This document shows, piece after piece, positions 1-64,000 of a DNA stretch of 64,000 nucleotides. The translations under genes were made by a program, and so were the position numbers. This DNA comes from a bacterium. Its GTDB lineage: Bacteria > Patescibacteriota > Patescibacteriia > JAGPKW01. Below the pieces are notes generated by a model, which worked only from the letters and a program-made list of their open reading frames with translations, ran no database searches and was not told the DNA's origin. The stretch's first letter is position 1, and each line of letters opens with the position of its first letter. The stretch covers positions 150,538 through 214,537 of the forward strand of contig JAJXYN010000009.1 of assembly GCA_021780535.1 (NCBI GenBank), written 5' to 3'.

Positions 1-687
1 GAAAAGAAAATAGGAATTTCTTTCAAAAATAAAAAAACACTTAAAAATGCTCTTATCCATAGATCATTTCTAAATGAAAAACCTGATTTTGAATTACCAA
101 GTAATGAAAGATTAGAATTTCTTGGTGATGCTGTTTTAGAATTAATAGTAACAGAGTTCCTATTTAAACATCAAAAAGAAGAAGAAGGTGTTTTGACAAG
201 TTTTAGAGCTAGTTTGGTCAATACTGAGATGCTAAGCAAGGTTGCTAATGAACTAGACATAACAAAATATCTTTATTTAAGCAAAGGTGAAAAAAGTGAT
301 ATTTATTCTAAATCTAAAAAAAGTATATTAGCTGATTCTTGTGAAGCGATAATAGGAGCCATATATCTAGATCAAGGATTTGCAAAAGCTAAAAAATTTA
401 TACAAGATAATTTATTAATTCATTTTAATGAAATATTAGAAAGTAAATCTTACATAGATTTTAAAACCTTTTTTCAAGAGGTTGCTCAAGAAAAAATAGG
501 CATAACACCAACATATAAAGTATTAGAAGAATCTGGTCCTGATCATGATAAAATATTTAAAATTGCATTATATATAGGTGATGAAGAAATATCTATAGGG
601 GTTGGTAAAAATAAACAAAAAGCTCAAGAAGATGCCGCTAAAAATGGTATAGATAAAAAAAGCTGGTGGAATGAAATAAAAAAATAA
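1..687 (+). CDS. rnc: Ribonuclease III (5' end lies outside window)
   Basis: Frame 1 is open from base 1. The RNase III catalytic signature ERLEFLGDAVLELIV is present, followed by a C-terminal dsRNA-binding domain (GPDHDKIFKIALYIGDEEISIGVGKNKQKAQEDAA). Confidence 0.9.
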   Translation, partial: EKKIGISFKNKKTLKNALIHRSFLNEKPDFELPSNERLEFLGDAVLELIVTEFLFKHQKEEEGVLTSFRASLVNTEMLSKVANELDITKYLYLSKGEKSDIYSKSKKSILADSCEAIIGAIYLDQGFAKAKKFIQDNLLIHFNEILESKSYIDFKTFFQEVAQEKIGITPTYKVLEESGPDHDKIFKIALYIGDEEISIGVGKNKQKAQEDAAKNGIDKKSWWNEIKK

Positions 688-693
688 AAAAGA

Positions 694-726
694 AAGTCGA
701 AACCATAAATGGAATCGACTTTTTTG
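694..726 (+). terminator. Putative rho-independent terminator after rnc
   Basis: Inverted repeat agtcga...tcgact (694-720) followed by a T-run at 721-725. Confidence 0.4.
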
Positions 727-741
727 TTTGACATTTTATTA

Positions 742-1218
742 TTATATAACACAATTCTCTAGAAATTTATTCTTACAAGACAATACCACAAATTTTTTAT
801 CATCATAACTAAAAACTTCAAATGTTTTAGATATTATATTTTCTGGCTCTTCGTACACGCCAAATAAATTCTCAATTTCTTTTTTATACACATCAAATTC
901 TGCTTCAAACAATATAAAAATATCCCCATCATCTATACCTAACAAAACACTATCGTTGTGTTCATAGACCAAAAATACATATCTTGGTATAGGATTACTC
1001 ATATCCTCTTTTTTCTCAAAACAAAACACTTTCTTACGAGCAAAACTAACAATTTCATCATTAAATTCTTTTTTTGGAATAGTTATTGTTTCTAAATGTA
1101 ATTGTTGAAATATTTCTTTTGAGGGGAAAAAATTGTAAGAAGATGATTTTTCTTTTATTTTTTTAAAACCATCTAAAAGCTCCATAAAATTAACAACAAT
1201 AATACCAATAAATTTCAT
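742..1218 (-). CDS. Hypothetical protein (ORF track gives 742..1323; internal Met with SD preferred as start)
   Basis: Open frame with no recognisable motifs. An internal ATG (MKFIGII...) is preceded by GGAGG at 5-nt spacing. The upstream extension runs right up to the 5S rRNA gene, so the shorter start is more plausible. Start coordinate is approximate to within 1 nt. Confidence 0.45.
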   Translation of the reverse strand: MKFIGIIVVNFMELLDGFKKIKEKSSSYNFFPSKEIFQQLHLETITIPKKEFNDEIVSFARKKVFCFEKKEDMSNPIPRYVFLVYEHNDSVLLGIDDGDIFILFEAEFDVYKKEIENLFGVYEEPENIISKTFEVFSYDDKKFVVLSCKNKFLENCVI

Positions 1219-1325
1219 AAAGACCTCCAAATATAATTGCAGACATTGTTCAAACATAAGACTACAATAATATGTATTTTTTGTAAAATAAAAAACACCC
1301 AAAAAGGGTGGAAAGAAGAACATTG

Positions 1326-1434
<109 letters not shown>

Positions 1435-1567
1435 CAATATTCTTCTTTAGTTTTTCAGTTATAGAAGACTTATAGACTTAAAATTAAATAGAGATTTAGA
1501 ATATATTTTAAAATTTGCTTGTAGCGTCTCAATATTAACCAATATATTGAATTTCATCATTATTGTG

Positions 1568-4534
<2,967 letters not shown>

Positions 4535-4949
4535 ACAAGAATAACGAAATTCTTGTTAATTCTCTCGAATGTTAAAAAACATATTTAAGTAACAATATAT
4601 GAGAAATTACATATATTAATTAATACTCTTTATACTCGCTTTTTCATAGGCAGACTTAATACCTATGAAAAAATATTCTAAATTCACTCTCTATTTAATT
4701 TTTAATCTACAAATCTTTAACAACTGAGTTTAGGCTAAAATATTTTTTAGACTATGTCAAATGTTAAATTTTATGACAATAAAAAATAACCCGTGGCATT
4801 TATTATTATAAATTGTGGTAATAATAGCAAATGCTTAGAGGTTATTAAATAAAACTTGGAACTATATAACTTAAGCGTTCTAATTTTTCTCCCTACTTCT
4901 TCTTTTTTCTTATTTTTGGATGTTAACTATTATAGTTCATAAAAAAAAA

Positions 4950-6170
4950 TTAGTCAATACCCCATTTGTTTATTATGTTATTAATATCAATTTCTGGCTT
5001 TTTTTTGCTTAAATTTTTAATTGCTTGCGATAAAACTACTTCATATAATAATTTTCCTCTTTGATTTGTTTTTTCTGATATCATTATTTTATTTATCTTG
5101 ATTATCATTTTTTCAGCCTCTTCTGATATTTTTTTAAATTGGATATCTTCATTATCTGAACTCTCAATAACTTTTAATATTATAGCTTTAATGTTATTTA
5201 TTTTTTTTGTAAACGAAGCATAACCGTCAAAAATATTTTTTGCCATGCTATTATTTTCTGATTCTTTATATAATTTCATTAAAAAAAATATTTTTGAAGC
5301 CTTTTTTTGATAATCAGATCTTATGTCTGCTAATTCTACTAATATTTCTCTTTTTTCTTCTATTGTTAGCGGACTTCTATTTTCTATATTATTATTTTCT
5401 AATTCTTTTTGAAATTTTTCTTCTATTTCTATAAGTTCTCCATCATTAGAATATCCAATATCTATATGAAAAAACAATTTATTTAAAATATTAAAATTAC
5501 TGTCAAATTTAAAATTATTAAAATTTGATGCTATTTTGTCTATTATATCTTTTGTTTTTATTGCTTTATTTTTAAATTCATTTACCGTCCCTTCTATTAT
5601 TTTTGATGAAGCATATATAGTCTGATCCCCACCACGGTGCCCACCTATTTCATTAAAATAATTTAAATACATTAAATCTATAAAAACAACTTCTACTCCA
5701 ATATTTCTATCTATAACTACTACGAATTCATCTCCACCATATCTATATGCTTCTATTCCATTTATATTTGAGCTGTTGGATTTTTCTATGTTTTCTCTTT
5801 TTATTATTAAATTTGTAAGGTGATGATAACAGAGTTTTTTAATTTGTAGCCCACTGACTTCATCTAATGATAATTTTTTAATTGTTTTTTCAATTTCACC
5901 TAAAAAAACTTTTAATCTAAAAGAATATTTTCCATTTTCTTCAAAAAAAGTTTTTATAAGATTCCTATATTCTTTTGTATTTTTATTGCTACTAATAAAT
6001 TCTTCAAGTTCGCTAAAAGCTTCAAACGCTTCTAGTGTAAATTCACGCATTCTTTCTGATTTATTATAAAACTCTGATATATCAGATTCTATTTGTTTTA
6101 TATCCATTATCTGATCTTTCTTCTCATCTTCTGTTCTTTCTGTTTTTTTTGAATTATTAAATAAGATCAT
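4950..6170 (-). CDS. GGDEF-like palm-domain protein with atypical motif order
   Basis: Contains YRYGGDEFVVVI, followed about 15 aa later by IDLMYLNYFNEIGGHRGGD, which resembles the DxD..FK.iND..GH..GD block that normally precedes GGDEF. N- and C-terminal regions are unassigned. Confidence 0.5.
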   Translation of the reverse strand: MILFNNSKKTERTEDEKKDQIMDIKQIESDISEFYNKSERMREFTLEAFEAFSELEEFISSNKNTKEYRNLIKTFFEENGKYSFRLKVFLGEIEKTIKKLSLDEVSGLQIKKLCYHHLTNLIIKRENIEKSNSSNINGIEAYRYGGDEFVVVIDRNIGVEVVFIDLMYLNYFNEIGGHRGGDQTIYASSKIIEGTVNEFKNKAIKTKDIIDKIASNFNNFKFDSNFNILNKLFFHIDIGYSNDGELIEIEEKFQKELENNNIENRSPLTIEEKREILVELADIRSDYQKKASKIFFLMKLYKESENNSMAKNIFDGYASFTKKINNIKAIILKVIESSDNEDIQFKKISEEAEKMIIKINKIMISEKTNQRGKLLYEVVLSQAIKNLSKKKPEIDINNIINKWGID

Positions 6171-6258
6171 TTTTTAAACTTTTATTTTTATTGTAATAAG
6201 ATTATATCACAAGACCAAAAGAAAAAAAAGAAAAAAATAGAGATGTTAATTATCATCT

Positions 6259-7110
6259 CTATTTTCCTATTGTTAATTTTGCTACTTTTATTGCTGATTC
6301 TTTTGTTTTTGTGCTCGCTATAAACCCATTAGCATGACAGAAAAGAAAATCTTTAATACCAGTTAATTCAAATAACTTTTCTGCTGATTCACCTCTCCAA
6401 TCTTCTTTTAGCTCAACCCTACTTTCAAATGAGTTTAGTTCTTTTGGAATCATTCTTATCATCCATTTTTCTTTATTTTTTTCTGGATAAATTATTATAA
6501 GATTTTCTGTTTTTACAGTTTCTTCTTGCCAATTACAATAAACATCTAAGATTATAATCTTATCAACGGCTTCTTTAATTGCTTTATCTACTATTTCTTT
6601 TGAAAGCAAAATTGCTTTTTCTTTTTCTATTCTTCTTAATATTATTGCTTCGGCAATTTTTACAATTTTTATAAATTCTTTATCATAATTTATATTTTCA
6701 TTCCAATTAGGATTAAATAATCCAAAAATTTCTGGGATTGATATTTTTAAATTATTATTGTCAGGGTTATAACCATTGTCTATTGCATCTATATATTTAA
6801 TAAAATTTTCATCTATCCTATTAACAATTTCTTCTGATCCACACAATTTAATACCAAATTTTTTCCAAATCAAACCAAAAGCTGCATAAGGGTAGCCATC
6901 TTTTCTAGCACCAGCATTATTATATTGATGATGATCAAAATATTTTTCTCCATCATATTTTCCACTAACATCAAAAACTATATCTCCTTTTTCAAAATAT
7001 TGTTCTTCTCTTGTTCTTTTTATTTTTGCAAATTTAAATATTAGTTTTAAAGTAGCCGCTGAGAATATATCGTCTGCATGAAATGAATTGTTGTGAGTTA
7101 CAAGAAGCAT
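6259..7110 (-). CDS. MYG1/UPF0160 family metal-dependent hydrolase
   Basis: N-terminal THNNSFHADD motif (family consensus HNGxFHxDE) and overall length typical of the family. Confidence 0.65.
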   Translation of the reverse strand: MLLVTHNNSFHADDIFSAATLKLIFKFAKIKRTREEQYFEKGDIVFDVSGKYDGEKYFDHHQYNNAGARKDGYPYAAFGLIWKKFGIKLCGSEEIVNRIDENFIKYIDAIDNGYNPDNNNLKISIPEIFGLFNPNWNENINYDKEFIKIVKIAEAIILRRIEKEKAILLSKEIVDKAIKEAVDKIIILDVYCNWQEETVKTENLIIIYPEKNKEKWMIRMIPKELNSFESRVELKEDWRGESAEKLFELTGIKDFLFCHANGFIASTKTKESAIKVAKLTIGK

Positions 7111-7178
7111 AATATAAAAACTAAAAAATTAAAAACTAAAAATTTAAAAACAATTTTAAATATCAAATTTTAAATTAT

Positions 7179-8516
7179 TTAATATTCTATCATATATTTT
7201 GTTTTATCACCTTCTATTCCTAAAAACAAGAAGAAAATTATCAAACCAAAAGTTAGTGTTATTATGAAATGATCTAATATCCCAAACAATAAAATAGCTA
7301 TAAACGGTATCATTATTTTCACTTCTTTATTTACTATTAATTTAAATATTATCAACCCAATAAATGCTAATAAACCAAATATGCCAGTTTCTAAAAATAT
7401 TAATAAATATATATCATGAATTGGTTGTAAATCCCATGTATTTAAATTTTTGTTTTGATTATATTTATAAATTGTATAATTTCCAATTCCAACTCCTGTT
7501 AAATATTTTTGTTCAATATAATTCTTGAAATCTTTTAATTGGCCCAGCCTTTCATTTGTTGATTTTGTAACTAATCTATTATTTACATCTGTTCTTGATG
7601 CTAATAAATCAGATGCTGGTAAAGATGTTGATAATATTATGAATATTAAAACTATAAATATACTTAAATTATAATTTATTTTTTTGTTTATAATATCCTT
7701 ATTTTTTATATGTATAAATATTTCATACATTAGGAATAATATAAATGAAATTATAAATATAAATATTGCTGTTCTTGAAAATGTAAAAATTAACCCAATA
7801 AAATTTATTCCAAAAGCATATATTAGATATATCATCTTAAAATCTATCCTACTTGTTTCTAATAAATTTTTTTCTTTTTTGTGCTCTAAGATCTTAAATA
7901 ATATAAAAATTAATCCAATTAATAAAAATAAACCAAGCATATTAGGATGAGGAAATAAGCCATAACTTTTTAATATTCTTCCAAAACCTCCTTCTATAAC
8001 ATATGTACCTAGATTAAACGGGAGCTGTTCCGATACACCAATATATTTATTAGCTGATATTGATTGCATTATAAATTGGTATATTGATATAAATCCTTGA
8101 ATACTTGAACTTAATATAAAAGAACTTATAAACCATTCCATTTTTATTTTATTTATGAAAATAATAAATGAAAATGATGAAAATATTAATATTTTTATAA
8201 AATTATACACTGCAACTGTCTTGTCTGGAGCAAAAAATATTGAAATAAATATTGAAATATTAAATAACGATAATAATAAAATAAATATTTTTGACTTTTT
8301 GTCTATTATTGTTTTGTTTTTTATTGAATATATTATCCCATACGCTATAAAAAATATAATTAATATATCTATCACATATAATGATATAGAGCCATACTCA
8401 AAAAAATTATTATTTATATTCTGTATCATTAAAAAATATCTTGTTTGTATTGGCAACAAAACTACTATTATAAGAAATAATATATTAAAAATTTTTGTTG
8501 TAAAAATGTTTTTCAT
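7179..8516 (-). CDS. O-antigen ligase (Wzy_C)-like polytopic membrane protein
   Basis: About 10 predicted TM helices, a large periplasmic loop, and an FSRTAIF motif typical of the O-antigen ligase/Wzy_C domain. Confidence 0.55.
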   Translation of the reverse strand: MKNIFTTKIFNILFLIIVVLLPIQTRYFLMIQNINNNFFEYGSISLYVIDILIIFFIAYGIIYSIKNKTIIDKKSKIFILLLSLFNISIFISIFFAPDKTVAVYNFIKILIFSSFSFIIFINKIKMEWFISSFILSSSIQGFISIYQFIMQSISANKYIGVSEQLPFNLGTYVIEGGFGRILKSYGLFPHPNMLGLFLLIGLIFILFKILEHKKEKNLLETSRIDFKMIYLIYAFGINFIGLIFTFSRTAIFIFIISFILFLMYEIFIHIKNKDIINKKINYNLSIFIVLIFIILSTSLPASDLLASRTDVNNRLVTKSTNERLGQLKDFKNYIEQKYLTGVGIGNYTIYKYNQNKNLNTWDLQPIHDIYLLIFLETGIFGLLAFIGLIIFKLIVNKEVKIMIPFIAILLFGILDHFIITLTFGLIIFFLFLGIEGDKTKYMIEY

Positions 8517-9446
8517 TTATTTTATTCTTTCTAAGAAAATATTGTTATAAATTCTTCTGTTATCATTGTCGTGTAATTTTATTATCAAATCATCTACCAT
8601 TACATCTTCTGAATTATTTTTTTGTATTTTATCTTTTATACTTTGTGGGAAGATTTTGATTTCTATAATTTTAAAAAATTTCTCCAATATATTAATAGAG
8701 AATATTTTACTAATTTTTCTAGCTATTTTTTTATAAATATTATTTTGCACTATTCTTTTATATCCCATTTTATGTCCAAAAATATTTGGTAAATATTCTT
8801 TTATCCAATTGTTTTCATTAATAAATTTCTGATAGATATTACTTGGATCAAATATTGGAACGGCTTGACTTACCCAATACAAAAAATGAGCATCTTTTTT
8901 TGAACAAACTTTTTGTAAATTTAGATCTTTTTGATCAACAAAAATACTTAAACAAATTTTATCTTTTTTTGTTTTTTCTGTTGGTCTTAAACCTAAAATT
9001 TTGGCTATAAATGCTGATATAAATCTTGATGCCCATATTTTATTTTTTCTAGATATTATAAACAAATCTATATCACTTTCATTTCTGGAATTATCTATGG
9101 ACATATTGTTTGATATAAATATTGATTTAAAACATGAAAAATTTGAAATTAGTTTTACAAACTTAATCCCTTTTTTATACTTATTATAAGATGTTATGTA
9201 GTTACTTTTTCTTTTGTTTATTATTTCTTCTCTATTTTTTAAAAAATAAAATGATTCTTTTTTTTCTATTTTACTTTTTATTAACTCCCTTGTTTCTAAT
9301 GTATTTATAATTTCTTTTAAACTACAACTTTCTTTTGAATATAAATTTTTCCATATTTCAAAACTTGTTAAAGGAAAATCAAAAATATCGAAGTAAATAA
9401 TAGTACTAAGTATATCTTTTTCTAAATTGGTAATTTTATCAGACAA
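8517..9446 (-). CDS. Nucleotidyltransferase-domain protein
   Basis: Central NESDIDLFIISRK matches the Pol-beta-type nucleotidyltransferase motif (SDIDLhh). The rest is unassigned. Confidence 0.45.
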   Translation of the reverse strand: MSDKITNLEKDILSTIIYFDIFDFPLTSFEIWKNLYSKESCSLKEIINTLETRELIKSKIEKKESFYFLKNREEIINKRKSNYITSYNKYKKGIKFVKLISNFSCFKSIFISNNMSIDNSRNESDIDLFIISRKNKIWASRFISAFIAKILGLRPTEKTKKDKICLSIFVDQKDLNLQKVCSKKDAHFLYWVSQAVPIFDPSNIYQKFINENNWIKEYLPNIFGHKMGYKRIVQNNIYKKIARKISKIFSINILEKFFKIIEIKIFPQSIKDKIQKNNSEDVMVDDLIIKLHDNDNRRIYNNIFLERIK

Positions 9447-9641
9447 TTTGGCTTGAATTTAAAATTTAAATTAAAAACTGAAAAAACCAAAATTTAAAAC
9501 AAAGCTAAAAACTAAATTTTAAAACGAAATTCAAATTAAGTGTGTTTTAATTTTTGATTTTAAAATTTGAATTTGTTTTGGTTTTTGGTTTTTTTAGTTT
9601 TAAAATTTTATCTAAACCTTCTTTTGGCGACATTTTATCAT

Positions 9642-9683
9642 AAAAAAAAGAAGGCTGCCTTGTGTATAACTTACAGCCTTCTT
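9642..9683 (-). terminator. Rho-independent terminator downstream of the 9717..10826 gene
   Basis: 10-bp perfect inverted repeat aagaaggctg / cagccttctt with a 16-nt loop. On the minus strand it is followed by a run of eight T. Confidence 0.6.
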
Positions 9684-9716
9684 ATAAATCTCTAAATCTC
9701 CAAAAATTTAGTTATT

Positions 9717-10826
9717 TTATTTATTTTCATTATCTTTTTGATCTTTATCATCTTCATCTTCCTCAAAAAGATTGTCTATGAATTTTTTTACTTTTTCTTT
9801 GTTTTCTGAAATTAGCCAAAATATAAGTAATATTATAGCTAATATGAGTAATATTACCCCTATTAAAATTGACTTATCTTGTTTTTCTTTCTGATTTGGC
9901 AAATTATTACTTGTCTTCTTGTTTTCTTTTATGTTTGTCTTTGCAGAATTTGTTTTATTTATAGATGAATTTACGTCTGCTTTTTTAACATTTTCCTTAC
10001 TAGTATTTTTTGTTTCTGTATTATTACTTTCTGTTTTAGTTGTTGAATCTTTTTTTATTTCTTGCGTTGGTAAATTCTGTTTTATATTTACGGCGAAATA
10101 TATTATTTTTGATTTAGAAACTATATTTGTATCTTTTGTATAACTTAATATGTATGCTTTATGGTTTCCATTTTTTAAGCCTTTAACTGCTAAAGCAAAA
10201 TAAGAAGAAGATTTTGTTCCGTATAATGAATCTATAAATCTTACTTTTTTATCATCAACATATACTTCTATTTTATTCCCAGTATTACCATAACCTCTTA
10301 TAACGTATATAGATGGATCATCTGCGTAATAATATGGCGTCAAAATATCTGGCGTTGAATATCCGCTTACTACGTTAAATTCTACTATTCCACTAGATCC
10401 ATAATCTTTACCATCTTTAAACGATACAAATTGAACATTGTGTTTTCCTAGGGTTAATTTTTGTATTGGCTCATAATAAAATCCTGAAATGCCTGTTTTA
10501 CTTGGCCAAACATTTAAAGTTGTTCTATATTTTCCATCTATATAAACTTTTATATTATAACCAGATTTAACTTCTCCTCTTATTATCTGTCCGCCATCTA
10601 AATTTTCATTCGATTTTGGGCTAGTTACTGTAGGAATAATTGAATCTACTGGTTTTTCATTTTCTACTTTTAATATTGGAATAATCCCTATATTGTTAAT
10701 TTTTGTTTCATTTGAAAAAGGAGCTACGTCAACAATGATATTTTCTGCAAAAACTTGGCTTGTGCTAAATAAAGAAAAAACGAAAACGAAAACAAGAAAA
10801 GCAATAATTTTATTATTTTTATTCAT
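9717..10826 (-). CDS. Secreted, C-terminally membrane-anchored repeat protein
   Basis: N-terminal signal peptide (MNKNNKIIAFLVFVFVFSLFSTSQVFA). Two internal repeats (IRGEVKSGYNIKVYIDGKY and IRGYGNTGNKIEVYVDDKK). Polar S/T/N/K-rich stalk. A single C-terminal TM helix followed by an acidic tail. Confidence 0.55.
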   Translation of the reverse strand: MNKNNKIIAFLVFVFVFSLFSTSQVFAENIIVDVAPFSNETKINNIGIIPILKVENEKPVDSIIPTVTSPKSNENLDGGQIIRGEVKSGYNIKVYIDGKYRTTLNVWPSKTGISGFYYEPIQKLTLGKHNVQFVSFKDGKDYGSSGIVEFNVVSGYSTPDILTPYYYADDPSIYVIRGYGNTGNKIEVYVDDKKVRFIDSLYGTKSSSYFALAVKGLKNGNHKAYILSYTKDTNIVSKSKIIYFAVNIKQNLPTQEIKKDSTTKTESNNTETKNTSKENVKKADVNSSINKTNSAKTNIKENKKTSNNLPNQKEKQDKSILIGVILLILAIILLIFWLISENKEKVKKFIDNLFEEDEDDKDQKDNENK

Positions 10827-11096
10827 AAAAATATAAATAAATTGCTTAACTAACGACCTTTCTCCTTGTAGATGTTGAGCCCGCCGTCGCTAACGCTAAG
10901 GCGAACGAGAAAATGAGAAGATGAGATTTAATACTCAACTTCTTAATTTCTTAACTTTTTGCTTTTAAAGTACAAAGTTTGAATTTCAACCTTATAATCC
11001 AGTGCTGACAATATTATTCATTCTGCACTACATTACAATATTTATAATCGTTTAGCAATGCAGTTATACACAGATTTTTATTTTATTAAAAAATAT

Positions 11097-11406
11097 CCAC
11101 TTTTTACTTCATATAACTTAAACAATATTTAGATCCGCCTTCGTCAAGACTACGGCGAATACAATCCGCCTTTGCTAAGGCTATGGCGAATACAATCCGC
11201 CTTCGTCAAGACTACGGCGGGTAACCAGCTTTCACTAAAGTTTCAGCTGGTGAAAGAGGAGAGAGATTTTTTAAATCTCAGCTCCAAAAAATTACATGCA
11301 AATATTGATTGTGTAAGATTTATCTTACAACTATTACTACAACGTCTTTTTAAGGCGCTGAGATTTAGCAATATTGTTTTTATTTTTATATGAAGTAAAA
11401 AATGGA
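11097..11406. repeat. MITE-like element: 21-bp terminal inverted repeats enclosing three GC-rich hairpin units
   Basis: tccactttttacttcatataa (11097-11117) reappears inverted as ttatatgaagtaaaaaatgga (11386-11406). Inside are three tandem about 31-bp units tccgccttcgtcaagactacggcgaatacaa / tccgcctttgctaaggctatggcgaatacaa / tccgccttcgtcaagactacggcgg, each a ccgcc...ggcgg hairpin. Further palindromes present (ccagctttcac...gtgaaag, aatctcagc...gctgagatt). The listed ORF 11172..11393 is an artefact of this element. Confidence 0.55.
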
Positions 11407-11571
11407 TGTTAAATTAAATTATTAATTAACTTATTGATAGTCATCGTTGAGAAATTTTAAAACTGAAAAACTGAAAAATTCAAAACAATTTTTAGATACT
11501 TAATGAACGTAGTGAATATAATTATCTTATACTCTTTAGAGTATAAAACATCTAAATTTTAAAACTGAAAT

Positions 11572-12324
11572 ATGTACAAAGATGTATTTATCGAACTTGG
11601 ATTAAGCGATAATCAGGCCATTATTTATGAATATTTATTAAAAAATGGTGCTCAAACTGCAGGGAATATAATAAAAAATACCCCATTAAAAAGGGGTTTA
11701 GTTTACAATATCTTAGATGAATTATGCGAAAATAAGCTAATTACTAAAAAAATTAATAAAAATAATAAAGTTGCTGTATTTTCCCCTGAACATCCAGAAA
11801 AATTAAGAGAATATTTAGAAAACAAAGAAAAAGCCTTAGGTAAGGCTAAAAATACGCTAGAAAGCAATTTATCCTCTATTATTTCTGATTTTAATCTTGT
11901 TAGTAATAAGCCTGGGGTGAGATTTTTTGAGGGAGATGAGGGTATAAAAAAAATTGCAGAAGACATGTTAAAGTCTAAAACTCCTATATATACTTATATG
12001 GACATGAATAGTGTTAGTAAATTCATACATGATATTGATAAATATTTTGAAAAAGAAAAAATTAAAAAAGGTTTAAAACAAAAAATACTAGTAATAGATT
12101 CCAAAATAGCTCATAAAGAGACTAAAAGTCCTAATGATAAAATTACTGAAGTGAAATACATAAAAATGAAACCTTTTAAATCTATTACTGAGATATACGA
12201 CAACAAAATAGTTTTTATCAGTCTATCCGAAGACCAAAAAAGTAAAGTAAGTATAATTATAGAGGATAAACAAATATATGAAATGCAAAAATCTTTATTT
12301 GAATCTTATTGGGACATGGTTTAA
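11572..12324 (+). CDS. TrmB-family transcriptional regulator
   Basis: N-terminal winged-helix domain (LGLSDNQAIIYEYLLKNGAQTAGNIIKNTPLKRGLVYNILDEL) matches the TrmB HTH. The C-terminal effector-like domain is unassigned. Confidence 0.6.
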   Translation: MYKDVFIELGLSDNQAIIYEYLLKNGAQTAGNIIKNTPLKRGLVYNILDELCENKLITKKINKNNKVAVFSPEHPEKLREYLENKEKALGKAKNTLESNLSSIISDFNLVSNKPGVRFFEGDEGIKKIAEDMLKSKTPIYTYMDMNSVSKFIHDIDKYFEKEKIKKGLKQKILVIDSKIAHKETKSPNDKITEVKYIKMKPFKSITEIYDNKIVFISLSEDQKSKVSIIIEDKQIYEMQKSLFESYWDMV

Positions 12325-14174
12325 GCTGCCTCACTAAAAATTTCTGTTTTTACTTCCTGTCTTTCTATATCTTTTTCTAAAATTAAATAAATAAAGTTGT
12401 TATATTTTATTGATCTTGTGATGCAATAACTATTTTTATTTATTTCGCTTTCCAGCAAATCTAGATTATTCTCCATAGCTTCTTTTGTTGTTTGTTCTTT
12501 AAATTCCAATATTTTAAAACCCTCTCCACCCAGAGATATTTCTATTTGTTTTATAATTTCTTCTTCTGTTGTTTTTCTAAATTTCCATTTTTTATTTTTT
12601 TGAACTTTTATATCAACTGTATTTTCTCTTCCTTTTTGTTGATTTTTATTGATTTTATTTATAACAAAATCATATGAAGGTTTTAAATACTCTTCACACA
12701 TCTCAATAAATGCATCTGCGTATATATCGTCTGTCTCTCTTTTAAAAACAGTATCTACTAAAGACTTTGCTATACCATAGCCATCAGACCTTGCACTATA
12801 ATGATTTGCGAATTTTACTCTTTCTTCTTTTTTTGTAAAAGTAAAAAATACTATAATCTTATATTTTCCTTCTTTGTTTTTTAATTTATATTGAAATATC
12901 TCTGAATTATTACCACCAAATAATATTTTATCAATTAGAGTATTTAATAATTCTTTAATTTCTATAGATGAGTGTTTTTTTGAAAAACTATTATAACAAA
13001 TACTTAACATTTCTATTACCTCCTCTATTTTGTCCTTTTCTTCTTGACTAAGCTCTTCTTTAAAATGTTCTTTTATAAAATTATCTGGGTTCAAGAATGG
13101 GTTCTTTTTTAAATCTATATCATTTATAATTTGTTTTAAATAATTTGATAGTTTATTTTTAATTTCATTTTTATTTATCTCCTTAGAAAATTCTACCGAT
13201 GTTTGAGATATAAAATCAACGCCCTCTAATTCATTGAAATCTATATCGACACCACTTTGTCTCATGGTTTTGTACACATTACCCCGAAATTCTATTTCGG
13301 CTTCATATTTTTTTAATAAGCTTTGTATTTTATATATATCTTTTTTTTCTACAGATTCAGAAAATTCTAATAATATATTTGCACCTTTTCTTAGAATATT
13401 TTTAACTATATTATTTATTTGTTCATCTTTTAATTCTATTTTTTTATCTTTAAATATGCTTTGTAATTCTTCTCTGATATTTTCTGCTCTATCTATTAAA
13501 TTTGAATATATTTCAAATATTTCATCTGCATTTTCTAGTTCGCCTAATTCTAATATTTTATCCCCAAATTGTTCCCCTAATTCGTCTAGAGATAAGAAGG
13601 TTTTAAATCTTAAATTTTTATTTACATTTAAATAATCTTTATTTTGATATTTTAAAAATTTTTTTAATTTAAAATAATCATTTGAAAAATAATTTTCTCT
13701 GCTTTTTTTAAAAAAATTTAGAAATTGAACTTGCGTTTCTATACTGTGCAACCTTAATTTTATACCAAGTTCTTTTTCGGCAAAAATAAAAATTCTCAGA
13801 TCATAAAGCTCTTTTATCTTTTCTTCTTTTATTTTCTTAACAACAACTTTATGATTTGTATGAAGATCTGAAAAGTATTTTTGTTTATACTTACTACTTA
13901 AATTTGGTATATAAGTATAGAAAATTGGTTCATTGTCTTTATATAAAATTAAAATATTATTGTTCACTAAAACCGGGAAATCATAATCAAATTTTTCTTG
14001 AAGTTCTTTATCTTCACAAAAAATTTTTGCATCTTTAATAAATTCTTTACTAAGTGGAATCTCTAAAAAATTTTGGAAATTTTCCATACTAAAATAAGAT
14101 GCTAATGATCCATAATTTAAATCATCAATATCATTATCAATGTTATCAATTTTTACTTTTGAGAATTTTTCCAT
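12321..14174 (-). CDS. Hypothetical protein (617 aa)
   Basis: Long open frame. No motif recognised confidently. Confidence 0.4.
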   Translation of the reverse strand: MEKFSKVKIDNIDNDIDDLNYGSLASYFSMENFQNFLEIPLSKEFIKDAKIFCEDKELQEKFDYDFPVLVNNNILILYKDNEPIFYTYIPNLSSKYKQKYFSDLHTNHKVVVKKIKEEKIKELYDLRIFIFAEKELGIKLRLHSIETQVQFLNFFKKSRENYFSNDYFKLKKFLKYQNKDYLNVNKNLRFKTFLSLDELGEQFGDKILELGELENADEIFEIYSNLIDRAENIREELQSIFKDKKIELKDEQINNIVKNILRKGANILLEFSESVEKKDIYKIQSLLKKYEAEIEFRGNVYKTMRQSGVDIDFNELEGVDFISQTSVEFSKEINKNEIKNKLSNYLKQIINDIDLKKNPFLNPDNFIKEHFKEELSQEEKDKIEEVIEMLSICYNSFSKKHSSIEIKELLNTLIDKILFGGNNSEIFQYKLKNKEGKYKIIVFFTFTKKEERVKFANHYSARSDGYGIAKSLVDTVFKRETDDIYADAFIEMCEEYLKPSYDFVINKINKNQQKGRENTVDIKVQKNKKWKFRKTTEEEIIKQIEISLGGEGFKILEFKEQTTKEAMENNLDLLESEINKNSYCITRSIKYNNFIYLILEKDIERQEVKTEIFSEAA

Positions 14175-14350
14175 ATTTATTTATATTATTCACATTCTAT
14201 CATAAAATCACAATCTTTTTAACTTATATACTTATCCACAGAAAAATTAATTAGAAATTAATAGGTACTCTGCTAGAATACATCTATTATAATTTTCATT
14301 AGGTGTCAGGCGTGCCAGACACCTACAAAAGAATAATTAAATTATTATTT

Positions 14351-16111
14351 ATGCTAACAAAAGCTATTGAAACTTTACAAAATTATTTTGGATATTCTGT
14401 TTTTCGTCCCGGGCAAACTGAGGTTGTTCTTAGTATTTTAGAGAAAAAAAATACTATTGCTATTATGCCTACTGGTGCTGGTAAGTCTATTTGCTATCAA
14501 ATTCCAGCTCTATGCTTTGATGGTGTTACTATTGTTATATCTCCTCTTATTGCTCTAATGAAAGATCAAGTTGATACTTTAATATCTAAAAATATCCCTG
14601 CTACTTTTATCAATAGTTCATTATCTCTTGAGGAAGTTGTTTGTAGAATTGAGGGTATTAAAAGTGGACTTTATAAGATTATTTATGTTGCCCCAGAAAG
14701 ACTTACTAATCCTTATTTTATAAACGACTTGAAACAATGTAATATTTCTATGATAGCCGTGGATGAAGCTCATTGTATTTCACAATGGGGACATGATTTT
14801 CGCCCTTCTTATACTAAAATTAAATCTTCTATTGATAAAATTGCTGAAGGAAAAGAAATGCCTGTTATCGTAGCTCTTACTGCCACTGCCACTATTGAAG
14901 TTAAAGAAGATATTATTAAACAATTACAAGTAACGGATCCTAATATTTTTGTTTCTGGTTTTAAAAGAGATAATCTTGAAATTATTTGCGTGAATACAAA
15001 GAATGACACTGATAAAATCACTAAAATTATAAATATTTCAAAAAAAATATCTGGCCCAAAACTTATTTATGCAACAACCAGAAAAAGTGTTGAGGATATT
15101 TTTGAAAATTTAATTACAAGTGGTATTCCAACTTTACAATATCACGCTGGAATGACACCAGAAGAAAGAAAAGTTGCTCAAGATGTTTTTCTTAGTGGTA
15201 GATGTAATTGTATGGTATCTACTAATGCTTTTGGTATGGGTATTGATAAATCCGATATTAGATTAATAATACATTGTAACATGCCTGGATCTATTGAGGC
15301 TTATTATCAAGAAATTGGACGTGCTGGTCGTGATGGTAAAAAAAGCTCTTGTGTTCTTCTTTATGGGACATACGACAGATATACACATGAATTTTTTATT
15401 AATAACGAAAACCCTTCAAAAAAAAATATTGAGGAAGTATATTTTGTCTTGCTTAATAAATCTATGGCTGATAATAAAGATGAAGTATCTATCACTACAA
15501 GTGAAATAATGTGTGGTGTTAGTGAGAGTATAAGCGATATGGCGCTATCATCATGTCTTAAAGAACTTGAAAAACATGAATTAATAAAAAGATTGGGTGA
15601 TGCAAATAGCGAAATAAAAATAAAAATACTTGATACTTTTGATAATCAAATAAAAAAAATTAGTTCTAGAGCAAAAACTCAACAAGAATTTCTTATTACA
15701 TTGAGGCGTGAATTTGAATTAGAAAATAAAGATCAAGAAATTGAATTTGAATTAGAAAAATTTGTAGAAAAAATTGGCATAACTAGAGATAATATTTTGA
15801 GAACTATTAATGTTTTGAACAAAGCTGGAATTATAGAATATACACCAGCTAAAAAAGGAAGACTTATTAAAATTCTTAAAAAAGAAATTATTCTTGGACT
15901 TAATGATGAAGATTTAGAAGATAAGAAAGAGAGAGCTTTAACAAAATTAAATGTTATGGAAGAGTATTGTTTATCAAGTGTTTGTCGTCATAAATTTATT
16001 CTTGGTTATTTTGGAGATAATTTAGAACATGTTGAAGATGATTGTTTTATGTGTGATAATTGTCTTAAAAAAAGAATAAAAAAAAATAGTGATAGTAAAT
16101 CTCCGTTTTAA
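14351..16111 (+). CDS. recQ: ATP-dependent DNA helicase RecQ
   Basis: FGYSVFRPGQ, the Walker A motif MPTGAGKSICYQ, DEAHCIS, the helicase C-terminal motifs, and a Cys-rich zinc-binding region. The ORF track starts at GTG 14303; the ATG at 14351 (MLTKAIETLQNYFG) fits RecQ N-termini better. Confidence 0.88.
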   Translation: MLTKAIETLQNYFGYSVFRPGQTEVVLSILEKKNTIAIMPTGAGKSICYQIPALCFDGVTIVISPLIALMKDQVDTLISKNIPATFINSSLSLEEVVCRIEGIKSGLYKIIYVAPERLTNPYFINDLKQCNISMIAVDEAHCISQWGHDFRPSYTKIKSSIDKIAEGKEMPVIVALTATATIEVKEDIIKQLQVTDPNIFVSGFKRDNLEIICVNTKNDTDKITKIINISKKISGPKLIYATTRKSVEDIFENLITSGIPTLQYHAGMTPEERKVAQDVFLSGRCNCMVSTNAFGMGIDKSDIRLIIHCNMPGSIEAYYQEIGRAGRDGKKSSCVLLYGTYDRYTHEFFINNENPSKKNIEEVYFVLLNKSMADNKDEVSITTSEIMCGVSESISDMALSSCLKELEKHELIKRLGDANSEIKIKILDTFDNQIKKISSRAKTQQEFLITLRREFELENKDQEIEFELEKFVEKIGITRDNILRTINVLNKAGIIEYTPAKKGRLIKILKKEIILGLNDEDLEDKKERALTKLNVMEEYCLSSVCRHKFILGYFGDNLEHVEDDCFMCDNCLKKRIKKNSDSKSPF

Positions 16112-16646
16112 TATTTTATTTTAATAACCATATTATTTATAAAATTATATATTATATTGTTTGATAAATAATATAATATAATTGCATATATCAAATCTAG
16201 ATAAACAACGCTTAACCATTGAAATATATACAATATTATTACAAAAGGATAACCTATTATTGCTAATGGATTTTTAAATATATTTTTGTTTGTATCATGA
16301 AATAAATTTTTTGCGTCTTGTTTACTTGGAAAACAATTTATTGCTGTTGATATTCCTAACCATATTAAAATTATTGCTAAATTTCTATTTTCAAAAAATA
16401 TATTTTTTGAAATTGTAAATAAAATTATTGATAATATTGTCCCAAAAATAAATGGTCCCGTTGATATTAATAATCCTTGTAAAAATCTTTTTGGCTTTTC
16501 ATGTTCTACATATCCTGATGGATTTCCAAATCTAAAATAACAAACTTTAAAAACTCTAACTCCGGTTAAGTGACAAAATATTTGATGACCTAATTCATGA
16601 AATATTACTCCAGGGAATGATAATAAATATATAATTTTCTTAACAT
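16108..16646 (-). CDS. Putative HExxH zinc metallopeptidase (small membrane protein); start disrupted
   Basis: Stop-to-stop frame of about 173 codons encoding ...FPGVIFHELGHQIFCHL... plus TM segments, but no in-frame ATG/GTG/TTG. The nearby ATG (16644-16646) is in another frame and reaches the HELGH frame only if one extra A is present in the aaaa run. Not in the ORF track for this reason. Confidence 0.4.
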
Positions 16647-16704
16647 TTTAATATTATTTAAAATACAATATAATTATCATATCATAAATTGTTTTATAAT
16701 AAAT

Positions 16705-17289
16705 ATGACAAAATTATTTTTAAAAAAATTAAATATTTTAAAACAACATGGAATTGAAAATAAAATTCCAAATATTTCTTATGAAATTGGAATGTTTTTA
16801 AATATGATTATTAAAAATAAAAATATTAAAAATGTCTTAGAGATTGGGACTGCAAATGGTTATTCTACTATATGGATGGCTGAAGCATTAAAAGCAACTG
16901 GTGGCATGATAACAACTTTTGAAATTTCTATCCCATCTTATAAAGAGGCTCAAGAAAACTTTAAGAAATTTAAATTAAATAAATATATTGATTCTATATT
17001 CGAAGATTTTTTAAAGGAGGATAAAATATTAAAAAATAAAAATATTAAAAAGTTTGATCTTATTTTTATTGATGGACAAAAAAATAAAACTTTAGATTTT
17101 TTTAATAAAGCTAAAAAATTATTAAAAGATGGTGGAATTATTATTGTTGATGATGTTATAAAATTTAAAAACAAAATGTCTGAATTTTATAAATATATTG
17201 AAAAGCAAAATAAATTTTATTATATTATTTTACCTATTGATATTGATGATGGAATTATGATGATAATAAATAAAAAATTGCATAAATAA
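16705..17289 (+). CDS. Class I SAM-dependent O-methyltransferase (family 3 / YrrM-like)
   Basis: VLEIGTANGYSTIWMAEAL (motif I) and DLIFIDGQK (post-I acidic motif) are typical of small caffeoyl-CoA-type O-methyltransferases. Confidence 0.6.
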   Translation: MTKLFLKKLNILKQHGIENKIPNISYEIGMFLNMIIKNKNIKNVLEIGTANGYSTIWMAEALKATGGMITTFEISIPSYKEAQENFKKFKLNKYIDSIFEDFLKEDKILKNKNIKKFDLIFIDGQKNKTLDFFNKAKKLLKDGGIIIVDDVIKFKNKMSEFYKYIEKQNKFYYIILPIDIDDGIMMIINKKLHK

Positions 17290-17317
17290 AAAATACGGAA
17301 AAATTATTCCGCAGTTT

Positions 17318-17605
17318 TTATTTATTTTGTTTTGCTAATTCTTGTATTTCTCTAATTTTCTCTTCATTTTTTTTTGCTATATAAAAAACAAATTCCCCGA
17401 ATTTATCTTCTTCTTGCAACATGTAATTACCTGTTTCGCAAGCTTCTGTTGGATTTTCTAGACATTCTTCTTGTGATGGTTTGAAATATGATTCATAAAC
17501 AAATCTTACATCTTCTGAAGATAAATTTAAAATCTCTGATGCTTTTTTATAAACTTCTTTTCTACTTATTTCACCGTCTTTATATTTTTTGTATATTGAT
17601 TCCAT
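17318..17605 (-). CDS. Hypothetical small protein (95 aa)
   Basis: Open frame only. Confidence 0.35.
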   Translation of the reverse strand: MESIYKKYKDGEISRKEVYKKASEILNLSSEDVRFVYESYFKPSQEECLENPTEACETGNYMLQEEDKFGEFVFYIAKKNEEKIREIQELAKQNK

Positions 17606-17679
17606 ATTAATTTAAGTTAAAATTTATTTTTCACACTTAGTGTCAAATAAATTAATCTGACATTTATGTTTAGTATATA

Positions 17680-20184
17680 TTATATTACGAAATTTATCAT
17701 CTTATTTTTTACAAATATTATTTTCTTAATATTTTGTCCTTCTAAATATGAAATTAATTTTGTATGATGCACATCTACATTGCCTACAGAATCAACTTTA
17801 ATTTGTAATGCTTCCAAAATATCATCTTGTGTTTTATCTTTATTTATTTTTATTATATCTCTCATTTTTCCATTTATAGAAACTACAAAATTAATATCTT
17901 CTTCTTGTATTAATTCTTCATTGTATTTTGGCCAAGTAGAGATATGTATTGATTGATTGTTTGGGTTTATATTATTCCAAATTTCTTCTGTAATATGAGG
18001 CGCAAATGGTGCAAGTAATTGTAAATAAGTTTTAAATAAATTTTTGCTTATTTTTTCTTTTGAAGAAATATGATTTAAAAGAATCATTAATTGAGCAAGG
18101 GCTGTGTGATATGATACATTCTCTATGTCTTCTCCTACTTTTTTAATTGTTTTATGCAATAATGTTATCGTTTCTTTATCGTCGTCATCGCTAGAGATTT
18201 CTTTATCTTGAAGTAACCAAACTCTGTTTATAAACCTATTTACACCATTTATAGCTGTTGTTGACCAAATTCCACCTTCACTATAAGGTCCCATAAACAT
18301 TATATAAGTTCTCATTGTATCTGCTCCATATTGTTCTATAACATCATCTGGATTAATAACATTACCCCATCTTTTACTCATTTTTCTTCCATCTTCTCCA
18401 GCTATAAGACCGTGCTGAACTCTTCTTTTATAAGGTTCAGAAACCGAAACAACTCCTGCATCATACAATACCTTATTCCAAAATCTTGAATAAAGTAGAT
18501 GAACTGTTGTATGCTCTGCCCCACCAAAATATATGTCAACTGGCATGAAATGTTTTAATTTTTCTTGAGATGCTAAAGCTTTATCATTTTTTGGGTCTAT
18601 ATACCTCAAAAAATACCATGAAGACCCTGCCCATTGTGGCATTGTATTTGTTTCACGCTTTGCTCCACAACCACATTTTGGACAAGTTGTATTTACCCAA
18701 GAATCTATTGCCGCAAGTGGAGAATCCCCAGTCCCAGTTGGTTCATAATTTTCAACTTCTGGCAATAATAGCGGTAATTCATTTTCTGGAACTGGAACGT
18801 TGCCACATTTTTCACAATGAACTATCGGAATAGGTTCACCCCAATATCTTTGTCTTGAAAATAACCAATCTCTGAATTTATAATTTATTTTTCTTTTACC
18901 AAATCCTTCTTTTTCTGCTTTTTCTAACATAATTCTTCTTGCTTGCTCTGATGTCAAACCATTAAATTCTTTTCCGGAATTACAAACTCTTCCATCATAG
19001 TTTCCAGCCGACATCTCACTTAATAATTTCTCATCTTCTGATAATTCAAAATAATTACTATCTATTGATCCAGTTTTTTTTGAAATAACGATTTTGCTTT
19101 TTAAATTATATTTTTTAGCAAACTCCATATCCCTTTCATCATGTGCTGGTACTGCCATTACAGCTCCTGTTCCATAAGAACCTAAAACATAATCAGCAAC
19201 CCATATTTCTAACTTTTCATTATTAAATGGGTTTATTGCAAATATTCCTTCAAGTTTTACTCCTGATTTATCTTTATTTAAATCTGTTCTTTCTAAATCT
19301 TTTTTATTTTTTGCTATTTCAATATATTTTTCTACTTCAGAAATATTTGTTATTGACGATTTTAGATTATCAATAATTTTATTTTCTGGAGCCAAAACAA
19401 CATATGTACAACCAAAAATAGTATCCAAACGTGTTGTAAATACTGTTATTTTTTCCGCCTTTGCCAAGGCTTCGGCGGACACGTTAAATTCTATTTCGAC
19501 ACCCTCTGATTTTCCTATCCAATTTTTCTGACTTGTTTTTATATATTCTGGCCAATTTACATCATCTAAATCTTTTATCAATCTTTCTGCGTATTCTGTA
19601 ATCTTAAGAAACCATTGTTTCATATTTCTTTGTTCTACGTTACTATCGCATCTTTCACATTTTCCATTTATAACTTCCTCATTTGCAAGGCCAGTCTTGC
19701 ATGATGGGCACCAATTAATAGGAGCTTCTTTTTCGTAAGCAAGCCCCATTTCAAATAATTTTAAAAATATCCATTGAGTCCATTTATAATATTTTGGATC
19801 TGTTGTGTCTATTGTTCTTGACCAATCAAAAGAACATCCGAATTTCTTAATTTGTTTTATAAAATTATTTATATTTTCTTGTGTAAATTCACTTGGATGT
19901 TTTTTGTTTTTTATTGCAAAGTTTTCTGCTGGTAATCCAAAAGCGTCAAAACCCATTGGAATTAAAACATTATAACCATTCATTCTTTTGTATCTAGCAT
20001 AAACATCTACTGCGTTATGCCCTTTTGCATGACCAACGTGCACACCTGTTCCAGATGGATAAGGAAATTCAACCAATGTATAAAATTTTTTCTTTGTTAA
20101 ATCGTCAGATGTTTTATATATTTCTTGTTTCTCCCACTCTTCTTGCCATTTTTTTTCTATTTTTTTATGATCGTATTTTTTCAT
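17680..20184 (-). CDS. leuS: Leucine--tRNA ligase
   Basis: HVGHAKGH (HIGH motif), the CP1 editing region, KMSKR (KMSKS), and an overall 834-aa bacterial LeuRS architecture. Confidence 0.93.
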   Translation of the reverse strand: MKKYDHKKIEKKWQEEWEKQEIYKTSDDLTKKKFYTLVEFPYPSGTGVHVGHAKGHNAVDVYARYKRMNGYNVLIPMGFDAFGLPAENFAIKNKKHPSEFTQENINNFIKQIKKFGCSFDWSRTIDTTDPKYYKWTQWIFLKLFEMGLAYEKEAPINWCPSCKTGLANEEVINGKCERCDSNVEQRNMKQWFLKITEYAERLIKDLDDVNWPEYIKTSQKNWIGKSEGVEIEFNVSAEALAKAEKITVFTTRLDTIFGCTYVVLAPENKIIDNLKSSITNISEVEKYIEIAKNKKDLERTDLNKDKSGVKLEGIFAINPFNNEKLEIWVADYVLGSYGTGAVMAVPAHDERDMEFAKKYNLKSKIVISKKTGSIDSNYFELSEDEKLLSEMSAGNYDGRVCNSGKEFNGLTSEQARRIMLEKAEKEGFGKRKINYKFRDWLFSRQRYWGEPIPIVHCEKCGNVPVPENELPLLLPEVENYEPTGTGDSPLAAIDSWVNTTCPKCGCGAKRETNTMPQWAGSSWYFLRYIDPKNDKALASQEKLKHFMPVDIYFGGAEHTTVHLLYSRFWNKVLYDAGVVSVSEPYKRRVQHGLIAGEDGRKMSKRWGNVINPDDVIEQYGADTMRTYIMFMGPYSEGGIWSTTAINGVNRFINRVWLLQDKEISSDDDDKETITLLHKTIKKVGEDIENVSYHTALAQLMILLNHISSKEKISKNLFKTYLQLLAPFAPHITEEIWNNINPNNQSIHISTWPKYNEELIQEEDINFVVSINGKMRDIIKINKDKTQDDILEALQIKVDSVGNVDVHHTKLISYLEGQNIKKIIFVKNKMINFVI

Positions 20185-20329
20185 ATTTTATTGTATTAAG
20201 CATTAGACCTAAATATAGTATTTTATTGTATTAAGGTTATCAAGTATTGCTTTTTTTTTCAAGAAAATGTTAAAAATTTAAAATATAAAAAACGCGATTT
20301 ACTGCGTTTTTATATTTTATATGTTTATT

Positions 20330-21298
20330 TTATCTGTTTGTAAATTCAACTAAATCTTGTAATTTTTGCCATTCTTGATTTACTGTTTGTTGGATTTCTT
20401 CAATTATTTTTTTAGAATTTTCATCTTTAAATAAATGCTTAAATCTGGCTTGTCTTTTTAAAAATTCCTCAACTGGTTTTGGTGTTGCTGGTTTATAATT
20501 TAATTTATATTTTCCATCTTCTACTTCATATAATGGCCAAAAATTAGTTTCCGTAGCAAGTTTTCCTATCTCCACACCATCGCCATCTTCAAATTGCCAA
20601 TTACTAATACATGGAGAATATACAAGTATTAATTTTGGTCCTTTTATAGAAAAAGCTTTTTCTGCTTTGTTATAAAGATCTACTAAATTATAAGCTGAAG
20701 CTTGTGCAACATATTTTATATTATGAGCTAATGCTATTTTAATAAGATCTTTTCTTTTTTCTTCTTTTCCTGCTAAATGAGCCTTCCCTGATGGTGCTGT
20801 TGAAGCTGCTGCTCCAAACGGAGTTGCAGAAGATCTTTGATTACCTGTATTCATATAAGCACCATTATCATAACAAACATAAAGAAAATCATGCCCTCTT
20901 TCTAATGCTCCTGATAAAGATTGTAATCCTATATCATAAGTTCCACCATCACCACCAAACGCAACAAACTTTATATCTTTCCCTTTTATTTTATCTTTTA
21001 ATTCAGAGTGAACATTATCTTTTTGAAGGTATCTATATGCTGACTCTAATCCTGTTGTTGTGGCTGCTGAATTTGCAAAAGCATTATGCATAAATGGAAC
21101 ACCCCAAGATGAATATGGATATATAGTTGAAGTAACTTCTAAACAACCTGTTGCTGATGTTGTTACAACATCTTTCCCAGCTGCTGCAAGCACCGTTCTA
21201 ATAATTGGAGGGAATGAACATCCAGCACACCATCTTCCGCCCTCCACAAGAGATTCTTGTTCTTTTATTTTTAATGCTAAATCTTTTGGAGTTATCAT
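20330..21298 (-). CDS. porB: 2-oxoacid (pyruvate-type):ferredoxin oxidoreductase, beta (TPP-binding) subunit
   Basis: CAGCSFPP and GDGG thiamine-diphosphate-binding motifs. Position is last in the four-gene por cluster. Confidence 0.8.
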   Translation of the reverse strand: MITPKDLALKIKEQESLVEGGRWCAGCSFPPIIRTVLAAAGKDVVTTSATGCLEVTSTIYPYSSWGVPFMHNAFANSAATTTGLESAYRYLQKDNVHSELKDKIKGKDIKFVAFGGDGGTYDIGLQSLSGALERGHDFLYVCYDNGAYMNTGNQRSSATPFGAAASTAPSGKAHLAGKEEKRKDLIKIALAHNIKYVAQASAYNLVDLYNKAEKAFSIKGPKLILVYSPCISNWQFEDGDGVEIGKLATETNFWPLYEVEDGKYKLNYKPATPKPVEEFLKRQARFKHLFKDENSKKIIEEIQQTVNQEWQKLQDLVEFTNR

Positions 21299-21313
21299 AT
21301 TTTTTTTATTATT

Positions 21314-22486
21314 TTATTTTCTTAATCCAATATATTCTGTTTTATTTTCTTTGACCTTTCCTTTTAAAAGACTTTCAAATACTTCTTCTATATCTTTTTG
21401 TATTATATCTCTTCCGCCAAGACCGAATACATATGATTGAATTTTTGGAATTTTATTTAATGAAGATACTGAAAGCTTAATATCTGTATATAATGGTGGC
21501 ATAGCACCTCTACTTAAAGCTCTATCTAATACTGCTATATTATTTAAATTAAAATGATTCAATGCTTTTGCAATAGCCTCATATGGAAATGGTCTATATA
21601 ATTTTATATTTAATAATCCAACTTTTTTACCTTCATTTCTCATTCTATCTATAACTTCTTTTGTTGTCCCAGATGTTGAGCTAGATACAATTATAGCAAC
21701 CTCTGCATCTTCTAGTTTATATTCTTCAAATAATTCATATTTTGTTCCTGTTAATTTTTCTAATTCTTTTCCTATTTTTAAATATTCTTCAAAAACACTC
21801 TCAATTGCTATAGTTCCTTGATATTGTGTTTCAAAATAATAATCTTGTAATTGAATTGGGCCAACTGTTTTTGGATAGTCAGTATTAATTAATGGATTAT
21901 TAGGTTTATATTCTCCTATAAATTTTTTAGCTGATACATCATCTAATATATCAACTCTTTCTACTGAATGAGATGTTATAAAACCATCTTGTAAAACCAT
22001 CACTGGCAAACTTACTTTTTCTGCTAATCTTATGGCAAGTAATGTATTTTCGTAAGCTTCTTGGGCTGTTTCGCAAAATAAATGAATCCAACCAAGATCT
22101 CTGCAATACATTGAATCTGCATGATCACAATGAATATTAATAGGAGCTCCCAATGCTCTATTTGTTACTGGCATAACTATTGGGAGTCTAAGTCCAGCAG
22201 TTGCTCCTACAACTTCCCACATATATGCTAAACCTTGAGAAGATGTAGCTGTCATTGCTCTAACTCCAGCTGCTTGCGCACCCATTACAATAGACATAGC
22301 TGAATGTTCCGATTCTGATCTAACCAATTCTGTATCTACTACTCCATTTGCGTAGTATTCTGAATATTTTTCTACTATTGGCGTTTGAGGCGTTATTGGA
22401 AATAACGCTACAACACCAGGATTTATTTGGCGCATCGCCTCAGCAACTGCATGTGCACCTGTTAATGCTAATGTTATTTTTGACAT
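21314..22486 (-). CDS. porA: 2-oxoacid:ferredoxin oxidoreductase, alpha subunit
   Basis: 390-aa protein with POR/KOR alpha-subunit domains. It sits directly upstream of the beta subunit. Confidence 0.8.
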   Translation of the reverse strand: MSKITLALTGAHAVAEAMRQINPGVVALFPITPQTPIVEKYSEYYANGVVDTELVRSESEHSAMSIVMGAQAAGVRAMTATSSQGLAYMWEVVGATAGLRLPIVMPVTNRALGAPINIHCDHADSMYCRDLGWIHLFCETAQEAYENTLLAIRLAEKVSLPVMVLQDGFITSHSVERVDILDDVSAKKFIGEYKPNNPLINTDYPKTVGPIQLQDYYFETQYQGTIAIESVFEEYLKIGKELEKLTGTKYELFEEYKLEDAEVAIIVSSSTSGTTKEVIDRMRNEGKKVGLLNIKLYRPFPYEAIAKALNHFNLNNIAVLDRALSRGAMPPLYTDIKLSVSSLNKIPKIQSYVFGLGGRDIIQKDIEEVFESLLKGKVKENKTEYIGLRK

Positions 22487-22501
22487 ATTAATTAATATAA
22501 T

Positions 22502-22801
22502 TTATTTATTATCTTCTTTTGTATCTGTTTCCATTTTTATACATTTTACTGGACAAACTTTTGAGCAAACAGAACAACCCTTACAATAATCCATATTGAT
22601 AGCACCTCTTTTTTTATCTTTTGTTATATCAATACATGATTCTGGGCAATTTATTACACACTGCGCACAGTGGATGCATTTTGATTCATCTATTACTGGT
22701 TTAAAAGTTCTCCAAGTTCCTGTTTTGAAATTTCTAGAAGATTTTGGAATATTTATTATTCCACCCTCTTCCATTTCGTGAGAAGTTTTTAATGTTGACA
22801 T
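22502..22801 (-). CDS. porD: 2-oxoacid:ferredoxin oxidoreductase, delta subunit (2x[4Fe-4S])
   Basis: Two CxxCxxCxxxCP motifs (CIHCAQCVINCP, CKGCSVCSKVCP) in a 99-aa protein between the gamma and alpha subunits. Confidence 0.8.
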   Translation of the reverse strand: MSTLKTSHEMEEGGIINIPKSSRNFKTGTWRTFKPVIDESKCIHCAQCVINCPESCIDITKDKKRGAINMDYCKGCSVCSKVCPVKCIKMETDTKEDNK

Positions 22802-22818
22802 ATTTTATTAATTAATTT

Positions 22819-23373
22819 TTAAACAAGAGATTTAAAGCCCATATCTATAGCTTTTTGATTAGCATCAACTATCTCTTGACCTTTTCTAGCAAACTTTTGA
22901 GCCATATCTTCTTTTAATGCTTCTATTGTTATAAGTTTTGTAAACCTACACAAAGCTCCGACTACTGGAGAACCTGGCTTGTTTGAACCTATTGTTTCTA
23001 GAGATATTCTTGTTGCTGGAATTACATATAATTCACCTTTATAATTTTTTAATAGTGACAATATGGATTCTTTTGTTTTTTCAGTATTAACTATCAATAT
23101 AGACGTGTTCACCATACCTTCGGTAACATTCCCCGATAATAATAATGTCTCATCTAATACTATAGATATATCTGGACTTGAAATTGGTTCATGTAATCTT
23201 ATTGGCTTATTATCAATTCTAACAAAAGCCCTAAGTGGAGCTCCTGCTCTTTCTGGACCATATTCTGGGAAAGCTTGCATGTAATTATCTAATCTTAATG
23301 ATGTTTCTGCTATTATTTGAGCAAGAGATTTGCCCCCTAACCCACCTCTTGCATGTATTCTGATTTGTAACAT
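22819..23373 (-). CDS. porG: 2-oxoacid:ferredoxin oxidoreductase, gamma subunit
   Basis: 184-aa protein with POR gamma-subunit features. It is first in the cluster. Confidence 0.72.
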   Translation of the reverse strand: MLQIRIHARGGLGGKSLAQIIAETSLRLDNYMQAFPEYGPERAGAPLRAFVRIDNKPIRLHEPISSPDISIVLDETLLLSGNVTEGMVNTSILIVNTEKTKESILSLLKNYKGELYVIPATRISLETIGSNKPGSPVVGALCRFTKLITIEALKEDMAQKFARKGQEIVDANQKAIDMGFKSLV

Positions 23374-23442
23374 TTTATTTTTAATTATTATTTAATAAAT
23401 CAAAAGTGTCGCTAATTAAGCGACACCCACAGCAACCAAAAA

Positions 23443-23661
23443 TTATTTTTCTATATGAATACAAGCAACTGGGCAAACATCAACCGAACTTTGAGCTGTA
23501 GGTATTTGATCTTCTGTTATTTCTAGAGAACCTCTATCATCTGCATCATAAGTACCACCATTTAAAATGATTTTGTCTTGTTCACTAAAAAATTCTGGAC
23601 ATACTGAAACGCAAGCCCCACAGTGGATACATTGATTTCTGTCATGTATTAATTTAGACAT
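23443..23661 (-). CDS. 4Fe-4S ferredoxin
   Basis: 72 aa with CIHCGACVSVCPE and CPVACI clusters. Immediately upstream of the por operon, so plausibly its electron acceptor. Confidence 0.7.
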   Translation of the reverse strand: MSKLIHDRNQCIHCGACVSVCPEFFSEQDKIILNGGTYDADDRGSLEITEDQIPTAQSSVDVCPVACIHIEK

Positions 23662-23727
23662 TTTTTTGTTTTAATTGTTAGATATTTTAGGAATTGTATC
23701 ATAATTTAAAATAAAATAAAATAGTAA

Positions 23728-24237
23728 TTATCTTATTAAACTATATAAACCTATTCCGAAAGATACAGAAACATTTAAAGATTCTTTTACCTTTCCATTC
23801 ATTGGTATTTCCAACATTATATCTATTTCATTTAAAATATTATCAGAAATACCATCAACTTCATTACCAACTATGAATAAAACTTTTGCATTTGGAATAA
23901 AATTATAGATATTATAATTTTTTAGTTTTTGGTTTTTAGTTTTTAGTTTTTTTAACTTATCTTCTTTTAGTTTTTCTAGCGCTACTATTTGAAATCCTTC
24001 TTTTTTTAGTTTTTTTATTAATCTTACTGGCTGTTTTATAGTTTCCCAATCAATTACCGATTCTGCTCCCAATGCTGTCTTTTGCATTTTTGGGTGTTCT
24101 GGTGTTGGTGTATAACCACCTAAATAAATTTTTTCTACAAACCCAAAACCTTCACTTGTCCTAAAAATAGATCCAACATTATGAATGGAACGAATTTTAT
24201 CACAATAAACTTGTACTATTAGATTATTTTCTGACAT
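23728..24237 (-). CDS. SpoU/TrmH-family RNA 2'-O-methyltransferase (TrmL-like size)
   Basis: IHNVGSIFRTSEGFG, LFIVGNEVDGIS and the C-terminal knot region SVSFGIGLY are characteristic SPOUT motifs. Confidence 0.7.
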   Translation of the reverse strand: MSENNLIVQVYCDKIRSIHNVGSIFRTSEGFGFVEKIYLGGYTPTPEHPKMQKTALGAESVIDWETIKQPVRLIKKLKKEGFQIVALEKLKEDKLKKLKTKNQKLKNYNIYNFIPNAKVLFIVGNEVDGISDNILNEIDIMLEIPMNGKVKESLNVSVSFGIGLYSLIR

Positions 24238-24249
24238 AAATTAATTTAA

Positions 24250-25512
24250 TTACATCTCTATAAATTTTGATTTAAAATTTACTTTTGTATCTTTTAATCC
24301 CCATAAAACAGATAAACCAGTAACTAATAAAATTACACCTAAATATAAAAATAATACTTTCATATCAGAAAAAGTTAATATTATTGAGGCTAATATTGGG
24401 CCAACAATGTATGCTAATGGAGACATTATTTTATAGAAACTTATTAAATCTATATTTTTTGTACTTACTTTTTTATAAAGATATACTTCTCTCATTATTT
24501 CTATTGCACTTGCTCCTATACGTGTTGTGAATAAGAGCAATGTAAACACTATTATATTTGTTGTAAAAAATAAAAGAAATGTTGAAATAGATATAATAAT
24601 AAAACCTGTCATTAATAATTCTTTTTCTCCTAACCATTTATCCGCAATTTTACCAGCTGGAAGTTCTATAATAACAAATGGGATTAATATTATACCTATA
24701 ATAATACCTATTTTATTCCACTCCAATCCTAATGTCTTATTCATATATATTGGAACATAAATTGCCATCCAACAATAAAATAAATTTAATAAAAAACTAA
24801 CAATGCTTATTCTTACTATGGAATCATTTTTTAATACTTTTTTTATATTAATACTTACAGTCCTTGTATGAGTTATTTTTATATTTTTAAAAGATTTTAC
24901 AAATAAAAATATTGTCGGTAAGGTCATTATTGCAGATAAACCAAAAACAAAATCAAAGCCTAGCTTGGATAATAAAATACCAGCTACTAATGGTCCGAAT
25001 AAAAATGTTAAATTCATCAATGTCCATTGAATTCCTTTTGTATTTCCTGTTGTGCCATCTACGGAATATTTTTCAACATAATAATCAACAAAAACAAAAA
25101 ATATAGATGATGTTATCTGATATAATATTATTGTAAAAATAACAAAAAAAGCTTCTTGTTTAATAAATATTTGTGATATTAATGAAAACATTAATAGTAT
25201 CATATTAAACAAAGCAACTTTGAAAATACCAAATTTTTTTATGATCTTTCCAAAAAAGAATATTAAGATAACCGCAATTATGTTTGGTAAAAGGTAAACT
25301 AAACTAACATATTTTTCATCTATAAATCTTGCTAAATAAGATGATAAAATATATGACAATAAAGCTGTGGCAAAACTAAAAAAAGCACCCTGGACAAATA
25401 AAGATCCTAACTTTTTTTTTCTAATAAATTCTACTTCGCTTGCTATAATGTCTTCTGTTTTTTCTATCTCCTTTTTTATGATTTTTTTTTCTGCTTTAAA
25501 ATTTTTTATCAC
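24250..25512 (-). CDS. MFS transporter
   Basis: 420 aa with about 12 predicted TM helices and two internally repeated halves. Confidence 0.55.
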   Translation of the reverse strand: MIKNFKAEKKIIKKEIEKTEDIIASEVEFIRKKKLGSLFVQGAFFSFATALLSYILSSYLARFIDEKYVSLVYLLPNIIAVILIFFFGKIIKKFGIFKVALFNMILLMFSLISQIFIKQEAFFVIFTIILYQITSSIFFVFVDYYVEKYSVDGTTGNTKGIQWTLMNLTFLFGPLVAGILLSKLGFDFVFGLSAIMTLPTIFLFVKSFKNIKITHTRTVSINIKKVLKNDSIVRISIVSFLLNLFYCWMAIYVPIYMNKTLGLEWNKIGIIIGIILIPFVIIELPAGKIADKWLGEKELLMTGFIIISISTFLLFFTTNIIVFTLLLFTTRIGASAIEIMREVYLYKKVSTKNIDLISFYKIMSPLAYIVGPILASIILTFSDMKVLFLYLGVILLVTGLSVLWGLKDTKVNFKSKFIEM

Positions 25513-25534
25513 CTTTTTATTTTTAACTCATTAT

Positions 25535-26014
25535 TTAAATAGCTATAAATTCTATGCTATCTTTTATTGTATCATATATTAAAAAACTTGGCTTATTATA
25601 CCTTGCCATAATGTCGCCGGGGTTAATAAGTTTTGCATTATTTAATAATTTAAAACTTTTTCTGTGTGTATGACCAAAGAATATTATATTATATTTTTTT
25701 AAACTTGATAAGTACTCTGCTACTGCTGGGAGATGTGTTATTGCTATTTTTTTATCATCTATTTCTATTTCTCCTATATCTTCAAATATCCCTATATTTG
25801 AATTTTTACATATTTTTTCTACTTCTGGATAATAATCACCATTGCCACATACTGCATATATTTGGATTGCTTCTATTTTTAATCTTTCTATTGTTTCTAT
25901 TCCTATATCTCCACAATGAAATAAAAGTTTTATTTCGCGGGAGCGAATTTCTTTTAAGGCTTTTTCTAGACGAAATAAATTGTCATGAGTGTCAGATATT
26001 ACTGCTATTAGCAT
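25535..26014 (-). CDS. YfcE/MJ0936-family metallophosphoesterase
   Basis: MLIAVISDTHDN, HCGDIG and FFGHTH metal-binding motifs. Confidence 0.7.
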   Translation of the reverse strand: MLIAVISDTHDNLFRLEKALKEIRSREIKLLFHCGDIGIETIERLKIEAIQIYAVCGNGDYYPEVEKICKNSNIGIFEDIGEIEIDDKKIAITHLPAVAEYLSSLKKYNIIFFGHTHRKSFKLLNNAKLINPGDIMARYNKPSFLIYDTIKDSIEFIAI

Positions 26015-26189
26015 TTTATAATATTATTAGCCTTAATAAATTAATAATAATATTTTCTTTTCCTAGTATTCCGCTCAATTGAGATATCATAAGAGCTTCA
26101 TAAAGGAACGAAAACATTATTATTAATTTATAATTTTCTATTTAGATTATACAATAAAAATAAGCGATTTGGAATCGCCTATTTTAATT

Positions 26190-26774
26190 TTATTTTGTAT
26201 CTTCACTAACTCTTTCTACGTATTCTTCTGTTTCTGTATTTACATTTATCAATTCTCCTGTTTTTATGAATGCTGGCACTTTTACTATTACTCCTGTTTC
26301 TAATGTTGCTTCTTTTAATACTTGTCCTCCTGCTGTATTTCCTCTATCTACTCCATCCATTGTTTCTGTAACTCTTAATGTTACTTTTAATGGCAATACT
26401 GCTTTTACTGGTTTATCATCTAATTTTAATATTGTAACCTTTTGTTCTGGTTTTAAAAATTTTAAATCTTCCTGACAAGCTTCTATTGGTAACTCTGTTT
26501 GCTCAAATGTTGCTGGATCCATAAAATATGCATATGATCCATCTTCATATAAATATTGAGCTGTTCTCATTTCTGTTTCTATTTTTTCAACTTTATCAAT
26601 AGAATTAAATGTTATATCTAGAACTTTTCCATTTATAATATTTCTTACTTTTGTAACCATTCTCGCCCCACCTGATTTTCCTAATTTTAAATGTTGAAAT
26701 TTTGTAACTATATATGGTTCTCCATTATATTTGAACGCTGTTCCATTCTTAAATTCTCCAGCTGGCATCATCAT
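26190..26774 (-). CDS. efp: Elongation factor P
   Basis: KNGTAFKYNGEPYIVTKFQHLKLGKSGGARMVTKVRNIINGK N-terminal KOW-like domain with the conserved loop Lys, plus two OB domains. Confidence 0.9.
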   Translation of the reverse strand: MMMPAGEFKNGTAFKYNGEPYIVTKFQHLKLGKSGGARMVTKVRNIINGKVLDITFNSIDKVEKIETEMRTAQYLYEDGSYAYFMDPATFEQTELPIEACQEDLKFLKPEQKVTILKLDDKPVKAVLPLKVTLRVTETMDGVDRGNTAGGQVLKEATLETGVIVKVPAFIKTGELINVNTETEEYVERVSEDTK

Positions 26775-26937
26775 ATCTTTATAATATTAATTATTATCTT
26801 GTTTTATAAGCTGTATTATATTTAATTTGCTATTTTTAGTCAATATTAAAGTAAACAAGAAATTACTAAAAAGAAATACATAACGAGTTTACATTACAAT
26901 ACTTTATTTTTTATTATTTTTAGGATATAAATATATT

Positions 26938-28002
26938 ATGAATAAAAATAATATTATAATTTTATCTATTGAAACTACTTGTGATGATACTGCTATTGCT
27001 ATATGTAAATACAGTGGCGATTCTTTTATAGTTTTATCAAATGTAATATCATCTCAAATTAAAGAGCATAACCCATTTGGTGGTGTTGTTCCAGAACTTG
27101 CATCAAGAGAACATATTAAAAATATTATTCCTGTTTTAGATCAAGCACTAAAAGAAGCTGATGTAAAATTAGGAGATTTGAATTACATTGCTATCACAAA
27201 CAAAGGTGGTGGGTTGATAGGTTCTATTGTTGTTGGCGTTGAAACTGCTAAAACTTTATCTTATTTATTAAATATTCCTATTATTTCCGTTAATCATATT
27301 AGAGGACATGTTTTAGTTTCTATGATTGAAAAAAAAGATGATAAAAAATATTCTATTATAAATCCTATTTACCCCATGATGGCACTTACTGTTTCTGGTG
27401 GGCATACTCAAATTATTTTAATTAAAAATTTTATTGATTGGGAGGTTGTTGGGAAAACGTTAGATGATGCTGCTGGTGAATGTTATGATAAAGTTTCTAA
27501 AATATTAGGCTTAGGATATCCTGGCGGACCTATTATTTCTAAGATGGCTGCAAGTGGAGATAAAACAAAAATAAATTTTCCAAGACCTATGATAAGTTCT
27601 CATGATTTTAATTTTTCTTTTTCTGGCCTCAAAACTGCTGTATTATACGAAGTGGAAAAATGGAAAAATGGAAAAATGGAAAAGTTTTCTGTAGAAGATA
27701 TTTGTGCTTCTTCTCAAGATGCTATTAACGATGTTTTAACTAAAAAAAGTTTAAAAGCGATAGAAAAATATTCTCCTAAGATTTTTATTCTTGCTGGTGG
27801 TGTTGCTGCTAATAAGGATTTAAGAGATAGATTAAAAGAAAATATTGAAAAAAATTCTGATAGTAAATTTATGATACCTGAAATTCCTAACTGCATGGAT
27901 AATGCTTTAATGATTAATATTGCTGCCTATTTTAATTTAAAAAATAATATTGATATTTTTGATTATAAAGATATTAATATAAATATTGAAAGAAAAATTT
28001 AA
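26938..28002 (+). CDS. tsaD: tRNA N6-adenosine threonylcarbamoyltransferase
   Basis: ILSIETTCDDTAIAI N-terminus, HIRGHV and SGGHTQI metal-binding motifs, and GVAANKDLRD near the C-terminus (Kae1/TsaD family). Confidence 0.9.
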   Translation: MNKNNIIILSIETTCDDTAIAICKYSGDSFIVLSNVISSQIKEHNPFGGVVPELASREHIKNIIPVLDQALKEADVKLGDLNYIAITNKGGGLIGSIVVGVETAKTLSYLLNIPIISVNHIRGHVLVSMIEKKDDKKYSIINPIYPMMALTVSGGHTQIILIKNFIDWEVVGKTLDDAAGECYDKVSKILGLGYPGGPIISKMAASGDKTKINFPRPMISSHDFNFSFSGLKTAVLYEVEKWKNGKMEKFSVEDICASSQDAINDVLTKKSLKAIEKYSPKIFILAGGVAANKDLRDRLKENIEKNSDSKFMIPEIPNCMDNALMINIAAYFNLKNNIDIFDYKDININIERKI

Positions 28003-28100
28003 ATAATTGTTGCATTTTTTTATCTTTCGTGTTATAATATGTGAACTAGCCGTTGGCTACGAAAATCACGAGCTTCAACTGCTCAAATATAGGAGTTGAT

Positions 28101-28613
28101 ATGAAAATAAACAAATTGGTTTTTGTTATTGTTTCTATTTTTTTCGTTTTCGTTGTTTCTTGCAAAGAAAATAATAACAACAACGAAAGAAGTCTTGCTA
28201 TTGTCAAACAAAAAATAGCAGATGAAGGAAAAAGAGAAGATCAAAAAAAAATGGTAGATCTCCTATTCTATGAAGTAAGGAGAAACAGCGAAACTCTTTG
28301 GGCAAATGACATTGTTTATAATATTAATAACTCTCAAAGAGATGGAGAAAATACCATAATTTTTAATAATAATGTATATATCGCAGGGAATACCCAAAAT
28401 AAGAAATATTCCTTGGAATCGGTCGTGTATAGAAGTGGCGGTTTTACTGGTTGTGAAATAAATAACACAACCATAAACCAGATCGTTGACCGATTTGGAG
28501 AACCAAAAAATAAAGAGTTTAATGTGAAATATGTATACAAAAAATATAATATGGCAATTTCCTTTCTTTTTGACGAGAAAGGAATATTAAAAAATATTGT
28601 ATTCAATCAGTGA
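28101..28613 (+). CDS. Hypothetical lipoprotein
   Basis: ATG at 28101 is preceded by AGGAG. Signal peptide with lipobox (FVFVVSCKENN). The ORF track's longer 28053 start lacks these features. Confidence 0.5.
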   Translation: MKINKLVFVIVSIFFVFVVSCKENNNNNERSLAIVKQKIADEGKREDQKKMVDLLFYEVRRNSETLWANDIVYNINNSQRDGENTIIFNNNVYIAGNTQNKKYSLESVVYRSGGFTGCEINNTTINQIVDRFGEPKNKEFNVKYVYKKYNMAISFLFDEKGILKNIVFNQ

Positions 28614-28618
28614 AAAAC

Positions 28619-28651
28619 AAGAGCGGGATTCAGATGAATCTCGCTCTTTTA
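28619..28651. terminator. Bidirectional terminator between the lipoprotein gene and groEL
   Basis: aagagcgggattcagatgaatctcgctctt hairpin flanked by A/T runs on both sides. The convergent genes end 6 and 8 nt away. Confidence 0.55.
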
Positions 28652-28658
28652 CTTTTTA

Positions 28659-30311
<1,653 letters not shown>

Positions 30312-30459
30312 TTAATTTACTTTGATTTATGACTTGCTAAATTTTAAATCTCACAGTGATTTTTCTATCTTCATTTTTTTTGGTTCTGCGAAGTGTTCTC
30401 AAACCAAAAAATAACGAAGCATAGAAAAACACTATTTAAGTTGTATTTATAAAGTTTAT

Positions 30460-30750
30460 TTATTCAATGATAGCCAATACATCACTCTCTTTCATTACTA
30501 AATATTCTTCACCGTCTATCTTAATTTCACTTGGAGAATATTTGCTAAACAATATCTTGTCTCCCACTTTTAATTCTAATGGCCTTATTTCTCCCTTATC
30601 ATTCGTTCTTCCTTTCCCTACTGCTATTACTTCACCTTGTTCTTTTTTTTCTCCCTTACTTGTTTCTGGTATTATTATTCCTGATTTTGTTATTTTTTCT
30701 TCTTCATATTGCCTTACTATTATATTGTCATATAGTGGTTTTAATTTCAT
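30460..30750 (-). CDS. groES: Co-chaperonin GroES
   Basis: 96-aa Cpn10 ([13 protein letters not shown]..., IIIPETSK mobile loop), located upstream of groEL. Confidence 0.95.
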
Positions 30751-30930
30751 AATAAATATTTAGATAATTAAGTGATTAGATGATTAGAATTAATAATCTA
30801 TCTAATTATTAGCACTCTAATGTTTTAAGTGCTAATTTATTGTAATATTATTTTTTTTACTCGTCAATAGACCTTTAATAAATAAAACAAGACCACCTTA
30901 CGATGGTCTTTGATTAAAATTGATAATATT

Positions 30931-31419
30931 TTAGCTTGGATAAAATATTCTTTTCAATGTTTTTTCATCTAACCTTGAAATATCAAGGAGACTTTTTAAT
31001 GCATCATAAAACATCAACCTATCTCCCTTAACACTGAGTCGCATACAATAGCTAATCTGTAATGGGAAAAATTCAATAGGCGAGCCAGCTATCCCAATAT
31101 AATAATTTTTGCAGTCTAAATCTTCACAACAACAATAGCTAGCATTAATAGATGGAGTGCTTTGAAAACTACTATAACGTATTGAAAGATATTTGACTGT
31201 TTTTTTGTTGCATATTGGGCATATTTTCGAACTGACAAAAGGTTTTTCGCATAATGCAATAATATTTACAAGCTCTTGTTCATACACGTTCTTTTTTCTT
31301 GTTGGTAAGACTTTTTCTGTGGCCTTATTATAAAGATAAAGAAGTCTGCCATAATCAGTAAAAGCAAGCCATTCAAGTGTTTTCCCTTCATTCTTGCCAC
31401 TCTTAAACCTATATAACAA
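30931..31419 (-). CDS. Hypothetical Cys-rich protein (CPICNKKT...CCCEDLDCKNYY)
   Basis: Open frame with a zinc-ribbon-like CxxC and a Cys cluster. Confidence 0.4.
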   Translation of the reverse strand: MLYRFKSGKNEGKTLEWLAFTDYGRLLYLYNKATEKVLPTRKKNVYEQELVNIIALCEKPFVSSKICPICNKKTVKYLSIRYSSFQSTPSINASYCCCEDLDCKNYYIGIAGSPIEFFPLQISYCMRLSVKGDRLMFYDALKSLLDISRLDEKTLKRIFYPS

Positions 31420-31518
31420 GATTCACCCCCTCTATGGAAAGGAATAATTTAATACATTAGTAACATAAATCATTATATTTTGCAATATTATGTATTTTAT
31501 TATGTATTTTATTATTTA

Positions 31519-32034
31519 TTATAAAATTATTTTTAAATTTTCTAATATCATTTTCTTAAATTCATCTCCTAATTCATAGTATTCTTTTCCATTTTTCTTT
31601 GTTTTTTTAAAATCTAACTCTACCCCATCTGTTTGTAATTCAACAAGATAATATATTATTTTTTCTACCTTTTTTTCAAGTAGTTTTTGAATATTAAAAA
31701 TTCCTCTTATATAGTCATCCACCCTTATTTTCACCTCTGCCGAATATTCTCCACTTTCTGTTTTAATTTTTTTATTTACAAAAATATATATTCTTTTTTG
31801 TGTTTTTTTTATTCCATTTTCATTATTTAAAATTTCAAAATCTTCTTCTTTTATATTATTTATTTTTGATTTAAATATTTTTGTATAATTATTTAATCCT
31901 TCTGATTTCAATTCTAAAATATGTGGTTTTTGTTTTTCCTCTTCTTCGGCAGCTCTTTTTAACTCATCTATAATATTCATCATTTCTTTATATGTTGGAT
32001 CTATTTCACTTTTTGGTATTAGTTCTAATGGCAT
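31519..32034 (-). CDS. Hypothetical protein (171 aa, Lys/Glu-rich)
   Basis: Open frame, 2 nt upstream of tsaE. Confidence 0.4.
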   Translation of the reverse strand: MPLELIPKSEIDPTYKEMMNIIDELKRAAEEEEKQKPHILELKSEGLNNYTKIFKSKINNIKEEDFEILNNENGIKKTQKRIYIFVNKKIKTESGEYSAEVKIRVDDYIRGIFNIQKLLEKKVEKIIYYLVELQTDGVELDFKKTKKNGKEYYELGDEFKKMILENLKIIL

Positions 32035-32036
32035 AT

Positions 32037-32477
32037 TTATTTTATATTAATATCTCTTTCATTTTCTCCTACTATATTAAAATATATTTCTTTTTTGTTG
32101 TCTGCTGGTATATATGAATTTATTTTCGTGCTCCATTCTATAAAAACTATAGAATTTTTGTCTCCAAAATATTCTAATACTCCTGTTTCTAACATATTAT
32201 CTTCATCTTCTATTCTATATGCATCTATATGAATAATATTTTTTATATTTGTTGGAGTACAATTAATCGTACCTAAACATTTTAAATGGTTTGCTATTAT
32301 AAAAGTTGGGGATATTATCTCGTCTTTATCTATCCCAAAATATTCTGCTATTCCCTTCATAAACATTGTTTTTCCTGCACCTAAATTACCATACAAACAA
32401 ACTACTTCCCCACCTTTTAATGTTGATGCGAATTGTTTTGCTATTTCTATTGTTTGTTCTTGTGAATTTGAAAACAT
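32037..32477 (-). CDS. tsaE: tRNA threonylcarbamoyladenosine biosynthesis ATPase TsaE
   Basis: VVCLYGNLGAGKTMFMKG P-loop and the size typical of YjeE/TsaE. Confidence 0.8.
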   Translation of the reverse strand: MFSNSQEQTIEIAKQFASTLKGGEVVCLYGNLGAGKTMFMKGIAEYFGIDKDEIISPTFIIANHLKCLGTINCTPTNIKNIIHIDAYRIEDEDNMLETGVLEYFGDKNSIVFIEWSTKINSYIPADNKKEIYFNIVGENERDINIK

Positions 32478-32534
32478 GTTTTTAATTTTAGAATTTAATA
32501 ATTTAGAAACAATGTTTTAATTTAAAATTTAGAA

Positions 32535-33959
32535 TTATTTTTTAATAATTTGCATTATCATTTGTTTATCTATTCCACCTATTATAAACAATGATATGAA
32601 ATATATCAAAATTGCTGATGGCAATGTTATAAATATATCTGCATTTAGAAATTTCTTTAACGAATATATACCTAAGCACATTATTATACTTGCTATAACT
32701 GTTTTGCCTACATTTTTAAAAGATGGCAATTCTTTTACTTTTTCATAAGTTAGAACGAAAGCTAAAATCGCTATAAATCCTTCTATTAATATTTTTATAT
32801 AAGGGATTACTTGATAAGAATAAATTGGAATTAATGCCAAATATAAAACAACTGACGAAAATGCTGCTATTGCATATCCAAACATCATTTTTTTCTGATT
32901 ATTTACTGCTATTACAGTATTTGTGAAAATATTTCCCAATGTTATTATCCCCATAACTACACAAAGAATTGATAGAACCGGGCTTGCTCCACTAAAATCT
33001 TCTCCTGCAAGTAATACCATAATATCTTTAGACAATAAGAAACCACCCATCATTATTGGTATTGCCATCATAGATAAAAAATCAAATGCTTTTTGTAATA
33101 AATTTTTAAATCTTAGTTTATCATTTTCTTTAAAAGCTTTATCAAAAACCGGTAAAAGTAAACTCATAAACATTGCAGGTATCATTATGTATATCTCTAA
33201 TATTTTATATGCTGCTCCATATATACCAACATCAGCATTGCTTTTAAATAGCGTTAATATGAATGAATCTGCTCTAAAATAAACTAAATTAAATATTACT
33301 GACAACGCAAATGGGGCTGATAATTTTAAAATATCTTTCCATAATTTTACATCAACTATAAACTTTGGTTTTATGTATTTTCTTACCCCAACATAAACAA
33401 CTACAACAGAAAATAATCCAGTAACAGCTGATGCTATTATTATTGAAACTAATCCTAAATTCAATCTCCAAAGTATAAATATTGATAATAAAAATGATAT
33501 TCTAGTTACTAATTCTCCAATTATTAATGGGATAGTATTAAGCTTTTTTTGTAAAAGTATTGACCATATTTGAGAAAAATTTGAAACTAAATAACTAAAC
33601 GAGAATATAAAAATACCAATAATAACTTCTTTTTCATAATGTAGAAATAATGAAAAAAATGGAGTAATTAATATTAATAAATTTAGAAAAAATCTAAGTG
33701 TTAGTATTTTATTTAATATTTCTTCTGACTTTTCATCACTCTCGTGTGATATATATTTCAGTGTGGCATTGGATAAACCAAAATCTAAAAGCACTGACGT
33801 GAGTTGGAAAAATGTTAATACTTTTGTGTACATCCCAAACCCTTCTACCCCTAGATGTCTTGTCATTATGCCTATTGCAAGTACCCCAAAAAATATTGAA
33901 AAAAATCTTCCTATAAATTGTATCATTGTATTGTATGCTATTTTCTTTGCAAAAGACAT
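32535..33959 (-). CDS. MOP-superfamily oligosaccharide/lipid-II flippase (Wzx/MurJ-like)
   Basis: 474 aa with about 14 TM helices, typical of polysaccharide-biosynthesis flippases. Confidence 0.55.
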   Translation of the reverse strand: MSFAKKIAYNTMIQFIGRFFSIFFGVLAIGIMTRHLGVEGFGMYTKVLTFFQLTSVLLDFGLSNATLKYISHESDEKSEEILNKILTLRFFLNLLILITPFFSLFLHYEKEVIIGIFIFSFSYLVSNFSQIWSILLQKKLNTIPLIIGELVTRISFLLSIFILWRLNLGLVSIIIASAVTGLFSVVVVYVGVRKYIKPKFIVDVKLWKDILKLSAPFALSVIFNLVYFRADSFILTLFKSNADVGIYGAAYKILEIYIMIPAMFMSLLLPVFDKAFKENDKLRFKNLLQKAFDFLSMMAIPIMMGGFLLSKDIMVLLAGEDFSGASPVLSILCVVMGIITLGNIFTNTVIAVNNQKKMMFGYAIAAFSSVVLYLALIPIYSYQVIPYIKILIEGFIAILAFVLTYEKVKELPSFKNVGKTVIASIIMCLGIYSLKKFLNADIFITLPSAILIYFISLFIIGGIDKQMIMQIIKK

Positions 33960-34151
33960 GTAGGTTTTGTTATATACACAATTAATCGCGTCTGTGCTAT
34001 TTTTATATATTTATATTTTATAGGAAATACAACGAAACTTCAACTTTTTAAATTAAAAACCGTTTTCATTATGCATGTTATTACGCTTACTTGCTATTTT
34101 ATTTAATTTTGCTATAATTGTTTTCATGATTTTGTTATAAATATATAAGAC

Positions 34152-34238
34152 CTGGGTAGTTGGCGGAGTGGTCAATCGCAACAGACTGTAAATCTGTCGG
34201 CCTACGGCCTTCGGGGGTTCAAATCCCTCACTGCCCAC
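34152..34238 (+). tRNA. tRNA-Tyr (GTA), long variable arm, CCA encoded
   Basis: Acceptor GGGTAGT/ACTGCCC with one G-U pair. Anticodon loop ACTGTAAATCT gives anticodon GTA. Extended variable arm GTCGGCCTACGGCCTTC. T-loop GGTTCAAATCC. Discriminator A followed by CCA. Confidence 0.85.
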
Positions 34239-34242
34239 CACC

Positions 34243-34280
34243 ATAAATAATATCACGCAAGTGATATTATTTATTTATTT
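34243..34280 (+). terminator. Rho-independent terminator after tRNA-Tyr
   Basis: 12-bp perfect stem aaataatatcac / gtgatattattt with a gcaa loop, followed by atttattttt. Confidence 0.6.
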
Positions 34281-34340
34281 TTGAAAATAAAAAATAGCTC
34301 ATTTTACTGAGCTATGTATTCAATCTTGTCTCAAAATTCA

Positions 34341-34514
34341 TTTGGCACTAGATGGTTCGCAAAATTCTTTTTTTATTAGCAATTTTTTCTCTAAATTATA
34401 AATAGCCTCTGCGTATAAGCTACACAGTTGAAAACTTTCTCCTCTTTCCTGAAAACAATAATAAGAACCTTTATCATACAATCTACATAAATGAACAAAT
34501 GGACATTCATTCAT
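34341..34514 (-). CDS. Small Cys-rich protein (57 aa), translationally coupled to the upstream 67-aa gene
   Basis: MNECPFVHLCRLYDKGSYYCFQERGESFQLCSLYAEAIYNLEKKLLIKKEFCEPSSAK. Start overlaps the upstream stop in ATGA. Below the ORF-track size cut-off. Confidence 0.35.
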
Positions 34515-34714
34515 TTTCTAGCCTCCATATATTCTTTTTCAAGAGATTTAATACCTTTTTCCACACTTCTCCACACTTCATCCGATTCTTTAACTCTATG
34601 TTCCATTATTAAACATTGAATACCTCTAGGGGGGCATTGATTTGTACAGTTTTCGGAAAAACGGCAAGCTCTCGTTCTCATACTACCTCCAAATGCTTTG
34701 ATATCAAGACCCAA
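34511..34714 (-). CDS. Small Cys-rich protein (67 aa)
   Basis: MGLDIKAFGGSMRTRACRFSENCTNQCPPRGIQC... Local GC is noticeably above the genome background. Its TGA stop overlaps the ATG of the next small gene (ATGA). Confidence 0.45.
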   Translation of the reverse strand: MGLDIKAFGGSMRTRACRFSENCTNQCPPRGIQCLIMEHRVKESDEVWRSVEKGIKSLEKEYMEARK

Positions 34715-34843
34715 CTAATTTTTTTAATTTTACTTAGAGAAGTCTCTCTTGTTTTAAACACTTTAATAAAATTTAACATTATTTCCGTAAAAATACAACT
34801 AATAAATAAAAAAGCAGGATTTTTAGTCCTGCTGTTTGTTATT

Positions 34844-36070
34844 CTAATTTTTTACATGTACAGAAGATTGATATTGTTTACTGGTAATATTTCTTCTTTC
34901 TTCATTAATTGAGTTTTGCATTCCATCTCCAATCCCAATAAGCATTTTTTCTCCTGTTAGTTTTCCATTTATCTTTCTTTCCCATATTTTTTTTGGTTCA
35001 TTTCTATGCCACTCACGTCTTCTAAATTCTTCCAATATTCTTTTTCTTCTTTCTTCTTTTGTTTCTTTTGGCTTTTCTTTATCATCTTTTCCAACACTTA
35101 CTCTTTTACCATCTATCTTTGGTTGAATAGTAGTTTTGTGTGTTGGTTTATCTTTTTTTGCTATTACTGAATTTCTTTTTTTTCTCAATCTTTTAATTTT
35201 TGCCTTTGGAGTAATATTTGTTACTTCAGTTTCTAATTTGGCAATAACGACTTCCTCTGTTACTGGGATAGCTACTGGCTCTATCTGAATAATAGGGGCT
35301 TCTGTTACAACAGCGGGGGATGATGTTACTTGTTCTACTTTTTCTACTATTTGAATATTATTATCAATATCTGTTTTTGGCAAAACTAATTCAGTAGATA
35401 TTTCAGTTTTTGACTTTTCCTTATCATCTGCTTTTTCAACTTCTACCTTTGTTGTTTTTTTCTTTGACTTCACTTCTTTTATTTCTGATTTTTTTTGAGT
35501 ATCATCATATCCTGCAAGTTCAATATTAGTGGCTATACAATCACCATTTATATTTAAAACATCATGAGCAGAAAATGGGAAATTACTTCTTTCAAGACCT
35601 AAAACTGGGGGCATTATTTTCAGAAGATCAGTTATAGCCATTTTCACCTTACTATCTTTAAGTAAATTTATAAGATACTTTACTATAAAAATATTAAAAA
35701 ATTCTCTCATACTTTCCATGCCACACATTGATACATCTATACAATCATTAGAATTTATTGATTTTAATTCAACGAATATTGATTCGATTGGTTTTCTATC
35801 TTTAAAATATTGATAAAACATTAAAGTACCATGTGTTTCATCAGACTTTTGGATAAAACCATATTGTTTAACCAATACATTCCGACAAAAAGTAGCAATA
35901 TCGTCACGTTGCTCTCTATTAATATCAAAGCACAATCTTTTATTCCAAAAAACCTTTAAAATCATTTCATCTGCACGTTGCTTTTTTACCACTTGAAAAG
36001 ATTTAAAAGAAACAATGAATAAAAGCAAAGAAGTTATAAAAATAACACCATATAGAATAGTATTGCTCAT
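34844..36070 (-). CDS. Hypothetical membrane-anchored protein with Lys/Glu-rich C-terminal half
   Basis: N-terminal TM helix, a globular middle region, and a low-complexity basic/acidic tail. Confidence 0.45.
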   Translation of the reverse strand: MSNTILYGVIFITSLLLFIVSFKSFQVVKKQRADEMILKVFWNKRLCFDINREQRDDIATFCRNVLVKQYGFIQKSDETHGTLMFYQYFKDRKPIESIFVELKSINSNDCIDVSMCGMESMREFFNIFIVKYLINLLKDSKVKMAITDLLKIMPPVLGLERSNFPFSAHDVLNINGDCIATNIELAGYDDTQKKSEIKEVKSKKKTTKVEVEKADDKEKSKTEISTELVLPKTDIDNNIQIVEKVEQVTSSPAVVTEAPIIQIEPVAIPVTEEVVIAKLETEVTNITPKAKIKRLRKKRNSVIAKKDKPTHKTTIQPKIDGKRVSVGKDDKEKPKETKEERRKRILEEFRRREWHRNEPKKIWERKINGKLTGEKMLIGIGDGMQNSINEERRNITSKQYQSSVHVKN

Positions 36071-36151
36071 TTTATTCCTCCATCAAGATTTGTTACTTAT
36101 TCTTTAACATTTTTTTACAAAAATAACAAGATTATAAGAGTTATTTTAAAT

Positions 36152-36470
36152 TAAAAAATGAACGCATACCAAAAGGCATACGTTCTGTAGTGGATTAATC
36201 CCCACCATGGATTTGCGATTTTTATGGTGTCGCCTCACCATTTTTAGAGTGCTAACAAAATTGTCTAACACTCAAACCTCCTCAGGAACCCTAAGGGGGT
36301 GCATTTAGCTGGGCTCTGCTTCCCTGCTTTGGTATATGGCTCTCCGTATTTAGAAAACACAATGTTTTCAAAGTTTACGGGGACAACTTTAATACCTTTA
36401 TTAACGCTCCCGGGTTTTGGAGCAACCAGGTGGAGAATTCCTGGGTTATCTCCCAATATTTTCATAAACT
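36152..36470 (-). ncRNA. Candidate structured non-coding RNA of unknown class (about 300 nt) with its own terminator
   Basis: A 500-bp gene-free gap. GC is markedly higher than in flanking DNA. Short overlapping ORFs occur on both strands (36265..36465 minus, 36299..36493 plus), as expected for a folded RNA. On the minus strand the region ends in the hairpin gaacgtatgcc-tttt-ggtatgcgttc followed by attttttaattt (plus coordinates 36153-36185), just before the next minus-strand gene starts. Confidence 0.45.
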
Positions 36471-36569
36471 TTTGTTATTATACCATATTTTAGTATTTGG
36501 GTCAAAAAAGTTGTATAACTTAAAAAATGCTAACTTCCAATAAATTTTAATAAACAATCAATTAATGTT

Positions 36570-37271
36570 TTATTTTTTTATTAGCAATTGAAATATTTTG
36601 TCTTTTATTTTTATAAATTTATTATTATTTATATTATAAAAATTTGGGACAAAATTTCTTAAAATTCTTTTATATTTTTTTAAGCTACTTACTATTTTAT
36701 TTATATCTAATATATTTATTTTTTCTACTAATCTATTAAATATAAATATAGACCTTGCTACTGTTATAAAATCTAAAATGATTAAAAATAGAAAAAATAT
36801 GAAAAAATATTTATAATTTGTCGTTGATAAATATGAAGCAATTTTAGTGAATAATGGGTTTACTATAATTATTAATAAAAAAGATAAGAATCCCCAATAT
36901 ATTGAAAATTCTAAACAAATATGCCCTTGTATATTAAAATTTTTATCAGAATAATCCCATAATCTCATTTTAAATATTTTTTCTATTAATACACCTGTTA
37001 TTAATTCTATTATTGAAGATACTATTACTGACACTAGAAATACTAAGAAATAAAAAAGTATTCCATTTATATTTACTAGCTTATCTATAAATGAATTAAG
37101 TATAAGAATTATTGATAATGCTGAAAAACCATATATTGGACAATATGGCCCTTTCAAAAATCCTCTATTTATAATCTTTTTTGATGTTATTGAACAATAT
37201 GCAACCTCTATCATCCAACCAAGAAAAGAATAAATAAAAAATAAAATTAATATTTTAAGTAAATTATCCAT
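36570..37271 (-). CDS. Hypothetical polytopic membrane protein (233 aa)
   Basis: About 6 predicted TM helices. No motif recognised. Confidence 0.45.
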   Translation of the reverse strand: MDNLLKILILFFIYSFLGWMIEVAYCSITSKKIINRGFLKGPYCPIYGFSALSIILILNSFIDKLVNINGILFYFLVFLVSVIVSSIIELITGVLIEKIFKMRLWDYSDKNFNIQGHICLEFSIYWGFLSFLLIIIVNPLFTKIASYLSTTNYKYFFIFFLFLIILDFITVARSIFIFNRLVEKINILDINKIVSSLKKYKRILRNFVPNFYNINNNKFIKIKDKIFQLLIKK

Positions 37272-37367
37272 TTTTTGTATTATCCTAATATTATAACATA
37301 AATATTCAACTTGTTTTATAATTTATTATTTACTATATTATATTTGTTTTAAATTTTAAATTATAAA

Positions 37368-38033
37368 ATGTTTGATTTAGAAAATATAATATTAGTTGAT
37401 AAACCAAAAAATATTACATCTTTTCAAGTTATTAGAATAATGAGAAAAAAACTTGGAATAAAAAAAATTGGGCACGCTGGAACTCTTGACCCACTTGCTA
37501 CTGGTCTTATGATTCTTGGCATTGATAAAGGAACTAAGAAATTAGAACAATTTTTAAAATTAGATAAAACCTATGTGGCCTCTGTTTTGATTGGTAAAAA
37601 AACTTCTACTGGAGATTTATATCATAATACTGAAATTATAGAAGAAAAAAAATTGATAGAAAATGATATATTTTTTATTGAAAAAAATATAAATAATATT
37701 TTAAATAATTTGATTGGCAAGATTAATTTGAAAGTTCCAATATTTTCCGCTATTAAAATAAACGGCAAAAGACTTTATGACCATGCTTTTAAGGGTAATA
37801 AAATAGAAACGCCAACAAGAGAAATGAATATTTTCTATATAAAATTATTAGATCAATATTCTGAAAATAATAATTATATATTAAACTTAGAAATAAAAGT
37901 TTCTTCTGGTACATATATTAGATCTATTGCAGAAGAAATTGGGAACAGATTAAACCTTCCCGCTACTATTAAAGAATTGAGAAGGATTAGTATAGATGAA
38001 ATCAATGTTAATGATGCAATTAAGTTAATATAA
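37368..38033 (+). CDS. truB: tRNA pseudouridine(55) synthase
   Basis: VDKPKNITSFQVIRIMRKKLGIKKIGHAGTLDPLATGLMILGI matches the TruB catalytic-Asp motif (HxGTLDPxAxG). Confidence 0.88.
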   Translation: MFDLENIILVDKPKNITSFQVIRIMRKKLGIKKIGHAGTLDPLATGLMILGIDKGTKKLEQFLKLDKTYVASVLIGKKTSTGDLYHNTEIIEEKKLIENDIFFIEKNINNILNNLIGKINLKVPIFSAIKINGKRLYDHAFKGNKIETPTREMNIFYIKLLDQYSENNNYILNLEIKVSSGTYIRSIAEEIGNRLNLPATIKELRRISIDEINVNDAIKLI

Positions 38034-39311
38034 TTTTAATTTTGAATTTTTTGTGTTGTATTTTATTTCTTCTATTATTTTCCAAGACTCTTTAATAAAA
38101 CTGTAATCAACAAATATTTTTTTATTTCCAATTAGAGAATCATATATTATTTTTTTATAATCATCTATTAAAACTTTTTCTTTTAATTTTTTATAATCAA
38201 AATTTTTAAATTCTTTTTTTTCTGAATTTATTTTTATATCATTATTTAAAATATCTAAAATAATTTTAGATTTATCCTTTAAATTTATAACAACTTCTGT
38301 AACTTTATCTGGCATGTTTTTAGCATACCTTAAATCAACTTCAACTCCATTAAAATTTTTATTTTTTATATTTAATATCATATCAAAACCTGTTTCTATA
38401 TCTTCTCCGTCATCCCCACATTCTTCTTTATAATCTTTATATTGTTTTAATATTATTTTTTTTATTTCTAAATTTTTTAAAACTAAATCTTTTTCTTTAT
38501 TAATATTTTTTTTGTTTATATCTAAAAATAATAAAGATATTAATTGTAAAATATGATTTTGGAAAAAATCTTTTATAGCACCTGTTCTGTTATAAAAATC
38601 ACAACGCCCCTCTACACTTACTTTTTCAAATATATTTATATTTATTTTTTCTATATTTTTATTATCAAAAATATTTTTTATATAATTTATTTTTCTGAAT
38701 TTTAAAATATTTATTAAAACTTCTTTTGCTAAATAATGATCAATTATATGAATTTGTTTTTCTTCAAAATATTTTTTTAAAAACATATCCAACTCTACAC
38801 TAGATTTTAAATCTTCACCAAATGGTTTTTCTATTAATACTTTTGATTTTTTATTTATTAATTTTTCTTTATGTATTGTTAAAACTGTTTTCTTAAAAGC
38901 GTTTGCTGGAAGTGATAAATAAAATAATCTTGAATTTAAATTAAATTTTTTTTCATTTAAAGTTATAACTGGACGTACATTGTTACAATCTTCGCAATCA
39001 AAATCTGCTTTTATATAAAATATATTTTTATAAAACTCTTTTATATTTTTTGAATTTTTATTTATTGATTCTAAAAATATTGGTTCAATTAATTTTATAT
39101 AATCTTCTATATTTATATTTTGTCTTCCTATGCAAAATATTTTTGAATTTTCTATTATTTTATTTTCAAACAAATAAAATAATGATGGCAAAATTTTTCT
39201 TTTTACTAAATCACCAGTTGAACCAAATATTATGATTGATTTATTTTTTATTATTTTCATTGTTTTATTTTTATATTCTGAATTTTTATTTATTATACTA
39301 CTATATGTCAT
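38025..39311 (-). CDS. zwf: Glucose-6-phosphate 1-dehydrogenase (short form)
   Basis: N-terminal IIIFGSTGDLVKRKILPSLFYL (NADP-binding GxxGDLA motif) and IDHYLAKE (G6PD signature DHYLGKE). Confidence 0.65.
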   Translation of the reverse strand: MTYSSIINKNSEYKNKTMKIIKNKSIIIFGSTGDLVKRKILPSLFYLFENKIIENSKIFCIGRQNINIEDYIKLIEPIFLESINKNSKNIKEFYKNIFYIKADFDCEDCNNVRPVITLNEKKFNLNSRLFYLSLPANAFKKTVLTIHKEKLINKKSKVLIEKPFGEDLKSSVELDMFLKKYFEEKQIHIIDHYLAKEVLINILKFRKINYIKNIFDNKNIEKININIFEKVSVEGRCDFYNRTGAIKDFFQNHILQLISLLFLDINKKNINKEKDLVLKNLEIKKIILKQYKDYKEECGDDGEDIETGFDMILNIKNKNFNGVEVDLRYAKNMPDKVTEVVINLKDKSKIILDILNNDIKINSEKKEFKNFDYKKLKEKVLIDDYKKIIYDSLIGNKKIFVDYSFIKESWKIIEEIKYNTKNSKLKLY

Positions 39312-39500
39312 AAACGATAATACGAAAAAATAAACAATTATATATAAAATAATTATTTAATATTTTATAATGAAATTATGCAAAATAATATATTTAATAT
39401 AAGCCATTTTTATTTGTTTGTATTTTTAGGCATAAACTATTGATTTTTTATATTTTTAGTATTATAATATCTACTATTAAATTTGAATAATTTAATACAA

Positions 39501-39576
39501 TCCGGGATAGCTCAGTTGGTAGAGCAGTTGACTGTTAATCAATTGGTCGTGGGTTCGAGTCCCGCTCCCGGAGCCA
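39501..39576 (+). tRNA. tRNA-Asn (GTT), CCA encoded
   Basis: Acceptor TCCGGGA/TCCCGGA. D-arm GCTCAGTTGGTAGAGC. Anticodon loop CTGTTAA gives anticodon GTT. T-arm GTGGGTTCGAGTCCCGC. Discriminator G followed by CCA. Confidence 0.88.
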
Positions 39577-39614
39577 ACTAGTGCACCCTATGCGAGTGGG
39601 TTGATTTCTCGCTA

Positions 39615-39785
39615 AAAACTAAAAAAGTGATGATTTTGTATAATATCATCACTTTTTTGTTTATATGCGTATTTGCTTGTTTTTATTGGTACTAGACTCC
39701 GTTCTGTTGTTAGTAACTTATTTCTATTATTTTTTAATGTAAGCTATTATATATAAACCAATGCGACAAAGGTTTCTCTTGATAG
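39615..39785. repeat. Direct repeat A1 (about 170 bp), paired with A2 at 59875..60043
   Basis: About 85% identical to 59875-60043 by eye. It begins with the hairpin aaaaagtgatgattttgtataatatcatcactttttt and continues gtttatatgcgtatttgcttgtttttattggtact...gtaagctattat...ccaatgcgacaaaggt. Confidence 0.8.
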
Positions 39786-39946
39786 ATATACACAGTTATT
39801 TTTTTATTTTATATTAAACAATAACTTAAAAAATTAATTAAAAATTAGTAACTTTATTAATAAATTATTAATTATGAAAAAAGTTGAATGTATAGTAAAA
39901 TATACTTATTACATTGGAGTCTTGAGCAATAATACACTAAAGCTAT

Positions 39947-40813
39947 ATGGAAAAAGAAACAAAATTAGAAAAAATATTACCATTTAGATGGGCTGGCGGT
40001 AAATATTATGCTTTAAATAAGCTAAAACAATTCTGGGAAAATTTTGAACATGATGAATATCGTGAACCGTTTTTTGGTGGTGGTGCTGTATTTTGGGCAA
40101 AACCAAAAGTTAAATTTAATTGGATAAATGATATAGATAATGGTTTAATAGATACCTTGGAATTTATACAAGATGATGAAAAAAGAATTGAACTTATAAA
40201 ACTATTTGAAAATGAACAAGAAGCCACAAAAGAGAAATATTTAAAAATAAAAGCACTTAATCCAAAAACAAAACTGGAATCGGTTTATAAATATTATTAC
40301 TTAAATAGAACTTCTTTTAGTGGTAAAATGAAAAATCCTTCATGGGGTTATAGGCCGAAAAGAAGTTTGCCTCCTATTAGATGGAAAGAAAGAATAATAC
40401 CTTGTGGTGAAAAATTAAAAGATGTAAAAATAACAAATTTAGATTTTGAAAAAGTAATATTATCTAAGGCTATTGGTAAAAAGGTTCTTATGTTTTTAGA
40501 TCCGCCATATTATAATGCTAAACAAGAAAGCCATTATACATTTTCCTTTAAAAAAGAAGATCATGAAAGATTAGCATTGGCTTGCAAAAAAACAAAACAT
40601 AGTTTTTTCTTAACATACGATGATTGTGAAGAAATTAGGAAGTTGTATTCTTGGGCAAATATATTAAGTTTAGAATTTTATTATAGACTTGATAACTCTA
40701 AAGATAATAATAACAAAAGAAAAGTTGGTTCAGAAATTATTATTACAAATTATAAATTAGAAAATATAGATAAAGAAATTCTTAAACATGCAACAATTAA
40801 AATTGATAAATGA
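39947..40813 (+). CDS. Dam-family (D12 class) N6-adenine DNA methyltransferase, copy 1
   Basis: FRWAGGKYYALNKL (Dam motif X/I), EPFFGGGAVFW (FxGxG), FLDPPYYNA (motif IV DPPY) and a C-terminal EIIITNYK typical of DpnM/Dam-like enzymes. Confidence 0.8.
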   Translation: MEKETKLEKILPFRWAGGKYYALNKLKQFWENFEHDEYREPFFGGGAVFWAKPKVKFNWINDIDNGLIDTLEFIQDDEKRIELIKLFENEQEATKEKYLKIKALNPKTKLESVYKYYYLNRTSFSGKMKNPSWGYRPKRSLPPIRWKERIIPCGEKLKDVKITNLDFEKVILSKAIGKKVLMFLDPPYYNAKQESHYTFSFKKEDHERLALACKKTKHSFFLTYDDCEEIRKLYSWANILSLEFYYRLDNSKDNNNKRKVGSEIIITNYKLENIDKEILKHATIKIDK

Positions 40814-41678
40814 TATAGTAGATAAATCTTATGCAAGTATCCAAAAATTGGATATTTCTAAAATAAAAAAATGTAAGACAGATAAAACTCGTCCATTTTT
40901 AAGATATCCTGGAAGTAAATATAATGCTTCTAAATATATAATGCCATTTTGGGATAGTATAGAATTTAACGAATATCGTGAACCTTTTTTAGGAAGCGGG
41001 GCGATTTTTTTTAAAATGCCTAAAGTTGAATATTCTTGGTTAAATGATATAGATGATGATTTGATAAATTGTTTTTCTATAATTGCAAATGAAAAAACTA
41101 GACTAGATCTAATAAAAAAAATTGAAAATTTAAAACCATCAAAAGAGTTATTTGATGATATAAAAAATACAAAACCAATAAACTCTATTGATAAAGCTTA
41201 TAGATATTTTTTAATAAACAGAATGGCTTATGGTGGAATTATGAATAAGCCAAATTGGGGGTTTCATCCAACTAAAAGCGTACAACCTGACAAATGGGGA
41301 GATAGAATAATGCAGGCTGGAATAAAACTTGAAGATAATGTAAAAATAACTAAAAAATCATATTTAGATGTGATAAATGCTGAATCAAATAATAAAGTTT
41401 GGCTATTTGTAGATCCACCATATTTTAAAGCTGATCAAAAAAGAGCTTATGCTCATTCTTTTAATTATAAAGACCACATAGAGCTACTAAATTCACTAAA
41501 AAAGACAAAACATTATTTTTGTTTGACTTATGATAATTGTGAAGAAATAAAAGAGCTTTATTCTTGGGCAAATATTTATGAAATAGAATGGATGTATCAT
41601 ACAGCTAATTCAAAAGTTGCTTCTAGAAAAATGGGTAAAGAATTAATTATATCTAATTATAAAATTCATCAGGTATAA
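40788..41678 (+). CDS. Dam-family N6-adenine DNA methyltransferase, copy 2
   Basis: RYPGSKYNASKYI, EPFLGSGAIFF, FVDPPYFKA and ELIISNYK. It is a paralogue of the upstream gene, which it overlaps by 26 nt. Confidence 0.8.
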   Translation: MQQLKLINDIVDKSYASIQKLDISKIKKCKTDKTRPFLRYPGSKYNASKYIMPFWDSIEFNEYREPFLGSGAIFFKMPKVEYSWLNDIDDDLINCFSIIANEKTRLDLIKKIENLKPSKELFDDIKNTKPINSIDKAYRYFLINRMAYGGIMNKPNWGFHPTKSVQPDKWGDRIMQAGIKLEDNVKITKKSYLDVINAESNNKVWLFVDPPYFKADQKRAYAHSFNYKDHIELLNSLKKTKHYFCLTYDNCEEIKELYSWANIYEIEWMYHTANSKVASRKMGKELIISNYKIHQV

Positions 41679-42903
41679 AATCTAACTTGTATGGGCCAGC
41701 CTCTCTAAACACAGAGTCTTCTGCAATAATATTAAATCCATTAGATTTCCCATAAGAGTCTATATCTGGAATAAACTCTATTTCTTTTTTATTATTTAAA
41801 TTTAATTTTAATTTTATATTTGGGTATAAAACATCTGAATACTCTTTTTTATTCCAATCTAATTCTTTAAAAAAATCACCTTTATTTATTTTATAATGCA
41901 TTGGTAAATCTTTTACTGGTAATAGTATAAAATGCAATTTATTGTCTAGTATAACTCTAGGTAATTGATGATTTGATATTATTACAGAAACATAATCAAG
42001 TTCATTTCTTTTGTAACCACGATTAGGAAATCTTCCATGTGTACCCATTATCTCAACACCAATTTTATTATTATCAATATCACACATATTTTTTGATGTG
42101 CCTTTTGTTTGTATTTTTATTTTATAACCATTTTTATTTTCTATTGCTACATCATATTTTGGATAAGGCCCCTCTGGTTGTATTACTTTTAAATCCTGTT
42201 TTCTCAAATATTCTTCAAACCAAAATTCTTTTAGATTTCCTTTTAAACCCATTACAGCTGCTCTAAAATATTCTGGTTTACACAACATTTCTATTATTTC
42301 ATAATCCTCCAAATATGTTTCTTTGCTTAAAAATGGCAACAAGCTATTTTTTGGAGCTATTCTATCATCTATTATTTTACCATCTATACTGTCTAGTCCT
42401 ATGACTCCCCAATTATTCAACCTCTTATTTTCCCATTCTATTTTAGCCGGATCCGCAAGATATCCATCCCACGAATTATGTTTTGGTATTTCATTATGAG
42501 GTATTATAAAAATTCCAGATTCTGGATGTTGCAAAACCAAAAAATCAAATGTTTTTTCAGATGAGTTATATAGGTTGTGTGGACGCTTTTCTAATCCATG
42601 AGTCTTATGCAAGGCTACTCCTACAAATTTATCTTTAGTTGTTGAGTTTTTAACAGGAGTTTTTAGTTGTAATTTTAAATTATTTACATATACATCTACA
42701 TCACTATCTCCCTCACCATCTTGTATGTTAATGTTATTAATATTTTTTCTTAATATTTTTTTAAAATATTCTTCAAAAGCTATGCCCTTTATTGGCCTTA
42801 GTATGTTTGCATCTTTTTGAACTATATTATCTATCATACTCCAATCTATATCATTAAGCTCTATTATTTTTTCAAATCTTAATTTTAGTTCTTCAGTTAT
42901 CAT
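41653..42903 (-). CDS. Candidate Type II restriction endonuclease partnering the two Dam-like methyltransferases
   Basis: 416-aa ORF convergent with, and overlapping, the second methyltransferase. Two PD-(D/E)xK-like segments with Q-x-K variants (DSDVDVYVNNLKLQLK and YDVAIENKNGYKIKIQTK). The call rests mainly on gene context. Confidence 0.5.
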   Translation of the reverse strand: MITEELKLRFEKIIELNDIDWSMIDNIVQKDANILRPIKGIAFEEYFKKILRKNINNINIQDGEGDSDVDVYVNNLKLQLKTPVKNSTTKDKFVGVALHKTHGLEKRPHNLYNSSEKTFDFLVLQHPESGIFIIPHNEIPKHNSWDGYLADPAKIEWENKRLNNWGVIGLDSIDGKIIDDRIAPKNSLLPFLSKETYLEDYEIIEMLCKPEYFRAAVMGLKGNLKEFWFEEYLRKQDLKVIQPEGPYPKYDVAIENKNGYKIKIQTKGTSKNMCDIDNNKIGVEIMGTHGRFPNRGYKRNELDYVSVIISNHQLPRVILDNKLHFILLPVKDLPMHYKINKGDFFKELDWNKKEYSDVLYPNIKLKLNLNNKKEIEFIPDIDSYGKSNGFNIIAEDSVFREAGPYKLDFIPDEFYN

Positions 42904-42980
42904 AATTAGTTAAAATTATAAATTATTCTATATTTATAATATTTATGTTAGCATAAAGATAATAATATACAATAAAAATT

Positions 42981-43613
42981 ATGAAAAATGGAACAATAAT
43001 GATAGGTGGATCAGACTCTAACGATAATTTTAGAAAAGTATTTGATTTAAAAATCACAAATGGTTTTCCTATAATATCAACTACTGATAAAGATTTATCA
43101 ATAGAATGTAATAATAAAATAATAAATCATACCAATATAAATCACATATCTATCCCGGCAGATTTAAATATTCATCTTACTGGAAAACAAAATGAACATT
43201 ATTTTTTTATCGAAAGAATTACAAATAACGGATTATTAAATAGTGATTCATATAATATTTTTAGTTTATTTAGTATGCCAATAGAAAATTATGATTTTCC
43301 AGTTGGGACATGGAATCAGGCTGAAATATTTGGAATTAAAAAAGACGGCCTATTTAATAATAAAACCGGTATGTTTGTTGAGTTTTTTGTTTTTAAAAAT
43401 AGTTTTGATTTAAATACCTTGAATGCTTTATATCCATTTAAAGATAGCTCCATGAGAGAGCCTTATATTCTTGGGCCATATAATTTTAGTGAAATTATAA
43501 GAAAGGATAGAAAAAATATAAAACCAGATTTTAAATTTGTAACAAGAGTTGGTTTTTACGAAAACACAGACAATGAATCAAAAATTATAATTCCTTTTGA
43601 TATAAGAGGTTAA
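42981..43613 (+). CDS. Hypothetical protein (210 aa)
   Basis: Open frame between the R-M module and the recombinase. Confidence 0.4.
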   Translation: MKNGTIMIGGSDSNDNFRKVFDLKITNGFPIISTTDKDLSIECNNKIINHTNINHISIPADLNIHLTGKQNEHYFFIERITNNGLLNSDSYNIFSLFSMPIENYDFPVGTWNQAEIFGIKKDGLFNNKTGMFVEFFVFKNSFDLNTLNALYPFKDSSMREPYILGPYNFSEIIRKDRKNIKPDFKFVTRVGFYENTDNESKIIIPFDIRG

Positions 43614-44902
43614 ACTTCAATAATAATTTCCTTATTTTTTATTACAAATTTACTCTTAATGCATTCAGTCAATTGTTTCTTCTGTTCTAAGTTTCCATCT
43701 CTTAGAATAAACTTAGCATAAGTTCTCATATCAATAATATCATTATGACTATCTTCTTTAGATATCCCGAGCACGTTTCTTCTAAAGCTATTATATCTCT
43801 GTATTTCTTCTTCAATAGTTTTATTAATACCTAACTCATCAACTTTCAATTTATCTATTATCTCTATAAGTTGTTTAGTTACTTCTTCTTCTCTAATATA
43901 AGTATTCTTACAATCTCTATCTCTACCGTGGGAACATCCATAATATATGTAATGCAATATTTTTCCATTTTTAAGTTTCTTTCTTTTATGTTCTCCAACC
44001 ATACCTGAGCCACATAATCCACATTTAAATAATCCTGAAAAAGTAAATTCATAAGAATTTCCATTTGAGAAACATGTATCTTTTCCAATCTTTTCTTGTA
44101 CTAAGTCATATATTTCTTTTGTAGTTAAAGTTTCGTGTTTTCCTTGATACCAATTGCCACTATCTTTAGGATATTCAAACATTCCATAATAGAATGTATT
44201 TTTTATTATTCTAAAGATATTTCCTAAACTCATCATTTTTCCATTTACTGATTTGTAGTTAATACTTTTTAACCAATCTAATATCTTTCTACCAGAACAA
44301 TTATCATAAGCTATTTTTCTAAACATTTCTGTTATTATCGGTCCTCTATATGGGTCTACATTTACATATCCTTTTTTATCTACATTCTTTTCATTTAGAT
44401 ATCCAACCGGTGCTTGTCCTATCCATAGACCCATACCAACTTTTGCTTTTAAACCTCTTTTTACATTTATACTTTTATTATCATTTTCTAGTTTAGCTTG
44501 ACCACCAAGTATCATTAACATAAATTTATCATTTGGAGTATTTTTAAATACTTGATTATATGTTCTTATTTCTTTAAGTCTATGGTTATCTATTAAGTCT
44601 ACAATCATTCCTAAGTCTCCAGCATTTCTTGAAATTCTATCAGAATTCCATGTAAGTAGAGCATCAAACATTCCATTATTTATATCTCTTATTAGAGAAT
44701 TAAAAACCTCTCTTTTTCCTGATTCTTTTGCTGAATGACTTTCTCTTCTAACCTCTACTATATTAAGTCCTTCTTTTTCTGCTATCTGTGTCATTTCTTT
44801 AATCTGAGAGTCTATTGAAAGAGCTTGTCTTTCATCTTCTTCTGTTGATTTTCTTGCATAAAGACAGTATTTTAATGGTTTTTGTTCTAATATTTGTTCC
44901 AT
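43610..44902 (-). CDS. Large serine recombinase (resolvase/invertase-type catalytic domain + recombinase domain + zinc ribbon)
   Basis: N-terminal YARKSTEEDERQALSIDSQ (catalytic Ser region), ...DALLTWNSDRISR, and a C-terminal CGLCGSGM...YYGCSHGRDRDC zinc ribbon. Confidence 0.85.
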   Translation of the reverse strand: MEQILEQKPLKYCLYARKSTEEDERQALSIDSQIKEMTQIAEKEGLNIVEVRRESHSAKESGKREVFNSLIRDINNGMFDALLTWNSDRISRNAGDLGMIVDLIDNHRLKEIRTYNQVFKNTPNDKFMLMILGGQAKLENDNKSINVKRGLKAKVGMGLWIGQAPVGYLNEKNVDKKGYVNVDPYRGPIITEMFRKIAYDNCSGRKILDWLKSINYKSVNGKMMSLGNIFRIIKNTFYYGMFEYPKDSGNWYQGKHETLTTKEIYDLVQEKIGKDTCFSNGNSYEFTFSGLFKCGLCGSGMVGEHKRKKLKNGKILHYIYYGCSHGRDRDCKNTYIREEEVTKQLIEIIDKLKVDELGINKTIEEEIQRYNSFRRNVLGISKEDSHNDIIDMRTYAKFILRDGNLEQKKQLTECIKSKFVIKNKEIIIEV

Positions 44903-44904
44903 AT

Positions 44905-44937
44905 ATTAATGTGTTATTTATTATCTAACACATTAAT
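44905..44937. promoter_or_regulatory. 12-bp perfect inverted repeat abutting the recombinase start codon
   Basis: attaatgtgtta-N9-taacacattaat, 3 nt upstream of the serine recombinase ATG. Could be an operator or recombination site. Confidence 0.35.
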
Positions 44938-45028
44938 GACGCAACCCATCTAGTGCGTCTAGAGTGCATAGTTGATAAGTAATAAGCAAAGATATATTAT
45001 TTAAATATAAACTATGAATTAAATAATT

Positions 45029-46615
45029 ATGATTTATGTTACTGGTATGTATAACGGACGGTATTTGTATGTAGATGAAGGTATAGGAAAAATTAGGCAC
45101 CTATGCATTAGTAGTAATCAATTAAGAGAATCTGATATTAAAATATTTTTTTCTTCTTATAATTTGTCAAATTTACTAATTGAATTTGGAAAAAGATCAA
45201 TAAAAATATTTTTTTCTAATGAAAATGTAGGTGTTGTAAAAATAGAAAATATAGATGTCCATATAGGGCAATTTCAATTAATATATCTTTCTATGGTTTC
45301 TATATTATCTACAAATTGGTATAAAAAAGAAGAATTAAAATATCCAGAAAGTGCAATAAATTACTTATCATGGTTTTATGGAACATATCTCTTAGATGAT
45401 ATTGAATTGGTAAAGGAAAATTATGAAAAATATTTTTTGAAAATGTACTGTACACAAATATTAGAATCACAATTTGATTCTCATATTGAATTGAGTAGAA
45501 ATATTTTTATGTTTTTTAAATTATTACCAGAATTAATGGTTAAGTATAAAAAATTAGAAACATTTTTTAATAGAATTTTAGATTTAATGAATAATGAATT
45601 TGGAATAAAAAATATTGGCGATTATTTTGCTTTGATAAATATAGAAATAAATAAAATAAAAGAAACAGGTAGTCCTTTAATAAAATTAAATAACAGTAGT
45701 CCGTTGTATATAAATACAAAAAAAATAATAGATTTTTATTCAATAGATTATAGAAAGTTTAGGACTATACATGATAATCAAAATATAGATATTAAAGAAC
45801 ATCAAGTTAGATACTCATATAATCCTTTATGGAGATATCCAATTATAAGGAAAGATGATGAATTTGATGCTTATATTATTCCTAATATATCTATTTTATT
45901 TAAGAAAACAATTGATTTTTATTGGTCTTTTGGGTTTTTATATGAAAAATATGGATATAATATACCAAAATTTAGAGAAAAATATGGGTATATTTTTGAA
46001 GAATACGTTGGTTGTGTTTTAGAAAAAATATATGATAGCAGAACTTATGCCGGTGATTTATATGGCCCAAATAATCACCAAGAACTTTCTGATTATATAT
46101 TAGAAGAAGTTGATAAATTTTATTTTTTTGACGCTAAAGCTGATGTTTTAGATCTTAATGCAATAAAACATGGGGAAACCGAAAAGGTTTGCAATAAACT
46201 TTTTGAACATATCAGACAAAGATTTGATAGGTTGATGGATATAAAATATTTTCATGAACTAAAAAAATATAGAAGTAAAGAAATTTTTAATATAATAGTA
46301 TTAAAAGAAATACCATTTATAGAACATGCTGGGTTTTATGCAACCGAATTAAATAAAAAAATAGAATCTCTAGCTAATACAAATATTAAATATAAGGATA
46401 TAAAAAAGATGAAGTATTTTTTTATAAATATATCAGATCTAGAGCATTTTTATTTGCTTAAAGATAAATACAAAATAGAAGAAGCTATAGGAATTGTTTA
46501 TAACAATAATGGCATAGGGTTTAAAAGCCTTATAGACCCGAAAGATTATGAAAAAAATGGTTTTATCTTTGATGATGAAGTAGAAAAAATATTAAAAGGA
46601 ATTATAAAAAAGTAG
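45029..46615 (+). CDS. Hypothetical protein (528 aa)
   Basis: Long open frame in the island. No motif recognised. Confidence 0.4.
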   Translation: MIYVTGMYNGRYLYVDEGIGKIRHLCISSNQLRESDIKIFFSSYNLSNLLIEFGKRSIKIFFSNENVGVVKIENIDVHIGQFQLIYLSMVSILSTNWYKKEELKYPESAINYLSWFYGTYLLDDIELVKENYEKYFLKMYCTQILESQFDSHIELSRNIFMFFKLLPELMVKYKKLETFFNRILDLMNNEFGIKNIGDYFALINIEINKIKETGSPLIKLNNSSPLYINTKKIIDFYSIDYRKFRTIHDNQNIDIKEHQVRYSYNPLWRYPIIRKDDEFDAYIIPNISILFKKTIDFYWSFGFLYEKYGYNIPKFREKYGYIFEEYVGCVLEKIYDSRTYAGDLYGPNNHQELSDYILEEVDKFYFFDAKADVLDLNAIKHGETEKVCNKLFEHIRQRFDRLMDIKYFHELKKYRSKEIFNIIVLKEIPFIEHAGFYATELNKKIESLANTNIKYKDIKKMKYFFINISDLEHFYLLKDKYKIEEAIGIVYNNNGIGFKSLIDPKDYEKNGFIFDDEVEKILKGIIKK

Positions 46616-46722
46616 ATAAACAGTAGATAAAACACTTTACTTTAGGGCTATTATAAGCTAATATACTAATACAATTCAATTTGCCTAAACTAATGTTTAT
46701 AACATTGGCATGGCATAAAATT

Positions 46723-46850
46723 CGTTGAAAGATAAAATTGGTCTCATGACCAGTATTTTTGCTTTCAACGTCTACACCCGAAAGGATGTAGGGTTACCCT
46801 CGAAAGAGATGTAACCATAAATGCTGTGTCGTGGGGCCTTTTTGTTTCTA
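46723..46850 (+). promoter_or_regulatory. Candidate structured 5' leader RNA with two GAAA-tetraloop hairpins
   Basis: Nested helices: cgttgaaag...ctttcaacg enclosing tggtc-tcat-gacca, then ctacaccc-GAAA-ggatgtag and ggttac-cctc-GAAA-gagat-gtaacc. GC is elevated. It sits about 50 nt upstream of the 46896 gene. Confidence 0.3.
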
Positions 46851-46895
46851 TAACACATCAAAAAACGTTGAAAGCTAACTAATAACTAACTTAAA

Positions 46896-47393
46896 ATGGA
46901 ACAACAAACTCCAAAAACCAAGATTTGCTATAAATGCAAAGAAGAAATAAATTATGGCGCTACTAAGTGTCCCAAGTGTCAAAGTGACTTAAGATCTTGG
47001 TTTGCAAAACATAAGATAATAACAATAATATTAGGATTTATTCTTTTTGTTTCTATTATAACTGCAATAAGTAATGAAACTTCTAATACAAATCAAATGA
47101 ATTCAAGTAATAGTTCAACTCAAGATATAGATAAAAAGTTTAATTATAAAGCAAGAGCTTGTGCTAAGAATTATATAAAAACAAAATTAAATTCTAATAA
47201 TGATCCAAAATTTCCTGGTTCATATGGCATTGCTCAATATCTAGGAAATATGACTTTTAAAGTTGATTCTTCTGTTGATGTAAAGAATGCTTTTGGAGTT
47301 TATATAACAAGCAATTATAGCTGTAATGTTATTGTTGGAGATAAGGAAAATGATTTCTTTGACTGTGTTTCAGAATGCAAAACTCTAGATTAA
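46896..47393 (+). CDS. Zinc-ribbon / single-TM protein with extracytoplasmic domain
   Basis: N-terminal CYKC...CPKC zinc ribbon, one TM helix (IITIILGFILFVSIITAI), and a C-terminal domain with 4 Cys. Confidence 0.45.
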   Translation: MEQQTPKTKICYKCKEEINYGATKCPKCQSDLRSWFAKHKIITIILGFILFVSIITAISNETSNTNQMNSSNSSTQDIDKKFNYKARACAKNYIKTKLNSNNDPKFPGSYGIAQYLGNMTFKVDSSVDVKNAFGVYITSNYSCNVIVGDKENDFFDCVSECKTLD

Positions 47394-47405
47394 TTTCTAG
47401 AGTTT

Positions 47406-48830
47406 TTATATTACTCTTATTTTCAATTTATCTTTCTTAATTCCATGTATTATTCCCATAGAAAAAGCATCAACCAAATCATCATGATTTTTCTCTATAC
47501 CAAAATTTAATAATTGTTTTATTAATTCTTCAACTCCTTCGTTTGGAAAGAATATTAAACCTCTTTGAACATATATTGAAGCCATGTTTAATCTTGTAGT
47601 TTTATCTTTTCCATTTGGATTAAACTCTTCTGAAGAATATCCATCTTTTGAAAGCATTTGTATTAATGAAGCTTGATAGCCAATGGATTCTATTAATATT
47701 TTAGTTCTACCAGTTTCTATTAAATTATCATAAATATTCTTTGCATATTCTATAACTCTTGGTGATTGTAGTCTTTTATTTACAACATTAGGAAGAATAT
47801 ATAATTCATTTTGTTCTGTTTTAATGTTCTTATATATTGCAAAAGAAACCATTGCTGTATAGTCTGCTTTTTCATGTTCCTTAAGGGCTGGGTCTATAGA
47901 TATTATATTCATAATGAATTTATAGTCAGGATTATTACTTGGCAATTCTTTATAGTATTTAATCCAATCTTTTTTAAATATTTGGTAATCATCTGGTAAT
48001 ATCGTAAGCATATATTCTCTTTGAAAAGATATTTCATTACCAATACTTTTTCTTAAGTCTTCAACTTCTTCTTGTGATGAAAACTTCTCTTTCCATAATA
48101 TTTCTTCATCTTTAACCAATGGATATTCTTTATATATCCCATTAATCTCTTTATTTCTTATTTTATTTTTCATTCTCATAATAAGAGAGTCTTCATGAAG
48201 TAAATTACCAACTAATATTATTTTAGTATCTTTATCTCCAAGAGGTACTATTTCAGATGTAAACCAAGTTTCAAGCTTGTTTCTGCTTTCAATACTCCTT
48301 ACACTTTCTAAATCTTCTATATCATCACAGATAATTAAATCTGGTCTCGTTTCTTTATATCTAATACCTCTAATACTTGTTTCAAAAGATGCACATTTTA
48401 TTGTTGCATCTATTTTTTTAAAATGAATTGATTTCTGATTTATTACTATATTTCTATCAATTAAATTAAAATCATTTCTTAATAATTCATTATTCTCAAT
48501 TTCTGATATTATGTTTTGAAAATGTATTTTAGCTTGATCTTGAGTTTTAGAAATTATCAAAACAAACTTCTTTTTATTCTTTCCAAGCACAGACCATAAA
48601 GCATAAGATAATGTTATTATTGTACTCTTAGCTGATCCACGGAAAGCTGTTAGCACAGAAAACTTATTCTTATCATTATTTATCACTTCAAATATTTCTT
48701 GTTGAAATTCTGCTAGTTTATATTTAACATAATTTCTTAAGTATATGAAAAAGAAATACATATTATCTTCGTATGCAATATTTTTTCTTAGTATCTTATT
48801 TTCAATTATTTCATTCAACAATTTGTTCAT
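47406..48830 (-). CDS. Phage terminase large subunit (TerL)-like ATPase/nuclease
   Basis: Walker A-like FRGSAKST and Walker B LIICDD in the N-terminal half. C-terminal nuclease motifs IISIDPALKE...ADYTAMV and HDDLVDAFSMG. Confidence 0.7.
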   Translation of the reverse strand: MNKLLNEIIENKILRKNIAYEDNMYFFFIYLRNYVKYKLAEFQQEIFEVINNDKNKFSVLTAFRGSAKSTIITLSYALWSVLGKNKKKFVLIISKTQDQAKIHFQNIISEIENNELLRNDFNLIDRNIVINQKSIHFKKIDATIKCASFETSIRGIRYKETRPDLIICDDIEDLESVRSIESRNKLETWFTSEIVPLGDKDTKIILVGNLLHEDSLIMRMKNKIRNKEINGIYKEYPLVKDEEILWKEKFSSQEEVEDLRKSIGNEISFQREYMLTILPDDYQIFKKDWIKYYKELPSNNPDYKFIMNIISIDPALKEHEKADYTAMVSFAIYKNIKTEQNELYILPNVVNKRLQSPRVIEYAKNIYDNLIETGRTKILIESIGYQASLIQMLSKDGYSSEEFNPNGKDKTTRLNMASIYVQRGLIFFPNEGVEELIKQLLNFGIEKNHDDLVDAFSMGIIHGIKKDKLKIRVI

Positions 48831-49218
48831 CTTCTTTTTTATATAATGGTGATTTTTGAAGTGCTGAAATGATTCTCATCTTGTCGTCATTAGAAAGTTT
48901 TGATTCTATTACAGCATCAATAAGTTTTGATTTATTTCTATATCTATCATGATTATGAGTTAACCAAAATTTAACGGATTCTATTTTTCCATCTTTAACA
49001 TTCTTAATTAATGCATTTTCAGCAACATCATTTATAGTTTCTATTCCTACATGTATTTTTTCATCGACCTTTGTTTTAAATTTTGGATCTTTTTTAAACC
49101 ATTCATAAATGGTAGATCTTGGAATATTTAATTTAACACAAACACTCTGCACTATAGGATATTCTTCTATAAGCTCTAAAAACTTTTTCTTAAGTTGTGT
49201 CTGTATTTTTCTATCCAT
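48811..49218 (-). CDS. Small HTH protein, terminase small subunit-like
   Basis: 135 aa with the HTH VCVKLNIPRSTIYEWFKK. It lies immediately upstream of, and overlaps, the TerL-like gene. Confidence 0.5.
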   Translation of the reverse strand: MDRKIQTQLKKKFLELIEEYPIVQSVCVKLNIPRSTIYEWFKKDPKFKTKVDEKIHVGIETINDVAENALIKNVKDGKIESVKFWLTHNHDRYRNKSKLIDAVIESKLSNDDKMRIISALQKSPLYKKEDEQIVE

Positions 49219-49954
49219 TTTTTATTAAAACAGCATCAATGCCTGTTAATTTTTTATATCTTTTTATAATTGTATCTACATGTTTTTCTTCTATTTCTAT
49301 TGCGTAACATTTTCTTCCTGTATGTTCTGAAGCTATTATTAAACTTCCACTTCCTGCAAAACCGTCAAAAACAATATCATTAATATTTGTGTTATTAAGA
49401 ATTAATCTTCTAAGTAATGAGATTGGTTTCATTGTGGAATGTAATTTACTTTTCTGAGGTCTAGGACAAAATATTATACTTTTATCTTTTGATTTAACAA
49501 ACTTATGTTTCTTATACCATCCATAAGCCATAAGCTCATGCTGAGGTAAATAGTCTAGTCTACCAATTACAGCAGAGTTTTTAATCCATATTAAAAGTTG
49601 TGAGAATTTTATATTACATTTATCCATTGCTTTCTTAAGTGAGAATATCATTTTATCTGTATTAAAAATGTATATTGAATTTTTCTCATTCAAATATGGT
49701 TTTATATTTTCCATCCAATCAATCATGAATTTTTCATAATCATCTTCATTACTTATATTGTCATTTTGGATTTCAATATCACAAGATAATTTTGCAAATC
49801 CTTTCTTATTTTCTACATATGAAATTCCGTAAGGCACGTCTGAAATGATTGAGTCTATCTTACTTTCACCAATTAAATCTTTTAGTAATTTTTCATCACG
49901 ACAGTCACCCATAGCAAGTTTATGTTCTCCAAGTTGATATATTTTATAGCTCAT
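49211..49954 (-). CDS. Beta-class (N6A/N4C) DNA methyltransferase
   Basis: IISDVPYG (DPPY-type motif IV) precedes IVFDGFAGSGS (motif I FxGxG), a permuted order typical of the beta class. Confidence 0.7.
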   Translation of the reverse strand: MSYKIYQLGEHKLAMGDCRDEKLLKDLIGESKIDSIISDVPYGISYVENKKGFAKLSCDIEIQNDNISNEDDYEKFMIDWMENIKPYLNEKNSIYIFNTDKMIFSLKKAMDKCNIKFSQLLIWIKNSAVIGRLDYLPQHELMAYGWYKKHKFVKSKDKSIIFCPRPQKSKLHSTMKPISLLRRLILNNTNINDIVFDGFAGSGSLIIASEHTGRKCYAIEIEEKHVDTIIKRYKKLTGIDAVLIKNG

Positions 49955-49963
49955 ATTGTTTTA

Positions 49964-51241
49964 TTATTTATTTAGTTTAATAGCTTTCTTACCAGTAAGT
50001 TCTTCAAATCTATCTAAAATCACCTGACAAAATATTGGATCTTTTTCTATTCCAATAAACTTTCTTTTAAGTCCCAAGCAAGCAACAGCAAGAGAACCAG
50101 ATCCGGTACAAGCATCAAAAATTAAGTCATTTATTTTAGAACACCTTCTAAGTGATTTCTCATAAAGCGTAACTGGCTTTTGAGTTGGATGAAGATATTT
50201 TATCCCAGCAATTCTTGGCACTAACCATATATCAAGCAAATCCAAAATATCATCTGATAATCTATTTCCAGAAGATATTTCTTTATTCATGATTTCGTTT
50301 AGATTTTTTATGCTTTCATTAAGATATGGTTTACCAATAGTTCCGTATACACAAGGTTCATAACATTTATTCATTGCAACTTTTGGAGTTGGATTTGCAG
50401 AGTTCTTTATCCATATTGCAGTTCTTTTTGTAGATATATTTAATTCTCTATAAACCTCTTGGATTAGTCCTGTATAATTTTGATCACAAAATGAAAAGAA
50501 ATGGGAATCTTTTTTTGTGTAATTCTTTGAATTTTCTATTATAGTCTTTACAAATTTTTTATAATTATTATAACTCTTATTATCATCAACATTGCCACCA
50601 TACTTATTATTTTTACCAAGTCCTTTGCTATAGTCATATTTAATATTGTAAGGAAAATCTGTAAAGAAAATATCAATCTTTTCTTCATTAAAGATTTTCT
50701 TATATGTATCAATTTCAAGAGAATCACCACATATTATTTTTATATTTTCAGCAAGCAAAAAAACATCACCAGTTTTTATATCTGTTGTTTTTACTTTTTC
50801 TAAATGTTTTGTAACATCAAACTCGTCTTCTTCTAATTCTAAAACATCATCAAAGACACTTGATAAATCTGTATCACTAAAACCAATATTTAATAATAAG
50901 TCAGAATCATAATCTTTAAGAAGATTAAAATCCCAATCTCCGTTATTTATATTTAATCTTAAATTTAATTCCTTTTCTTTTTCTAAATTTAAGTTAAGAA
51001 ATATTACAGGAATCTTTTTATATCCAAGTTCTTTTAAAGCTTCAAATCTTTGATTGCCACCGATTATAATATTCAATCTATCAGTATTTGAATTTACTAA
51101 TAGAGGCTGGACAATATCAAACTTAGTTATGCTTTCTTTTAATTGTTCGAAAGCAATGGGGGTGATGTACCTTGGATTGTACTCACAAGTTTTTAAAGAA
51201 GTTATATCAACTTCTACGATGTTTAAATTTTCTTTTTTCAT
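49964..51241 (-). CDS. ParB-N domain fused to beta-class DNA methyltransferase
   Basis: N-terminal ParB/Srx fold (NPRYITP...GGNQRFEALKELG), then FTDFPYNIKYD and IFDACTGSGS methyltransferase motifs. This architecture is common for phage and plasmid orphan methyltransferases. Confidence 0.7.
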   Translation of the reverse strand: MKKENLNIVEVDITSLKTCEYNPRYITPIAFEQLKESITKFDIVQPLLVNSNTDRLNIIIGGNQRFEALKELGYKKIPVIFLNLNLEKEKELNLRLNINNGDWDFNLLKDYDSDLLLNIGFSDTDLSSVFDDVLELEEDEFDVTKHLEKVKTTDIKTGDVFLLAENIKIICGDSLEIDTYKKIFNEEKIDIFFTDFPYNIKYDYSKGLGKNNKYGGNVDDNKSYNNYKKFVKTIIENSKNYTKKDSHFFSFCDQNYTGLIQEVYRELNISTKRTAIWIKNSANPTPKVAMNKCYEPCVYGTIGKPYLNESIKNLNEIMNKEISSGNRLSDDILDLLDIWLVPRIAGIKYLHPTQKPVTLYEKSLRRCSKINDLIFDACTGSGSLAVACLGLKRKFIGIEKDPIFCQVILDRFEELTGKKAIKLNK

Positions 51242-51408
51242 GTTAATTAATTATTTTTTAGGTAACAAAAAATACACGGCAAAACAATATAACTTTAAAG
51301 GCAAAGTCATATTATTATGTCGTGTAGTTTTTACTTACATTACAATACTAATAAAAAAATAAAATATTAGCAATATGTAGACTGTGGAAAACTTTGCTAA
51401 AATAGGCC

Positions 51409-51432
51409 AAAAGTTTACATATGTAAACTTTT
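51409..51432. promoter_or_regulatory. Perfect 24-bp palindrome in the divergent int / methyltransferase regulatory region (candidate operator)
   Basis: aaaagtttacatatgtaaactttt lies in the 412-bp gap between the divergently oriented ParB-methyltransferase and integrase genes. Confidence 0.4.
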
Positions 51433-51653
51433 AAAATAAAGTAATGCCACATTGGCTTTTCAGTTCTTTTGTTGCATTTAAAAAGCGTCTATTTTTTTAA
51501 TATTTTTTTGTAAATCAACATTTAAGATTTAAAAATTCATTATTTCTTCATTTTAGGCCAGTATAATTGAATAATTCACCTAAAGGTGTATAGTTTTATT
51601 ATAAGTAAAATTTATATTTAGCTTGTCATATAAAATCACTAACCTTATTTTAT

Positions 51654-52586
51654 ATGCAAAATTTATTAGTATTTCATAATGACTTTATAAGAGAAAAAAG
51701 ATTGGCAAAGAAGTCTGAAGCTACTATCACTTCCTATAAAGAAAGTTTCAAATTGTTCTATAATTTTCTTAAATATAAAAAATTGGAAGAAATCAACAAG
51801 TCAAAAGTTGTAGAATTTCTTGAATATTTAAACACACGAAAAAGAATTATTGGTAGAGGCTATGAAGTAACCGGTGTTTCTGCAAATACAATTATTACTT
51901 ATAAAAATAGGTTGTCTCCATTCTTTGTTTGGCTAAAACAAAATCGTTATATTAAGATAAACCCGTTTGATAATATTGAACTACCAAGAATAGAAAAAGA
52001 TAGAAGAGAAAAGATTTTACATAAAGAACAAGTACAAAGAATATTTAATGCTATAAGCTATAACATCAAATGGAGGGATAATTTTTTAAAGAAAAGAAAT
52101 GAAACCATATTTTCGGTTTTATTTTATACAGGATTAAGAAAGGGTGAACTTCTTGGGTTAAAAGTTTCTGACATTGATTTGAATAATAAGATTATAAATA
52201 TTAACGCTTCAACTAGTAAATCAAGAAGAACTAGAAGAATATCAATGAATGATAATCTTTATTTAATACTAGAAGATTATTTAAATAGCAGGAAGAAATA
52301 CAATAATCCATATCTATTTATATCTAGTAAGGATAAAGTTTTAACTAAAAATGGATTGAAACATTTAGTTAATAAAATAGAAAATGTCATTAAATTCAAA
52401 TTTTATTTACATCAATTTAGACATACCTTTGCCGTAAATACTTTGAATAATATTGGTGATGTTTATACCGTTCAAAGTCTGTTAGGACATCAAAAAATAA
52501 CAACAACTGCAATTTATTTATCCTACATTCCTGAAGAGAAAAAAAGGATTGCAGTTAATTCTTTAAACCTTGATGATTTAGTTTAG
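51654..52586 (+). CDS. Tyrosine recombinase/integrase
   Basis: N-terminal SAM-like core-binding domain. C-terminal catalytic box HQFRHTFAVNTL...LLGHQKITTTAIYL (R...H-x-x-R...H...Y). Confidence 0.8.
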   Translation: MQNLLVFHNDFIREKRLAKKSEATITSYKESFKLFYNFLKYKKLEEINKSKVVEFLEYLNTRKRIIGRGYEVTGVSANTIITYKNRLSPFFVWLKQNRYIKINPFDNIELPRIEKDRREKILHKEQVQRIFNAISYNIKWRDNFLKKRNETIFSVLFYTGLRKGELLGLKVSDIDLNNKIININASTSKSRRTRRISMNDNLYLILEDYLNSRKKYNNPYLFISSKDKVLTKNGLKHLVNKIENVIKFKFYLHQFRHTFAVNTLNNIGDVYTVQSLLGHQKITTTAIYLSYIPEEKKRIAVNSLNLDDLV

Positions 52587-52602
52587 TTAATAATAAAAAA
52601 AT

Positions 52603-53043
52603 ATGAAAAATAAAATTTTAGTTACAATAATATCTATAATTATATTTATAACATTTGCTTTGTTATATATTTACAATAAGGAGCATATTTTAAAAATAAT
52701 CATAATAATTATATTCTCTTTTACTATATTATTTTTATATTTAAAATTATATTATATAGAAATTAATAGAATTAATAATAATTATAATTTCAGCAAAGAA
52801 GAGCTGGAAAGAAAGTATATTAAAAAGATTGATGATACAAAAAAAGATTTAGAATTAAGAGGAATGACTTTTAGTGGTGAAGCTGTTATTAAATTAGGCA
52901 AAGAAAGCGCATACTCAGATATTAGTGATGATGGAGAGATTTTAAAAGAGAAATTTTTTTATCTACAAAAATTAGAAAAAGATTACAATATTGATTTAAA
53001 AAAAGCCACTTACACCGCTTTATTAAATATATTTAAAAAATAA
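52603..53043 (+). CDS. Small two-TM membrane protein with cytoplasmic tail
   Basis: Two N-terminal TM helices. Begins 17 nt after the integrase and ends 11 nt before the large NTPase gene. Confidence 0.45.
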   Translation: MKNKILVTIISIIIFITFALLYIYNKEHILKIIIIIIFSFTILFLYLKLYYIEINRINNNYNFSKEELERKYIKKIDDTKKDLELRGMTFSGEAVIKLGKESAYSDISDDGEILKEKFFYLQKLEKDYNIDLKKATYTALLNIFKK

Positions 53044-53053
53044 CCTGAAAAAA

Positions 53054-56000
53054 ATGAAACTAATAGAATGGTCAAAAATAGATAATGACAAAACATTTCA
53101 AAAATTAGTAAATGATGTTTTTTCTCTAGAAATAAATCATCCAGGTTTTATATTTAGTAATCCTTATATAGGAAAAGATGGCGGATGGGATGGTATGTAT
53201 AAGGGCAAATATATGGAAATAGATGGCACATGGTCATTTCAATCAAAATATACTAAAAATAATGGCATCGAAGCTTGTAGATCTTTAAAGTCACAAATAA
53301 TAAAAGAATTAGAGAAATCTAAAACCAATAAGGTTGATAATTTAATATTATTAACAAATGCTGATTTAACTGTAGATCAAGTAAATGAATTAATATTATT
53401 AAATACTGGGTATGTAAAAAATTTTTTCATTTGGCCAAAAGAAAATCTTGATAGTAAAATTAAAGATTATCCTTGGATAAGACATAGATATTTTAATGAT
53501 GTACAACAACCAGCATTTGCCCCTTTTATAAATATAGATAACGATGATTATAATCATGTTGAAATAGAAACAAAAAGAGAACAAGAAGAAAAAATGTTTA
53601 GTGACTTTTTATTAGATGACAAAAAAATTCTTATAATTCATGCTAGTGGCGGATGTGGTAAAACATACTTCATAAATCAAATATTTAAAAAATACTCTAA
53701 TAATACTAATGAATATAATTTTTTATATTATATTCCAGGAATAAGAGATGTTGACGATGCTCTGAATGATGAATTAGATATAAGTAAAAATGTTATAATA
53801 TTTTTAGATGATTCCGAAAGATACATTGAAGATGTTACAAAAAAATTATTATCAAGGGTTAATTCATATTCTCCTGGAAAAATAAAAATAGTTCTAATAA
53901 CTAGGACATCTGGAAAATCTATAATAATTGATATTATAAATTCTTTAGGAATAGCAATTGATAAATATGAAGAAATAGAACTTCAGAAACTACCAAACGA
54001 TAGTTTAATTAAAATTTTGAATTTTTTTGCAAAAAAAAATGTTTCTAATTCCGAAGAAATCTTAAATGAAGTATCTAGTAATTTATTTTTATTAATATCT
54101 ATAGGTAAATTAATTTCAAAAAATAAAGGTAAAGTAAATGTTAAATCAATAAAAAATAAGATAAAGTATGATTTAGAAAAAGATGTTTGCGACTCATTAA
54201 AAATTTTTTCTTTAAGTGACCAAAAAATTAAAGAATTACTTTTTGAACTCGCTATACTTATACCATTTAACGATGATAATTTAGATATATTGGAAAAAAT
54301 ATCAAATAAATTATCTTTAAACCAGAGTGATATTAAAAAATATATACAAAAACTAAAAACAGATAAAATTCTTATTAACATAGGCTACTCTATAAGATTT
54401 TATTCTGATATGGTTGGGGATGTATACTTATCTGTAATTTTTGATTCTGACGATGGAACATTAATAAAAAATATTCTGAATAGTTGGTTTGAGGTATTTC
54501 CTGAAAAAATAATATCGAATATATCCTCTGCAGTGAAGCATTCAGATGGTGATTTCAATAAAGATCCAATAAGAAATACAATAAAAGAGATATCAATAAA
54601 TTCAACAAAATTAGACGATTTTAATAAAATAAATAAACTTAAGACATTCTCTCAAATAGCTTATATAATTCCAGATGAAATAATAGATTTAATTTATTGC
54701 TTTCTTCAAACGTCTGAAAAAATCACAACTGATGATTGTGGTCCAATTATAATTAATTTATTATATTTGCAAGAAGAATCTATTAGAAAAAAACTTATTG
54801 AATTAATTTTATTTGTATCCGATAAAAACATAGAGGGAAAATATCAGAATTATAAAATAGAAACTTTAGCAAAACGTTTTGTTTCACCTATTTATAATAC
54901 ATTAGAATGTGCAACTTCATCATTGAATTTAGTATCAAACATTTCAAAGAAACAAAACTTAACCAACTCGGAGATAAAAATTATAAAATATTCATTAGAA
55001 GAATCTTTATCATCTTCGCATGATTATGAAGAAAGTTATGGCATAAAAATGACCTTTTCTAAAAAAATTCTAAATTATAAAAATGAGGTTAAAGAAAAGA
55101 TTGACATATATAGAGATTTAGCCATGAATACATTACATGAATGTTTAAAAAATAATGATGATGATATAAAAAATGAGTTCATTGATTTAATTTCTGATAT
55201 CGGAAATGGAGAAACGTCAAAAAATTATAGCATATGGGATAGAATAATATTAGACAAAGAAAAAACAATTGATTTTATAGAGGAAATTTTAAAAACCCCC
55301 ACAAATAATAAAATAATTGCATCATTAGAAGATATATTAATAAGAGAATGGTCTAATAATAATATTTATAAAGATGGTACTAATAACAAAATATCAAAAA
55401 TATTAATAAATTTTCCAAGAAACCCAGAATATATTATTTTCAAAAATTTTATATCTAAAGATATAATAATTTATGATTTTAAAAACATAGAAGAAATAGC
55501 GCCAGACAAGGATAGATGGTCGTGGATTATTGATAACTATTTTAGAAATGAGGATATAAAAATGGATGAATTTGAAAAAACTGTGGAGGAGATATCTAAA
55601 AAATACAACAAGAAAGAGGATATAATAAGTTATTTAATTTCTTTATATAAAGATGTTAAAGACAATCTAACGTGGCAATATATACCATTGATAGAAACTT
55701 GGTCAAAATATAATAAATCTGTTTTTATAGAAATAATAAACGATGAAACTTTATTAAATAAATTACCTATCATATTTAATTTGGGTATATATATAGTAGC
55801 CGCTGATGACGATGAAAAATATATCACATCATTAGCAAATAAAATTTTAAATGATGATATTAAAAATATAAATATTCAATATTTATACAATTTATTAAAT
55901 TTAATAGATAGACATAAAATTAGTAATAAAATTTTTATCCCATGGATTTTAGAGATTATAAAAAACTCAAATCTATCAGCTCAGAGTGGAATATTACATA

Positions 56001-56878
56001 GATCATATTTTATTTTTAAAGATAGATCTGAGGAAGATAAAAAAGAAGTTTTTAAAATAATGGATTGCGTTTTGGATAATATTAAGGACCCAAGAGTTCT
56101 TGATATGTTTGAGTTTCTTTTGCATAGCTCTAAAACATGGAATATAGAAGAAGATGAGCTAGAAACTTTAAGAAATAAGCTAACTAATATTATAAAAGAT
56201 TTACATAATATAGAACATCATTCTAATGAATTGCTAACATTTTCTATAAATAATAATATGGATAAGTTTATAGATTTTTTAGAATACAGATTGTTAAAGC
56301 ATAAAGAGTTTGTAGAAAAAAATGATTATTCTTTTGATGCGATACCATATGAAGGTTTTCGTTTATTGAAAAATATAATATCAAATTATAATGATTTTTA
56401 TAATCTTATTTTAAAAACAAATTCTTGGATAAAGGATAATTTATTTTATCCATTTGAATTGGATAATTTGCTTAAAGAATTAGAAAATTGCGATACATAC
56501 ATAGATGAATTTATAGAAAAAAATATTAATTCTAATGACAAAAAGATATTTAGCATTCTTATTAATTTTTTATATAGCATTGATTTTACAGAAAAATCTA
56601 GCATTATTTTTTTAAACACATTAATTAATTCTCAGAATCTTGGATTAATAGACGAAGCGAAGAATTTATTTATTCATAAAGTTTTAAGCGGCTCGTATTC
56701 ATCTAGCATAGGAGAAGCTCCACCGGCTTTAGTAAATAAGAAAAATATTTTGTATAAATTAGAAAAAGAATGTCCAAATGGAATAATAAAGGTTTTTATA
56801 TCTTCTATTAAAGATTCTATAGAAAAACAAATAGAAGATAATATAAAAGAAGGTCAAGAATTAATTAACCCTAAATAA
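53054..56878 (+). CDS. Giant Mrr-like nuclease / P-loop NTPase / helical-repeat protein (Avs/STAND-like candidate antiviral sensor)
   Basis: aa 30-80: FIFSNPYIGKDGGWDGMYKGKYMEIDGTWSFQSKY matches the Mrr_cat PD-(D/E)xK block (D-G-G-x-D ... Q-x-K). aa about 195: IHASGGCGKTYFINQ (Walker A). About 245: VIIFLDDSERY (Walker B). Then about 1000 aa of alpha-helical repeat-like sequence. Confidence 0.65.
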   Translation: MKLIEWSKIDNDKTFQKLVNDVFSLEINHPGFIFSNPYIGKDGGWDGMYKGKYMEIDGTWSFQSKYTKNNGIEACRSLKSQIIKELEKSKTNKVDNLILLTNADLTVDQVNELILLNTGYVKNFFIWPKENLDSKIKDYPWIRHRYFNDVQQPAFAPFINIDNDDYNHVEIETKREQEEKMFSDFLLDDKKILIIHASGGCGKTYFINQIFKKYSNNTNEYNFLYYIPGIRDVDDALNDELDISKNVIIFLDDSERYIEDVTKKLLSRVNSYSPGKIKIVLITRTSGKSIIIDIINSLGIAIDKYEEIELQKLPNDSLIKILNFFAKKNVSNSEEILNEVSSNLFLLISIGKLISKNKGKVNVKSIKNKIKYDLEKDVCDSLKIFSLSDQKIKELLFELAILIPFNDDNLDILEKISNKLSLNQSDIKKYIQKLKTDKILINIGYSIRFYSDMVGDVYLSVIFDSDDGTLIKNILNSWFEVFPEKIISNISSAVKHSDGDFNKDPIRNTIKEISINSTKLDDFNKINKLKTFSQIAYIIPDEIIDLIYCFLQTSEKITTDDCGPIIINLLYLQEESIRKKLIELILFVSDKNIEGKYQNYKIETLAKRFVSPIYNTLECATSSLNLVSNISKKQNLTNSEIKIIKYSLEESLSSSHDYEESYGIKMTFSKKILNYKNEVKEKIDIYRDLAMNTLHECLKNNDDDIKNEFIDLISDIGNGETSKNYSIWDRIILDKEKTIDFIEEILKTPTNNKIIASLEDILIREWSNNNIYKDGTNNKISKILINFPRNPEYIIFKNFISKDIIIYDFKNIEEIAPDKDRWSWIIDNYFRNEDIKMDEFEKTVEEISKKYNKKEDIISYLISLYKDVKDNLTWQYIPLIETWSKYNKSVFIEIINDETLLNKLPIIFNLGIYIVAADDDEKYITSLANKILNDDIKNINIQYLYNLLNLIDRHKISNKIFIPWILEIIKNSNLSAQSGILHRSYFIFKDRSEEDKKEVFKIMDCVLDNIKDPRVLDMFEFLLHSSKTWNIEEDELETLRNKLTNIIKDLHNIEHHSNELLTFSINNNMDKFIDFLEYRLLKHKEFVEKNDYSFDAIPYEGFRLLKNIISNYNDFYNLILKTNSWIKDNLFYPFELDNLLKELENCDTYIDEFIEKNINSNDKKIFSILINFLYSIDFTEKSSIIFLNTLINSQNLGLIDEAKNLFIHKVLSGSYSSSIGEAPPALVNKKNILYKLEKECPNGIIKVFISSIKDSIEKQIEDNIKEGQELINPK

Positions 56879-56883
56879 AAAAT

Positions 56884-57708
56884 ATGACAAAAAATTCATA
56901 CGATAAAATTTGGGGTTATGTAGAAAAGCTTTATATACATTGTTATAGAGTCGACGGTTTTGTTAAATTTTTAAAATCTAATGAAATATTACTACCAGAC
57001 GATTTCTATAATAATTTTGAAATATATTCTTTTATGACAACTGAGAATTGTAATTTCTCCGATTTTATGATTTCGAATGTTGATGATAGTAAATATAAAA
57101 AAATAATTAGCCAAGTGATATTTGATAAAAAAATTATTAAAACAAAGGATATTGATTGGAATTATCTTGGAGTTAAAATAAAAGAGTGGTATCCAAAATT
57201 ACTTAAAGAAGTAGATAATGTTAAAATATCTCTGTATGAAAACATAAACGAGAAAGATTTGTTAATATATAATACAAAAAACCCATTTCTCGATCATTTA
57301 ATATCAGAGATTAATGATACTTATAATAATAAAAACTATGTAGCAGTAATAATGTTGATGAGAAAATTAATGGAATGCATGATAATAATAATATTTGAAA
57401 CATATTTTCCAAAAACTCACAAAGGAACATTCAATAAATCAAATCACGAATTATGGTATAACTATAGCACTCGTAGATATCAAGAATTTGAAACATTATT
57501 ATCTAATCTAGACTTAAAGCAAAATGATTTTCATGAAGATAGATTCTTAGTATCTGATACTTGCAAGGTTATAAAAAAATTCAAAGACGAGGCTAATAGA
57601 ATAGTCCATAGAGACTATAAAATACCAGATAAGATGATAGTTGATAATTATAAAATACCAGAAATGTATAATATGATTGCTAAAATATATAGCAAATATT
57701 GTTCATGA
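56884..57708 (+). CDS. Hypothetical protein (274 aa), same operon as the NTPase and TIR genes
   Basis: Starts 6 nt after the NTPase stop. No motif recognised. Confidence 0.45.
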   Translation: MTKNSYDKIWGYVEKLYIHCYRVDGFVKFLKSNEILLPDDFYNNFEIYSFMTTENCNFSDFMISNVDDSKYKKIISQVIFDKKIIKTKDIDWNYLGVKIKEWYPKLLKEVDNVKISLYENINEKDLLIYNTKNPFLDHLISEINDTYNNKNYVAVIMLMRKLMECMIIIIFETYFPKTHKGTFNKSNHELWYNYSTRRYQEFETLLSNLDLKQNDFHEDRFLVSDTCKVIKKFKDEANRIVHRDYKIPDKMIVDNYKIPEMYNMIAKIYSKYCS

Positions 57709-57776
57709 ATATAAAAATAATACGACCACTTCATGTAGCAATGAAGTAACCACTAAATAAAAATTTAAAAATAAAT

Positions 57777-58814
57777 ATGCCAGAAAATAATAACGAAATG
57801 GATTTAGATGAATCTATAAAAAAAATTATAGAAATTCAAAATTTGATAAGACAAGGTCTAGCAAGGCCAGATGAAAAAAACAATGCTTTCAAAATAGCAA
57901 AAGATGCTACATCTAATTTTACAGATGATATTTTTAAAAGAAGAGCTGAAAAAGAAGAAAGAAATACGGGTTGGTCGGTGCAAACACACGATGGGTTTGT
58001 AGCCTCATCAGAAGCTAGTCAATTAGACGGACTTCTAAATTTATTAAAGGAATATAGAGACACTTTTTATTCTACAAAAAATACTGAGCAAAATTATCCA
58101 GAAATAGAAAAAAATGAAGAAATAGAAAAAGATATTAATAATTTTGGTTCAAAAATATTTATTAGCTATAACACAAAACATAAAAATTTTGCCGGAAAAA
58201 TAAAAGAGTCACTTTATGAAAATAAGATAGATTCTTTTTTAGCACATGAAGATTTAGAAGTATCTACTGAATGGAAAATAGAAATATTAGAAGCTCTAAA
58301 AAAATCAAATGTATTTATAATATTACTTTCTAGCGATTATTATGAATCTCCTTGGTGTTATCAAGAGTCTGGAATTATAGCTTATTTAGAAAATTTTAGA
58401 GATAATGTAACAATAATACCAATTTCTATAGATGGCACAATTCCAAAAGGATTTATTGGTCATAGACAATCTAAACCAATAATAAATATGGAAGAATTTG
58501 ATTTTTCTATACTTTTGCCAGGTTTATTTATTGATAATCCTGATTGGGTTGTAAATTTTTTAATTAAAAAAATAGAAGGGTCAGGAAGTTTTAGAAATGC
58601 CGAAAATAATTTTGAAAAAATATTACCATACTTAGGAAAAATGAATAAAAAATATGGTAAAAAATTACTAGAAGTATGCGTAAAAAATGACCAAATTTAT
58701 AATGCTAGTCTTTGTATAGGTGAATATATATCAAAAGCAATAGCTTTGTATGGCGATTTATTAAGTAAGGAAGATCTAGATTTTTTAAATAATAAAATTG
58801 AAGCCTATAAATAA
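57777..58814 (+). CDS. TIR-domain protein
   Basis: Central region DIFISYNTKHKNFAGKIKESL...SNVFIILLSSDYYESPWCYQESGI has the TIR hallmarks: FISY start, hydrophobic core strand, and SxWCxxE with a conserved Glu. It is flanked by about 120-aa N-terminal and about 100-aa C-terminal extensions of unknown function. Confidence 0.7.
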   Translation: MPENNNEMDLDESIKKIIEIQNLIRQGLARPDEKNNAFKIAKDATSNFTDDIFKRRAEKEERNTGWSVQTHDGFVASSEASQLDGLLNLLKEYRDTFYSTKNTEQNYPEIEKNEEIEKDINNFGSKIFISYNTKHKNFAGKIKESLYENKIDSFLAHEDLEVSTEWKIEILEALKKSNVFIILLSSDYYESPWCYQESGIIAYLENFRDNVTIIPISIDGTIPKGFIGHRQSKPIINMEEFDFSILLPGLFIDNPDWVVNFLIKKIEGSGSFRNAENNFEKILPYLGKMNKKYGKKLLEVCVKNDQIYNASLCIGEYISKAIALYGDLLSKEDLDFLNNKIEAYK

Positions 58815-58825
58815 GTGTGCTATAT

Positions 58826-58988
58826 AAATAAATCTAATATTAGCCAATAATTATCAACACAAGTCAATCAAATACTACACTACGTACTGTCCAATTTGTC
58901 CAATTTTTTCTATTGAAAAATGAGATGCTAGTGCATCTCATTTTATATTCTCTGAAGTATCAAAACGCTTGCTGGTATTGAACTCAAT
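58826..58988. repeat. Direct repeat B1 (about 160 bp), paired with B2 at 62287..62446
   Basis: atctaatattagccaataattatcaa...aatttgtccaattttttctattgaaaaatgagatgctagtgcatctcatttt...ctgaagtatcaaaacgcttgctggtattgaact. Contains a terminator-like hairpin. About 85-90% identical to B2. Confidence 0.75.
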
Positions 58989-59089
58989 GCGTACCCAACG
59001 CGACTGTTGAGCCAAGTAGTATAAGTGACTCTATTGCGTCACTCACAAAAATAAGCCACTTTACTGTGGTTTATTTTTAATTTAAAAAA

Positions 59090-59875
59090 ATGTTAAAAAA
59101 GGAAATTTGTGAAATTATATATAAAAATGCTTATGATATCTTATTAAATGAGATTGGAAAACATGATTTAGAATTACATTTAGAAAATGACTCTAAATTT
59201 AATGATATAAATACAATAACATATAGATTAATATCTTCTGCACAAAACAGGCAAATGATGCCTAATGTGATAAAATTTCATAAAAATGAAGAAGCAATGA
59301 AAAATATTCTATTTAATTTTTCACATAATAATATATTAAATACTTATAAAAATAGTGAGTTATTGTTAAATATATTTAAAAAAAAATTTAGTAGCGCAAA
59401 AATATCTAATGAAAAAAGAAATTTATGGTTTCAATTTTCTGAAAGTATTTTTTCAATATGTAATTTTATGTCTAACTTTAAAGATGAAAAAGAATTTAAC
59501 AATTTTGTTAAATCATTTAATTTCAATAAATACACAAAAGCCTCTTTACCAATGCTTTTAAGTACAGAAATAAAGGGCTTTAGATTTGCTTTAGCTTGTG
59601 ATTTTTTAAAAGAATTAGGTTATAGAGAATACCCAAAGCCAGACATTCATCTAATTGATATATTTTATGAATTAAAACTTTCCGAAAGTAGAGATCCTTA
59701 TGATGTATATAAAAATATAGTTGAGTTTTCTGAAATTATAAATATTGATGCTTATTCTGTTGATAAGATTTTTTGGTTATTATCTTCTGGTGATTTTTAT
59801 AGAATAAACAAAACAATGAAATCTAAGAAAAAAGAATTTATTGAAATGATGAAAAATAAATTATCCATTAATTAA
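59090..59875 (+). CDS. Hypothetical protein (261 aa)
   Basis: Open frame between repeat B1 and repeat A2. Confidence 0.4.
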   Translation: MLKKEICEIIYKNAYDILLNEIGKHDLELHLENDSKFNDINTITYRLISSAQNRQMMPNVIKFHKNEEAMKNILFNFSHNNILNTYKNSELLLNIFKKKFSSAKISNEKRNLWFQFSESIFSICNFMSNFKDEKEFNNFVKSFNFNKYTKASLPMLLSTEIKGFRFALACDFLKELGYREYPKPDIHLIDIFYELKLSESRDPYDVYKNIVEFSEIINIDAYSVDKIFWLLSSGDFYRINKTMKSKKKEFIEMMKNKLSIN

Positions 59876-60043
59876 AAAACTAAAAAAGCGATGATTTTGT
59901 ATAATATCATCACTTTTTTATTTATGTGCGTATTTGCTTGTTTTTATTGGTACTGTACCCTCTTCTATTGTTATTAACTTATTTTCTTTATTTTTTTATG
60001 TAAGCTATTATAAATAAGCCAATGCGACAGAGGTCTCTCGACC
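59875..60043. repeat. Direct repeat A2, paired with A1 at 39615..39785
   Basis: aaaaagcgatgattttgtataatatcatcactttttt atttatgtgcgtatttgcttgtttttattggtact...gtaagctattataaataagccaatgcgacagaggt. Same hairpin and downstream blocks as A1. Confidence 0.8.
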
Positions 60044-60089
60044 TTTTAAATAAAGAGTTTTATAATAATTATGAATATAAATTATAAAA

Positions 60090-61376
60090 ATGGGACCATC
60101 ATTAATATTTGATAAATCTACTTTACAAGGTTTAAATCCAGACGAATCTGTGTGGCTCGAACATTTTTATATTAACAACATTACACCATTATTTTTTGTT
60201 GAGACATTGGCTGATTTAGAACTTGAAATGAAAAAAGGTAGAACACCTGAAGATATCGTTGGAAATTTGGCTTATAAAACTCCAGAAATGGCTAAAGTAA
60301 ATGCATATCATAGAAATTTAATACAATCAGAATTATTATATGATGATTGTATTATTGAAATGTCAGGAAGACCGGTACTGCCAGGTGGAAGAACTGTTGT
60401 TTCTGATGGAAAAATTGGAATAATATTTGACGAATCTCCAGAAAATGAAGCTTTCAAAAGATGGCAAAAATCCGAATTTTTAGAAATAGAAAGAAGTATA
60501 GCAAAGACATGGAGGTTGTCTTTAAATGAAATAAATACAGAACAAAATTTTAATAATGCTAAGATTTTTTTTAATATATTAAATAAGTCAAAAACATTAG
60601 ATGATCTTAAAACAAATATTGATAGAATTTTAGATGTTCCTAAAAACGAAGAAATATTAAAAAATTCTTTATACATAATGAATATATCTGATAGTGCTCA
60701 TGATTCAATAATAAAAAAATTTAGAGAATCCAAATTTCAAACAATTAAAGAAATTTTTCCATACTTTGCTTATGTTCTATCTGTTGATTTGTTTTTATAT
60801 TTTGGCAGTGATAATAATCTATTTTCTTTCCTTCCACATTCTGCAACACATAAGGTTGATATGGCTTATTTTTATTATTTGCCTTTTTGCAATATTTTTA
60901 CATCAAATGACAAACTACACGTAGCCTTATCAAAGTATTTTATGAGACAAGATCAGGCATTTATTAATGGATCTGACTTAAAAAATGAACTTAAAAGGCT
61001 TGATGAATATTATTCTAAATTTTCAGAAGAAGTAAAAGCTAGAGGTCTTTTTTCTCTTGCACCTTGTCCACCAGATGAAATTGATTCTTTGACTGTTAAA
61101 ATGTGGGATAAATATATGAGTAAAGATTGGAGGGAAATAAAAAATAGAATTAGAAAATTTGATGGGTCAGATAAAATAAACCCCGAAGCTAATAAAGTTA
61201 TTTTGGACAAAATCAAAGAGATGATGCAAAAATCAAAAACAGTGGAAGATGGAGCTTTGCACAATTCTGACGATGCAGATAGTATAATTATTAGACATAT
61301 GGTAAAAGCAAAAAAAGGAAAATGGACTAAGTTTCCACCAGAGGTTTTAAAATCTAAACCTCTTATGGAAGATTAA
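60090..61376 (+). CDS. Hypothetical protein (428 aa), candidate cargo gene of a decayed recombinase cassette
   Basis: Open frame lying between repeat A2 and a serine-recombinase gene fragment, in the same relative position as the R-M module is to A1 and the intact recombinase. Confidence 0.45.
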   Translation: MGPSLIFDKSTLQGLNPDESVWLEHFYINNITPLFFVETLADLELEMKKGRTPEDIVGNLAYKTPEMAKVNAYHRNLIQSELLYDDCIIEMSGRPVLPGGRTVVSDGKIGIIFDESPENEAFKRWQKSEFLEIERSIAKTWRLSLNEINTEQNFNNAKIFFNILNKSKTLDDLKTNIDRILDVPKNEEILKNSLYIMNISDSAHDSIIKKFRESKFQTIKEIFPYFAYVLSVDLFLYFGSDNNLFSFLPHSATHKVDMAYFYYLPFCNIFTSNDKLHVALSKYFMRQDQAFINGSDLKNELKRLDEYYSKFSEEVKARGLFSLAPCPPDEIDSLTVKMWDKYMSKDWREIKNRIRKFDGSDKINPEANKVILDKIKEMMQKSKTVEDGALHNSDDADSIIIRHMVKAKKGKWTKFPPEVLKSKPLMED

Positions 61377-61600
61377 TTATTCAATAATTATTTCTTTATC
61401 TTTTATTAAAAATTTACTCTTGATGCACCCCGTTAATTGTTTCTTCTGTTCTATATTTCCATCTCTCAATATAAACTTAGCATAAGTTTTCATATCAATA
61501 ATATCATTGTGATTATCTTCTTTAGATATGCCAAGAACGTTTCTTCTAAAACTATTATATCTCTGTATTTCTTCTTCTCTAATATAAATTTAAGCATGAA
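61376..61600 (-). pseudogene. Truncated remnant (3' about 220 bp) of a second large serine recombinase gene
   Basis: About 88% nucleotide identity by eye to 43610-43830, the C-terminal coding end of the intact recombinase. Similarity stops abruptly near 61600. Confidence 0.7.
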
Positions 61601-61646
61601 TAATGGACTTTTTAATGTTTTTATGCTAATAAATTAGTAATAACAT

Positions 61647-62249
61647 ATGGAGGTTTATATGAACTTATCAAAATTAATTGATTCTTTTGTGAATAATGAA
61701 AGGAATGAAGATGTTCTTTTCTATTTTCAAGAAATCTTCAATCAAGAAGGTTTTGGACAGAATAGATTTCATAAGTATGACGTTCTAAATCACACAAGAA
61801 AACTAGTAAAACAGTACAGGAAAGCTGATTTTATCTCTGAAAAAGTAAGAACCTATCTTTCTGAAATTATTGATGGTATTTCCAAAGACCTACTACTCCA
61901 AGTTGCTATGTGCTTTCATGATTCTGGAAAGAAAATAATGAAAGACTCTACCGGAAGTATGAAAGGACATGCTGAATATACTGTAAAAAATCAACTTGAA
62001 GAAATATCTAAAAGATTTGGTTTTACAGAAAATCAGAAAATGTATGTCGGCAATATTATTCTTTATCATGACTTCATCTTGAGTGATAGTGAAGAAGTAA
62101 ATAAATTCTTGAAAGATAATCACATTGAAGTCGAAGGATTAATTATTTCTCTAGTAGATATTCTTTCTACCCAAGGTGAGGAAGCTTTTGGTGAAGAAGA
62201 TATGACAAGAATTGATTTTGGTAAAGAAAAATTGTTGAATGTTTTGTAG
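61647..62249 (+). CDS. HD-domain phosphohydrolase-like protein
   Basis: FHKYDVLNHT...VAMCFHDSGK fits the H...HD metal-binding motif of the HD superfamily. Confidence 0.5.
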   Translation: MEVYMNLSKLIDSFVNNERNEDVLFYFQEIFNQEGFGQNRFHKYDVLNHTRKLVKQYRKADFISEKVRTYLSEIIDGISKDLLLQVAMCFHDSGKKIMKDSTGSMKGHAEYTVKNQLEEISKRFGFTENQKMYVGNIILYHDFILSDSEEVNKFLKDNHIEVEGLIISLVDILSTQGEEAFGEEDMTRIDFGKEKLLNVL

Positions 62250-62286
62250 TAATACCTCAATTTTGATATTGAGGGCTTTTATTTTA

Positions 62287-62446
62287 TTAAATATCTAATA
62301 TTAGCCAATAATTATCAATATAAGTCAATCAAATACTACGCTACATACTGTTCAATTTGTCCAATTTTTTCTATTGAAAAATGAGATGCTAATGCATTTA
62401 AGACACTCTTCTCTGAAGTATCAAAATGCTTGCTGGTATTGAACTA
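62287..62446. repeat. Direct repeat B2, paired with B1
   Basis: Same atctaatattagccaataattatcaa...ttctattgaaaaatgagatgcta...ctgaagtatcaaaatgcttgctggtattgaact blocks as B1. The hairpin is partly degraded. Confidence 0.75.
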
Positions 62447-62489
62447 AATATGGTGGATTAGTTTTAAATTTGACTTTATTGTTTAAAAG

Positions 62490-62846
62490 ATGTATAATAT
62501 GTATATTGAATTCCATAGGAGGGGTTTTATGTTAAAAGTTCAAAGAAACGAAAAAACTCCCAACATTGTGGAGTTTTATAGTGAAGAGTACAAGGATGGC
62601 AAAGAGCCTGAAATTACTCTTAATGAAGAGACTGGTTCACTTATTCTCTACAAGACTTTCAAACATGTTCCAATTGAAATTAATGTAATGTTTGAAGTCA
62701 AAATGAAAAGAGAAAAACGAAAAAGAACAGAGGATGAAAAAAAACTTCTAAAATCTCAACTGACTCAGAAATGTAGTCATTCTGGAGATGAAATAAGAAT
62801 AATTTCTTCATTCAATGATTATTACTCGTTTGAGACTAGTCATTGA
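62490..62846 (+). CDS. Hypothetical protein (118 aa)
   Basis: Open frame preceded by GGAGG (62518-62522). Confidence 0.4.
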   Translation: MYNMYIEFHRRGFMLKVQRNEKTPNIVEFYSEEYKDGKEPEITLNEETGSLILYKTFKHVPIEINVMFEVKMKREKRKRTEDEKKLLKSQLTQKCSHSGDEIRIISSFNDYYSFETSH

Positions 62847-62881
62847 TGAGCAAGCTAAAATAACAGCCTGCTCTTTTTATT

Positions 62882-63589
62882 TTATGCCGATAAAGCATCT
62901 AAAGCATTTTCATAAGACTTTATTATACTTAGATATTGTCTTACTACTTCTATCTTATATTCTCTTGGAAGATTTGTATTACTCTTAATTTCATCTTTAT
63001 CTTCCTCTATTTTAATCAAAGCTACTTCTAGTCTAGATTTTCTTTCATCTAATGACCTTTTATCATCAAGCATATCAAAAGTTTCAATGCCATAAATATA
63101 TGAACTTAAATTTTCAAACTCTCTACTTTCAATTGATTCTTTGCAAAGATTCATATTTTCAATATTTCTTTCTAAATCTAGAATAGCATCTGGATTTGTA
63201 TTGCTTTCTAATCTTTTTTGCAATCTAGCTATAGTTTCATTAAACTTATCAATATATGCTTGTTTTAATAAAGGAATACCATCTTCTAATAGTTCTGAGA
63301 ATATTTCATTATCTATTCTTCTTTTTAAATTTCCTGCATTATATGCACTTGGAATTTCTTCTTTTTGTCTTGATAGTCTAGCAACCATTTTACCTATTTC
63401 TGGACTTCTAACACTGGCATTATCCATCTGTTTTCTAAGAAAACTATCTATCTTTGAAAAATAACCATATAAAGTGGTTTTTAATTCTATTAAATCTTTA
63501 TCGTCATCATTTAATTTTTCTCCTAAATTCCTTCTTCTTTCTTCTTCTGTTGGGTTTACTTTCCATTCATTTGAGTTATCTAATGACAT
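62882..63589 (-). CDS. Hypothetical protein (235 aa, predicted coiled-coil rich)
   Basis: Open frame. No motif recognised. Confidence 0.4.
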   Translation of the reverse strand: MSLDNSNEWKVNPTEEERRRNLGEKLNDDDKDLIELKTTLYGYFSKIDSFLRKQMDNASVRSPEIGKMVARLSRQKEEIPSAYNAGNLKRRIDNEIFSELLEDGIPLLKQAYIDKFNETIARLQKRLESNTNPDAILDLERNIENMNLCKESIESREFENLSSYIYGIETFDMLDDKRSLDERKSRLEVALIKIEEDKDEIKSNTNLPREYKIEVVRQYLSIIKSYENALDALSA

Positions 63590-63732
63590 ACCTATTATTT
63601 TATTAATTATATGAGCTTATTATACTTAAATAAATTACTTGAATCAAATATATAAACAAAAAACAACTCCGATGATTATCTACAGTTTTATCATGCTGAA
63701 ACAAAAAGAAGATGTATTAATTGCATCTTCTT

Positions 63733-64000
63733 TTATTTATAAAGTTTTACTTTTACGTTATTTTTATATTTATTATAATCAAACCATTTTCTCATTATTA
63801 TATATTGCATTAGTCCGAAAAATATTATTATACCTATCATTCCTAAGGCCTTTACTGGTTCTAATGGTTTTATGTCAAAAAAATGTGATAATGGAGCATT
63901 ATACATTACAAATAATAAAAATATTATAATTATAAATGCGAATAAATATAATGCTTTTTTTTCTTTTTTATCACTTGAGGCACCATAAGCTTTTGGTGCT
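63733..64000 (-). CDS. Hypothetical membrane protein, 3' part (start beyond window end)
   Basis: Frame open from the window edge to TAA at 63733-63735. Encodes ...ALYLFAFIIIIFLLFVMYNAPLSHFF...GMIGIIIFFGLMQYIIMRKW..., i.e. two TM helices. Not in the ORF track because it has no in-window start. Confidence 0.35.
   Translation of the reverse strand, partial: APKAYGASSDKKEKKALYLFAFIIIIFLLFVMYNAPLSHFFDIKPLEPVKALGMIGIIIFFGLMQYIIMRKWFDYNKYKNNVKVKLYK

Follow-up and report, generated by a model that had tools for sequence, protein, structure and literature searches.

A TIR protein with a conserved C-terminal helical domain and a variable N-terminus, encoded on a mobile defence island, is a candidate single-gene anti-phage NADase

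Introduction

Stand-alone TIR NADases that sense phage proteins directly, such as SpbK, and the TIR-like proteins Swarozyc and Evangelion have been worked out only recently. In SpbK, a 4-helix domain at the N-terminus (aa 1-94) is followed by a linker of 18 residues and the TIR domain; the N-terminal domain docks on the dodecameric phage portal, leading to TIR clustering and a head-to-tail assembly that forms the active site and turns the NADase on (PMC12847820). In Swarozyc and Evangelion, a TIR-like NADase is coupled to an auxiliary region that senses the phage, and activation by a phage multimer (the portal) is followed by NAD+ depletion and abortive infection (bioRxiv 10.64898/2026.05.01.722283; 10.64898/2026.06.25.731849).

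We analyzed a gene for a 345-aa, three-part TIR protein in a 64,000-nt stretch of contig JAJXYN010000009.1 (hereafter, the window). The closest described system in overall layout is SpbK of the Bacillus subtilis element ICEBs1 (anti-SPbeta; PDB 9phb). Both are single genes on mobile elements, and in both a TIR domain is preceded by a helical domain of ~95-100 aa and a flexible linker, which are predicted here from the sequence and the structural model. The two proteins align at the catalytic Glu and at the N/Q and G positions around it, and a profile built from the long forms of the family described below matched SpbK with an E value of 6e-7. The N-terminal domains, however, have no detectable sequence similarity, so the resemblance at that end is architectural only, and SpbK has a canonical five-stranded TIR domain without the ~110-aa C-terminal helical domain found here. 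The PADLOC spbK model scored 19.5 bits on the window protein, covering aa 74-199 only. Swarozyc and Evangelion share with the window gene the combination of a conserved NADase core and an auxiliary region C-terminal to it within a single gene. Their core is DUF4062, whereas a classical TIR_2/TIR domain is present here: the window protein has no Pfam DUF4062 match at E<=1, and 2 of 35 relatives matched DUF4062 (E ~8e-4). The diversified sensor of Swarozyc and Evangelion is the C-terminal region, whereas here the C-terminal region is conserved and the N-terminus is variable.

A stand-alone TIR NADase with an accessory domain is a familiar design, and in principle the result is unsurprising. The undescribed part is the C-terminal helical domain (hereafter, CT) together with the modular N-terminus, and the gene points to a much larger unannotated family in which a constant TIR and helical core is combined with a repeatedly exchanged N-terminus. 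What is new is this TIR-CT family, not a one-off architecture.

Results

The gene is complete and its N-terminal part is coding

The gene, its three parts and the neighboring features are listed in Table 1. The identical 345-aa protein was called on 6 contigs, and the four places shown for it correspond to four different samples, i.e., the MAG GCA_027355865.1 (contig DAIEHF010000006.1), one Logan run and two ENA assemblies. The N-terminal part is genuine coding sequence rather than the product of an over-called start. Its frame has no in-frame stop in 125 codons, compared with 13 and 14 in the other two forward frames, and a stop-free frame arose in one of 200,000 composition-preserving shuffles. 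The GC contents at the three codon positions of the extension (GC1/GC2/GC3, 0.42/0.30/0.14) follow the same pattern as in the TIR and C-terminal parts. Before codon 238, in-frame ATG, GTG or TTG codons occur only at codons 1, 8, 23 and 68. Given that no start codon lies between codons 68 and 238, translation of a complete TIR domain would have to include some of the extension. Downstream of the gene, a terminator-like hairpin enclosed in a repeat is the probable 3' end of its transcription unit, and the 3' intergenic region had no match in Rfam.

Table 1 Coordinates of the TIR gene, its parts and neighboring features in the window
Feature	Position	Strand	Evidence or remark
Tyrosine recombinase	51654-52586		Followed by the + strand run that holds the TIR gene
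STAND NTPase, 1274 aa	53054-56878	+	Upstream of the 274-aa gene
274-aa gene	56884-57708	+	TIR gene starts 69 nt after it
Complete gene, 345-aa three-part TIR protein	57777..58814	+	ORF list; ATG start; stop codon 58812-58814
N-terminal extension, aa 1-125	57777..58151	+	AF2 secondary structure, coding statistics
TIR domain, aa 126-235	58152..58481	+	Pfam TIR_2, AF2, Foldseek, profile matches
SPWCYQE motif, aa 191-197	58347..58367	+	Family alignments; E197 codon 58365-58367
C-terminal all-alpha domain (CT), aa 236-345, about seven helices	58482..58811	+	AF2, conservation, profile search
157-nt repeat enclosing the terminator-like hairpin	58832-58988		Repeat analysis
Terminator-like 12-bp hairpin	58917..58944	+	Terminator scan; ~100 nt 3' of the TIR gene stop codon

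The TIR domain carries a predicted NADase site

The central part of the protein was matched by Pfam TIR_2 at aa 127-230 (E 3.8e-18, 66.6 bits, cutoff 28), and the protein was also matched by Pfam TIR (E 1.6e-13, 51.3 bits, cutoff 21.3); the Pfam match of the TIR region ended at profile position 103 of 122. An earlier reading of the DNA letters alone (hereafter, the sequence-only reading) had recognized a TIR domain with an SxWCxxE motif here, and the motif is indeed present as S191-P-W-C-Y-Q-E197. Across the family, W193, C194, Q196 and E197 are invariant or nearly so, and Q196, E197 and G199 do not vary in either of two family alignments (22 and 35 members). E197 is aligned with the Glu of 'WCWDE' in Cat1 and of 'WCLDE' in RPPT-TIR. 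The family stretch 'wclQEsG' is aligned with 'YCLNEMG' of SpbK, which holds N191, E192 and G194, and the SpbK mutants that have been made include N191R, E192A and G194R (PMC12847820). Based on the alignment with known catalytic Glu residues, E197 is the predicted catalytic Glu. The Glu signature likely marks the TIR domain as catalytic (NADase-type), and WC-x-Q-E-x-G as a whole reads as the signature of the TIR NADase type. When the family profile was compared with solved structures, Cat1, plant TIR NADases, SARM1-type TIRs and SpbK were matched.

The AlphaFold2 (AF2) model of the whole protein had a mean pLDDT of 77.7, with 80-94 in the TIR region. The elements assigned there are bA (126-130), aA (133-148), bB (153-155), aB (164-176), bC (177-184), aC (192-207) and bD (212-217), followed by a conserved loop, DGTxPxGFxxxxQS. 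The best Foldseek matches in the PDB were TIR structures, including 4c6t_D (rmsd 3.2 A over 105 columns) and 4w8h (2.2 A over 109). The sequence-only reading had asked for a flavodoxin-like TIR fold with the Glu in the active-site pocket, and the agreement is partial: the modelled fold is TIR-like, and the Glu falls on known catalytic Glu residues, a placement supported by alignment only. DSSP assigned four of the five canonical TIR strands and no fifth strand (bE). With only four strands by DSSP, the canonical DE surface, through which TIR domains assemble at the BE interface, may differ here.

CT is a conserved partner of this TIR subtype

When modelled alone by AF2, CT reached a pLDDT of 94.8 and a pTM of 0.85. 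Foldseek searches of the PDB and BFVD found no fold match for it (best E 0.19), and none of the models in Pfam, NCBIfam, PHROGs and PADLOC covers it. When a profile was searched exhaustively against 1.84 billion cluster representatives, 465 clusters (50% identity) were matched at E<=1e-3 and 116 proteins at E<=1e-10, and the clusters with CT span more than 10 phyla, archaea included. The window protein, itself a member of the alignment behind the profile, scored an E value of 2.3e-32. The most conserved positions form the motifs S269-x-x-x-R273-x-A275-E276 (SxSFRxAE) and N304-x-Q306, plus A310, and S269, R273, A275, E276, N304 and Q306 are invariant or near-invariant. The invariant polar residues suggest a putative binding site more than a scaffold.

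A database search with the full protein returned about 20 proteins of 195-277 aa (mostly 214-223 aa), aligned to aa ~125-345, i.e., the TIR domain and the C-terminal flank, with 31-50% identity. A total of 172 sequences were in hand, comprising 149 further top profile matches and the proteins P0001-P0023, and 109 of them were complete with both domains. CT directly follows this TIR subtype in all 109, and roughly half of the complete members listed consist of nothing but the TIR-CT core, at ~220 aa. The window protein has the same arrangement, with the TIR subtype directly followed by CT and all invariant residues of the family present. Among the remaining sequences, ~45 fall below 200 aa and are apparently fragments, and seven longer proteins lack a recognizable TIR domain, some of which contain other domains, e.g., an IS110 transposase or a proteasome-like region. 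In rare cases, a further domain (ThuA or sigma-70 region 4) is fused C-terminal to TIR-CT. CT is therefore a conserved partner that is almost always fused to this TIR subtype. No description of such a TIR-plus-helical-domain family was found in the literature, which is absence of evidence only.

A possible relative of CT, 'Dandelion' in the PDB (9wwz, 9wxf), shares the pattern S..F..A[ED]..F ... N.NQ. The match had an E value of only 0.05 (domain E 4.3) and was lost with a broader profile, and no publication on these entries was found; Dandelion was set aside as a relative and kept as a lead only.

The N-terminal extension is an optional and hypervariable add-on

Helices are predicted in the extension at aa 10-25, 31-64 and 77-101, followed by an acidic, low-confidence linker at aa ~102-125; the pLDDT of 40-74 belongs to an AF2 model that rests on one sequence. 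No homologue of the extension was detected in the full-length database search, in the PDB, or in pattern scans of JGI metagenomes and IMG/VR, and it is not covered by Pfam, NCBIfam, PHROGs or PADLOC. Comparison with 53 other N-terminal extensions of the family by phmmer, BLAST and hhalign gave no match (best hhalign probability 1.3%). A word-indexed search with the extension alone was empty, a weak negative as the parent protein itself was also missed. The extension also has no similarity to the neighboring proteins in the window, and the idea that it is an effector-associated domain paired with one of them was dropped. An origin by fusion with an upstream gene was likewise rejected: the upstream ORFs at two homologue loci (L005 and L009), compared by eye on their translations, resemble neither each other nor the extension.

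The family as a whole shows how this end of the protein varies. In 55 of the 109 complete representatives the protein begins with the TIR domain; 46 have an extension of 90-136 aa and 8 a longer one. Short and long forms are interspersed on the tree of the core, and the nearest neighbor switches form in 28 cases out of 109. The extensions of 35 long forms fall into 22 groups unrelated by BLAST. Five groups have two to eight members, which indicates that those extensions are conserved and real. Pfam gave one weak winged-helix match on the other family extensions and otherwise none. The N-terminal flank is an optional, hypervariable add-on in a swappable slot. The one in the window is an orphan sequence and probably a specificity or sensor module.

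The sequence-only reading had described two uncharacterized extensions of ~120 and ~100 aa that matched nothing it recognized. The lengths are close to those found (~125 and ~110-115 aa), and neither flank is matched by the curated libraries searched. Nonetheless, CT has hundreds of uncharacterized homologues, and the two flanks are alike only in being uncharacterized, as one is a conserved partner found in 465 clusters and the other is optional and hypervariable. A new TIR effector architecture had also been suggested. The family is undescribed, but the three-part layout is not unique to this protein, as the 46 members with 90-136 aa extensions show, and it is not a new general design, given the characterized precedents SpbK, Swarozyc and Evangelion.

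The gene lies in a defence island and the family has no conserved partner

The window has a GC content of ~20-32% outside the rRNA. The surroundings of the TIR gene are those of a mobile element and a defence island: in addition to the tyrosine recombinase and the STAND NTPase gene in Table 1, there are upstream a serine recombinase, two phage-type DNA methylases and a terminase-like gene. Homologues of the 274-aa protein are encoded directly after ~1285-aa nSTAND_NTPase5 genes at two other loci (L065 and L067), without a TIR gene. As the STAND and 274-aa pair recurs without it, the TIR gene is not part of that system.

We compared the neighborhoods of 53 family loci from more than 10 phyla, including Pseudomonadota, Leptospira, Omnitrophota, Elusimicrobiota, Ignavibacteriae, Chloroflexota, Acidobacteriota, Nitrospirota, Planctomycetota and archaea (Methanobacteriaceae, Thermoplasmatota). 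No neighbor family was common to them except in four related alphaproteobacterial loci, three of which are from Bradyrhizobium. The 148 nearest neighbor proteins matched 111 different Pfam families, none of which was seen more than three times. The TIR-CT family has no conserved partner gene. Some relatives are in a Mu-like prophage or beside terminase, recombinase and Abi_C genes. Many others lie among housekeeping genes and not in recognizable defence islands, which counts against a role in defence, and IMG/VR held one family match only.

Other TIR systems are less similar

The best-scoring solved TIR relative is Cat1 (CRISPR-associated TIR 1; PDB 9mud; E 2.9e-10), aligned from bA to bD including WCxxE. 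Cat1 is part of a type III CRISPR system, and cyclic oligoadenylate is its activator. The window protein differs in that no cyclic-nucleotide sensor domain, e.g., SAVED, was detected in it. No CRISPR or cyclase genes were found among the window proteins scanned and no CRISPR among the RNA-family matches; SAVED_TIR and CAP12 matches were weak and confined to the TIR part. With no fused sensor and no linked cyclase or type III CRISPR locus detected, a cyclic-nucleotide-activated TIR effector (TIR-SAVED, Pycsar/CAP12 TIR or Cat1) was rejected.

Thoeris ThsB resembles the window protein as a stand-alone bacterial TIR protein of similar size with weak HMM similarity to several ThsB models. The best ThsB match of the window protein had an E value of 3.7e-5 (21.5 bits), and Pfam ThsB_TIR scored 13.8 bits, below the cutoff of 21.2. 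CT lies outside the ThsB models and family neighborhoods lack a ThsA partner. Membership in Thoeris was rejected based on these sub-threshold scores and the lack of a neighboring ThsA effector (SIR2, Macro or TM domain with SLOG).

The best PADLOC match was the candidate PDC-S66 (E 1.5e-6, with aa 24-216 aligned to positions 54-240 of the 282-position profile), in which a TIR domain is likewise preceded by an N-terminal region. It scored low (25.9 bits), its profile stops ~40 positions past the TIR core without CT, and PDC-S66 is itself a candidate only. Pfam 2025 and NCBIfam 2026 recognize nothing more than 'TIR domain' in the family, and PADLOC-DB 2.0.0 (2023) contains no model of it; without such a model, these genes are probably missed by defence annotation that relies on PADLOC.

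Discussion

We tentatively favor, at somewhat less than an even chance, the reading that the gene encodes a self-contained, single-protein anti-phage abortive-infection NADase on a mobile defence island. From the analyses above we infer its NADase activity, its trigger, the role of each flank and the abortive-infection outcome, as follows. In uninfected cells the TIR domain would be inactive. Upon infection, the lineage-specific N-terminal helical module (aa 1-101, with its flexible acidic linker) would bind a phage-derived, probably multimeric, component, and this binding would gather several copies of the protein. The clustered TIR domains could then form a composite inter-subunit active site and hydrolyse NAD+ via E197, and the depletion of NAD+ would abort the infection. 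CT, immediately after strand bD, may be a family-specific regulatory or assembly module that holds the TIR domain off or templates the TIR oligomer, and its invariant polar residues suggest a defined binding surface. The sensor or oligomerisation roles that the sequence-only reading had offered for the flanks are reasonable; by analogy with SpbK, the variable N-terminal module would determine specificity. The single IMG/VR match counts against this NADase reading.

A broader reading, which we consider rather unlikely, takes the TIR-CT core as an unrecognized pan-prokaryotic effector chassis, in which CT replaces or covers the aD-bE-aE face and the N-terminus is a plug-in sensor slot. If so, activation would differ from that of BE-interface TIR filaments and would possibly be ligand-gated at the invariant S/R/E/N/Q site. 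The N-terminal slot would have taken up dozens of unrelated small domains that serve interchangeably in pattern recognition, with a unique one in the window, and the family would amount to a natural collection of sensor domains attached to a single reporter enzyme.

The family offers a natural experiment in sensor-module swapping on an immune effector, and in CT a conserved domain with no detected structural relative (by Foldseek against the PDB and BFVD only) or functional precedent beside a well-understood enzyme. The candidates are short single genes and cheap to test.

In the main alternative, the proposed roles of the flanks would be reversed or otherwise different. About half of the complete members have CT without an N-terminal extension, so sensing cannot depend on the extension in general, and CT may be the real sensor. 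It would then recognize a conserved phage feature or a small-molecule alarm, leaving the extension an accessory role in oligomerisation, autoinhibition, localisation or anti-anti-defence. Invariant polar residues such as S269, R273, E276, N304 and Q306 are typical of a binding pocket rather than a scaffold, and the sensing auxiliary region of Swarozyc and Evangelion is C-terminal to the TIR-like core. We nevertheless judge this reversal unlikely: hypervariability at a fixed junction is the usual mark of the part that faces a fast-evolving phage partner, SpbK senses via an N-terminal helical bundle, and CT is conserved across phyla that must meet very different phages.

TIR enzymes can also produce signalling nucleotides rather than just deplete NAD+. 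The window protein could thus be a signal producer like Thoeris ThsB, whose cADPR isomer or His-ADPR-type messenger would activate an effector encoded elsewhere. PADLOC ThsB models were the most frequent matches in the family (26 of 35 members, best E 3.3e-10), there was a weak NCBIfam match to the Thoeris type III protein ThcB4 (E 1e-7), and SpbK itself makes N1-cADPR. These ThsB and ThcB4 scores are far under family level (for ThcB4, 31 bits against a cutoff of 220) and concern the TIR core only, and no ThsA-like (SIR2, Macro, SLOG) or other conserved gene is beside the window gene or its 53 relatives. Thoeris-like signalling is less likely in the absence of a linked ThsA or other partner, and overall we hold it to be distinctly unlikely.

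A function outside defence seems improbable to us. The protein would then be a 'moron' of a prophage or mobile element that alters the NAD or nucleotide metabolism of the host, a toxin or addiction module, or an enzyme with the TIR / nucleoside 2-deoxyribosyltransferase fold that processes nucleosides. Such a function would suit the several relatives located between housekeeping genes, the family member that weakly matches Nuc_deoxyrib_tr (E 0.0039) and the presence of the 2'-deoxyribosyltransferase 7o62_D in the Foldseek list. It sits poorly with the NADase-type signature, with a patchy phyletic spread that reaches archaea and points to horizontal transfer, with the position beside a STAND system in a recombinase-bounded island, and with the lack of a cognate antitoxin neighbor.

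The location next to the STAND NTPase system (53054-57708) raises the idea that the TIR protein is its effector arm, recruited via the N-terminal domain as effector-associated domains do. The genes share strand and orientation with a short spacer, and the helical N-terminal module is about the size of an adaptor domain. This is very improbable, because the STAND and 274-aa pair occurs elsewhere without a TIR gene, the 53 family loci have no STAND neighbor and the extension is unlike any neighboring protein. The STAND protein also reads, by sequence inspection and a weak PADLOC PDC-M58A match only, as having its own N-terminal nuclease-like effector region.

Least credible is that the N-terminal extension results from misannotation and that the ~220-aa core is what is made: the closest homologues are of that length and nothing resembling a Shine-Dalgarno sequence is seen before the ATG at 57777, but 125 open codons in ~28% GC DNA, the coding-type codon-position GC, the lack of a canonical start between codons 68 and 238, and five N-terminal extension families of other members conserved across clusters all speak for a real extension.

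Repeats and mobile genes around the TIR gene

Repeats, genes and RNA motifs are listed in the table. The 17.8 kb bracketed by a 198-nt direct repeat contain the TIR gene and the STAND pair as well as prophage-like genes and a tyrosine recombinase, an arrangement suggestive of a mobile element of composite or tandem type. The first copy is the 3' end of a serine recombinase gene, and the second is a remnant immediately past the 428-aa ORF.

Within this segment, a ParB_N domain is present in one of the two methylases of the prophage-like block. Because phage structural genes were not seen near it, the block may represent either a remnant or an element of the satellite type. The LOOT RNA motif (Rfam RF03000) is also located in the mobile region, flanked by uncharacterised 528-aa and 165-aa ORFs.

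A second repeat, of 157 nt, has one copy directly 3' of the TIR gene and the other directly 3' of the HD-domain gene, both of them plus-strand genes. The first copy contains a 12-bp hairpin that is degraded in the second, and an independent Logan contig (L002) terminates within the repeat. It had no match in Rfam. The repeat may mark a cassette boundary or act in recombination, or it may itself be a small mobile repeat.

Of the rRNA genes, the window contains 23S and 5S, at its start, but no 16S. The host bacterium is AT-rich, the GC content of the window being ~20-32% outside the rRNA genes.

Features in the window and in related loci
Feature	Location	Strand	Details
23S and 5S rRNA genes	1326-4535	-	
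tRNA-Tyr	34154-34240		
tRNA-Asn	39501-39576		
Serine recombinase gene	43610-44902	-	
198-nt direct repeat	43616-43813; 61380-61577		two copies, 89% identity
LOOT RNA motif	46682-46816	+	71.9 bits (gathering score 46.4)
Prophage-like block	47406-51241	-	terminase large-subunit-like gene (Terminase_6C), small HTH protein, two N6/N4 DNA methylases
STAND pair	53054-57708	+	conserved two-gene unit
STAND pair, locus L065	4127-8912		
STAND pair, locus L067	4140-8864		
157-nt repeat	58832-58988; 62293-62449		two copies, 90% identity
Hairpin in 157-nt repeat	58917-58944		
ORFs 3' of TIR gene	59090-59875; 60090-61376; 61647-62249	+	same orientation as TIR gene
Rare core/CT fusions	L053 3853-5326; P0068, P0085, P0042, P0157		locus and proteins

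Genes neighboring the TIR gene

The first gene of the STAND pair encodes an nSTAND_NTPase5-type protein of ~1275-1286 aa in the window and in both related loci, and the product of the second (274-303 aa), encoded directly 3' of it, had no family match. A weak match to the PADLOC profile PDC-M58A (aa 57-142), together with sequence inspection, makes the STAND N-terminus look like a PD-(D/E)xK nuclease. Together, the two genes resemble an Avs-like defence system, so far unnamed and distinct from the TIR gene. The three downstream ORFs may be additional defence genes. Among their products, the 261-aa and 428-aa proteins gave nothing above noise in Pfam, NCBIfam, PADLOC and PHROGs, and the 200-aa protein had a sub-threshold HD-domain match (E 3.5e-4).

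Rare fusions and weak matches of the C-terminal domain

The C-terminal all-alpha domain (CT) is fused to an adenylate/guanylate cyclase domain in a Burkholderiales MAG, apparently a frameshifted TIR-CT-cyclase. In other rare fusions, TIR-CT is joined to ThuA or to sigma-70 region 4, or CT to a proteasome-like domain. When only the N-extension (aa 1-125) served as query, a word-indexed protein search missed the parent TIR protein (P0001) despite exact containment, so negatives of this search tool need caution for short, compositionally biased queries. The 'Dandelion' structures (PDB 9wwz_A / 9wxf_A) were absent from the matches of a broader CT profile; their residues ~205-254 matched the CT profile weakly and non-significantly (E 0.05), and they retain the pattern S..F..A[ED]..F ... 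N.NQ.
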